Below are positions 1-64,000 of a stretch of 64,000 nt of DNA, piece by piece. The position numbers were made by a program, and so were the translations under genes. The notes under the pieces are model-generated. The model was not told where the DNA came from and did no database searches. It saw only the letters and a program-made list of their open reading frames with translations. Source of the stretch: Octopus vulgaris. Its lineage: Eukaryota. The stretch spans positions 51,708,001 through 51,772,000 of the forward strand of contig OX597827.1 of NCBI GenBank assembly GCA_951406725.2, given 5' to 3'. Position 1 is the stretch's first letter, and each line of letters begins with the position of its first letter.

Positions 1-642
1 ATACAAATTAATCCATTGATTATATCCATCAACATTTTGTCATCACAGTATCACTATTCTCTTTTCATTACCACTAACATATGGACTACCATTTCACTTT
101 TTCCCATGATCACTACTATCGTCATCATCCAACATCATTATCATTACAAATAGAATTTCCATCACCACCACTACTCCAGCCAGTCAATTATTGGAGTATT
201 CAAATATTAGTATAACCATATTAGGTAACATTAAAGACTCTATATGGTAACTCAGTGAAATGTTGACCTTAAAAGTTATTAGTTTAGTTGCATTTTTATT
301 TCATCTGTGAACCTTAAATTTATTCTCCTCACGCTCCCACTTTGGGGTTGTTTAGGGATTTATAGTTTTTTTGTTGTTATATCTCCACCTGTATTGCTAT
401 TGAAATACTCAAGCTTTATGTTCCTATTAGCCTATATATTCTGTGTACCAATTTATATTTTCCCGCTTTTTCTGGATTTATATTTTCATATACTTGCTTG
501 TATTTATTCCTTGGTTTTCATTCTATATTTTTGCCAATGTTCCAGCCCTGTATTCTATTCTATATATGTCATACTTATATTTTTTTCTTTTCACTATGTC
601 AGTTTATAGCTTTATCTTCATATTTGTTTTCTATCATTACAG

Positions 643-723
643 GTATATGTAATTAATGTTACATGGAATGATGGATCTACAAACATTATATATCGCCGTT
701 ACAGTGCCTTTGATCGCCTGCAG
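643..723 (+). CDS. SH3PXD2A: SH3PXD2/Tks-like gene, PX-domain exon (equivalent to vertebrate exon 2)
   Basis: ttacag|GTA...CTGCAG|gtaaat; 81 nt, phase 0/0. Translates VYVINVTWNDGSTNIIYRRYSAFDRLQ, matching the Tks5 PX segment with the RRYS motif. The symbol is family-level; A versus B cannot be resolved in an invertebrate. Confidence 0.93.
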
Positions 724-1199
724 GTAAATAAATTATTATTGCTCACTTAACCCATTTCACTTTCTTTTATTGTATTTGTCTGGAAGAAAATGTTTCCATG
801 ATATTCACTGACCCTCCAAGACTGGTTATCTTGACATGGTTAATGCCACTCTTAAATGGTTTCAAGTTAACAGCTGTCGAAAAAAAAATGAAAAAAAACA
901 TACCCAGTATGTAAATTCCAGAAAGCTGATGTGACAGGGAAGAAAAATTGGTAGTAGCAGTTAGTGTGTGGTAAAAGAATGAGAAAGGGAGAAGTGAGTG
1001 AATTAGAAGTGCCTGAGTGGAGGTTATTCTTTGCTTTAAATTCTTGTGTGGTCAACCTTCATTATCTTTTGTTGCCCCTTGTTCTTTCACACTTATGTTT
1101 TCTTCTTGTTGACCTTATTTTATTTTTATGAGTTGCTTCTTGTCATTGCTATTCTGTATGTTATTTATTATACTTTAAACTTTTTATGTTCTTTCATTG

Positions 1200-2690
1200 G
1201 TATATCTAATCACTCATTTATATTTCTGATTATGTCTCGTTTCAAAATTTGTGTTGACATTTTGTAACCAAATGGCTACTTTTTCTTTTCTAATCTTGCA
1301 TCTGATAGTACTGCAACTTTGTTCTCTCAGTTACCAGTAAGTTGCACTTTCAGCTTTTGGACTTAACACATTTTCCTAGTTTGGAACTGTTTCTGTATCT
1401 CTCCATAGCAGACTTTCTGAACTCTTGTATTACAGCCTCAAGAACAGTAATTAGCTGCTGCTGCTGCTGCTGTTGTTGTTGTTGTTGTTCTTCTTCTTCT
1501 TCTTCTTCTTCTTCTTCTTCTTCTTCTTCTTCTTCTTCTTCTTCTTCTTCTTCTTCTTCTTCTTCTTCTTCTTCTTCTTCTTCTTCTTCTTCTTCTTCTT
1601 CCTCCCCTCCTCCTCTTCTATAAAGAGCTTCTTTTACATCTTCGGATGGAATTTCAAAGTTCAATTCCTTTGCAATGTTTATGGTCGTGTCAGTTTCTTT
1701 TTGAAGATTATCAAATCCTTCAAAATTGTCAATTAATTTGGACCACAGATTTTTCTAAATTCCATTCATGTTCTTTATGGTGATTTTATCCCATGCTTTC
1801 TTTATCAATTTTATTGTATCAAGGACGTTGAAACTCTTCCAAAATTCTTGTATCATAGGACCATTTTCTCTATCAGTCACTTTGATGAATCTTTCAAAGG
1901 TGAAACAGAGATAATAAGATTTAAACGATGAAATGGCTCCTTGATCCATAGGCTGCAATAAGGATGTTGTATTGGGTGGTAAAAAAAAAACAACATTAAT
2001 ATTTTAATGGTGATGCTTTAAAAATGCAATACGACTGGGAGCACTATCCATTATCAAAAGAATCTTGAAAATAATTTTTTATCGTTACAATATTTTTCTA
2101 GTTTGGGAACAAAATGATTAGAAAACCAATCTTCAAATAGGTGTTATGCTTCCAGATTACAGGAAGTTTTGTCTTACCAATTCCTTTAAAAGCATGGGGT
2201 TTTCATATCAATAAATAAGCATGGGCTTGAGTTTGCAGTCCCCTTTACAGTTTCCTCCCAGAAGCAATATTCTCCTATCTATTGCAGCTTTGAAACCTGG
2301 CATTGACGATTCTCCTCTCACAATAAACATCCTTGAAGGCATTCATTTCCAAAATAGGCCTGCTTCATCCACATTAAATATTTGAGACAGTATAAAGCAT
2401 CCTTCTTCAATCAAATCTTCTAATTGGCAGGGAAAAGTTTCTGTAGGTTTTTGATCTGTGCTAGACGATGACTTGTTCACTTTTTGAAATGATTGAACCA
2501 ACTATTGCTCACTACAAATGTTTCATTTGAGTTATCTGATTTATCTTTAAGCAAATTAAAAAGGGAAATTGCTTTACTACATGTTATAGCCTGACTAAGT
2601 GGCATATGAAGTCTATGAATTTGATCATTAATCCAAGCTGTCAAAAGTTTTTCTGTGCGTGAAATGAAGTTTTCATCATCTTTTCTTTAT
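1200..2690 (-). mobile_element. Decayed Tigger/pogo DDE transposase relic
   Basis: Minus-strand PPNTTSLLQPMDQGAISSFKSYY and FWKSFNVLDTI motifs of the Tigger DDE_1 domain, with frameshifts. Boundaries approximate. Confidence 0.8.
1455..1600. repeat. Compound (CTG)n(TTG)n(TTC)n microsatellite within the Tigger relic
   Basis: Direct read; it is the source of the poly-E/Q/S/F ORFs. Confidence 0.97.
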
Positions 2691-2699
2691 AATCAAATT

Positions 2700-3226
2700 G
2701 AATTTAGACCAGATCTGTGAATGATGCAAAGTCCCCTATCAATCCATAGTAACATGGTGGTGGAACAATGTTGTTGACAGGGCTATTAGGGATGTCTTGC
2801 AAACAACTTGCACATGCAAGTGCTACCAGTCAAAAACTCCGCATACAGGAAGCCAGAAAGTGTATATGGGGTCATCAGGAGAGAATGCGCGCCGTTTCGG
2901 GGCCTACCTCTCAACGGCATCAATGATATGAGGCCCCGCTTGCTAGATCAACTGGTTATCAAATAAAGCTCAATATTCTTCTAGCCATCGCTCATTGTCT
3001 CTTTTTTACCAAATCCAGTGGCTAGCCTTCTCCACTTTAGTTTGGATATCGGTCATGGTGGTATTGACTTTACAATGAGTTAGGCCTAACGATAACAACA
3101 GTCGTCTCACACTGTATCCAACAAACCCTCAACATCCGACTTCGATTGGAAAATGCTCTGCTTTCCAGCCTGCATCTTCACATTCCTTGAGGAGGTTTAC
3201 AAAACGGTCAATCTTTCAAGCCCGAA
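2700..3226 (-). mobile_element. 3' end of a restriction-like-endonuclease non-LTR retrotransposon (HERO/NeSL-like)
   Basis: Minus frame LLKECEDAGWKAEHFPIEVGC*GFVGYSVRRLLLSLG...EKASHWIW*KR, the C-terminal signature of these elements, followed by a 3' UTR. Confidence 0.7.
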
Positions 3227-3227
3227 G

Positions 3228-4700
3228 CTAGGAGACAGGTTTATTTAGCCAGAGGGAAAGCATATAAGAAAAAAATTTGCTAATGCTCTGCGCTGTGAGG
3301 AACAAAGACTTTAGGTATTTTGTGTTGCAAGACAGTGTGTGAGAGAGAATCATGATGTTGTAGGAAAGAAATGTGTCCTCACAGATAAATAGGAAGGTAG
3401 ACAAACCACAAATTCCTTCAGGTAGAGGTCCCTGCTTGATCTGTAGAAACGGCGTAGGTGGAAACTCCATAAGATGTACCCAGTGTAAGCTATGGACACA
3501 TAAGAGGTGCAGCAATATCAAAGGGAGGCTTACTGGGAAAATAGTTTTAGTATGTGGCAAATGCTCAGGTGCTATAAACACTGAAAATGTGCAGAGAACA
3601 GTTTCTGTCACATTCCAGGGAGAAAAACTAGAAGTAGTTGATAGCTTCCATTACCTAGGGGACCAGGTCAGTAGCAGGGGTAGATGCTCTGAAAGTGTAG
3701 CCACTAGAATAAGAATAGCCTGGGCAAAGTTCAGAGAGTTCCTACCTCTGCTGGTGACAAAGGGCCTCTCACTCAGAGTAAAAGATAAACTGTATGATGC
3801 ATGTGTACGAACAGCCATGCTACATGGCAGTGAAATATGGGCTGTGACTGCTGAGGACATGTGTAAGCTTGCAAGGAATGAAGCCAGTATGCTCTGCTGG
3901 ATGTCTAATGTCAGTGTGCATACACAACAGTATAAGTGCCCTGAGAGAAAAGTTGGATTTAAGAAGCATCAGATGTGGTGTGCAAGAGAGACGACTGCAC
4001 TGGTATGGTCATGTGTTGCGAATGAATGAGGACAGCTGTGTGAAAAAGTGTCACACCCTAGCAGTTGAGGGAACTTGTAGAAGAGGTAGACCCAGGAAAA
4101 CTTGGGATGAGGTGGTGAAGCATGACCGTCGAACTTTGGGCCTTACCAAGGCAATGACTAGTAACCAAGACCTTTGGAGATATGCTGTGCTTGAGAAGAC
4201 CCAAGAAGCCAAGTGAGACCATGGCCTATGGCCTATGCCAGTGGATGTAACCGGCCCACTTATGAGTACCCCTCATTCATTGGACAATGAACTTTCCTTG
4301 CAAAGACCTATTGAGGCAAGTGAAAACAAATCAAAATCACTGACGTGGCTGATGACAGTACCGTTTGATTGGCACTCGTACCAGTGGAACATTAAAAGCA
4401 CATCGAAGCATGATTGTTGCCAGAGGCATGGATTGGCTCCCATTCAGGTAGCATGTAAAAAATAACTGTTGAGCATGATCATTGCCAGAACCGCCTGACT
4501 GGCCCTTGTGCTGGTGTCACGTAAAAGCACCCACTACACTCCCAGAGTGGTTAGCATTAGAAAGGGCATCCAGCTGTGGAAACTTTGCCAGATCAGATTG
4601 AGCCTGGTGCAGCCTCTGGCTCACCAGTCCTCAGTCAAACCGTCCAACCCATACCAGCATGGAAAGCAGATGTTAAACGATGATGATGATGATGATGATG
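3228..4700 (+). mobile_element. 5'-truncated RTE-clade LINE with 3' UTR and (GAT)n tail
   Basis: EVVDSFHYLG, RIRIAWAKF, RRLHWYGHVLRM and RGRPRKTW motifs, plus a Cys-rich insert (CLIC...CTQC...HKRC...CGKC). Frameshift near 3930; tail gatgatgat at 4679-4700. Confidence 0.9.
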
Positions 4701-7269
4701 ATATATATATGCATATATAGGACGTCACAAACTGTAAATAAAATGAAATCCGAAAACAAATGAGTTGATTATACAAATGAGAGAAACAAATGGAAAACAG
4801 GACAAGTAACATGAAGAACGGCCCTTCATCAGTTGTCAGCTGTCCATCTACTCCTCATTACGAGCATTAAACAACAGTATGAGTCCTCGAAGGCAGCTGC
4901 TCCCACAAAAGCCAAAATAAAATTTGGGATTTATGGAGGGACAAAGTTGGTAACAAAAACAGGACAGTGGAGACATACAAGGAAACCAAACAAAAACAAA
5001 AATGGAGGGTTAGACCAAACGAAGATAAAATAGTGAACACTGGAGAAATATTTTCTTTGACAAGAGAAAAGATAGAAGAAGGAGATAGATAGGATGTGTG
5101 CAGTTTTTACAACAGCCCTGAAGGAAAAAGATGATCATGTGAGGAATAGAAAAATGGATGATGGTCACATGTGAGCTATGAGAGAGAGTAAAGGAGAAAG
5201 AAGGAGAGAGACAGACAGATAGAAAACAGTGAAGGGGAGCAAAAAGGAATTAGAGAAAGGATGAGAGAGAAAACAATAGGGGAAGAGAACAGTATAGGGT
5301 AGAGATGCATCAAAAATATTAAGATATAAATGTATGTGTATATATATATATATTTAATGTGTGTATTTATATATATATGTATGCGTGTATGTATATATAT
5401 GTATGTGGTTATCGGTACATATATATGTGTGTGTGTATATACATGTGTTTATATTTATGTAGTGCAAATCAATATTGAATTACATCCCAGTATTTAGAAC
5501 ACTATATTTTGGTATATTCAAAATGGAAACTGTGAGAACTCATTATAGACCAAATTCTGTTTTGTTGGATTGTATTGTTAAATAGGTCACAGGAAAATTC
5601 AACAGAAGAGGAGAGTTTGTTCATAAAATATTTAGTTAACTAAATATTTAATAATCTAGTTTGTCTGTAATTTTTCTCATGAACACACATCTGCAGAAAG
5701 AAATATAAAGTAAAAAAAAATTAAAGTAAAAATTTGAAATAACAAATAAGTGGAGGAAAGAAGGGAAGACAAGAAAATTGCTCATTTATGCGTCCTGCTG
5801 TGACTGAGGAAGTCTATTCTGGTAAAGAAGAACAGATACTTCAAGGCATCCACCCTGACTCTCTAATAGTTCTACCAATCTCCCACTCCAGATTTATAAA
5901 TCTTGTGAGAATGAAAGGCAAACTTGACCTCAACAGGATTTGAATTCAGAGCCCAGACAAATCACAGCAAATACCACAAAGTGTTGTATCCAATGCTCTG
6001 TCAATTCTAATATTCATTTATAATAGAGTTCCTATTGTATGATTTGTGAACCACCCTTATGGCTTCTGCATAAAAATTTATAAGCCTTTGAATCCCTGGT
6101 GCTAGCTTACACCCATACAGACTAGCCTTGAACTAGATCTTTCCATGAGTTTAGGTTGATCTTGTCTTTCAAGATTTCTTTCAGTGCATCTTTGAATTTT
6201 TTGTGGTCCACCAATACAACATGCTTGGTTTTCAAGTGCTGAATAGATTACATTTGGCAGTCTACAGTCATTGCAGTTGGATTTGCTTACATTTAACAAA
6301 CTGGAACATTGGCACACCTGAGAACCTATGTTTTGGTAGTTTTATATGGTTAATCTATGCACAGAATGTTCCTTAGGTAAGACATGGAAATTATATAGCT
6401 TTTTAGTAAGGGACTAGTACACTATCCAAGTTTCTGCACTATAAGAGAGATTTGGGAAATGAATGATATTGTATATTTCAGTTTTTCTATATATGCAAAT
6501 AGCTGGGCTCTCCCACAGTCTATGCTACAGTTTTCTAAAAGCTACACTTGGTTTGCCACAGTATAATGGCACTTTTGCATTAATGCAGGCATTTGAGAAT
6601 AGTCTACTCACACAATTTTTCAAAGATGCCTGCATTTTTTTTAAAGCTATCTCACTTTTGTTCCTTGAGGTACGCTATGCATATCCTGGAAAAGGCTGAT
6701 GCAATACTGTTTTTTCATTATAAATAGCTGTGTCAAAGTTGTTGCAGGTCTTTGAAAATTGATCAATATATTCTTGTATGTTGGGATCCTCTGGTGCAAG
6801 CAATCCACAATCATATGCAAATAACAGATTGCAGTAACAAAGAAATCCAAAACCATCTTCAAGAGAAAGATAAGTTAATCAAGTAATCAAAATTTAGAAT
6901 CAAAATCTGATGATCTATGTTCATAAAAAAAAGAAGGAAAACAAAGAGTTGTGAAAAATAACTGGCTCTAAGCCAATTATTTTTGATGACCATTAGGTTT
7001 ACAGGAGTCATGGGTGAAGGCTTTGTGTAATCTTTGGCCTAGTTTGCATGTATGTTTCACCATGTGAAAAATGAGCTGAACACATTCAAAATATTTGGGG
7101 CAAACTAACCAAATTATTGACAATCTGGTGCAGATTTTCATCAACATAACTCTTGATAACTTATGTACCTTTCTTGAAACTAGTACCACTACAAGTCCTT
7201 TAATAAAGCACCAAGGGCAGGTTCAGTTCCTACTGAAATATATGCCTGCATGTGGTTATCTGTACGTAC

Positions 7270-7355
7270 GTACATACATACATGCATACATACATACATA
7301 CATACATACATACATACATACATACATACATACATACATACATACATACATACAC
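7270..7355. repeat. (TACA)n microsatellite
   Basis: Direct read. Confidence 0.95.
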
Positions 7356-7424
7356 ACGTACGTATGTGCATACATAAATACATATGGCCACTTCCCCTGG
7401 TGAAGAGGACTGGTCTGCAAGAGT

Positions 7425-7606
7425 TGTGTGCTGGTGCCACGTTAAAAGCACCCAGCACACACTGCAAAGTGGTTGGTGTTAGGAAAGGCATCCAGCAATA
7501 GAAACCAGGCCAAATCAGACTGGAACCTGGTGCAGTGCTCCAGTTTGGCAGCTCTGGTCAAACCATCCAAACCATGCTGGAATGGAAAATGGATGTTAAA
7601 TAATGA

Positions 7607-7607
<1 letters not shown>
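7425..7607 (+). mobile_element. RTE 3'-end copy
   Basis: aaaagcaccc...ggcatccagc...gatgttaaataatgat matches 4520-4700. Confidence 0.75.
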
Positions 7608-7641
<34 letters not shown>

Positions 7642-8450
7642 TACATTTACACACATGCATGTGTGCATATGCATGTATGTACACACACACACACATACAT
7701 ACATTTACACCCATGCATGTACGTACACACACACACATGCACACACACACAAACAAACTAACAAGTGCAGATGAACTCAGAGGAGTCCGTGGTCATTCTG
7801 TAATGTATACACATGCACATTAAATGTTTGGTGGCATGTTTTCATTTCATTCAAATGAGGCATTGAAGAAATAAGTAACTTAACATCTCTACAGCCTCAA
7901 AGTTGGTGGCAGCAGGCCAATGCAGGCAACGGATATAATACACAGTATTAATGCATTCCTGAAAATCTTGCTGTAGGACAAAATTAATTTGTCCAATGAT
8001 TCTAACGTCATAAAATAAGATGTGTTCTGATGGAGATTTTGAAAAATAACAAACCAAAAAGCAAAAAAAAAAAAGAAGAAGCAACAGCACCACTTTTGCG
8101 CATGAAAATAACAACTTCTAAACATACATAGTACAATATATTTGCATAAAAGTATTTGAAGAGGAATATATTTGGGTATAAATATGAATTGTAATTTTAT
8201 AATAGGCTATGTTCTTTGCACAAAAGATCTTCACTATCTCGTCCGGCAGCTTATTCCACGGATCTGCAACCCAGACAGAGAAAGCCCCTCTCCTTATAAT
8301 AGGCTATGTTCTTTGCACAAAAGATGTTGACTACTCTATGAGAAGTGGCTGTGGAATGAAAGTTACTGGAAGGATGAGTGACATTATCTTTTATCTTATA
8401 GTTAATCATCAACATCTACTCAAAATCTTTGATGTTAATGATGTATTAAC

Positions 8451-8770
8451 ATGGCTCAGTGGTTAGAGCGTCGAACTAACGACCGTGAGGTTGTGAGTTT
8501 GATTCCCTGACCGGGCTGTGTCTTGAGCAAGACACCTTATTTCACATTGCTCCAGTTAACTCAGCTGTAGAAATGAGTTGCGACATCACTGGTGCCAAGC
8601 TGTATTGGCCTTTGCCTTTCCCTTGGATAACATCAGTGGTGTGGAGAAGGGAGGCTGGTATGCATGGGCGACTGCTGGCCTTCCACAAACAACCTTGCCT
8701 GGACTTGTGCCTTGGAGGGTAACTTTCTAGGTACAATCTCATGGTCATTCATGACCAAAGGGGGTCTCCT
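8451..8770 (+). mobile_element. tRNA-derived SINE
   Basis: A-box tggctcagtggttagag, B-box-like gtttgattcc, and core gtgtcttgagcaagacac shared with the 9725 copy. Confidence 0.75.
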
Positions 8771-8849
8771 AATGATGCATTATCTCTTTTACACGGCTCA
8801 GTGTAGGAACAGATCTCATTGTAAACTCCTCTTCTAATCTTTATGTTAC

Positions 8850-10580
8850 TTTCACAATTAGTGGTATTATCAGCAAAAGCATGCAGACATTTCTTTATAA
8901 GTACCAACTCTTAAGTGCTTTTGTTCTAACAGCATCCGCTCCTCGTTAGACTTTATAAGCACACTAGAAACTCAACTAAATCATCCTCTATGACTTCTTC
9001 AAATCCTACACCATATGGAAGTGTTACAATATCTTTCTGAATTTGGTATAGAGTTTCTGATGGTGAAAATCTTGTAAAGTCATGCACAGTCAGGCCATAT
9101 TTTACCAAGTATCATTCAAAGTTGAAGACTTCATTTCATTCCATGACTCAGCTATTCACAACATCCATTATGTTGAATTTCCACAAGTTTTAATTGCAGG
9201 TTCATTTTCCCTCTCTAATGTTTTCATAAGTTGTTTGAAAGTTCTGAGATACTCTACTTTGAAGTTAGTTATCAAATCATTGGCTGAAGCAAAGAAGTTG
9301 TATTCTTGGTAATATATTCAACTCTCACATAATCAGAATTCACTGCCTGGTTTGGTGCATTGTCTAAAACGAGCAATGCTTTGTTGGAAATTTTATGCCT
9401 GGCACTGTACCTTTCTATAGCAGGATAAAAAATGTTTGTATACCACTCTTCACAAAAGCTCTTAGTCAACCATGCCTTCTTATTTGATACCAAATTAGAG
9501 GTAGATTAAACTTGGCATAACCATTGCAAGCTTTCAGATTTTCACATGTAGGGGCTTTAATTTCATATCACCAACATCATTTCCTCCCCTAAAGAAACAC
9601 CAGACAATTTCTGGAAGTTTTAAGTCCTGGTGTTAATTTTTCTTCTCAAGATATAAAAAGTCAAGCAGGCAGGCATGCACTTTTAGTAAAGTACAGTTTC
9701 ATCAACATTATATACTTGTTGCTAAGTGAAGGCGCATGGCTTAGTGGTTAGGGCATTCGGCTGACGATTGTAAGGTCGTGAGTTCAATTCCTGGCGATGC
9801 ATTGTGTCCTTGAGCAAGACACTTTATTTCACGTTGCTCCAGTCCACTCAGCTGGCAAAAATGAGTTGTACCTGTATTTCAACAGGCCGGCCTTGTCACA
9901 TTCTGTGTCACGCTGAATCTCCCTGAGAACTATGTTAAGGGTACTCGTGTCTGTGGATTGCTCAGTCACTTGCACGTTAATTCCACGAGCAAGCTGTTCC
10001 GTTGATCGTATCAGCTGGGACCCTCGTCGTCGTAACTGACGGAGTGCTCCTATATACTTGTTGCTATCTTCAGCAACCATTTTCTTCAGCTGCTCAATAT
10101 AATTAGTAGTAGCCTGTTTGTGTCGATACTAGCAGTTTCACCAGTTGTTTTTGAACTTTTCAGACCAACCTTTATTAGCCAGAAAGAGTGTTTCATTAAA
10201 AGTTTCACCTTCCTATTTTCTGCAAAGTGTCATACAAACCTTAGGCTTTTGTTTTTGAATTACTATTGTGCTTATCACTACATTATGCTAAGTCTAATCC
10301 TCAAACTGTATGCTCAAGTGCTGTTCCACTTCAAACACAACAATTGATCTATGAAAAAATACAGTCTGAGCAGTTCTTGAGCACTTGACATAGTTTCTCA
10401 TTATTGTATTGTTTCTGTGTAGACATTGCAAGCTTTAATGTTTCAGTTAAGTGGCTGACTTTTTCTCTTGCATCCAGCCTTTTTAAAACATCAAGTTTAA
10501 TATCAAGTGTAATCATTTCTCAGTTTGGTTTTGCACTGCTACCTTCAGTCCTACTTGATAGTTTCTATCCCGGAACCTTA
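8850..10580 (-). mobile_element. Second decayed Tigger/pogo element, interrupted by a SINE
   Basis: Minus-strand MITLDIKLDVLKRLD (CENP-B-type HTH start), SNKKAWLT, LLVLDNAP and NTTSLLQPM. Confidence 0.8.
9725..10050 (+). mobile_element. tRNA-derived SINE with 16-bp TSD nested in Tigger
   Basis: A-box tggcttagtgg, B-box gttcaattcc. TSD tatatacttgttgcta at 9709-9724 and 10051-10066. Confidence 0.88.
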
Positions 10581-11099
10581 AATTGTTGACAAATCCAGCA
10601 ATGGCTTCAATCAACTATTATTCACAACAGATATTTAGTAACAAAATGGTACTGGCAAAGAACTATATATTTTTTAAACCAAAAAAATTGTCTTTCTTTG
10701 GATGTAAGAATAATGATGAGAAGATGAAACGGTGAAGAAATGTGGAATGATTACAGTTACTAGGAGGTATACTAGGTTCATGGGCACTTTGTCCCTTTGC
10801 ACCATTGACATAAGCCATAAAAACCTCACACTCATTCATGCACCTGCACATATGTATAGACACACACACAGTCGAGCTAAAGCATACATCGTTACAGGTA
10901 TTGGATCATGTTGATGCTATTACTGCTGTTGTTAGTTGGTTATTTGAAAGTTGGTGGTCTTGGTTGTATTGGTTTTGGTATTTGTGATGGTGACATGTAT
11001 TGTGAGTGGTGGCACAGGTACCCCTCTCTTTCACACTGTTCCCCATCATTCCTGTTCTCTTTCCCCTCTTTGCAAGAGTGTATAGGGGAAAAAGTAAGG

Positions 11100-13050
11100 T
11101 AAGTAGGAGAGAGAAAGTAAGTAGCTCACTTACTGCTACCAAGTTGTCATGTTTTTCATCGCAGTGGAAGTCACGTCGTACATGAAAAATTGAACATTTG
11201 AAGCACGACCACACGTAAAGCATTTGTTTTTTGGGAGCTTAGTGAAGTCTGTTGTCCGTATGGTTATTATTTTTTCAAACAAGGGTCTCCACTGGGTTCC
11301 AGACATTTGTTTGCCAGTGGTCGTACTAAAAGACTCACATTTTAGTGAGAATTGTGTGTGTTTTCAGGAGGCGTGTCACTCCGAAAATGTTTTGGAAATT
11401 TCTATGACTGTGTTTGTGCCCTTTCAAGTGAATTTTTACCATAAAGGATAGGAGTACAGCCAGAGTTGGCCGGAATACTATTTGTGCTACAAAGGACTAC
11501 CAGTTTGGATTACCAGAGTAGCAGAATTGTGTTGTGTTGTGTTGCCATTTTGGATTATCTTCCTTCGCTCTTTCTGCTCCTGTCTGTCTTTCTGATCTTT
11601 TTTGAGTTTCTTTATAGACTTTCATTTGAACATTTTGATTTTTGTTTGTAGATTTTTCCTTTTGTTTTGGCTATCAACATGGCAACTGTGAAATCTGCTT
11701 TGGAGCAGCAAATTCTGGCCCCCAAAGAATGGTTGAAAAATCATACAGAGAGAACGGTGGTGTTAAGGACCTATTCCAGGGTCCTTGACATCATCAAGGT
11801 CTTCTTTGAGGAAGAAATCAAGGAGGAGTTGGCAGACTATCTGCCAACTGTTAGGTTTATCTGCAGGAGTGCGAAGTATGGAACTGTGCGTGTACTTTTT
11901 GACACCCCTGTGGAAGCTCATGATTTTGTGAGCATGCCTTTGGAGGGGGAGAAGATTTTGTTTCTCCCTACTTATGGCAGTAAAAAGGTGACAAGAGCCT
12001 GGTGTGTGGGCTGCCACCCAGTATAGAGGCCGAGTGGATAGAAGACACTATCTGTCGGAGCCTGGGTGGCAGCCCTGCCAGGCTCTTAAATGTAAAAATG
12101 TTGCCTGCGGTTGATTGGGTCGGGTCAAAAGCAATTCTTACCCTATGGACCCAATCAGCCGATGATCTAGTTTTACCAGATTTTTTAACAATGGCCGGTT
12201 CCAGGTACCCAGTGATGGTTGAGGGATGTCCCCACAAGTGTCGCCTGTGCCTGGAATCGGGCCATATAAAGAAGAATTGTCGCCAGGACCAGGCAAGGGT
12301 CCTGGAACAGTTAATTGAAAAGGTGTCCCCTGCTTCCCTAGTGGAGGAATAAGTCGAGGAGGTAATTGCCTCGAAAACAAAGGGGAAGAAAAGAAAGAAG
12401 GTGGGCAATCATTGTTGCCCACCAATGGATCCTGAGATGGTGGGGCGGAGGAACTAGAGTCCTCTGGAGATGTCGGAGGAACTTCACCCTCCCGTCGTAA
12501 AAGGAAAAAAGAAGAGAAAAAAGAACAGGGCATTGCTGGCGATGGCATGCCCCGAAACCCCTTCGGTGGGATGTGTGCCACCGGAGGTGGGGAAGAAGAT
12601 AACCTCCTCAGTAGGATGTGTGCCACTGAGCGAGGGAGTTGAGGCCCCTCCCAGTGAAAGTGGTGAAGAATATATGTTCTATCTCAAGGGAGGGGCTATT
12701 GACAGTTTTGTGGAAAATAATATGGATAGTCAGATCCTGAGGGAACCAACTTGTATTGACAGCCCAGAGTGGCCTTCGCCACTGGTGCTGGAAAGAAAGT
12801 ACTGTGATCATATAATTGACTTGTGTAAAAACGAGAATTATAGAATTCTTTTTTGGAGCCCCAGATTGTGGTTGCAGGAATGCCTACAAGTTGCAAGAAA
12901 ATTACTTGGGGAAGGATTGTAGAGCTTTATTGCCTCCAATTTGTCTATAAATTGTGTTTTATAATTGTATGGACTTTTTAGTCCAAATACATTGCATTCT
13001 AAATTGTAAGAGGGTTAATACCTCTGTATATGATGTTTTTAAAGAACAAT
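11100..13050 (+). mobile_element. ORF1-only non-LTR element (L1/Tx1-type ORF1 with CCHC zinc knuckle), decayed
   Basis: Broken ORF about 11679-12922 containing CRLCLESGHIKKNC (CX2CX4HX4C), then basic and low-complexity segments. No endonuclease or RT follows. Ends approximate. Confidence 0.65.
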
Positions 13051-13626
13051 GTTTTAGAGAAGCAGGAGGTCAGTGGGCGCTTTCTGTCTTCTCCCATCTT
13101 TATCATTTTTGTATCATAATCATTCACCTCTTCAATGTCTATGTCCAGCCCACAAAGCTACCTTATCTATGTGCTGCCTCCAGGGCAAATTTAATGAATA
13201 AAAGAGAGAAGGGTAGGTAGAAAACATCTGTGAAGATTTGGAAGAGTTGATCGGAGAGCATGCATGATTTGGAGAGGTTAGAGGGATACTAGCAGTCAGA
13301 TAGTAATGATGATACCATTAACAAAGGGAGACGAGAGATGACATATCTGGGTAGACTGTAGGAGCAGAGTAGAGTTAGACAGACATAAAGTGCATGAGGA
13401 GAGACAATTTGATGGTTTAGGGAGGGGTGGATGAGATGGCCACTGTAATGTGTTGATGTGAAAAAAATATTAATGGATGAAGAATGGCTATCAAGTGAGA
13501 TATGTTTCTGGATAGCCAGAGAGAAAAGTAATATTGGGAAGAGAGAAGAGCTGTAATGGGAAGGGCAATGTGCAAAGGGAATTGATTGACTGATTGAGAT
13601 GCTCATGAATATATATATATATTCAT

Positions 13627-14028
13627 GCACAGGAGTAGCTGTGTGTTAAGTAGCTTGCTTACTAACCACATGGTTCCAGGTTCATTACCACTGCGTGGCA
13701 CCTTGGGCAAGTGTCTTCTACTATAGCCTTGGGCTGACCAAAGCCTTGTGTGTGGATTTGGTCGATGGAAACTGAAAGAAGCCTGACGTATATATGTGTA
13801 TATATATGTGTGTATGTTTATATGTTTGTGTTTGTCCCCCAACATCACTTGACAATCGATGGTGGTGTGTTTACGTCCTCCGTAAATTAGCGGTTCGGCA
13901 AAAGAGACTGATAGAATAAGTACTGGTCTTACAAAGAATAAGTCCTGGGGTTGATTTGCTCAACTAAAGGCGGTGCTCCAGCATGGCCACTGTCAAATGA
14001 CTGAAACAAGTAAAAGAGTAAAAGAGTA
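13627..14028 (+). mobile_element. Octopus-type tRNA-derived SINE, family A
   Basis: Head ggagtRgctgtgtg.taagtagcttgc, internal (TA/TG) run and (gtaaaaga)n tail; several copies in the window. Confidence 0.85.
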
Positions 14029-14038
14029 TATATATATA

Positions 14039-14460
14039 GGCGCAGGAGTGGCTGTGTGGTAAGTAGCTTGTTTACCAACCACATGGTTCCGGGTTTAGTC
14101 CCACTGCGTGGCACCTTGGGCAAGTGTCTTCTACTATAGTCTCGGACTGACCAAAGCCTTGTGAGTGGATTTGGTAGATGGAAACTGAAAGAAGCCCGTC
14201 ATATATATGTATATATATATATATGCGTGTGTGTGTTTGTGCGTCTGTGTTTGTCCCCCTAGCATTGCTTGACAACCGATGCTGGTGTGTTTATGTCCCT
14301 GTTACTTAGTGGTTTGGCAAAAGAGACCGATAGAATAAGTACTGGGCTTACAAAAGAATAAGTCCCGGGGTCGAGTTGCTTGATTAAAGGCGGTGCTCCA
14401 GCATGGCCGCAGTCAAATGACTGAAACAAGTAAAAGAGTAAAAGAGAGAGTAAAAGAGTA
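14039..14460 (+). mobile_element. SINE family A, second copy in tandem
   Basis: Colinear with 13627-14028. Confidence 0.85.
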
Positions 14461-14559
14461 TATATATATATATATTCAGCAATGTAATTACACATGTTTC
14501 ATTGGCAATTTCTTCTTCTCTTTTCATATGAAGACCTGTGCTTGAAATGTTAAACTTAT

Positions 14560-15140
14560 ACACTTAATTATTGGCACTCATTGTCAAAAATGAGTTTTTA
14601 TTGAATTTCTTGCTAAAATTTGTGGCTACATAAATAATTTTTGACCAATGTAGTTGTAATTTTTTAAGAAGCACCAAACAAATGTTGAATTTCCAAAACA
14701 ATTTATTTCTAATGATCAAAACAGAAACACAAAATAATTTGATGATTCAAAATCATTGGCACCTCTGCAACATTTGATGATTAACAATCAATAATATATC
14801 CTTTATGTTTAATAACTCCCTTCAATCTGTGAAGGTAGTTTTCAATTAGCTTCAGGCACAGATCAGAAGGAATTTTAGCTAATTCTTCAATTACATATTC
14901 TTCCAGCTGCTTCGAATTAGATGGCCTCATTGCTGTAACTCTTTAGTTCCAACCATACATTTTTTATATGGTTTAAGTCAGGACTTTGAGCTGACCATGA
15001 TACATCTATCATGTTTTCTGTCAACCAATCTTGGATTAAAAGTGAGGTATTCTTGGGATCATTGTCCTGCATCAAGGTCCAGCGGCATTGTGATCCTGGT
15101 TGCTTCACCAATGACTTCAGGCTTTCATTCAAAACATCAA
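14560..15140 (-). mobile_element. Tc1-like transposon 3' fragment
   Basis: QDNDPKN...WSAQSPDLNHIKNVWLELK corresponds to the Tc1 QDNDPKH/WPSQSPDLNPIENLW motifs. Confidence 0.8.
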
Positions 15141-16615
15141 GATATGAGGGGAATGCAGCAGGTAATGAACATGAGTGGGGAGAAAGGAGGTATTAGAAAG
15201 ATGGGTTGTGGGGATGGTTTGTTAGGGAACAAATCGTGTGCAAGGGGGGATACATGGACATAAAGCCTTTATGACTTCGATTTTACTTAGCTGGGTAGAT
15301 CTTCTCAAGCACAGCAAATCACCAATTGTTTTGGTCCTTTGTCTTCTCCTCTGTGAAGCTCAACATCTGAAGATCATTTCTCACAACTTTGTCTCATATC
15401 TTCCTGGGTCTTACTCCTTAAAGCAACAAGCTGACAGACTTATTAGTATGCCAAACAAAATGCTTCATTGCATTTCATATTTCTTTACGTTTTGAGTTCA
15501 AATTCCACCAAGGTGAACTTTGCCCTTCATCCTTTTGGGGTTGATGAAATAGGCATCACTTGAATACTTGGGTCAATGTGATCCTCCACCAAAATTTCAG
15601 ACCTTGTGCTTAGAGTAGAAAGGACATAATGATATAATTTGAGTATTGTTGCATATATAATAATATAGCAATACTCTTGAGGTCAAATGCCAGTGAAACC
15701 ATTGTAAATTTATATAATAAAATTATTTGTTTACTCCACCACTCTCCTTGATAATAATTGTGTGTGTGTGTGAGACAGGCTTCTTTCAGTTTCTGTTTAT
15801 CAAACCCTTTACATGAGACTTTGGTGAACCTATGGCTATAAGAGAAATGAATTACTGAATGGGATTGAAATTGAAACCATGTGGTTGAGAAGCAAACTTC
15901 TTAACCACAGTCATGCCTCTGTATCTATATTTGGAAAAAAGTTTTTATATGAATAATTATTGCCCCTGGGCTTTTTGGTCAGTGGTGCTGCATGAGTTTT
16001 TCAAGTGATCTATGTCTGTTGAGACATATTGGTGTGTCTCTTGGTTTAACATGAAAATATAATTCTTTGTGCTACAGAGTGTCAAGAGTCCAAGCATGAG
16101 TGCCTGAAGTAGAGGAATGTGATGAATGAAACATGAAATATGGCAGCTGTAAAGAAGGCTGGCATTGTTTGTAGGAAGTTGTTGTGTGATTTTTTTCAGG
16201 CGGAACATCATCTCTGTATTGCCATACTGGCTTAAGATAGATGCATGCCTGGTCATGATTGATGAATTATTGACTCAGAAAGTCCCTACGTGTTCTGTCA
16301 TGGCTGGTTGCTAAGAGGCAGTGAGCTATGTGCTGATAACAGCCAGAGATAAACTATGAATCGATTCTAATATGATGATAAATAATTGAAAAATGTATTC
16401 AGTGATGTTGTATCTGCTAAACTTGTTGTGTTAGTAAATGCCACCATTTCCTCAAGCGTTTTGTGTTTTGTTTGATGGAATAAGAAAAGGTGAAGAAAAC
16501 ATGTTTTTGATGTGTAACAATTATTTCTGAATTCCATTATTAATGGTTTCAAATTTTGGCACAAAGCCAGCAAGTTCAGGGAGTGGGGTAAGTTGATTAC
16601 ATCGACCCCAGTGTT

Positions 16616-16900
16616 CATCATCATCATCGTCATCATTTAACAGCTGTTGCCCATGCTGGGTTGGCACGCTGGAAGGCTGCACCTGGCTCCAGTCTGATGT
16701 AGCATTGTTTTCTACAGCTGGATGCCCTTCCTAACACCAACCACTCCAAGAGTGTAACGGGAGCTTTTATGTGCTACCAACACAGGTGCCATTTACATGA
16801 CACCAGGGTACTTTTATGTGACACCAGGACAGGTGCCAATTTGCGTGACACCAGTATCTGCCATGACAGCGATTTTGCTCAGTTTGATGGGTCTTCTTCT
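16616..16900 (-). mobile_element. RTE 3'-end copy
   Basis: (cat)n tail followed by the reverse complement of the 4520-4700 motif. Confidence 0.75.
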
Positions 16901-17039
16901 CTGAAAGAATGAAAAGCAAAGTCAACCTTGGCAGAATTTCAACTTTGAACATAAAAACAAATGAAATGCTAAAATTTTGTCCAGAGTGCTAACGATTCTT
17001 CCAGCTCGCCATCTTAATAATAATAATAATAATAATAAA

Positions 17040-17252
17040 CCTTTCTACAATAGGCACAAAGCCTGAAATTTGTGGGGAGGGGGTAAGTTGATCACATTGA
17101 CCCCAGTTCTTGACTGGTACTTAATTCATCAACTCCGAAAAGATGAAAGGCAAGGTTGACCTCAGCAGAATTTGAACTCAGAACATAAAGACAGGTGAAA
17201 TACTGTTAAACATTTTGTCCAGCATGCTATCAATTCTGCCAGCTTACCACCT

Positions 17253-17253
<1 letters not shown>
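17040..17253 (-). mobile_element. SINE family B-related copy flanked by (AAT)n
   Basis: gaaaggcaagg...gaatttgaactcagaac core shared with the family B copies. Confidence 0.75.
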
Positions 17254-17317
<64 letters not shown>

Positions 17318-17349
17318 CCTCCTTCTCCTATCGGCATATGGCCTGAATA

Positions 17350-17376
17350 TTATTATCATTATTATTATTATTATTA

Positions 17377-17435
<59 letters not shown>

Positions 17436-17571
17436 GCTGAGGTCCACTTTGCCTTTCATCCTTTCGAGGTCAATAGAATAAGTACCAGTTAAGTACTTAC
17501 ATTGACCCCAGTACTTAACTGGTACTTATTCTATTGACCCCGAAAGGATGAAAGGCAAAGTGGACCTCAGC

Positions 17572-17618
<47 letters not shown>

Positions 17619-17713
17619 TGATAATAATAATAATAGTAATAATAATGATAGTAATAATAATGATAATAATAATAATGATAGTAATAATGATAATAATAAT
17701 AATAAAAATAATG

Positions 17714-17747
<34 letters not shown>

Positions 17748-17760
17748 TAATAATAATAAT
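17350..17760. repeat. Foldback: (ATT)n, 62-bp inverted repeat, (AAT)n
   Basis: Arms 17436-17497 and 17510-17571 with one mismatch and a 12-nt loop, extended by complementary microsatellites. Confidence 0.92.
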
Positions 17761-18033
17761 ACAAGCAAGCTTTCAAACTAAAGAGCACGCTACAGTCGGA
17801 AAGATAAAGATGTATTTTAAGGTCTACGATTTCTTATTTTCCCATTAAAAAAAAGTTGACTTAGCTCTGCTTGACCATTATAAAACACAAACAGAAATTG
17901 CCAAAATAAGGAATTACAACATTAAATAAATTTCCAAAAAAAATTAATAAAAAATCGGAAGCTTTCAAACATGAAATTGATGTATTCTTATCAGTATGTA
18001 TGCACCTGTTGTTTTTGTTTGCTGACATGCAGA

Positions 18034-18036
<3 letters not shown>

Positions 18037-18100
<64 letters not shown>
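18037..18100. repeat. (GA)n microsatellite
   Basis: Direct read. Confidence 0.97.
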
Positions 18101-18104
<4 letters not shown>

Positions 18105-18900
18105 GTGAGTGAGAGTTAATGTGCATTGCACTGATAAAGCCGAATGACCAGCTATTGGCCACAGGCTGCTGCTACTCTGATCTAAATCTAAGCTGCAGCC
18201 CTAATGAATGCTGCAGAAGAGGTTTGAAGTGATGCTACTGAATGGTTATTGATTGGTCAGTTACAGCCAACCAAAAACTGAGTGAAACTACCTTGTTGAT
18301 TTCTGTTTGGTTGGTTATCATTTTTGATCAAAACTAGATCTTTTTTAGTTAGTCATTAGAATTACTGTCAACAGGTGTGTAGCAACTAGACAAGGCCAAA
18401 TTGTATGTTAGTTGTTATTTTCGTGTAGTTAAGTATGTGTGTGTGTGTACTTGATTATGAGCAGGACAAGAAACAAACAGAAACAAGTATGGAAGGCTGA
18501 TCGTGACATACTCAAATTATATGAAGCTATACAGTCTGAGTTGGCAATATATACATTGCATACTTGCTAAAGCTATAAAAAGTAATTAACAATTATGAAG
18601 CGTGAATGATTTCCAGTTCATTAAAAAATGATCATTTAACATATAAAATTCAAGGTATTGTGTTAGAAACAGATGTTAAGCAGTCACAGCTTGCCTCTAC
18701 CATTCAACTTCAATGTACTTTTTGTAATAACTAATGTCATACAATATTTATACTCATGTATCAGGAATGAATCTTTAATATGCATTAAATATGTTGTAAA
18801 GGCAGAATGATTTGTACCGTTACCATTATGTTTTTAATCTTGAAACTGTTATCAATATTGAATATTACATATAATCAAATGTGCTTACAATCTATATGTA

Positions 18901-19390
18901 TCATCATCATCATCATCATCATCATCATCGTTTAACCCTTTAGTGTTCACATTATTCTACCAAAACTAATGCTTCTTCATCCACATTGTTTTGAACTAAT
19001 CCTGCATTATCTTGTAGCTATGAGATTTTGATGAGGTAGCTGTTAATTTTTAAGATGATATTGTAGGATTGGTGTAAGAGACCAGATATGGCCAGTTTGA
19101 ACATAAAACAAACAAAATACTTTTGGCCGGATATGGCCGGTTTAAATGCTAAAGGGTTAACGTCCGTTTTCCATGCTAGCATGGGTTGGACGGTTCAACT
19201 GGGGTCTGGGAAGCCAGTAGGCTGCGCCAGGCCCAGTCTGATCTGGCAGTGTTTCTACAGCTGGATGCCCTTCCGAACGCCAACCACTCCGTGAGTGTAG
19301 TGGGTGCTTTTTACATGCCACCTGCACAGGTGCCAGATGAGGCTGGCAAACGACCATGATTGGATGGTGCCTTTTACGTGCCACTGGCAC
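18901..19390 (-). mobile_element. RTE 3'-end copy, split by the MITE
   Basis: Reverse complement of the 4520-4700 motif with (cat)n tail. Confidence 0.85.
18936..19156. mobile_element. TTAA-specific (piggyBac-type) MITE inserted in an RTE tail
   Basis: ttaa|CCCTTTAG...CTAAAGGG|ttaa. Removing it restores catcgtttaacgtccg of the RTE 3' end. Confidence 0.88.
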
Positions 19391-20057
19391 GAATGTATTT
19401 AGTTTTTATCTCAAGTTTAATTTCATTTGTGCACTAGTCTTCTGTGTGAAGACAGGCAATCAAAAGAATAGATCCAATGTTCCCTGTGTTGCATGTCGTA
19501 AAAGGCAACTAAAAGAGGTTGAGGTAGGAATTGCATGCAACGTGGAGACTAGCATGCCAAAGAATAGACCCAATGTTTCCTCTGCATGTCATAAACAACA
19601 ACTAAAAGAGGTTGAGATAGGGTTTGCCCTCTGATTTTGTAAAACTGTCACCAATAGTGACTATCATAACAGACCCATCAAGTTCTCTCCTCCAGGGAAG
19701 TACTTTGACTGCCTATAAGGTGTGTCATTTGAAGTGTTGGAACGCTTGGAAAGCCATCAGGAATGCCATCTGTCAAATAGGGAAAATCCAGAGATCAGGT
19801 CAGGTTGGGTTGGTTGGGTTGTCACCTGAGCAGTGCAGAAGTGTCATCTACCACAGTTAGGAATTCTTGGTTCAACATGAAGTGGCCTGTTTGCATGGGG
19901 ATCTGAAATGTTCTCTCTTTGAGGGATAACTCCCTTCTGCCCCTGATATCTTTGTAACTTCGCTGTGGCAGCCCTATTGGAGGTGTGTTGGCTAGGGGGG
20001 GGGTAGTGGCTGCACCTACTAAATACATACCCACATACACACATACATACATACATG

Positions 20058-20286
20058 TTTCGTTACTACCCACAAGGGGCTAAACACAGAGGGGACGAAC
20101 AAGGACAGACAAACGAATTAAGTCGATTACATCGACCCCAGTGCATAACTGGTACTTAATTTATCGACCCCGAAAGGATGAAAGGTAAAGTCGACCTCGG
20201 TGGAATTTGAACTCAGAACATAACGGCAGCCGAAATACTGCTATACATTCCGGCCGGCGTGCTAACATTTCTGCCAGCTCACCGCC
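20058..20286 (-). mobile_element. SINE family B
   Basis: cccacaaggggctaaacacagag...gaatttgaactcagaac...ctgccagctcaccgcc; near-identical copies at 30025, 58491, 60433 and 63470. Confidence 0.85.
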
Positions 20287-21474
20287 TGTCAGCATGTGTG
20301 TGTGTTTATTCAGATGTTTAGATATATAGACAAGGGAAATGGTAATTAATACAAGAAATAATTTTATTTATTTACTTACTCAAAATTAAATGGAAAACAA
20401 ATGAAACCCTGATCTTACTTTAGTGTGTGTGTGTGTGTGTAAAACAAAGACAAAGGTAGGTAGAGGAAGGTAGTAAGCAGGGTACTGATTAATATTTATT
20501 GCTTTGTAATAAGTGTTGGTAATCCTGGAATGAGGAGATCTGTCTGATTCATTTCATGACCTAGGTTAAGAGGATTTAGGTTAATTCTTAATTAAAGAAA
20601 GTAGCTAAATGTGTTCATACTAATTATTACATGACAACTGTGTGCAAATGCAAATATATGTATATATATATGTATGTGTCTATAACTTTGTTTACTCATC
20701 TATTCTTGTTGATATACCTCTGTGTTTAAACATGTTAGTGTGTGTATGTGTGTGGGTGTGTGTCTGTGCACGTGTGTGTGTGTTTGTACGTGTGTGTTTG
20801 TATACAATTGTTGCTGGGTCATTAGAACTGTAACTAAATTCATTTGAATGGAAATGATAGCTATAAAAGCATAAGAGAGTGGAAATGTTAATTGGAATGT
20901 TGTGAAAAATAAAATCAACATTAGTACTTTTACCATCACCATTCTGTAACGTTGAGACTCTCATTCATCACTGGCCACATTTCTGTGGTTTATTAAAGAG
21001 AATATAGGGGAAAGTTGGGCTTTCATCTCTAGTAAGCATTGTTGGGGTGATGAAGATTGATATTGAGGTTAGTACTGAAGATCGCAATGATAATAGAAGT
21101 GTTATTTATAATAGTAATGATTGTTTAGGATAATGATAAACAGAGAAAAAGTGACATCAATGAAGTCTTAATACTATCAACATTCTTGCTGTTCAAAACA
21201 AAGTGGCAAATGATGGTATATTTGGTGGTCTATGAAAATTTTATTACTTGTGGTAGCTGTTAAAATGTCATGATCTAATAAATGTGTATACCTAGTGACT
21301 GGTGATGTATGAAAACTCTATCACTAATGCTGTCACTAAGAGCTCTTGACTACACTTCCTAACGGAATTAGGGAGAGAGGGGGAAATTACTGATTGGAGA
21401 AGTTTATACTACTCAGTGTTCATTAATGAAATATTTTTGTGTTATTTCAGGGTCTTGCAATTCTAATTAGACTC

Positions 21475-21761
21475 CGATCTTGGCTGTTGCCAGCCTCACC
21501 TGGCCTCCGTGCCAGTGGCACGTAAAAAGCACCATCCGATCATGGTTGTCTGCCAGCCTCGTCTGGCACCTGTGCCGGTGGCATGTAAAAAGCACCCACT
21601 ACACTCATGGAGTGGTTGGCGTTAGGAAGGGCATCCAGCCATAGAAACATTGCCAGATCAGACTGGGCTTGGTGCAGCCTTCTGGCTTCCCAGACCCCAG
21701 GTGAACCGTCCAACCCATGCCAGTATGGAAAGTGGACGCTAAATGACAATGATGATGATGA
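21475..21761 (+). mobile_element. RTE 3'-end copy
   Basis: Same motif, ending in (gat)n. Confidence 0.8.
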
Positions 21762-22179
21762 TTTACTGATGAGGTCTAATAAATTTTAACTGGAGAATGG
21801 GTTACATCCTTGGTCTCTGTAGACTAAGTCTGAAACAATAGATTAGAATCTTGCTGATATACTTGTATCTGATGCTTGATAGATACAGAACGTTGGATCA
21901 AACTTACTGGCAAGGGCTGTATGAGTGCTCAGCTATTGAGTATAGATGTCAGGAGAGACTCAGAACTATACATATGCATTGTATTTTTTACATAGTTATT
22001 AATAAATAGCAAATATGACTAAATGCCTGATCACAACTAAAGGCAGAAGGAAATCTATCTGCAAGGATCTGGTATAATAGATGTTGATGTAAATGAAAAT
22101 ATGGTGATAATAACAAAAATAATGGTAATGTGCTAATGAAGATCATGTTGATAAGGATTATTACTCTTGTTCATTTCAG

Positions 22180-22255
22180 TTATCCCTCTTGGAGTTATTT
22201 CCTCAGGAAAGTGGTACAATAAATCCTGAAGAGCAAACATTGCCTGTATTGCCAG
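22180..22255 (+). CDS. SH3PXD2A: SH3PXD2-like PX exon (equivalent to exon 3)
   Basis: tttcag|TTA...CCAG|gtaaag; 76 nt, phase 0/1. Translates LSLLELFPQESGTINPEEQTLPVLP(G), the PX polyproline-loop region. Confidence 0.92.
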
Positions 22256-22701
22256 GTAAAGTATGTTACAATGTCAAGTAGATCAAGCATTTGATTAATG
22301 TTTTTTGATTTGAGGTTTTTTTTTTATTGTAGTATAATTTTGACCAAGAAATAACTATTTTTATCTTCATCAAAACCATACTAATTTGAAGCGGGTTATA
22401 ATCAATTAAAGTAATGCTCTTTTAACTAAAAACACACTTTGTTGACTCTACTTAGCAAACGCTTTTTAATCATAATATTAATAATATTAATAATATTGGC
22501 ACCAGGCTTGAAATTTTAGGGAGGGAGATAGTTGTTTATATTAACTCAAGTGCTTCACAAGTAGTCCTAGTAGTACTTTATCTTTATCAAATCTGAAAGG
22601 ATGAAAAGCAAAGCTAACTTCAGTGGGATTTGAACTCAGAATGTAAAGAGTTGGAAGAAATGCTACTGATGCTGCTGTTGCTGTTGCTGCTGCTGCTAAT
22701 G

Positions 22702-22732
<31 letters not shown>

Positions 22733-22734
22733 TA

Positions 22735-23121
22735 AATGGAAATCGATCAATGGAAATTGCAGATGTGTTACCAGTGCCGGTGGCATGTAAGAGAACCTTC
22801 TGTTTCGCAACCGTTGCCAGCACCGCCCCGTTTCGTGTCCGTTGCCAGCCTTGCCTGGCCCTCGTGCCGGTGGCACATAAAAAGCACCATCCGTTCGTGG
22901 CCGTTTGCCAGCTCTGTCTGGCACCTGTGCGGGTGGCACGTAAAAAGCACCCACTACACTCACGGAGTGGTTGGCGTTAGGAAGGGCATCCAGCCGTAGA
23001 AACACTGCCAGATTTGACTGGGCCTGATGAAGCCTTCTGGCTTCACAGACCCCTGTAGAACCGTCCAACCCATGCTAGCATGGAAAACGGACGCTAAACG
23101 ACGATGATGATGATGATGATG
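22735..23121 (+). mobile_element. RTE 3'-end copy (CpG-retaining, apparently young)
   Basis: Internal subrepeats gtggcacgtaaaaagcacc and a (gat)n tail. Confidence 0.85.
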
Positions 23122-24048
23122 AATAATATTCATATTCCCTTATTTTTATAATTCAGAACACCCAGCTTTGAGCTTAGTACTATGTTGCTTATTTACAGGA
23201 CCATAAACATCATGTTGTCCTGTGTAATGAAGGCAGACTGTCTTCATGAATTGTACATGTTGTCTCTGAAAATTTGCCTTTCCATCTTCAGTTTACTTCT
23301 TTTGTTGTTAGACAAGATGGTGATATCCTTGAGAAGAGATTCTTTGACTTCCATGTCATTAGTTTTGTGTTCTGAGAACAAGGCTAGTCTTTCAGCCATT
23401 CAGAGTCTGTGACAAGGTCACAACTCTGCTTACCAAATTCTTCTTGGTTGAAAGCGTTCAGAGGACCCTTACAGCCATGTGTGCAGCAGCTGGGGATTCA
23501 GTCTTGTATAATCAGTTTTTCTTTCCTCATCCTCAATGAACACAACTCTAGTATGGTTCTGAGGTCTTATAAAATCATTAGTTTTTATATGTACATTGAC
23601 ACCCTACCAAACAACGTTTTTGGTTACCTTGGCACTCATGACCAGCAAGTCTGGAGGCAGAGCATAAGTCACTTACATTAACCCACAGTGGTTGACTGGT
23701 TCTTACTTTATTGACCCCCAAAAAGATGAAAGGCGAAGTCGACCTTGTCACAATTTGAACTCAGAACATAAAGACAGATGAAATGCCACCAAGCAATTTG
23801 TCTGGCATGCTAACAATACTGCCAGCCTGCCACCTTTTTAATAATGTAGATATTAATAATAAAATAACAAAGCCCCTTCCTTGGATGAAAGACCATGTTT
23901 TTGTATTGTTTATGAAAATAGTTTAATTTTCATATTGCAATATATAAACATAATTTAACTTGGAAAGCTATAGCTAACACAGTTTTTGATAACAAAAATA
24001 ACAGTTATCATAATCTCTATGTCATTGTTATACAAACAACTCCCATTA

Positions 24049-24101
<53 letters not shown>

Positions 24102-25269
24102 CAAGTCTACTGTCTGCCATATGTGCTATTGCCATCAGGTTTATATTGGTTTATTATATTGCTGTAATAAACTAATATAAGGCCATTACTGTAAGAAATA
24201 TTGATTTCAAATTTTGGCATAATTGGGGGAGTGGGATTAAGTCAACTACATCAATCCCAGTATTCAGCTCGTACTTATTTTATCAACCCCAAAAGGATGC
24301 AAAGCAAAGTCAACCTCAGTAGAATTTGAACTCAGAAGTATGAAGACAGATGAAATGCCAATAAGCATTTTGTCTGGTGTACTAATGGTTTTGTCAGCTC
24401 ACTGCCTTATTAGTGTAAGAAATATTTAAAAAAAAAAACTCATCACACAAGTATTTCTTTTTTGCTACTGAGTCAAATTATCTTTCACCAACACAGATGT
24501 ATCTGCTTGGCTCACTTGGCTATAAGTGATATCATTGGATAGAATGGTTCACAACTATATACAACTGCTGTACTGAAAAGTCAATTGAGGGTTTTTTTAA
24601 AATTAAATTACAATACTGATTTTGGTGTCCCTCTTCTTTAGTTGAGCCCTAACAACATAGTTATATTTTCAATTTTATCATCAATACTTGAGAGCGAACT
24701 TTAAAATGACTGTAAGGGCCATAATGTTTGTCTTCTTACATAGGGTAGACCAGTTTGTAGTAAATGTCTGTATTCATCTCAATCATATGAAACCTCATTT
24801 AACTACTTTGTGTCAATTTTCTCAGGCTTCTACTACTTTCCATAGATTGTTTTTCAAACATCAGGCATCAGCTAGTCACATTCCCTTTCATGGGCTCCCA
24901 TGGTTCTCATGAATTGTGTTTGCCTCCTGTTTATGTGGTATTACACAGATGAGATACAGTCTTCCTCTGGACTGGCTGTTGGTGCCTGTATGGTGTCTGT
25001 TTTGGGAAATGATCATCATTACCATCAGCATCCCCATAATGATCCTCAACATCATTATTAAAGGAAGGATCAATAGCAAGGACATTGTCAATTTTCATGT
25101 TAATATTTTCATTATCATCATCATCATCATTATCATTGTCATCGTCGTTATTGCTCATTTCATTATTGACAGAATCTTTTCGACTACTATTACCATCATC
25201 GTTATTGTTGCTATATTATTCAGACAAATATTGAATCTATTCTTTACACATTTTGTTTTCTTTTTCCAG

Positions 25270-25346
25270 GAAAAATATTCTTTGGCCGCAGCCATGTCAG
25301 GGATGTTGCCCTCAAAAGACTTACCCCATTAGATAATTATTGTAAG
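25270..25346 (+). CDS. SH3PXD2A: SH3PXD2-like PX exon (equivalent to exon 4)
   Basis: ttccag|GA...TGTAAG|gtagat; 77 nt, phase 1/0. Translates [26 protein letters not shown], compared with Tks5 [26 protein letters not shown]. Confidence 0.94.
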
Positions 25347-25642
25347 GTAGATATCTACATTTTATTTCTTTTTTTTTTTTTTGTTAAATTTTCATATTCC
25401 TTGCTCATATTCTTGTCATTCTACTTCAGTTGCTATATAGATGAATTTACTGAATATTATCACTAAACAGTAGTACATTGAACTTTATTATCACATTTCA
25501 TATCACAGTACATTATCACATTACCACATTTATTACCACAGTACTTCATTATCACATTTCTGACTGACTTACCTAATTTCCATTTGTGCATTTCATATTA
25601 TTTCTTTCTCTTTTTATTTTTATCTTGTTTTCTCTTCCACAG

Positions 25643-25737
25643 CTGCTCACGAAACTTGAACCCAAAATTTCACAGTGCCATGCAGTTCTAACATTTTTCC
25701 AGTCATCAGCAGAAGATATCGCTGCAGTGACACAAAC
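25643..25737 (+). CDS. SH3PXD2A: SH3PXD2-like last PX exon (equivalent to exon 5)
   Basis: ccacag|CTG...CAAAC|gttagt; 95 nt, phase 0/2. Translates LLTKLEPKISQCHAVLTFFQSSAEDIAAVTQ(T). The 3' donor is inferred from phase compatibility with 51023. Confidence 0.85.
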
Positions 25738-26459
25738 GTTAGTATACAAGAATTTCATTCTTTTGCTGAAACATTAATACTTTTTAGCAGTCATAATAAT
25801 AATAATAATAACTATTCCTAACATTGACATAAGACTACAAATTTTTGCAGTAATGGATAATGAAAGGTTAAATCAGTTATTGATTACAGAGGAGTGAAGT
25901 ATAACTTTCTCCCTGGCAAATTTTGAATATGAGTCAAAAAGAGATGAAAATGATGTTCTTGTGTCATGTTCATCTCAAGTGTCGTTGAGTACATGTTATT
26001 ACTGATTTTAACCCAAGGTCAGTCCTGATTCAGTTGTATTATTATTATTGTAGTTGTTCTGACTCACAGTGCTCTGACTTTATAACACAAAAGGTCGCTC
26101 CTTTGAATGATAATAAATAGGTGGTGGAGAAATAGAATTGGTAAAGCATACCAATAGATATGTTGTAGTATATGCTACAATTCCATCTGTTCTGAATTCA
26201 CATCCCAACTCCTGTCACCAGAAAGAAAATTGAAAGTGACATTTCAGTAAGGAATTGTCACCAGCACATAACATCATCAAGTGAAAAACTAATGGAAACA
26301 CTGTTTCTTTGGTTCAGCTAAGAAAGTGGTTATGATGTAATTCAAGATTTATATTTATGTGTGTGTATATACATGTATATGTGTGTGTATAAATACACAT
26401 ATATATACACAAATATTTCTACTGTTGCTCCTCAACAACCAAACAAAAATCTTTCCTGA

Positions 26460-26960
26460 GAGATCTCACTGCATGCAATCAAGCTCTTGTGGAAACACAT
26501 CTAACATCTATGTATAGCACTTGTGGAAACACATCTTAGACCTGATAGGGTCTAAGATAGGGGATGCAGCAATGCACAAGCCAAAGTATGTTGTATTATG
26601 AATGAACAGAGGAGAAAGGAGACATGGTGAAGTTGCAGTATACGTCTGTGTGAATCATATTCAAATTCACTATGTGATAGTGAAATTGTACTCATAAGAC
26701 AACTTGACATTGTTTTATGTATCACATGTTGTCCACCAGATACTCCAAATTACACTGACAAGTTTGAAGATTACCTCACAAAAATAGTTCTCACCAAACT
26801 GGAGCGAAACATGAATGTATTCCTTGTAAGTGACTTGAGCCTCTCCAGTGTGGGGTGACCTGAGGGCCTCATGCTCTCAGGAATGACACATTGCCAACAA
26901 GCACATGTGGAGTCCCTGCTCCACCTCAACAATGCTTCATTAATGGAGCAAATTTTTGAT
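26460..26960 (+). mobile_element. Decayed LINE AP-endonuclease fragment (CR1/L2 group)
   Basis: Translation ...CPPDTPNYTDKFEDYL...NVFLVSDLSLSSVG* resembles the YRPP...GDFNLP.V.W segment. Confidence 0.5.
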
Positions 26961-27130
26961 GATGATGATATATGTATTTTTAAAGCATCACTCTAGGTTA
27001 AATAAACTGGTGTCTGGAAGAAAAGAGAAGGGGTCTCATGATGAACTCTTTCACAATTTGTTATGCATTGGTTAGAGAAAACTTTCCCTGGATTCTTAGG
27101 ATAGCACCGTAGTAGATAGCTCAGCTTGTT

Positions 27131-27526
27131 TCTTTTATCTTGTTTTAGTCATTAGACTGTGGCCATGCTGGGACACCACCTTGAAAAATTTCTTTTAGTT
27201 AAATGAATCAACCCAAAGGCTTCATTTTTTTAAAAGCCTGGTACTTATTCTATTGATCTCTTGTATTGAACTGCTAAGTGACAGGGACATAAGCACACCA
27301 ACACCAGTTGCCAACCAGTGGTGGGGGACAGAGGCAGACAGACAGACAGACACACACACATATGATGGGCTTCTTTCAGTTTCCGTCTATCAAATTCATT
27401 CACAAGGTTTTGATCAGCCTGAAGCTATAGTAGAAGATACTTGCCCAAGGTGTCATGCAGTAGGATTGAACCTGGCGCCTTGTGGTTGGGAAGCAAGCTT
27501 CTTACTACACAGCCATGTCTGCGCCT
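27131..27526 (-). mobile_element. SINE family A
   Basis: Reverse complement of 14039-14460. Confidence 0.82.
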
Positions 27527-28532
27527 ATCCACACAGCCATGCCTACTTCTATATCTGTGTTTCTGATGGCTCATCATTAATTAAACAATGTCTATTTCCG
27601 CACAGTACAGCATAACTTGGAAGAACTGAAATAAATTTAAACATTTTAAAGCGTCACTATGGATTAGAAAGAACGTGTTTACATTCATATTTAACTCACC
27701 AAATGAAATAAGGGATGTTTTCCTGACATATGTTGTTATTAAATGTTTGTGATAGTGAAAGAGTCTAGATATTTCCCTGTACTTTGAAAGTTGATATAAT
27801 GAGGACATTGCAGCCTAGACTTCTAAAGCAATTGATGGATGTTAGTGTAAGAGGTGTCCATGTTATGTGTGTAGATGATGACTTGGTATAGAAGATTGAG
27901 GAAAAATGAAGAGAGGAGTCATTTGTATAGAGTTGTGCTTTAGAACTGGCAACAGAAATATTGTGGGTGTCTTAACCAAAACCTCAAAGTACTTCAAAGT
28001 TGATAATATTGGCTGGAGAGAGAGCAATGTCAGTATACACTGTTAAGATATGAGTTGATAGAAAATTTCTTGTCCTTCATTTGAGGGAGATGGATAAAAC
28101 CCTTAGGCTTGTAACCTAGGTAGGACATTCTCATGTCACATGTGATCAAAGGCTTTGTTGTGTTACAGTTTCTGGATTTTTTCAGGGTCAAAAAGCTATT
28201 ATTGAGTGGTATACATCTTCCTCCTCTATGCCATCACTATCATCTTTTAACATTTGTTTTCCATACTGGCATGAGTTAGATGGTTCATTAGTTGCTGGTG
28301 AGCCAGAGGACTGCACCAAGCTTGGCATAGTTTCTATTGCTTGATGCTTTTAATGCTAAATATTTTAAGTATATATTGGTGCTTTTTATGTGGTACTGGC
28401 ACTAATGAGGGTTACTAAGTAACTTGCAAGACAAGACAAGACCCCTCAACTGGAGGTATTGAAGAAGGTGGCCAAGTTACATGAAATAAAAAAAAAATCA
28501 GACTTGCTGTTGATTATAATTAAATATTTTAT

Positions 28533-28719
28533 CAGTGGCACATAAAAAGCACCCACTACACTCTCAGAGTGGTTGGCGTTAGGAAGGGCATCCAACTGTA
28601 GAAACTCTGCCAAATCAAGATTGGAGCCTGGTGCAGCCATCTGGTTCGCCAGCCCTCAGTCAAAATCGTCCAACCCATGCTAGCATGGAAAGCAGACGTT
28701 AAACGATGATGATGATGAT
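28533..28719 (+). mobile_element. RTE 3'-end copy
   Basis: Same motif with (gat)n tail. Confidence 0.82.
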
Positions 28720-28957
28720 CTTGATTATCCTAGAGAACTCAGACTGGTGTTGCTTGTCACTACATATAATTTGTTTTTATATAGAATTAAGTCTTTGCAC
28801 AAAATTTGATAACAATCAGAAAAAAAATGAAAATGGCTCAACTAGGAATCAAATTATTGGCAATTAAAATTCTGGATTTACCATCACTTTATGTAGAATA
28901 GCTATGCATACAGGTACATACACACACAAACACTTACACACATACACACACATGCGT

Positions 28958-28995
<38 letters not shown>

Positions 28996-29491
28996 AAGTA
29001 GTTCTCTTAAGCAGTCCAGTGATAATCTCTGGATTATATTAAAAAAAGACTTGTCACTTATGATGTCTGACAAATGGCAGTAGATCAAAGTCTTGGCAAG
29101 AAGAATTACATACGTAGTTGCTTTGACATAATGGAGTGATTATAATAATGCTAAAACAAATGTAATAGCTGAGTCATTTTTCTCTTTTTCTTTACTCTCC
29201 CCCCTCTCTCTCTCTCTCTCTCTCTCACTCTCTTTATTTCTTCTTTCTAACTCTACATCATAATACATCATAATACATGCTACTGACACTGAATTCGTGT
29301 GTAGAATCTAACTTGGGAGTGTTGCTGAACTGGGTCATGCGTTCAATCCCTGTAACAGTCATCCTGTTACTTTCTGTGCAGTCAAGGAGTGTAACTGTTT
29401 GTGCTCAAATCTACTCTCTTGAAATAGAAAACCCTACTCCTACATCTCAGAAGAATAATGTTTGATATTTGTTGATATATCTCAATCAGGA

Positions 29492-29881
29492 ATATGAAAC
29501 CCTTTAGCATTCAGATTTCTCTGTCAAATGTAATACTTATTCACATTGATATGAGTTAGTCATGCATTATCTTGTGGCTTTGAAATTTTAATGACCCGAG
29601 TGTTTATTTTTAGGATAATATTGTAGGATAAGTGTTACAGGTTGGCTATGACTGGTTTAAATGCCGAAAGACCTTAGGAGAAAAGTATTAAATATTTTTA
29701 TGATAGCTTTTGTGTTTCTTTCTCCTTTTCCTCATTTATTTGCACAATATAATGTTGGCAGTCTTAGCCATTTTCTTACTGCACATGATTCCCTTTATTA
29801 TGTTGACAAAGCTTCTCACTTTCTCTAGTATTACTCCTCTATTGAGAAAGATGAGCTGGAAAAGTTTAATGCATTTTTCCA
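29492..29881 (+). repeat. About 400-bp direct duplicate of 30878-31281
   Basis: Colinear from atatgaaaccct to tttttcc; both give the near-identical MCFFLLFLIYLHNIML pseudo-ORF. Confidence 0.88.
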
Positions 29882-30024
29882 GAGCTCAGTATTTTTCTTA
29901 AAAAAAGAATTTAAAGTTTTAATGTATCACAGATATTTTTGAATTATATGCATTATTATGAAACAAAATAGACTTCTCTTTCAGACTTTTACTTCTTATA
30001 AATTTCTATCTTCTGATAGTTATG

Positions 30025-30256
30025 TATTTCTTTACTGCCCACAAGGGGCTAAACATAGAGGGGACAAACAAGGACAGACAAAGGGATTAAGTCAATTACA
30101 TCGACCCCAGTGGGAAACTGGTACTTTATTTATCAACCCTGAAAGGATGAAAAGCAAAGTCGACCTCGGCGGAATTTGAACTCAGAATGTAACGACAGAC
30201 AAAATACGGCTACGCATTTCGCCTGGCGTGCTAACGTTTCTGCCAGCTTGCCGCCT
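30025..30256 (-). mobile_element. SINE family B
   Basis: Matches 20058-20286. Confidence 0.85.
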
Positions 30257-30711
30257 TATGGTCATCTTACTGAAAAGCTAACTAATGTTGTAGACATTAC
30301 CCAGTGCAATACCAAGATTCAAATCTTTCCTTTGTGATTCGGTCTGCAAGAGAGTGTGTGTCTTGTGTGTAGTTGTTGGGGACTGAGAAAACTGAAAGAA
30401 GCACTTTGTGTAATCTTAAAGGCAACCAACAACTTTCTGTATATTGTTTGCTAATTGATAAAGGAGGGAGGTTGTTCAATTTCAAGTTCGATCCTGATAA
30501 AGCAGACATGTTATTAAAAGCATTCCAATTGTGACCCTCATTTCTTTTTTTTTTATATATATACAGAAAGGTGAGGTATCTATGACTATGTTATCTATAA
30601 TGCTTGTCTTTTAGTTTTCTTTGACAGTGGAATTATTTAAGAGAGATTTTGCTGATATTCCTAATTGGTCAAGTTAATACATTTAAGTTTCCTGGTAGAA
30701 AGTTGTTTTAA

Positions 30712-31963
30712 CCCCTTAATGGATTATCCTGAGTTTAGTTGTGCATCGCAAATGTATCTTTTTAGAACCAGACGAGTATACTCGGTCAAAATTAACTTTT
30801 AATTTTAGCACTCAAATTAATTTATTTGTTTTGTGACATTTCATTTTTGAGCAATCATGAATTTACTCACATTGTCATATGAAACCCTCTAGCATTCAGA
30901 TTTCTCTGTCAAATGTAATACTTATTCACATTAATATGAGTTAGTCATGCATTATCTTGTAGCTTTGAATTTTCTATGACATGAGTGTTTATTTTTAGGA
31001 TAATATTATAGGATAAGTGTTAGAGGTTGGATATGACTGGTTTAAATGCTGAAGATTTTAGGAGAAAAGTATTAAATATTTTTTAGTATGAATATTTTTA
31101 TGAAAGCTTTTGTGTTTCTTTCTCCTTTTCCTCATTTATTTGCACAATATAATGTTGGCAGTCTTAGCCATTTTCTTACTGCACATGATTCCCTTTATTC
31201 TGTTGACAAAGCTACTCACTTTCTCTAATATTGCTCCTTTATTGAGAAAGATGAACTGGAAAAGTTTAATGTATTTTTCCGAAGAATTTATGCTTCTGAG
31301 TTTTGAACTTTTACTTCAGTGTATTCAGGAGGAGGTTGATGTCATTTTAGAACTGTCTCGTTTTGATTCTCTATTATTTATACAAATAAGAGAATCATTT
31401 ATGCATTTTTTTCTCAAAATGGATGAAGATTTAGATATATTCAGTGATCACGAAAGGGATTTTTCATTTCACGATCTGGAAAGCTCTGGGGACAATTTAG
31501 AAACGTGTAGTTCAGACTCTGAATATTTTTCAGAAGATGACAAAGAAGATAATCAGATTGATGCACATGCATGGCACGAATCAATTGCTTGTCCGATTCA
31601 AAGAGAAAGCAGATACATGTGTGATGTCTGCAAGATAACTTTGTGTGTAACTCCTTGTTTTAAAAATTATCATTCTAAATAAACTGTCTATCTCATTTAA
31701 AAACAATTTTCCTTTGATTTAAAGGCAATACGTTTTATAAAAAATTGAAGATAGCTAAGTTATATGTATTTTTTCAATGTTCGAGTTAACTCATTTAAAT
31801 CCAAATGAGTAAAAGTACATTTTAATTTCTATAATAAAAAATAATGGAAACAAGATAAAAAACGTTGTTTTGTAATTAACACAGTGTATATAATTAAAAA
31901 AGAAAATTAAAAAATATGCTCTGAAATGAAATGCCATGTCAAAATAATTGATCCATTAAGGGG
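30712..31963 (+). mobile_element. Internally deleted piggyBac element
   Basis: TTAA TSDs (30708-30711, 31964-31967), TIR CCCCTTAATGGAT/ATCCATTAAGGGG, an acidic N-terminus and the C-terminal Cys-rich motif RESRYMCDVCKITLCVTPCFKNYH. Confidence 0.9.
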
Positions 31964-34660
31964 TTAAAGCCACAACGGAGGCTGTATGACTATAGTGAGG
32001 GAATAATGGTGTAGTAGTAGTTGTAATGTAGTATTTAGGTTGCAATAATGATTATAGTGGCAACAACACTGGTAGTCACAGTCATCAGTAGAATGGGGAT
32101 TGTTATTGCTTAAAATTCCGTGCTGGTGCAGATCTTATAAAGCCGTGTCAGTCATTACTGCCAAGTTCAGTCTAAATATGCATGCACATATACACATACA
32201 AAGTAACACTTGATCTCGTTCACTCTCACTCCCTCTATGTCTCTCCCCTCACTGTCCAACACATCATGAGGGATTAGTAGTAGTTAGAAATTTTTGTGTT
32301 TTTTTATATACACACATATATATGCACACATACAAACATGCATATACTCATACATAACACACACACTAAAAGAAATTAAAGTGAGAGTGATGTATACCTT
32401 AATGATTATTATTTTGGCACTTTGATATACAAAATAGATTAACAGAAATTGCCACGTTTATGTCATTATACACCCTCACTCATAAATACATCAATTATAT
32501 ACCTAACTACCTTTCTTTCATCGAAAGCTGCAGATAGGTTTTCATTTATTTACCTATATTTCACAATGTGATGCTACCTGTTAAAACACTGCAATTTGTT
32601 GAGGATTTTAGCTGAAAAGTGATATTAACTTTTGATTTTTGTCATCATTATCATCATTATTACTATTTATTGCAAAACTAACAATTTCAGTAAAAATTAC
32701 ATGTATGAAAATGCGACAGATGTTTTTTCCTTGATAGTTACCAATGATGGAAAAAATTGCCATTTGGTTTTGCATTGAGGATACTGCTTACATCTTCAAT
32801 TAACTTTTTAGAAAGAAGACCATATCTGTCAAAAGTTTTGATAAAAATTTGTATCATGTAAAAATCTCAAACAGAAGTCTATTTTGTTTCATAAAAATGC
32901 ATGTAACAGACTCAAAAACATCTGAGATATGTTTGGGTTGAACCTATTTTCTCTGCCCTTAGAATCTACCAGCTGAATCTCTGACCAGGATTACTGAATC
33001 ATCTCTTATCAAATTGGTTTATTGTTGCACAGGAATTTTATTAGTTTTTACTAATAGTTAACTCTGTTATCTTTTAATGTATTTTATTGTATGGAACTGC
33101 CTCTACATATATTCAACCAGTCAATCACAGTTATATTCAGCCAGTCATACATAATCTGCCTTACACACATTGATATATTCCAATTTGACTTCACTAAATT
33201 ATCACTACTCTCCAGTTAATGGGGATTTTTTAAAATGCTCTGAGTATAAGTCCATTTTATTAGACTAACTTAAAGAAAAATACATAGCATGCACACACTC
33301 ATTGAGTTACACACAGGCATATAGACTCATTAACATTAATGTTCTTACACATTTGCACATAGTTTTGTATATGGGTATTACCACACACTTTTATACACTA
33401 ATTTTTTTTCTATACAAATGCAAACAAATAAACACATGCATCTAATTACAAGCTTCTTATTAGAAACTTTCAGTTATAAATGCAAGCACAAATATAATAA
33501 AACTATCTTAGTCAAAAATGAGATACCATTCAGATACAGGTGGTAAATAAAACCATATTAGTCCCTGTTCACACCTGGATAATCAATATATTTAAGTTTT
33601 TGTCCACCCTTTTTTTGCTTTCAAAGTACTTAAGCTTTAATCTCATTAAACCTTCTGAACATCATCACCAACAACATTTTCACTGATATTAATGCCACTT
33701 TCTCAAATATCAACATCATCATGAATAGCACCACAAACACTGTCACTCTCCAAACTACTTCAGTCAATACCAACATTAATAGTGTCTCTACATAAACATT
33801 AAACCCCAACACCCACATCAACTTTGAATTTGTGAAGAGGGATGTGGAGATAAAAATTATACTCACATTCCAAATTCACATCACTGGTATTACAACTTTT
33901 ATGTTTACTTTGTGGTAATATCCAGTGTTTCAGATTAAACACATCCATACCTCCACTGTTAGTAGATGGGGTGCTTAAATTCTTTGAATTAAGTAGGTTT
34001 CAATGAATTGGAACAAGACAGAAAGAAATAAGTATTTAGAAAAAGAAAGCAAAAAGAGAATTGACTTATAGATTATAACATTTTATTTTAAATAATCAAG
34101 AATCGAATCTCAGTTTGATCTGATTATTATATGGCTGTTCATATTTCACTGTGAGATTTTCTATTTCAATTATATTGCTATATTTACTGAATGATATTTA
34201 GATCTCTACATGGTCGTCTCACACACATTCATGTGCATGGTTATACAAAAACCTTGACAAATATGTATTTAGATTTAACTAATTCTTGAAAATATTTATT
34301 TACCTGAACAGATGCAGATACCTCTATATAAACAACTGTAAACGTGCATGCACATACACACATAGCATATATCTGTAAATAAATGCTCGCATATATATGC
34401 ATATGCAAACATATATCTTCAGATATTCACATGCACCAGTTTACTTATAGATACTTCATTAAATTAGTTTATATGTATGAATAGTATGTCTGAATGTAGC
34501 TATCTATCTATATTTTTTTATATATATATATACATGTATAAATATCTAAATGTATCTTCCAATGTAATTACATGTGTTAATATACCATTTTTGAAAATGT
34601 GCATGTAATTAGTTATATGATACAAAGTCCACTTTCTCTCCAAATAATATATTTTAAAAA

Positions 34661-35172
34661 ATGACTCGGTGTCGCAAAATCAAAGTTGACCGTAGGTCAC
34701 TCTCAAGAGTAAAGCGGAGACGTTTTCTTCTTTATACTCTTAAGAAAATTCAAGAATGTTGTAACACAATGCCACATCCATTTAAAACCGAATACACTCT
34801 TAAGAAAACATTGTTAAATATTTTTGCTCACAAAACCAGGCCAGTACCAAGGTACTTCAGGCACAAGAATGCAGCATACAGCATTTACTGGCTTGCAAAA
34901 AAGACTCATATGATTAGTATGAAATGTATTAACCATTTAGAGCAAACCATACTTGCTCAGAAACTTATGTCATCGATAGCCTTTGCTCAATATCAAGCTT
35001 GCAATCGCACTGCTAAAATATATTGCAAAATTCAGCAGAAAATTCGTAATCAAAAGTTAGTTTGCTTCATCTATCATTGTCATTCATTTGAATGGAAAGC
35101 AACTCCATCAACAAGGAAAGGCTGTTACCATTTTACACCAGAGGAATTTTGTTCTCATGATTCTATACCAAG
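34661..35172 (+). CDS. Candidate alternative first coding exon of the SH3PXD2-like gene (170 codons, basic and Cys/His-rich)
   Basis: aaaaATG start, no stops in about 65% AT DNA, and ends CCAAG|gtatgt. This phase-2 donor is compatible with the acceptor at 51023. No family similarity recognised. Confidence 0.5.
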
Positions 35173-35689
35173 GTATGTATATTGGTGAATTGGATTTGTA
35201 AAGTTCGAAGGATTTTTGTATATTCTGCATTAGAACTTGATTTTTTCAAAATCTTGAAATATGTGCATATCTGTTATGAGTATTTCTTCTGCTTTGTGCT
35301 GTTACAGTAACACCCAAAGCGTTCAGTACAGGAGTGTAACATTTGTGATTATGCAGTCAACTACATTATTTTGCTAGTCCTGATACCTGTGTTCACCATT
35401 CACTGTGTCCTTTCTCTACCTCCCTCTTTTGTACACTTGCAAACTTACATGCCCACTCACCTTATCCAGTCCTCTGAACTATTTCACTTGTGTACCCCTC
35501 CCAACACATCTTTATCTTCTTTCACTTTCCTCTCCTCTCTTTCCCCTCTCTCTCTTTTTCTAACTGGAGTAGCCATTTTCCCCTCCAGTGCAAGACACCT
35601 GTTTCTGTTCCTCTATTCATACTCTAACCACTCATCACCTGGTACAAAGCCATCTCTCTCAATACCACTATATATATATATATCTTTCC

Positions 35690-35830
35690 TTCTCCTATGT
35701 TTCCGATGAAGAGCTCCGCTCGAAATGTTAAACCCTCCTTCTTTCCTTCTTTCCTGAGCGTCCAATAATACTATATTTGTTCCACATCCTCGCGTTGTTG
35801 TGTTTTTTTGTGCTTTCTTGTTTGGATTAA
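35690..35830 (+). mobile_element. Penelope pseudo-LTR-like repeat with degenerate minimal hammerhead motif
   Basis: gttt CCGATGA a gagc tcc gctc GAAA tg TT aaac at 35699-35733. Confidence 0.5.
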
Positions 35831-36051
35831 CTATATATATATATACTCATATTACTCATTGATGTACATTGTTTTGTTCTATACTATTATGTTTGACCTT
35901 AATGTTCATATGTAGTGTTTTAATAAATTACGTGATTGGGTATTATCTGGTAGTTGATTATTGATTAAGGTGTATTTCTCCATTTTCCTATTTTGTATTA
36001 TATATATATATGTATTATGTGTGTATACATATGTATATATGTTTGTATATA

Positions 36052-36095
<44 letters not shown>

Positions 36096-36169
36096 TATAT
36101 CTCCAACCCCCCACACACACACACATATTCCTCATCCCCTCCCTCCCAGCCTTCCACCCCCTCCTACTT

Positions 36170-36540
36170 CTGTCCCATCCAACCGTCTCCACTTCATTCC
36201 TCCAAATCTTCCCCTCTCTGAGACAGACCACTCCCTCTTCAGTAGGGTCTGCGCTTCATCCCCCACAATCCATCCAGCAGCAAATTTCAGACTTGTGCCG
36301 ATAACCACAGCTTTGTGCACCATGTTAGGTTGTGTGCGCTTTTCTGCGGCACTCCACCTGCATCTAATGAGGAAGACTGTTTCACCATCCCAGTGGACGC
36401 CAGCTCCTGGCCAGTTCCAAGCAGTCAATCTTTTTGTGAATGCCTACCAGCACGCTGTGGACCAGTTTGATTATTCTAGGCATCCCCAACATCTAAACAT
36501 CTCACCAGCTGAACTCTTGGCCCTTCAATGTCTACCAATG
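36170..36540 (+). mobile_element. Penelope-like element ORF N-terminal fragment
   Basis: LSETDHSLFSR/GLRFIP (frameshift)...SQWTPAPG...NISPAELLALQCL, the pattern that precedes the RT domain in PLEs. Confidence 0.6.
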
Positions 36541-36794
36541 TCATATCTACCAAGCCTTAAGTGCCCACAGAATACTCTTCATGTTGCAGGTATGGATTTG
36601 TTGTTCTTCATGTCTCCACAATGAAAGCATGATGCTTGCCCGTCCAATATATATATTGGCAACTGAAAGTAAAATGAAGCAAAATGTTACAAGCTGCATC
36701 TATTGAAATGAAATGGCATTATAGTTTAAACACGTTTTTTGTTCTTTATTTTACTTTTATCAAACCTACAATTGTGTCATCATTTTGCCACAGC

Positions 36795-36952
36795 CATGGC
36801 TGTGTGGTAAGTAGCTTGCTAACCAACCACATGGTTCTGGGTTCAGTCCCACTGCGTGGCATCTGGGGCAAGTGTCTTCTGCTATAGCCCTGGGCCAACC
36901 AATGCCTTGTGAGTGGATTTGGTAGACAGAAACTGAAATGCTTGGGGGACAA

Positions 36953-37000
<48 letters not shown>

Positions 37001-37190
37001 TTGTCCCCCAAGCATTTCTTGACAACTGATGGTGGTGTGTTTACATCCCCATCACTTAGCGGTTCGGCAAAAGAGACCGATAGAATAAGTACTGGGCTTA
37101 CAAAGAATAAGTCGCGGAGTCGATTTGCTCGACTAGAGGCAGTGCTCCAGCATGGCCACAGTCAAATGACTGAAACAACTAAAAGAGTAA
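36795..37190 (+). mobile_element. SINE family A with internal local inversion
   Basis: Matches 14039-14460. The segment aaatgcttgggggacaaacacacacatac...gtatgtgtgtgtttgtcccccaagcattt (about 36936-37017) is a perfect palindrome. Confidence 0.85.
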
Positions 37191-37587
37191 TCTTTATATA
37201 TAAAAGTAAGGTTGTGTGTCTGTCTCCTATGATTTAGATTCCTAACTACTCCCACATTTTGCGGTGCAGTTTAACCAAAACCGGGTATCTTATAGTCGTG
37301 ATTCATATCGAGCCCTTCTGGGTATTAGCATGCGTCTACGATGAGTCTACGAATTAAAAAAAATTTACCATAATTTTTTTCCATTTTAATGCATTTTTTC
37401 GCTATTATATAAGGGAAGTAACTCTCTAAAAATGTCTACGATGAGTCAACGATTTAAAAAAAAATTTACCATAATTTTTTTTCCATTTTTAATGCATTTT
37501 TTTGCTATTTTTTGGCTATAACTCTCTAAAAATGCTTATATAGTTATTTCCCTTACAAACCCGAGCAACGCCGGGTGATACTGCTAG
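37191..37587 (+). mobile_element. Non-autonomous Helitron
   Basis: a|TC start, CTAG|t end, GC hairpin cccgagcaacgccggg about 8 nt before the end, no TSD, and an internal tandem repeat of about 100 bp. Confidence 0.85.
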
Positions 37588-37847
37588 TATATATATATAA
37601 GCTTGTTGCTCTAAGCAGCAACCTTTTCCAACCACTGCTTTTTTCTGATTGTCCTGAAGAAGGGGTCTCCACTCCAAAATATAGAAATACAAAGTAAAAC
37701 TGCAACTTTGTTCTGTTTTGTTTTCCTTTGGTAGTCTACTTTTTACTATCTCAGATTGTTCCAGCTTTACACAACTACATTCTTAAAGCTTTTGTACCTG
37801 TATAGGTAGAAACTTGCTAGCCAATACTTCCCTTTATATATGTGTAT

Positions 37848-38704
37848 ATGTTGGGCCTCATGGAGGTGATGACAAATGAAAGAGACCTTTGGAGATATGC
37901 TGTGCTTGAAAAGACCCGACAAGCCAAATGAGACCATAACCATGACCTATGCCAGTGTAGCATAACCAGCCCATTTAAGGGTACCCTTCAATTGTTGGGC
38001 AATAAACTGCTTCAGAAGACCTGTTGAGTCAAGTGAAATCATTGTCATGGCCGAGACCAGTACCGCCTGACTGGGACGTGTACCGGTGGCATGTAAAAAG
38101 CACCCACTACACCTTCAGAGTAGTTGGTACTAGGAAGGGCATCCAGATGTAGAAACCTTGCCAGATCAGATTGGAGCCTGGTACAGCCTTCTGGCTTGCC
38201 AGTCCTCAGTAAAAACAGTCCAACCCATGCCAGCATGGAAAGTGGACATCAAACGATGATGATGATGATGCTGTATAATTGACTGTAGAAATAAAGCTTT
38301 TTTTAAGATTTAAGAAACAAAATTGAAAGAGAACAGACAAAAGCTAGCTATCAAATAAAGAACAGGAGTTAGCAAAAAATAAAAGATAATAGAGTATCAT
38401 ATTACAGACAGAACAAAGTCAATAGCAACAAAGTCATGCAAAGGGAGTGAGCCCAGTGTAGCCATTATATATAAATTAGGGCAGAGAAGGAAGATTAGAA
38501 CATGTGAGTTATCTTGTGAGATACATAAATGAGTCATACTGCCATTCACTACCTAATATCCAATAGGGTCAGACTTATACACATATGCAGAGAAAGACAA
38601 CAAAGTCATGCAAAGGGAGTGAGCCCAGTGTAGCCATTATATATAAATTCTTAAAGCTTTTGTACCTGCATAGGTAGAAACTTGCTAGCCAATACTTCCC
38701 TTTA

Positions 38705-38745
<41 letters not shown>

Positions 38746-39362
38746 TAGGTTAGTTGAAATATGTTTGTCACATATCTCAACTGCTAAAAGGCAAATACAC
38801 TGCAGTTACCATGGAGAAAAAATTCTCTAATGGTAAAAAGGTGTGAAAACACCCCTTTCGTTCAGTGTCACCCTCTCTTGGGAATCTGAGACATCAATGT
38901 TTCAAGTTTGTTGACTTGTCAATCAGACGTACCTGAGAGGGATAACCCTGAATGAACTGACAAAACTTATAGCTTTATATATAATTCAACTAAAACATTG
39001 ACTGATTTGCACTAGTTGTGACAAACATATTTCAACTAACCTAAATCGTGATTACATGTAAGCACTGATTAGCACGTTTACTCAAATATATATGTATATA
39101 TATGGAAAAAAGTCAAGATAGAAAATGCTAAAATAATTTTATAAAAAACATTTCAGTACCGGTTTCAGTCATTGAGACTTTTTTCAACTGTAACAATTAA
39201 ACAATTAAATTTAGAAAAATTAAAAGAAAAGCTTTTTTTAAAAGAATAGTTGTATAGTGTTCAAATACAAGTGGCATTTTCCTTGTTTTTGTCTATCTCT
39301 GTCTCTCTTGTTTACTCTTGTGGGTTCGAGGTTGTTGCGTGTATATATATGTGTGTGTGTGT

Positions 39363-39404
<42 letters not shown>

Positions 39405-40312
39405 TTGTGTGCATGTGTTTTGCACACATGGCATTTCCAGATCTTATTGCTGGTAATTAATACCTACTAAATAAGTGAAATTAATTAATTATTAATTGCA
39501 GACATTAAATAAGGTGGTTACTACATTTCTAGAGTTCATAGTTGTCAGTGAACCATTAACGAGTGGGATAGATTCTGGTTTATTCACATGTCATGTAAAT
39601 TTATGGAAATTTATGAGCTTCTATAATTTATGCCTCTTTCCTTTTGTATTTGTTTTTTTACTCTTCCTTGTCTCAATTTAGATGTAAGGATCCTGCGTAG
39701 AGTAACGTGCAGCAAATCATGTACGCACACAATTTGAACCAAAGTACTATTATGTATAATACAGTTTATTCATTCTGTAACTCTTACATTTACTGAAACA
39801 ATGTACTTACTATAATATAATGATATATATCATTACAGTAACTATTTTTATCTTAGTGGTTGTTTTTATTGGTCTTATCTATATTATTTTATTGATTAAA
39901 TCTTACATATCTTGTTATTGTTTATAATCTCATTTCTTATTCTTTGAATTATTAGTATAATTTTAAATGTAGTGATCTGGCAGAATTGTTAGTATGTTAG
40001 ACACAATGCTTAGCAGCTTTTCTTCTGAATTTATATTTTGAGTTCAGATGCCTTTCGTCCTTTCGGTGTCAATTTAAATAAATACCTATTGAGCACTGGA
40101 TCAAGTTAATCAACTCATCCCACCCCCTACAATTGGCTTTGTACCAAAATTAGAAAGAATTATTAACATAATTATAATAGCTTTGTATTTGCTTTACTGC
40201 TTTTTGTCTTATATTTAGCATGTTGTTGTTGTTGTTCAGTCAAGTAGCCATCTCTCTCCCCCTAAAATTGCTGGCCTTGTGCCAAAATTAGACAGAATTA
40301 ATTGTTATAAAA

Positions 40313-40345
<33 letters not shown>

Positions 40346-40550
40346 TTAATAATAATCCTTTCTACTATAGGCCCAAGGCCTGAAATTTTGGAGGAGGGAG
40401 CCATTCGATTAGATCGACCTCAGTATGCAACTGGTACTTAATTTATCGTCCTCGAAAGGATGAAAGGCAAAGTCGACCTAATAATAATAATAATAATAAT
40501 AATTCTTTTAATTTTTTTTAAATATTTTTTTATTTTTATTTTTATAAAAA

Positions 40551-40589
<39 letters not shown>

Positions 40590-41666
40590 TCTTTTGTTGG
40601 CTACAAGGGCTAATATAAATTATACATAAAAGACAACACAAGACGATACAAAGGGTTCCCACATTCGTGTAAACATTAAATAACAAAAAAAGATGTGTGT
40701 TTGTGATTGACCACCCCCCACTTCTGACAACTGGTGTTGGTTTGTTTACATCCCTGTAACTTAGTGGTGCATCAAAATGGGACTGATAGAATAAGTACGA
40801 GGCTTAAAAAAAGTAGTGGGGTCGATTTCTTCAACTAAATCATTCAAGACAGTGCCCCAACACGACCGTAGTCTAATGACTGAAACAAGTAACAGAATAT
40901 AATAGGAATGTCTTTGTCTCAGTAATTGTTGTCTTTCTCTGCATATGTGTATAAGTCTGACCCTATTGGATATTAGGTAGTGAATGGCAGTATGACTCAT
41001 TTATGTATCTCACAAGATAACTCACATGTTCTAATCTTCCTTCTCTGCCCTAATTTATATATAATGGCTACACTGGGCTCACTCCCTTTGCATGACTTTG
41101 TTCTGTCTGTAATATGATACTCTATTATCTTTTATTTTTTGCTAACTTCTGTTCTTTATTTGATAGCTAGCTTTTGTCTGTTCTCTTTCAATTTTGTTTC
41201 TTAAATCTTAAAAAAAGCTTTATTTCTACAGTCAATTATACAGCATCATCATCATCATCGTTTGATGTCCATTTTCTATGCTGGCATGGGTTGGACGGTT
41301 TTTACTGAGGACTGGCAAGCCAGAAGGCTGTACCAGGCTCCAATCTGATCTGGCAAGGTTTCTACATCTGGATGCCCTTCCTAGTACCAACTACTCTGAA
41401 GGTGTAGTGGGTGCTTTTTACATGCCACCAGCACGCGTCCCAGTCAGGCGGTACTGGTCTCGGCCATGACAATGATTTCACTTGACTCAACAGGTCTTCT
41501 GAAGCAGTTTATTGCCCAACAATTGAAGGGTACCCTTAATTGGGCTGGTTATGCTACACTGGCATAGGTCATGGTTATGGTCTCATTTGGCTTGTCGGGT
41601 CTTTTCAAGCACAGCATATCTCCAAAGGTCTCTTTCGTTTGTCATCACCTCCATGAGGGCCAACAT
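37848..41666. repeat. About 750-bp near-identical inverted duplication
   Basis: Arms 37848-38603 and 40926-41666 include the RTE 3' UTR and about 330 bp of flanking sequence. Confidence 0.92.
38743..39046. mobile_element. MITE-like segment with perfect 30-bp inverted ends
   Basis: atttaggttagttgaaatatgtttgtcaca / tgtgacaaacatatttcaactaacctaaat; no clear TSD. Confidence 0.55.
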
Positions 41667-41985
41667 TTGAAGGTTGTGCTTCACCACATCATCCCAGGTC
41701 TTCCTGGGTCTACCTCTTCTACAGGTTCCCTCGACTACTAGAGTGTGACACTTTTACACACAACTGTCCTCATCTATTCGCAACATATGACCATACCAGC
41801 ACAGTTGTCTCTCAGGGCACTTACACTCTGTTGTGCATGCACACTGACATTACACATCCAGTGGAGCATACTAGCTTCATTTCTTGCAAGCTTACGCATG
41901 TCCTCAGCAGTCACGGCTCATGTTTCACTGCCGTGTAGCATGGCTGTCTGCACACATGCATCATACAGTCTACCTTTCACTCTTT
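41243..41985 (-). mobile_element. 5'-truncated RTE LINE, same family as 3228-4700
   Basis: Reverse complement of 3775-4700 with small deletions; (cat)n tail. Confidence 0.88.
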
Positions 41986-42129
41986 AAGTACAAAGATGCA
42001 GGAAGTAAAAAAGAAAGATTAAGAAGGAAAAGAAAGAAAAAAAGTTTGGGTAAAGCAGCAGAAGATGGAGGAGAGGGTTGATGGGCCACAAATGCTGGAA
42101 CAAATGGTGTGCTCAGCCATGTCCCTGCA

Positions 42130-42700
42130 ATAATGACCGTGATGGCATTGCTGCTGAGAATGGCCAGCAACACTCCCTGTAGTAGCCATCCCACTTCATG
42201 GAGCTCATTTCTCAGATGGGCCACCATTATCCCTATTTTATGGAGGAAATTGGTAGTACAGGATCTGATGGTGACTGGCACAAACTAGTAGTAGCTGGTC
42301 AGGACCTTGTATTTTTCTCCTCTGCATCACAGGTGGTGATACCTGGGTTTGCAGTGAACGTTGCACAGTTGGAATCAGAGAATGTGTCACTGCTCATCAC
42401 ATCCCAGACTAAGTATCTACATCCCTCGAATGGAAAATGGGTGATTCTGTTGGGACACTTACTGTCCCCATGGTCAAGACCTATGGGCTCCAGTTGAGAT
42501 GGAAAGCCAGCCTCGTTGAGGCCCCTTCTAATGTTATCCAGAGTGGTGTGTCAGGGGAATCGGCCTGTGCTAAAGCTGTATGACAATGGATGCAGGCTGA
42601 ATTCTTCTACTATTGTTGCATAACATTTGTGCAGCTCACACATGCAGAGACCAAGGTGTTGGGTCACTCCCATATGAGCGCACTCATCATCTAGAAGGGA
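42130..42700 (-). mobile_element. CRE-like non-LTR retrotransposon RLE-domain fragment
   Basis: Minus frame IRRGLNEAGFPSQLEPIGLDHGDSKCPNRITHFPFEGCRYLVWDVMSSDTF, compared with the LEP.GL.R.DGKRPDG.T..P...G..L.WD.T..DT signature. Confidence 0.7.
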
Positions 42701-43135
42701 ATTGATAGATAAGGAGGGTACCAAATTGAGCCATATGTCACTATTTGGTTGTGAGGCAGAACAGAGGCTGGCAAGATGGTTGCCTTCTGTTTTGATTTTT
42801 ATCTTTTGCTTTTTACACTTAGATTTTTATTTTCACTTCATTTCTATTTTTGTTCTTTTCCTCCTGTACATTTTTTTTTATAATTATATCTTTATTTTAG
42901 TAAATCCTTAAATGTAAGTTTGTTTTATTATTTCTGTCATTGGCTGTATTTATTTTCTTGGGGCTTGCTTCTTTGGTGTATAAGGGTAGTATTTTCAATT
43001 GGTTTTATATTTTGGTATCTCTACCTGATGAAATGGTTTGTTAAAGATTGTTAAAACAATTGTACGGAGAGACTCAAAGTATTTATAACTTCTTCTTTTC
43101 TGCAAATATTTCAATTACACATGAATGAACACACA

Positions 43136-43167
<32 letters not shown>

Positions 43168-43187
43168 TACACATGTGTGTGTGCATC

Positions 43188-43421
43188 TTAGAAAGAAAGA
43201 ATGGAGAAGTAAAACATGTGGTATCACTTTAGAGCATGTAATTTATAATTCAACCATAATTGCAGAGTAATAACTGTTAGAGTAAACAAGGGATAAAGAA
43301 ATCCCTTATTTTTCAATCCATTATTTCTAAATCCCTTATTTACTCTAACAACTCAGAAATTATGTTTTAATTATAGATTACATGTGCTAAAGTGTTTTGC
43401 TTGTTCATTCTTTCTTTCTAA
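43188..43421. repeat. Imperfect hairpin (MITE-like)
   Basis: Nested complementary blocks ttagaaagaaagaatg/cattctttctttctaa, cactttag..catgtaat/attacatg..ctaaagtg and tgttagagtaaa/tttactctaaca. Confidence 0.75.
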
Positions 43422-44028
43422 TATATATATACCTACTCAATGATGAATCACTTATAGTCATTCTATGCTAGGCAGCTACAAAACCACTTTTGTTTTAGTT
43501 GTTGTTCAAATTGGAGTTTTAGTGGTAAATCAACTTCAGCACTTACTGTGCATACTGTTACATTATGTCATTAGATGGAATTATATATATATGTATGTAT
43601 ACACACACATATGCTGTGGATACATGAATACTGTGTGAAATGCAATCAACGTTCTGCAATTAATGTTCTGTTTATCATTTAGGCAGTCATCATAATTGTT
43701 ATAATGTCTTGTTGTTGAGAGAGGCTCTCTTTCTTTCCTGATGAGAAGATTGCATTTCACACCGTTTATTCCTTTGGAATAAAACCATGTTGTCTTTGAA
43801 ACATATGTTGAAAGTGAAAGAATTTTATTAACATCTTCGTTCAACTCCATTTATTTATTTATTTATTTATCTATTTATAACACACAAATTACTGCACATT
43901 AACCCGGAGTTTCTACCTTTGGATAGGTCGCTTCAACCGTGTTTTTGATGAGAATTTTGCTACCCTGGTAACGGTTTATTGAATTTTCCATGTTAACAGT
44001 AAACATAGAATAATTCATTCATCCACTG

Positions 44029-44142
<114 letters not shown>

Positions 44143-44799
44143 ATGTATTTTTTATATTTATATATCATCATCATTATCATTTAATATCGAGTTTGACAGG
44201 ATCTAACAGGTCAGAGGACTGCATCATACTCCAATGTCTGTTTTGCCATGGTTTCTACAGCTTGATGCCCTTCATAATGCTAACCAATTTACAGAGTATA
44301 CTGGGTCCTCTTGTATGTTACTGGCAATAGAGCGGTTGCCAAGTAGCTTGCAAGACAAGATATAGAGTGGTGGGGCTTATACAAGTAATTGAGAGGCAAA
44401 ATGTATGATAGAAAGATAGGAACAGATGTCTTGCTGTAGAGAGGATACGTGGTTACTGGAAAAGGGCAAGAGGGTAAATGTGAGGGGAATAGGAACAGAG
44501 TATTAGGGAAGTTTGCAAGAGTGTGAGGTGAGTGACAGATGATTAGAGGTAGTGAATATAAGGATGTAGGTGGTGCAAACAGGATTGAGTATATAGGTGA
44601 ACAGCAAACAGTATAAGAGGCTTGGTCCCAGTTGGATATCAGTTGGGGGTGAAGGTGAAGGGAATAGGAGTGGGTCAAGGATGAGGGATGATAAGTGGCA
44701 ATTCATACAAAAGAGCAGTATTGTATTCATACAAAATAGATGAGAAATAGGGAGATGATATGATGTGTGTGTATTTAAGTGCCTTTTTATTTATATATA

Positions 44800-45382
44800 T
44801 CATCATCATCCTCGTTTGATGTTCGCTTTCCATGCTAGCATGGGATGGACGATTTGACTGAGGTCTGGTGAACCAGATGGGTGCACCAGACTCCAATCTG
44901 ATCTGGCAGAGTTTCTACAGCTGGATGCCCTTCCTAACACCAACCACTCTGAGAGTGTAGTGGGTGCTTTTACGTGCCACTTGCACGAGGGCCAGTCAGG
45001 CGGTACTGGCAACAGCCAAGCTCAAATGGTGCTTTTTATGTGCCTCCTGCACAGGAGCCAGTAAGGTGACACAGGTAACGATCACACTCGAATGGTGCTT
45101 TTTACATGCCACTGGCATGGAGGCCAGCTTGTTGCTCTGGCAACAATCATGCTCGTATGGTACTCTTAGCACTCCACTAGCATGGATGCCAGTCATCGAA
45201 TTTGATCTCAATTTCGATTTCGATTTCACTTGCCTCAACAGGTCTTCACAAGCAGAGTTTAGTGTCCAATGAAGGAAAGGTATGCATAAGTGGGCTGGTT
45301 CCACCCCTGGCATAGGCCACAAGGTTATGGCCTCACTTGAGCTTGTCGAGTCTTCTCAAGCACAGCATATTTTCAAAGGTCC
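44800..45382 (-). mobile_element. RTE 3' UTR copy
   Basis: Reverse complement of 4170-4700. Confidence 0.85.
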
Positions 45383-45615
45383 CGATATATATATATATAT
45401 ATATACACGTGCGTGTGTGTGTGTGTGTGTGCATGCGTGTGTGTGTGTGTAAAAATTTATACAAAAAGATGGAATATACTACAAACTACAATTGTTTCTG
45501 TGCAGTGGTATCAGCTCATAGTTGCTGAGTTTTCAGCCTCATAATATTACATAAATTATGGAGATGTACTTGCATAGCAAGTGACCTGATCTGAGATCAT
45601 GTGCTGGAATGAAAA

Positions 45616-46103
45616 CAATTGCAGCATGGAAGGTATTTATAAGCCATTTAAGAAACACACAAATACTATTAGATTTACTTCAACATTTAAATTTAATTTG
45701 TCAAAATATTTTCGGTGCTTTGAGACTGTGACCTGTTCACTGACAAAATTCTGTGCTACATCTCTGGGTCTTTTACCCTCTTGCCCTTTTCCAGTTGCAG
45801 TAACCATGTATCCTCTTTACAGCAAGACATCTATTCCTATCTCTCTATCATACTTTTTGCCTCTCAACTTCTTGTATAAACCCCACCACTCTATATCAAA
45901 GAATCTTGTCTTGCAAGCTATTTGGCAACCTCACTAATGCCAGTAACATACAAGAGGACCCAGCACAGAATTTTGTCAGTAAACAGGTCACGGTCTCAAA
46001 GAGACGGAAATACTTTGGCAAATAAAATTTAAATGTTGAAGTGAATCTAACAATTTTTGAGTGTTTCTTAAATGGCTTATAAACACCTTCTACTCTGCAA
46101 TTG
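45616..46103. repeat. About 140-bp inverted repeat enclosing an inverted copy of 44301-44478
   Basis: Arms 45616-45757 and 45962-46103; spacer 45772-45963. Confidence 0.85.
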
Positions 46104-46312
46104 GTTACATAAATTATTTTATAAATAATTATATAAATAAATATGATCCAACAGCAGCTGTATACCAGCACTTTATCAGGTAGGTTACTTTGAAAGCATC
46201 GCTGGATCACATTCAATTTCCCATCTCTTTTCATGCTTTTGCATAATAAGCTTTCTCATTATATAAATAACACAAGTTATAACAATATCACAAAAAGAAA
46301 AGAAAAAAGAAA

Positions 46313-46366
<54 letters not shown>

Positions 46367-47555
46367 TTCTTTATTAGCTACACAGGGCTGAACACAGCCA
46401 GGACAAATTACAAAGTAAAGCTTTTCTTTTGTGGGGAAAAAAAACTGGGGTAGGTTTTCGATCAAAAGGGATCGTAAAAAGGAAAAAAAAAAGAAAAGAA
46501 AAAAAGAAAAAGAAAAGGAAGAAAAGAAAAGAAAAAAGAAATGGCAGTAAAAATAAAAGTACATATATATCTAAATTCCAAAGCAAATACACCAAAATCC
46601 ATTAATGGAAGCAAAAAACAAAATGAAATGTCTAAATGTAGGTCAAATCATTCTGTCTTTTTATTCTATTTAAGTTTTTCTCTCTCTTTTTATCTTCGGA
46701 TATACACTAGAAATATTATGGTCATTACTCTCCCAGCAAGATATCCATTTACCTGTCAGTCCACTCATAAAACTTAATTTCATTTACCCTGTTATCAAAA
46801 TCATTAAGATTCTTATCACACTTGAATAGATTTATTTGCCTTTACCCATGTATACATTACAAATGTTCATTTGCTTGGTATATACATAGAAATATCTATA
46901 TCTAAATACACATATACATACACACACTGATATGGACATATATGTATATACACAGGCAACCATCTATTTTCTTTGTGGTAGCACACCTGTTTCTGTCTTC
47001 ATTCTGGATCTTTCTCTCACCAGCCAGGTAACCTTGTACTTCCTCTACAGCAAGACACCTGTATTTGTTGCACTTTAACCTTTTCATCATTACCTCTTCC
47101 AATGCCTCCTCCTCTCTCAAAAGTTTTTTTATGTCTTGCAAGTACTTGGTGACCCTGTCAGTGCTGGTGCCACTTAAAAGCACCCACTTCACTGTAAAGT
47201 GGTTGGCATTCAGAAGGGCATCCAGCTGTAAAAACCTTGCCAAAACTGACCTCGCCTGTACTTGTACTATATAATAAGCAATAAGTCCTCTCTGGTGAAT
47301 GGTTGTTTTTTAGGAAAGGCATCCAGCTGTAAAAATCCTGCCAAAACAGTCACAGACATCTAATTCATGCTTCAGCCTGGCCAGCTCTTGTGGTACTGTC
47401 CCACCCATGCTAGCATGGAAGATGGACGTTAAATGATGATGATGATGATGATATACAGTTATCAATTTGTGTTGCAGGATCCTTGACATGAAATTGTGTG
47501 TTGAAACCAATATTGTAGAATTTTGGGATGGTCATTTTTTTTTCATTTTTTGGGG

Positions 47556-48290
47556 TGCCAAATAAACACAAGCACTATATATTTTTTTTCACTCATTTAT
47601 TACTGTCCTTATTTTATTATTTTAACTCATATCCATTGTCCTGAAATCTTTTATCACACATCTGTGACCTCTTCAGTGACACTTTTCATTTACATATATG
47701 TTCTTGCTCCACTTACTCGATTCTGTTCTTCTAAAGTGTGTATCCGTATGTGCTCATGCATTTGTGTCATTGTTTGTGTGTCTGTGTGTGTGCGCGCATA
47801 TGTATGTGTATGTGCATGCATGCTTCTGTGTGTGTGTATGTTATAGTTTTTAGCAGCAGTGTAGCCTTCCCCTCAGTAGCTCCATCCACTTACCCCATTG
47901 TACTATTGCTGTCCTAAGACCCGAAAATATGGTACAGTTCCTGTATTCCTCTGTGTATGTGTGTTTGCCCACGGTGTTGCCATCGTGGTAGTTGTAGTTG
48001 TTGTTATTGCCATCGTTATCACCACTGCTGCTACTGTCGTTAACATGATTAACGACAGCATACACACACACACACAAGGACACAGACACATGCACACATA
48101 AGGATACACACCTTAAAAGAATAGAATGGAGTAAGTGGAGCAAGAACACACAAAAATGAAAACTGTCGCTGAAGAGGTCACAGATGTGTGATAAAGATTT
48201 CCAGACAATGGACATGAGTTAAAATAATAAAATTAGAACAATAATAAACAAGTGAAAAAAAAAATACATAGTGCATGTATTTATTAGGCA
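47556..48290. repeat. Diverged inverted repeat with arms of about 240 bp
   Basis: For example tttatcacacatctgtgacctcttcag / ctgaagaggtcacagatgtgtgataaa. Arms about 47556-47800 and 48060-48290. Confidence 0.85.
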
Positions 48291-48316
48291 AAAAAAAAAA
48301 CATGATGAAATATAAC

Positions 48317-48357
<41 letters not shown>

Positions 48358-48359
48358 AC

Positions 48360-48450
<91 letters not shown>

Positions 48451-48923
48451 CATTTCTATATATATTTACTTCTACATTTATCTTCAAACCCTACATACAT
48501 ACCTACTCATGCACATGCACATCTGCAAAACCTACATACATACATACATTCATACATACACGCACACACTTATGTACATACACACACATATAAAAGCTAT
48601 TCTTTTCATTTTATATCATTAGGTTAAATCAATATTTTAACTCCTACATATTCTGTATCCTTTTCTAAATTTTTGTATTCATCTAAACATCAGTAATGAC
48701 GTGAAAGTATGTTAACTGCAGTTTCTAGCAAATAACATATGATCATTTATATTGGTACTTTCAAATCATTATAATAATTACATAATACATGTAAACAACA
48801 TGTTATTAAAAATAATCATCTTATTTTAATTATAATTTTGACTCGATAAAATATCAATATCACTTTGAAAATTATCTGTTCTTTCTAAATTCTAGAAATG
48901 AATTTTTCAGTCTATTGTTGTGT

Positions 48924-48990
<67 letters not shown>

Positions 48991-50423
48991 CAATGGGTTT
49001 TTAAATGTTAATTTATTAATGGTTATAGACCAGAGGCTCTCAACCATTTTTTGTCCATGGACCCCTTTGATTACTTTTTCATTCTGATGGAACACACCAT
49101 CATCTTGGCATAGATCAACATTGTTGAGATAGGAATTTTGATCTCTATGTTTTTAATATAAAGAGACTTATACAAGATGGCAGATGTCAGCAGTCATACA
49201 ATTCCATTAATACATTGAACAGTTCATCTGTATTGGAATTTTTTAACCTATGCTGAGCCCTTACTAAATTGAAATGTTTTCTTGCATGCATGAAATGTTT
49301 TCTTGTATGCATGATAAAGTCTAGGTTTATACAACCTATGACAACATGTTTTTGCAAACTCGATCACTTTATCAAGCAGCAATCTCGGTATAGAGGAATA
49401 AAAATCTATAATATCAGTGTAAATCTAGCCTGATACTTATTCTTTAAATGCTTAAACCAATCTTTTACAGTTTTGCTATTATCCCATACTTGTAGCATAG
49501 TATCTCTCTGATTTTGAAATTAATAATATTCCTTAGTATTATTTTTTTTTTGGCTTCTGACCCAGTGTCAGTCTCCCCTGAGTTTAACAATCTACTTTTT
49601 GAACCCACTTTTGTCTTGTTTTTCTCTCATGATTTCTCTTGTTCTGTTGTCCTGATTTGTAACTTTTCGGCCATGTGCCCAGAGCACAAAGATTACATGG
49701 AGACACTAGGCATGTTTTAAATACCTCCAATGAATGAGATTATTAGTAGCAGCACGTAACTATATACTGTATACATTAAGCAATAGATAGATAGATAGAC
49801 AGATAGATAAACAGACAGAGGGGGAGGGAGTGAGGGAGAGTACAAAGTATAAATGAAAGAGAATGATGAGACATATTCATATAAACACTTGAATGAATGT
49901 GCATGTATATATGTATGCATGCATGCATGCATTGAGAAGTTTGTGTGTGTGTTTTACAACTGGTGTGGTTGTTTGCGTTGTCTCTAAACCACGATTTATT
50001 GACCTATGGCAATCATGTCAAGTAGTGAATTATATTACCACATTTTAGAGAAAGTATTGGCAGCCCTTATTTAGTTAGTACCTTATTAGAGCTATTACCT
50101 GGCATGGTGCTACTTTAGGATGATTGTTGATCTAAATTTTGTAGCTTTTATATTTAACGAAAGACAGCATATAAAGGTAAAGATTGCAAAGATTCAGAAA
50201 TAAAGACTAGAACTTGCAGCATTTATCTACACAAGGAAGTATACCCCTTATAATGAGAATGTTGTCTCTGACTTAATTTCTCAAGCATATACCTGTTCAT
50301 CTACTTCCAGACTCATATCCTTAAAGGAATGAATACTACTTAAAATTTTGTGACTAGCTGTAAGAATAGATTATTTTTAGATTAAGTTGAACACCCTAAT
50401 TGTCATTCAAATTATGCAAATAT

Positions 50424-50504
50424 TAGGTACTGTGGCTGTTCATGACTTGGTAGGTACTGTGGCTGTTCATGACTTGGTAGGTACTGTGGCTGTTCATGAC
50501 TTGG
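50424..50504. repeat. Perfect 3 x 27-bp tandem repeat
   Basis: taggtactgtggctgttcatgacttgg repeated three times. Confidence 0.95.
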
Positions 50505-51022
50505 TGCTCTGTTCTGATGCCCAGGTAATCCCCATGGTTCCTATTGTAGTTCAAAATTGATGAAACCTGTCATACCAGATTCAGAAGACAATGGTGACAT
50601 GCTACAAAGTGGAAGATGGAACAGTACCTCTACAAGAACTCAAGGAGATTCAGTTGTGTACCAGACTCTCCCAATTAGTATATGTGGGAATATTTATATA
50701 AAGTTTTGCTTGATACTGCTTAAGTTTACTTTTTTGGTTTTCCATGCTTACTTATAAATGGAAGTGGTCTGGTTGACAGTGCAATGAAGAAAATCTTACA
50801 AGGTGCTATGATATTCTGATCTGTAGATTACATTGGTAAAATGTGAAACTAATCTATAACTGATCAATAATCAATTAAGTTCAATAAATCATTGTAGCAG
50901 CCACCAGGTTTTCACTTTCCTTATAATTACATTGTCCTATCACCAATTTGTACATGCATTTTCAAAGCTTTTTTTCCATTGCTGTTTAAGTATGATGTTC
51001 TGAACCTCTCTTCCATTTCCAG

Positions 51023-51165
51023 CAAAAAGCAAGATCTGAAGACCATATCCACTCCACGATTACTAGAGCAGTATGTTGCAGTTTATGACTTCAACAAGCA
51101 GAACAAAGATGAGATTGATATTAATGCTGGAGACAGCCTAGAAGTCATTGAGAAATGTGAAGATG
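51023..51165 (+). CDS. SH3PXD2A: SH3PXD2-like exon, linker plus N-half of SH3 #1
   Basis: ttccag|C...GATG|gtaaag; 143 nt, phase 2/1. Translates KKQDLKTISTPRLLEQYVAVYDFNKQNKDEIDINAGDSLEVIEKCED(G). Confidence 0.94.
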
Positions 51166-52094
51166 GTAAAGTACCCTATATCATTCCCACCTGCCTTCTC
51201 CTTACATCTCTCTCTCTTTCTCTCTCTAACTACAGCTACATATGTATTTCAACTACTACTACTACCACCACCACTTCTGTGAGGAGTAACAATCATATTA
51301 TTATCTTAAACTGTAACCTCCCTTGCACATGTACCTGAAGAAAATTTTAAAGACATTTGCTATTAAACACTAAATAACAATTTTATCAACATATCTATAA
51401 AACTTTCAACAAAAATTAAGAAATAAACTACCTTTTAAGATGCTGTTTGTTAGCTTGAGAATATGATATATAATTTTTTTTTATACAACACAAAATTTTA
51501 AGTAAAGTGTAATGTAAACAGCAAATAAGAATGAAACAAAGCGAAAAACAAAAAGGCATTATAAGAATGAATACATGCAACAAACAATCAAAATCCTAAT
51601 GACTAAAATTTGATTCCCATATATGTTGTGAAAGAAAATAATTAGAATAGTTTAAAATAAAGTGGTTTTTGATAATGAGCTGCAACCAGTTACCAGCTCT
51701 CATAATCTACCCTGTTTTAAGCAATTTTTAAAGTTTTCTTTGTTTTCCATGTTACCTGGCAAGTAGTGTGTTTTTTACTGTTATTCTTGTTTTGTTCAGA
51801 TCTGAAATTTCATGAGAAGCTGATGAGCTAGTTTCTTATTTCAAAATGTAATTGACTTAGTTTTCACTGCTTCTTGCTCACACACTTCCACATTCTATTA
51901 TTGTTTTCTCCCAAACTTTCAGTAATAAATCCAAAGAAAATAATGAAGACTATCACAATAAACTTAGCAGAATATTATTTCCATTAAACCTATTACTAAT
52001 CAGTTGGTGGGTAACTTCAGAAGTACAGCTGTTTTACTTTTTTTTTTTTTTTACTTTTACTTTTTTGTACCAGTATAAATTTGAGAGTCATTTA

Positions 52095-52645
52095 CGTGGG
52101 TGAGTCAAAAAGTAATGCCGTTTTGATTAGGACAGGTATAATTACCAGCACAGGAACATGTATCATACATCAAAATGAAGCTGGTCCTCTGTGGATCACA
52201 TGCCTACATCTCAACATAGTTGCCTGTTTCTCTCAATAGCAATGTTCCACCATTGAATGAGAGCATGTATCCCTACCCTGTAAAATTCTGTTGACTGTTC
52301 TTTGAGCCACTTCTTCACTACAGTTTTCACTTCCTCTTACTGGATTATCATCTCTTCAGCTCCATAAAAGAAGGTTTGAGAGGCAAACATTATTCTAGTG
52401 CCAAAGAAGTGAAAACTGTAGTGAAGAAGTGACTCAGAGAACAGTCAACAGAATTTTACGGGGCAGGGATACATGCTCTCATTCGAAGGTGGAACATTGC
52501 TATTGAGAGAAACAGTTGAGAAATGTTGAGAAGTAGGGATGTGATCTACAGAGGACCAGCTTCATTTTGATGTATGATACATGTCCCTGTGTTGGTAATT
52601 ATACCTGTCCTAAACAAAATGGCATTACTTTTTGACTCACCCTTG
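52095..52645. mobile_element. Foldback mariner derivative made of two 3' ends
   Basis: TA TSD, inverted arms of about 240 bp, and a plus-strand remnant DYHLFSSIKEGLRGKHY...IHALIRRWNIAIE (mariner C-terminus). Confidence 0.88.
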
Positions 52646-52879
52646 TACATAGCTGTTGTGTGATCTGATGTAAACTCGAACTTCGATATCTCCTTTCACA
52701 GGTTTAAATGGAACATAGTGTTTAAATTTCAAACAGCCTTTTTAACCAATTGTAACTTCATCAATAGAAATGAAAATTATTTTGCAATCTATCCTCAAAA
52801 GACCACATGTGGTGAGTTCAGCATGTCTGGGATTGTTCTTTGGAGGATTATTTCCCCAACAGTTACTAACCCTCAACAA

Positions 52880-53310
52880 AGCTTTGGTGAGATCCACAAT
52901 GGAGTACTGGTCCCATGTCTAGGACTTTGCTACTACTACACACACAAACATCTTAGATCTCATCCACATAAAGGCCTGTCAAAGGATTGACTTGACCCGG
53001 CACACTCCAACCTCTGACTCGCATGTGTACTGTCTTCTCTTTCTCTACCACTACTCTTCAGTAGTTTCTACTCCTCAGTGTTGTCTGGTCTTGTACCACC
53101 TCCACTCAGACTCACCCGACTTGGTTTTTCTTCTTCTCATCATCCATATTGTATCTACTCTACCCCACTATGTTGTGTGCTAACTTCTATACTTAGTCCT
53201 TCCTCCTCAAAATATCCACTCTCTGGAATTCTCCCCTTGTACATTTTTTTTCTTGCAGTTGTTAACTTCCATCTTTTTAAGAGGAATGTTAACTGCATTG
53301 ATTTCACTGT
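52880..53310 (+). mobile_element. Decayed 3' end of a CR1/L2-group LINE
   Basis: Fragments MEYWSHV, TRL....HPY and FKRNVN across frames. Confidence 0.45.
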
Positions 53311-53899
53311 TTTTGATCATGCAAATTACATGGGTTCAACACCTTTCCTCTGGACCAAACTAATTACAATAAATATCCTTGAGTATTCCAAGAATTTTGT
53401 CCAAGTTCAATACATGGTACAGCAAGGCTTTCATTTATTCGTCACTTATATCATTCTAGCTTCTGGCATGTAGTTTTGTCTCTTTAGATGCAATTTAGTA
53501 CAAATATAGAAAAAAAAGTATACTGTTTCTGTCTTATCTCTCTCTACTTTTTAAGTGGGTCCTTTTAAGTGTTGGTCCTGAAAACTTGAAAATATGGCAT
53601 AACATTCATTTATTCCACTTTGGTAGACAGATATCTTCTTTGTTAGTATTTCTCACCACTAATGACATCATAAGTACTCAATCTCTAAAACTGAAATATT
53701 TTCACTTTGTACTTTCACATTGTACACCCAATATCTTAAGAGCAACAAAAACTGTTTATATCTGGTATTACATGCTGCTAATCATGTAGTAGGCATAATT
53801 TCAAAAGAATGATGTGTGAAACTATTCACTGAAATTAGCTATTATATACTAAAATTGCATGGCAAAAGTCACAAGTAACAATTGTAAAATGATCATTGA

Positions 53900-53946
<47 letters not shown>

Positions 53947-54038
53947 ATAGTAGTACCAGCAGCAGCTGTTGGTGTTGTTGTTGTTGTAACTTATGTTTAT
54001 TGTAGTATATGATTCACATGATGATGTTTAACTTGCAG

Positions 54039-54143
54039 GTTGGTGGTTGGTGAACAAAAACTCTGAACAAGGCTATGTTCCTGGAAACTATCTGAAGCGA
54101 GGTGACAGCTTGAAAGATTCCAGGACTCTGGCAGACAACTGTG
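54039..54143 (+). CDS. SH3PXD2A: SH3PXD2-like exon, C-half of SH3 #1
   Basis: ttgcag|GT...TGTG|gtaagg; 105 nt, phase 1/1. Translates GWWLVNKNSEQGYVPGNYLKRGDSLKDSRTLADNC. Confidence 0.94.
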
Positions 54144-54238
54144 GTAAGGCTGTGTAAAGATGTGGAATATGTTTATGTGTGTATTAGTTTGTGCATAAAT
54201 AGGTTTAGGTATGTGTATGTGTATGTGTGTATATATAT

Positions 54239-54480
54239 ATCATCATCATCATCATCATCGTTTAACGTCCGTTTTCCGCGCTAGCACGGGTTGGACGGTT
54301 TGACCGGGGTCTGGGAAACCAGGAGGCTGCACCAGGCTCCAGTCTGATCTGGCAGTGTTTCTACAGCTGGATGCGCTTCCTAACGCCAACCACTCTGCGA
54401 GTGTAGTGGGTGCTTTTTACGTGCCACTGGCATGGAAGACAGTCAAGGTGACACTGGCATAGTCAAGGCGGCGCTGGCAT
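54239..54480 (-). mobile_element. RTE 3'-end copy
   Basis: (cat)n plus the reverse-complement motif; an opposite-orientation older copy lies at about 54730-54968. Confidence 0.85.
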
Positions 54481-56589
54481 AAAACTGAATATATATATAT
54501 GCATTTAAAAAAAGATTTATTGGTTAGTTAAAGTATGAGAGCAGAAACCCCAAGAACTTTGTAGAACTTTCCTGATGGATAAGATTGATGAAGATGATGT
54601 ACAATGATGTCTACAGCAGAGAATTCCAAACCTTATGAAGGAGATGACAGAGGATCAATATATGTGGCGCATAGCTGTACTCTGACCTCCACAACAGAAC
54701 TGAGATCCTAAAACCAAGGTGTCATTTAAAAAGCATTGGTGTGAGTGCTGGTGCCACATAAACAGCACTGGTGATGATGCCACATATAAAGCACTCAGTT
54801 CACTGTGGAGTGGTTTGGCATTAGGAAGGCATCCAGTCATAGAAACCAAACCAAGACAAACACTGGAGCCTGGTGTAGCCTCTGGCTTTATCAGTTCCTG
54901 TCAAGCTGTCCAACCCATGCCAACATAGAAAATGGTTATTAAATGTTGATGATTATGATAATGATGATGCAGGTTCTGGGCAAATGCTTGGAGGTATTCC
55001 TTGGTTTTTTGATAGACCCCTTGCAGATGTGGCAGGGGTGAGTAAAGTAAATGTCTCTTAGTAGTAGTGAACTGTGTACTGCTACATGTTTGGAAATGAA
55101 CCACTTGAAGTGTTAGACTTTTTGTTGAGTGAGGGAAGTGGAAGGCTGTATTTTGAAGGATTGGTTTTTTTTTTTTAAATCTTAGTCAGAGGAGTAAGGT
55201 AGAAGTTATTTTCAGACCAGACCTTGAAACAATTACTTGCAGGAAAATATACTCCACTTAAAGCATTCAAGATTTGAGATTATGGGATCAGTCACCCACT
55301 TGTTTATCTTAGAAGAGTCTGACAGAAAGATCAGTTACTGACTTGAATTATCAGAGAGGAGTATGGGTTAGTAGATGCTGTGTAGTATGAAGATAGGAAG
55401 TGTGTTGTCTTGATTAAGCAGTAGTTAGATAACCTGATGAGTAAAGATATGGTGATGGTTGAATAAAATCTGGATTTGGAAGTGCAGAAGAATTTGAGGA
55501 CATTTCAGTGGTCATAAAGTAAATCAATGCAGATATTTCAGAATAGGAAAAAGGATTTTACCTTCTGCACCAGTGTGTTGTTTGTGTATAGTTTCATGTA
55601 TTTGAGTGTAGGATTGTATATGTATGTGTGTGTGTGTGTGTGTTTGTGTATGTGTGTGTGTATGTGTGTATGTGTGTGTGTGTGTGTTTTAGTACAAAGT
55701 TTTAATGAGTTAGGATTTGTGCATAAGCAATGTAATAACTATTTATGCTTTGTGCATTGTGATGTGTGTGAATAGATTTTGTTGTGCATTTATGCATCTG
55801 TAAAATGTGTGTACATGGGATGGTGTGTGTTGTTGCATAGCCTAGTCAAACTTGCTGAGCAAACCTATGACCAGTAAGTAGTCAATAGAACAAGGTGTAA
55901 TTCGGGGATCTATTTGTTGCACATATTCCACAGCTGCACCTTACTGAGGATTATACTGCACATTCCGACATGTTATGGTTACTCACATGGAATGCAGTGT
56001 GACATTCTTGACATGTTATAGTCTCCCTTCTGTCCAAGCTATTTCTGTATGGCTTGAGATGCTATAGATGGTCAATATGGAGGTGAACAAAGTAGGCTCA
56101 GTGCACAACAGTTATTTTTCCTCTGCACATATCATTAATACTGTGCATTACTGCTGCTAATGAAGCCATTGATGTTGCAGCTATTTCTGTGTAATGTGTA
56201 TTTTTTATTTATGAGTGAAAAATGGTGTTTGAGGACGTTTTAAATGTGTCTGGGTATTTAGAGATGATTGTAATGTAAGGGATCTTGAAGGATAGAATTG
56301 CTGTGGAAACAAACTGTGCCCCATCATATATCAAAGTAATCTTTCATTTTTAATATTTTTGCTTTGCTGTTTGTCTCTTCTGTGTGCAACCTGTGACTAT
56401 GTAAGATGAACTGTTTTGTTTTCTTTGTTGTGTGTTGTGGAAAGAGTGTAAAACTAGGAAGAGATGGCATAACTCCTGGTGGATCTAATATATTGTTTGC
56501 AGAGTAATGTTATTGTTTCTTTTTGTTAACCAGATACAGTATTTATGAGTTCTAAATGTTTGTGCATTTGTATGAGCCTATTTATGCTG

Positions 56590-57298
56590 CTCAGTGTGAT
56601 GATTGCAGGACCTAGGTATCTTGGTGGATTCTTCCTTTTCGCCTTCGGCCCAATACGTCCATGCTGCCAACAAAGCACGCGGAGTTCTGTTTTTGATTTG
56701 ACGGTCATTCGGAATGCTCACAGCAGCCATATTCCTACCGCTCTATGTCACACTGGTGAGACCCATATTGGAGTACGGGATTCAAGCCTCTTCTCCTTAT
56801 CTCCTCAAAGACATACATCATCTCGAAAGAGTCCAGAAGCTGGCTACCCACATGGTTCTTGGTCTCAAGCATTTGTCTTATGAAGAAAGGCTGAAGACAC
56901 TCAACCTTTATTCTCTAGAAAAACAACGACGCCGTAGTGATCTCATTCTCGCTCACAACATCATAAGCAGAAAGTGTAACTTCTCGAAAGAGCTGTTCTT
57001 CACTCCTGCTCCAGAGTGTCGGCTGCGGGGTCACTCCGAAAAGCTCTATCTGCGACGATTTCATCTCAATTGAAGGGAAGGGGCTTTCTCCGTCCGCGTT
57101 GTGGATCCGTGGAATAAGCTGCCAGACAAGATAGTGAAGATGCCAATGACCGCTGGGTTCAAAGTCTCTCTTGACCAGAAATGGCCTGAACTCTTTGCAT
57201 GAACACCCTCCCTGTACATAACTCCATGTCCCCCTACATGGCCTTGCTTTTTGCTTTTTGAGCCAAAAAATTAACTTAACTTAACGTAACTTAACTTA
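56590..57298 (+). mobile_element. CR1-clade LINE 3' fragment with (TTAAC)n tail
   Basis: LYVTLVRPILEY, LERVQKLAT, LSYEERLKTLNLYSLE, RLRGHSEKL and FSVRVVDPWNKLP. Confidence 0.92.
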
Positions 57299-57799
57299 TT
57301 TGATGTTGGTGGTGAGAAGGGAGACTCTGGGTTTGGAAGATACTTTCAGACTGTTTATTTGGAGCTAGTGTCTAGGTAGTAGATGTAGTTTTGAGGAATT
57401 GTGCAGTTGTATCTGAAGAATGGCAGGATGAGGTAATTGTGATCCCATATGTTTATGAGGCTGTGTGTATGTTGTTTTAGTTTGGCAGCATGTCAACCTT
57501 GATCAAGTTGATCTATGATCAATGACTTCTCAGCTATGACCCTCCCATCTTCAGTTATAATAAATCTATGACTTCATTAGCCAATGTGCCCTTCTTTGTT
57601 TAAGATGTCTACTAATTTTTTAAATGATTTCAGTTGATCAAAGTTTTTCAACTCACTATATCATGTCTACCATACTTTTATTTAATGTGCAGAGCGTTCC
57701 CCTGACCTATTTTCTTTTTATTGTTGATAGACTTAAAAAATAGTCTATTAACCTGTATTTTGTGCTGTTTCTTAAAGGATCTTTGGTATTTTATGTATA

Positions 57800-58060
57800 G
57801 GTGAGTAACAACAAATAAAGTGAAAGAATTTGCTAAAATTAGTGTAGATGTTGTATGTTGTTTGTTCATTATTGTCAAAGCTACAAGGTATTATTTGTGT
57901 AAGGTTTATGTATAGTGTGGTAGTTGTGTGTAGTGATCTAAATCCATACTGTGAGGCAGTGAGTAGAATGCATAGGTTGGTAATGTCAAGGATGAATCTG
58001 TGAATTTTGACATGTGAAAACTTGTTTGTTGTTGAGCAATCATTAAACAACTGAGTATCA
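57800..58060 (-). mobile_element. Old LINE RT fragment
   Basis: SQYGFRSLHTTTTL...NFSKFF corresponds to QxGFR..HST...DFSKAF. Further decayed pieces probably lie at about 55000-56340. Confidence 0.55.
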
Positions 58061-58107
58061 GTTGTTACCATTAAGCTGATACTCAAGTTGATGTACCTCT
58101 ATTGTAG

Positions 58108-58225
58108 GAGAGAAATATGTCTGTATAGAAGCATTTGAACCTGAGGGTCCTGATGACCATTCCTTGAGAGTTGGGGTCATAGTGGAGCTCATCCAGAAGA
58201 ATCTCGATGGATGGTGGTGGGTCAG
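58108..58225 (+). CDS. SH3PXD2A: SH3PXD2-like exon, SH3 #2
   Basis: ttgtag|GA...GTCAG|gtgagt; 118 nt, phase 1/2. Translates GEKYVCIEAFEPEGPDDHSLRVGVIVELIQKNLDGWWWV(S). Confidence 0.94.
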
Positions 58226-58490
58226 GTGAGTGCTAGCAAGGAAAACATAAAATGATTTATATTTATATTTTTTATTATAAATGGTCATCATCATTATTAA
58301 AATTGATTTTGTCATTGTTTTAATATCCATTTTTAATGTGCTGACATGAATAAAAGTTTGCTAAATGTCATATTATCACTCATAATTCTTTGTCATCTTT
58401 TCCATTAAGCTGAGATCTTCCCATATCTTATTTAATCTTTCTGTGCTACTGGTGCTTCCTACTGTCAGCACTCATTTACATCATATAATA

Positions 58491-58890
58491 CCTATTTCTT
58501 TACTACCCACAAGGGGCTAAACACAGAGAGGACAAACAAGGATAGACAAACGGATTAAGTCGATTATATCGACCCCGGTGCATAACTGGTACTTATTTAA
58601 TCAACCTCGAAAGGATGAAAGGCAAAGTCAACCTCGGCAGAATTTGAGCTCAGAACGTAGTGGTAGATGAAATACCTATTTCTTTACTACCCACAAGGGG
58701 CTAAACACAGAGAGGACAAACAAGGACAGACAAACGGATTAAGTCGATTACATCGACCCTAGTGCGTAACTGGTGCTTAATTTATCAACCCTGAAAGGAT
58801 GAAAGGCAAAGTTGACCTCGGCAGAATTTGAACTCAGAACATAGCGGCAGACGAAATACCGCTAAGCATTTCGCCCGGTGTGCTAATGTT
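58491..58890 (-). mobile_element. SINE family B dimer within a single TSD
   Basis: Two tandem bodies; duplication tttacatcatataatacc at 58475-58492 and 58889-58906. Confidence 0.85.
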
Positions 58891-59277
58891 TACATCATAT
58901 AATACCAGTGCATATGTGTTTCCTGCATACACAACTGCCCTCATTGTTCACTTGTAATCTGCTATTTATATAAAAACCAACAATGCACATATAAGTTATA
59001 TTTGATTAATTTTTCTTTGTCCTCCTTAGCATCATGCAACAAGACATTTATTTACTTATTTATAAATTGTTTATTAGATCAAGTTTTTCCACAGTGTTCT
59101 AAAGCAGTTGCTGGATATAAGCCTGATCTTCCCAACTGTTAACTATTTGATTATGAAGTGGCATGGATGACACTTGTCTCTGGCTGACTGGAAAACAAGC
59201 AAAGTAATGGGTTTTGTCCATGGATGCAATACAGTGGGCTGTAGCAAAGTTTGGATTTATTACTATGTAATTATATT

Positions 59278-60167
59278 CGAGGGGGTACCCAAAAGTAACT
59301 GAAAACGTTCACTGTGGGACAAGCCCGTTGTAATTCAGGTTTCTGCTGCTAAAAGCCACTTGATGCAACCCTCAGATAGATATCAGTATGCTGACCAGCA
59401 GCATCAAGTAAAGTTGTACTGCCATGTGGTGTGTCTTTGCTTTGCAGTGCTTCTCCCCTGTTTGTCAATTTTTGAGATGACTGAAATGGGGAAACAGTGT
59501 GCTTTTGTGAAATTCTGTTTTCTGCTGAGAAAACAGCAGCCGAAACAGTTGTCATGCTTCTAACAGCTTACAAGGATGCTGCCATGAGCAAAACAAGTTT
59601 ACAAGTGGTTTTCACACTTTAGGGATGGTCACTTGTTGCTTGAAGACCAACCTCATTTAGGCATCTATCAACCTCCCAAATGAATGAAAACATATTGAAA
59701 ATTCACAAACTGATCTTGGAGGACCATCACCAAATAGTGGGTTTGTTCTGAAGCTCCTGCCAACGAATTTTGAACAAGGAATTGCGAATGAAAAAAGTTG
59801 CAGCAAAATTTGTGCCTCACTTGCTCATGGAAGATCAAAAGCAGTCACAACTGAATATGTGTCATGAGCTGAAAGAACAGTTGGAAACTGATCTGAACCT
59901 TTTTTCGAAGGTCATCACTGGTGACGAAAGCTGGTGCTACGGGACTTTGCAGATGTGGAAGAGGTGAAGAAAAAAATGATGGAGGCATTAAAAGGCATCA
60001 CTTCACAAGAGTTCCAGCACCGATTCAAACAATGGAAAATGTCTGGACCAATGCATTGCTTCAAATGGAGAATACTTTAAAGATGATAAAAGTATAAACA
60101 TGTAAAACCAAGTGAATAGAATAATATTACAAAAAAATTCCAGTTTCTTCTTTTGGGTACCCCCTCA
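59278..60167 (+). mobile_element. Internally deleted mariner transposon
   Basis: TIR gagggggtacccaaaag / cttttgggtaccccctc. Remnants KFCFLL, KKVAAKFVPHLL, KVITGDESWCY and C-terminal CIASNGEYF. Confidence 0.9.
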
Positions 60168-60432
60168 TAGTCTATGTATTTAAGCTCACTCTCTCCTTTA
60201 GCCTCTCTTTCTCTCAGCAAGCAGTGCATATTTAGTCTATCAGTCATCCCTAAGTTTTTATCATCTGTTCTGTCATCACAATATGATTTGATTTGAATTG
60301 TGTAATCCCATTTAATAAATACAGAGTCACCCAAATCCATCAGGGCAACAAAATTACAATTAGGTCTTTGATGGACCACAAATGATGCATGTGATTGAAT
60401 TTCAGGCAGGTATATAGAGACAGTGGACTTCA

Positions 60433-60670
60433 ATACCTATTTCTTTATTGCCCACAAGGGGCTAAACAGAGAGGGGACAAACAAGGACAGACAAACAGAT
60501 TAAGTCAATTACATCAACCCCAGTGCGTAACTGGTACTTAATTTATTGATCCCGAAAGGATGAAAGGCAAAGTCGACCTCAGCGGAATTTGAACTCAGAA
60601 TGTAATGGCAGACAAAATACGGCTATGCATTTCACCCAGCGTGCTAATGTTTCTGCCAGCTCGCCGCCTT
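60433..60670 (-). mobile_element. SINE family B with TSD
   Basis: gtggacttcaRtaccta on both sides. Confidence 0.85.
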
Positions 60671-61653
60671 GTGGACTTCAGTACCTACTACAGTGTCCTG
60701 TTGCAGAAAGGGTGGAATGTTGCAAGATGACAATAACTGCTGCTGAGACATTGCTAATAGTGAGTAGTTTGTGGGAGGAGCTAACTGCATAGTTTGGGTG
60801 GTCTACTCTACAAACTCTATGGATGTATACCAGACTTGTTCAACCCTGTCTTGGTAGACTAAACATTCCCTGTTGTGTTAGCTTGGATGTCGTGACAAAG
60901 GTAGACACAAGCAAAGTTATGATAATTTCTACATCATAACTCTGTTGAAAGAAAAATGTAAGATTTGGCCAAGTTGTACATAGAAAGGTGAAAACTTGTC
61001 CCTCATAATGTGGTTGGGAGTGCATTGACCTGTGTGATTCCCAACAGCTTTCATCTAATAAGATATAAGATTAATAGGGTGGTTAATAAACCAGGCCTTA
61101 GGGGAGAGTTTTGTAACTAATCCTTGTAATCTCCACCTATCCATTTCTGTTAGGGCAAATAAGAAAAAGAAATTACTGCTGCTGTTGTTGTTGGTATTAT
61201 TATAAAAGAGTAGATTGGGAGAATTGTTAAAGTATTAAACAAAATACTTAGCAACATTTTCTTTCAGCTTTTTACATTTTGAGTTCAAATTTCACTGTGG
61301 TTTCCTTTGCTTTTTAAAATGGATATATTTTATAATGTTAAAAATTTTATGATGGAGGTCAAGAAAAAAGGTAGCAGCCTTGCATCATGGTCAATATAAT
61401 CAATTATTCCCAAACTTATGGCTTTCTATTGTTGTAAAAAATCGTTATTGTACAAAATACCCCATATTTGATAAAAAAATATGTAATGACCATCTTGATA
61501 ACATGCATACTTAGACATCAATTATATTCAATGCTAATTGGTAGACATTTCTGAGAAGCATATTTTTTCTATTGTAACAGTGAACTGTATTCCATTTTGT
61601 ATCTACTCGAAATAAATAATAATGATTTTTCTTTTTCTTATGTCTTTTCATAG

Positions 61654-62005
61654 CATCAATGAGAAAGCTGGTTGGGCTCCTGCCACATGCCTTCAGTTGG
61701 CTGAAAGAAATGTCCAAGACAGACTGGATAATCTTGCCTCCGGAGCTGTAGAAACAGTCAACAACTTATCTGATGTGAGCAATTTGCTCAAAGGTCCAGT
61801 GACTAGTGTTGGTGATAGCCACATTATTTCTGTTGATATGGATGCTAAACCAAATATCCCAAGTAACCAAGATGACTTTGAAAGTGATGAGTTTTCTGAT
61901 GACAATGATGATTCTGATGAGAATGATAGCCATTACAGCCGTATCTATGCTCCAGCTCCAAAACGCAGAAATACTTTCAAGGACATGAAAACTGCTTCAG
62001 CTAAG
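61654..62005 (+). CDS. SH3PXD2A: SH3PXD2-like exon, end of SH3 #2 plus acidic linker
   Basis: tcatag|C...GCTAAG|gtaatt; 352 nt, phase 2/0. Translates INEKAGWAPATCL...VETVNNLSDVSNLLK (compare Tks EIIGNIMEISNLLNK)...APKRRNTFKDMKTASAK. Confidence 0.9.
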
Positions 62006-63469
62006 GTAATTCAGTATGTGTGTTTATTAAAGTGTATGATTACCAACTAATATATCTTTGTTACCAGTATCAATGGCCAAGGCATTTTAATTCTCACTCT
62101 CTCAAAATGCATAGATTTGAGTAGTTAGAGATAGATGTTGTTTCAACTCAAACTACCGTGTAGAGGTCTCTTTTGTTGGCTCATACACATATACATACAT
62201 AACAGGAAGATGTGATATGAAGGAGATTTAACTATTTTGATCATATCTATCATGTAGAGGTCTCCTTTCTTAAATTATAAATAAATATGTACAGACATAA
62301 GACAGTAGGTATGGTTTGAGGATTTGGCTGCTATTTCTACTAGGTCTTGCTACAGTTCCTCACTAGATAGTCCCTCATTGGCTCACATGCACACACACAC
62401 ACACACACAAAAATATATTTGCTAACAAGATGATTCAGCTTCACATCACTTAAAGTTTCATGGGTTCTGAACACATCCATACCAAATGTTTGCAATCAGA
62501 TGGGCAGTTTCACCATGGCATATGAGGAAATTACCTGTAGAGGTGATTTTGGGCTGACACAAGAGTGGGATGGGTTTGATGTATTTTTTGTGGGATGTAA
62601 GGATGGGAAAAAGTGCCACTTTAAACATCATGTATTGGTGTGTAGGTACGAGTGTATGTGCAGGTTTGTATGTAATAAAGTGGGGTGCAGCAAACCTTGC
62701 ACCAAATCCTTGGATGGTGACGAGGAGATATTCTGATTTTGGAAGCTCTAATATTTATTATTTATGATGAAGTTCATCAGTATCCAGTTTGGCTGCCAAT
62801 TTGTGCTCATGAGGGCAGAGAACTATATACCCATAAATATATATATGCACATACATAGGTAAATATATACACATATTTATATAACATACACATGTGTTGT
62901 AGCATAGAAGAAGCCTTTTTTTTTACGTAAAAGAAATTCTTTGAAAATTACCATGCATCTTCCATGATGCAAGTTGAAAAACTTTTAGCAGTGTTCTTAG
63001 AGTCAAATAAAATCAGCCCCTTACAAAGATTTACTATTTGTAATATAGATAAAATCAAAAGACAAAGAATGTATACACAACCAATTGTATACATAAAAAA
63101 GGAGTATTATTTTCAAGCTTTCTGTGGTTGCAAATGTATACCTGTGTACATTTTGAAGAATTGAAAAATTCCACCTATACCTGATTAACTTGTAGATACC
63201 CTTTCCAGTCCAGCATTATAATTTAAAGTCTAAGGGAGACTTTATCTCTCCATATTCTGAAAAAGTGGGACTGTATTATACAAGTTTCCAGTTCTGTTAG
63301 ACTTCCATCAGAAAAAGAACACTCATGTTCTGTCCACTGCAAGATTAGTAACTTATAGCTATTTTTAGTGTACGCAGTCTTGGACTTGGCTAAGGTAGTT
63401 GATCATATGAACTCCAGTACTATTTCAAAATTGTACTAAATTTTATTGATCTCTTTTCATTGACACAGT

Positions 63470-63860
63470 TAGCACTCCAGGTGAAATGCTTAGCGGTATT
63501 TCGTCTGTCTTTACGTTCTGAGTTCAAATTCCGCCAAGGTTGACTTTGCCTTTCATCCTTTCGGGGTCGATTAAATAAGTACCAGTTATGCACTGCGGTT
63601 GATATAATCGACTTTATCCGTTTGTCTGTCCTTGTTTGTCCTCTCTGTGTTTAGCCCCTTGTGGGTAGTAAAGAAATAAGTGAAATGTTTAGTGGCATTT
63701 CATCTGTCTTTATGTTTTGAGTTAAAATTCCAAGGTCAACTTTGCCTTTTGTCCTTTAGGGGTCACTAAAATAAGTACCTGTTGAGCACTGGGTCAATTT
63801 AATTAACATAGCCCCTCTCCCCAAACTGCTGGCCTTGTGCCAAAATTTGAAACCAGTATT
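63470..63860 (+). mobile_element. SINE family B copy followed by a related SINE
   Basis: Plus-orientation match to 20058-20286 and to the 17040-type tail. Confidence 0.8.
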
Positions 63861-64000
63861 AGAAAGTTAGAAAGAAACATCTAATGACATAATTAGCAGC
63901 AACTGAATAAAATCTATTTTAGCAAACTACTACTGTCTTATAAAATACTTTAAACCAATGCTAACCCAAGAAAACTTGTTAAAATTAATTGAACTTAGAG

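Follow-up and report, generated by a model that had tools for sequence, protein, structure and literature searches.

An alternative exon of an octopus Tks4/5-like gene encodes a basic head with a conserved Cys/His motif in place of the PX domain

The window analysed here is a 64,000-nucleotide stretch of Octopus vulgaris DNA (contig OX597827.1). It contains an alternative exon which is almost certainly real, and which is spliced onto the first SH3 exon of a Tks4/5-like gene. The exon is located in the intron separating the PX exons from the SH3 exons, and the resulting isoform begins with a basic head where the canonical isoform has its PX domain. The features are given below. The exon ends obtained by tblastn of P0004, a PX-form octopus protein, on the window are approximate except where checked.

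~643–747, 22174–22269 and 25260–25346, + strand: earlier PX exons (tblastn of P0004)
25644..25737, + strand: last PX-domain exon of the canonical isoform, with a phase-2 donor
34559..34660, + strand: putative 5′ untranslated part of the alternative exon; RNA-like contigs enter the ATG unbroken
34661..35172, + strand: alternative exon, coding part (170 codons plus 2 nt; basic head, pI 10.1)
34712..34723, + strand: KRRR basic cluster (residues 18–21 of the head)
35051..35161, + strand: conserved Cys/His motif (residues 131–167; 25 of 37 identical with the distant homologue P0017)
35173..51022, + strand: intron removed in the alternative isoform (15,850 nt, GT–AG; loose contig ends match the 51023 exon)
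51023..51165, + strand: shared exon, start of the first SH3 domain (SH3_1, E 2e-6)
~54038–54184, 58107–58223 and 61652–62014, + strand: further SH3-side exons (tblastn of P0004)

Splicing of the alternative exon

The frame of the alternative exon opens at the ATG of 34661 in the context AAAA-ATG, is preceded by an in-frame TAA (34655–34657), and reaches the donor AAG/GTATGT 512 nt past the ATG (GT at 35173, phase 2). The original prediction had named this 170-codon frame, its ATG context and its phase-2 donor, and all of these were recovered by recomputation. The last PX exon (25644–25737) also has a phase-2 donor, and both exons are in frame with the acceptor at 51023. The codon at the new junction 35172/51023 is Ser, and the joined frame continues into the SH3 domain. 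The in-frame join that had been predicted is borne out by this translation and by the spliced contigs described below. If no splicing takes place, the alternative frame stops after 175 codons (35188). According to the local base composition, about 0.001 ATG frames of this length are expected by chance in the 25-kb intron, repeats being ignored in the estimate. Two further ATG frames of similar length are present in the same intron (204 and 176 codons including the stop); judging from position and content, these are a microsatellite frame and a piggyBac-like remnant.

The head contains 34 Lys and Arg, 8 Asp and Glu, 10 Cys and 9 His residues over its 170 full codons, and its net charge is about +26. 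An earlier hand count of the basic and acidic residues, and the KRRR cluster reported with it, agree with these values. Thus, the N-terminus is basic as had been described, whereas its most conserved part, the Cys/His motif, had been overlooked.

Of the 24 sequencing runs listed, 20 contain the exon stretch; no run is recorded as RNA, and 14 of those containing it were guessed to be RNA. Eight of the 20 were examined, of which five are RNA-like and three are probably genomic (the kind is not on record). The junction was seen in three of the five RNA-like runs, from three studies and two organisms, and the spanning of 35172–51023 that had been proposed as a check is found in contigs X2, X8 and X10. 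In contig X2 (organism A, study P1), position 35172 is followed by the opening 30 nt of the exon at 51023, which agree at 30/30 as compared by eye. In X8 (study P3) and X10 (study P4), both from organism C, position 35170 is followed by 2 nt and the start of the homologous exon (26/28). The RNA-like X1 ends exactly on the donor at 35172, and the RNA-like X5 (organism B) passes the donor unspliced to 35264. All three probably genomic runs read through the donor. Since 15,850 nt are skipped at GT–AG and the sequence is single-copy in the genome, the join between 35172 and 51023 is a splice. The contigs cover the 3′ junction of the alternative exon, not a complete transcript. The spliced form lacks the PX domain and is in frame with the SH3 exons, as expected of a PX-less Tks isoform. 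Four same-species runs contain next to none of the exon's words; these word-poor runs are no evidence for tissue restriction.

The host gene and its models

According to the accessible part of PMC2121648, the SH3PXD2 proteins consist of a PX domain, a bis-SH3 and two or three more SH3 domains, with a 2a/2b split in vertebrates. TKS-like genes are widespread among invertebrates, as stated in the accessible part of PMC7663256. The octopus gene shows the SH3PXD2 (Tks4/5-like) arrangement, with an N-terminal PX domain, a bis-SH3 and further SH3 domains. The PX-form records of the gene are P0003, P0004 and P0006, and PF00787 is found (precomputed) on P0006. P0001, which is of the isoform X1 type, has four SH3 stretches, and PX is absent. 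Tks5 has five SH3 domains (PMC7663256, accessible part). The five SH3 domains expected of a Tks5 (SH3PXD2A) orthologue in the strict, one-to-one sense were not found in the octopus gene, which has four SH3 stretches. Because of its four SH3 domains, the gene is better named Tks4/5-like than Tks5.

The isoform had been predicted to be novel. RefSeq already models it in two species under the name 'SH3 and PX domain-containing protein 2A isoform X1', and XP_036364820.1 and XP_052828714.1 are this isoform. The former (O. sinensis, isoform X1, 992 aa) is the sole match among 49 candidates in the search of longer proteins, and its head is identical to the window at 169 of 170 residues. The latter (O. 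bimaculoides, isoform X1, 1003 aa) is identical at 159 of 170. The X1 models of both species begin at the Met of the alternative exon, and X2 is the PX form. Therefore, the PX-less isoform is neither new nor out of the ordinary if taken only as a gene model. No X1-type form was found among the two O. vulgaris members of the cluster or in the single Argonauta record, all of which are PX forms. The O. vulgaris model P0002 (CAI9733015.1) has another C-terminus with the fourth SH3 truncated, which is either an alternative last exon or a model error.

Upstream end of the exon

A predicted intronic promoter located just upstream of about 34560 would very probably make the alternative exon the first coding exon. 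The 5′ ends of the RNA-like contigs are at 34386 (X1), 34559 (X10), 34574 (X8) and 34615 (X2), and the contigs run unbroken into the ATG. No loose 5′ end is present among the matches listed for the RNA-like contigs entering the exon. Between 34300 and the donor, none of the YAG sites qualifies as a pyrimidine-rich acceptor (at least 14 pyrimidines in 20). The contig ends adjoin an AT-rich tract (34487–34546), which is skipped in mapping, and the cover of X10 extends over both flanking introns. Because of this intronic cover, the 5′ contig ends cannot be taken as evidence of a start site. TATA-like words at 34325 and 34537 were rejected as a promoter, being no better than the background of 7.8 such words per kb in this intron. 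Fifteen short upstream ATG frames are present in 34381–34660.

Conservation of the head in octopods

The frame is intact in O. sinensis, O. bimaculoides and P0016 (90% identical to the head), as was to be checked in related octopods, and KRRR is kept in the octopod sequences. Between the X1 models of O. sinensis and O. bimaculoides, 160 of 170 head residues are identical; the corresponding values are 124/132 for PX, 131/140 for SH3a–b, 430/500 for the linker and 167/181 for SH3c–d. Judging from these identities, the head and the PX domain are equally conserved between the two octopus species.

Eighteen differences are listed between X8 and the window, 16 of which lie within the coding frame, 5 of them being synonymous and 11 non-synonymous. 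The ratio pN/pS against X8 is 0.55–0.72 (P 0.20–0.36). Thus, the ratio which the original prediction had suggested examining lies below 1, but the signal of purifying selection is not significant. The amino-acid changes of X8 are those of P0013, so X8 is not an independent line for conservation. Measured against the rate in the upstream intron (X19, 64 in 1472), the non-synonymous deficit gives P 0.06–0.15. The open frame withstands 17 random changes in 45% of trials. In organism C, the frame has no indel in 512 nt, whereas at least 6 events are listed in 1472 nt of upstream intron; the indel shortage gives P 0.02–0.12, taking 6–12 intron events. X20 has one gap somewhere within 34687–35383, its exact place not being fixed. 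All 10 head cysteines are invariant among octopods, the 22 variable positions being too few for significance, and the variable positions do not significantly avoid those shared with P0017 (5/22, P 0.62).

Relatives of the head

Two proteins, P0016 and P0017, pass E 0.001 among 1.84 billion representatives. The overall identity of P0017 to the head is 33% (E 8.8e-10). In residues 131–168, 26 of 38 are identical, against 24 of 130 (about 18%) in the rest of the head, and the Cys/His residues common to both are C135, H139, C140, H141, C155, H157 and C164. P0017 has a Met at the same place, 34 Lys and Arg residues and a pI of 10.0; the strict KRRR is absent, and a looser basic cluster is present. 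The sole significant match of P0017 in this genome is the alternative exon (E 8.7e-13). Its cluster has four members, all of them Logan frames, and an SH3 continuation is absent from all four; P0016–P0020 are all unspliced read-through forms. The likeness of P0017 stops where the octopus exon stops. Shortly past the exon end, R-W-V of P0017 compared with R-Y-V of the octopus read-through would fit a similar donor.

The retention of the motif in P0017 together with the divergence elsewhere indicates, at the level of sequence, that the head is a constrained module, and it matches no known family. What is new here is this distant homologue, which, as judged by alignment, keeps the Cys/His motif. 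No Pfam family was obtained for the window head peptide with E thresholds of 1 and 5, and no Pfam match to known zinc-finger families was found. The best PDB profile match, a response regulator (E 0.012), lies outside the motif and was rejected as chance. Pfam DUF7299 (E 0.13, 4/6 members) was also rejected as chance. An origin of the head from a degraded PX domain was rejected, the head and P0017 being without similarity to the PX-form proteins. An IQ-like word (I-Q-x-x-x-R at 124) is incomplete as an IQ motif, and its register shifts in P0017. In the Protein Atlas, the head has no match at 0.9 or above, and P0017 has no usable match. AlphaFold2 was uninformative both on the head with six sequences (mean pLDDT 37.9) and on the full isoform (pLDDT 28.4, even the SH3 domains being under 50); there is a weak hint of helices at residues 16–128. 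No paper on the octopus PX-less isoform was found in the literature searched, most subscription papers being outside its reach, and the head and its Cys/His motif appear unstudied.

Copy number and neighbouring elements

The DNA of the alternative exon has one match in the 2.8-Gb genome, and the head peptide has one significant match out of 18 candidates scored. As a positive control, a piggyBac-like element 3 kb upstream gave 52 matches in the same genome search. The control indicates that the search, which leaves out very common words, does detect repeats. No relative was confirmed in viral, prokaryote and metagenome contigs (80, 67 and 126 pattern matches scanned). The transposon check proposed earlier thus gave no multicopy match for the exon. 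The exon as a multicopy transposon was rejected on the basis of its single-copy DNA, the absence of likeness to transposon proteins and the visibility of the control element. It may be a copy of an ancient transposable element that was domesticated.

Several other elements were observed in the window. The stretch 31282–31900 (frame 31104–31682, + strand) is a multicopy element with 52 matches, the other copies being at 84–95%. In its frame, a zf-Tnp_2-like finger (E 2e-4, below the cut-off) comes immediately after an acidic stretch, and the whole is likely an internally deleted piggyBac-like element. ATG frames of 155–163 codons in this element reach weak phase-2 GT sites and are putative only. 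The stretches 30900–31280 and ~29515–29880 are the 90% identical copies of a local duplication, which the piggyBac-like element interrupts or borders. At 3364–4216 (+ strand), overlapping frames look like the terminal part of a LINE-type element, and their Cys cluster is PHD-like. At 11652–12922 (+ strand), broken frames with a C-x2-C-x4-H-x4-C knuckle (~12250–12300) resemble ORF1 of a non-LTR element. An unspliced frame over 61616–62050 (+ strand) is also a separate Logan protein (P0005), as is the alternative exon (P0016). These Logan records are read-through calls, and are therefore no evidence for small genes.

Proposed role of the head

We propose that the basic 170-residue head would replace PX as a substitute targeting module, likely produced from an internal promoter and translated from 34661. 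The basic and probably helical residues 16–128 would bind an acidic non-nuclear surface, either an anionic membrane or the cytoskeleton, and would do so independently of the phosphoinositide signal by which PX is recruited. Partner specificity would come from the Cys/His motif, folded into a small knot that is probably held by zinc. The four SH3 domains and the proline-rich linker would then bring actin/dynamin-type partners where the PX form does not reach. The whole mechanism, in which the head is a non-nuclear surface-binding replacement with a zinc-held specificity module, is put forward tentatively, with a chance slightly short of even; the Cys/His motif would be a putative metal-binding one. 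We regard as doubtful the broader reading in which coleoid cephalopods would have built a new folded domain (basic helices and a zinc-held Cys/His knot) from intronic sequence and long kept it as a promoter-switched PX replacement, redirecting a podosome/Nox-organiser scaffold in a specific tissue.

Nucleic acid is often bound by Cys/His motifs. The KRRR cluster fits the import-signal pattern K-(K/R)-x-(K/R), and this fit, together with the net charge of about +26, would suit a nuclear or nucleic-acid-binding head, whose basic cluster would take the scaffold into the nucleus and whose Cys/His knot would attach to DNA or RNA. Such a role is unlikely: the pattern is missing at that position in P0017 and P0019, the zinc-finger families give no match, and the known partners of Tks proteins are active at the cortex (PMC7663256, accessible part). 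It is also improbable that the isoform acts solely through the loss of PX as a cytosolic competitor or buffer, the head being largely passive or used for stability control. The 25 of 37 residues with seven Cys/His that are kept while the rest diverged, and a conservation equal to that of PX between octopods, argue against a passive head, whereas a pN/pS not significantly below 1 and the identity of about 18% of residues 1–130 to P0017 are consistent with it. So are the mammalian PX-less forms, which organise invadopodia poorly, and the proteasome regulation of Tks5beta, according to the accessible parts of PMC4178035 and PMC7663256.

The intronic cover of X10 and X1 and the many short upstream ATG frames would be expected if the exon were an internal or retained piece of PX transcripts (a poison exon), or if a further non-coding exon lay upstream, the ATG form then being minor or unmade. 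We consider this very unlikely, since no loose 5′ end is present among the matches listed for the RNA-like contigs entering the exon, no strong acceptor was found in front of it, and the frame and the Met are conserved. It is hardly credible that the intron harbours a small gene of its own, or what is left of a transposon or virus, which is occasionally spliced to the Tks gene. The unspliced frame does give a 175-residue protein, all of P0016–P0020 are read-through forms, and X5 reads through the donor; against this stand the genome searches, in which the DNA matched once and the protein once significantly (52 matches for the neighbouring transposon), the lack of a confirmed viral, prokaryote or metagenome relative, and the likeness of P0017 ending at the donor.

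Comparison with known systems

Whether invadopodia form in mammals is set by the balance between Tks5 with PX and Tks5 without it, and the short forms act by targeting loss. The accessible parts of PMC4178035 and PMC7663256 describe PX-less Tks5 forms which have their start in an intron and no longer show the membrane localisation that depends on PX. In the accessible part of PMC4178035, Tks5beta starts in intron V, the coding sequence of exon 6 being extended without a break by 29 bp, and Tks5short has its start in intron VII. Thus, the mammalian parallel drawn in the original prediction holds for Tks5beta, whose start lies in the intron behind the PX exons, but not for Tks5short, which starts further on, in intron VII. 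Tks5beta of mouse and human resembles the octopus isoform in lacking PX and retaining the SH3 domains; it starts in the intron that follows the last PX exon, as the octopus isoform probably does. Its head has about 10 unique residues (PMC4178035, same part), whereas the octopus head is encoded by a separate exon 15.9 kb upstream and has 170 residues, among them a conserved motif of its own. Mouse Tks5short is likewise PX-less, with an internal start such as the octopus isoform probably has; it is described as targeting loss in the accessible parts of PMC4178035 and PMC7663256, whereas the octopus isoform would be a domain replacement. The p47phox/NOXO1/SH3PXD2 organiser family has the PX and bis-SH3 core in common with the octopus canonical isoform, and no replacement head like the octopus one was seen in the accessible part of PMC2121648. 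The RefSeq X1 models XP_036364820.1 and XP_052828714.1 have the same exon, start and junction as the window, with no difference in kind. At the same intron position as the mammalian PX loss, the octopus gene has a replacement of 170 residues that includes a conserved motif particular to it. Provided that this motif folds and that P0017 belongs to a Tks gene, the substitute head would provide a small new Cys/His module, and the isoform would be a clean lineage-born domain swap by promoter choice.
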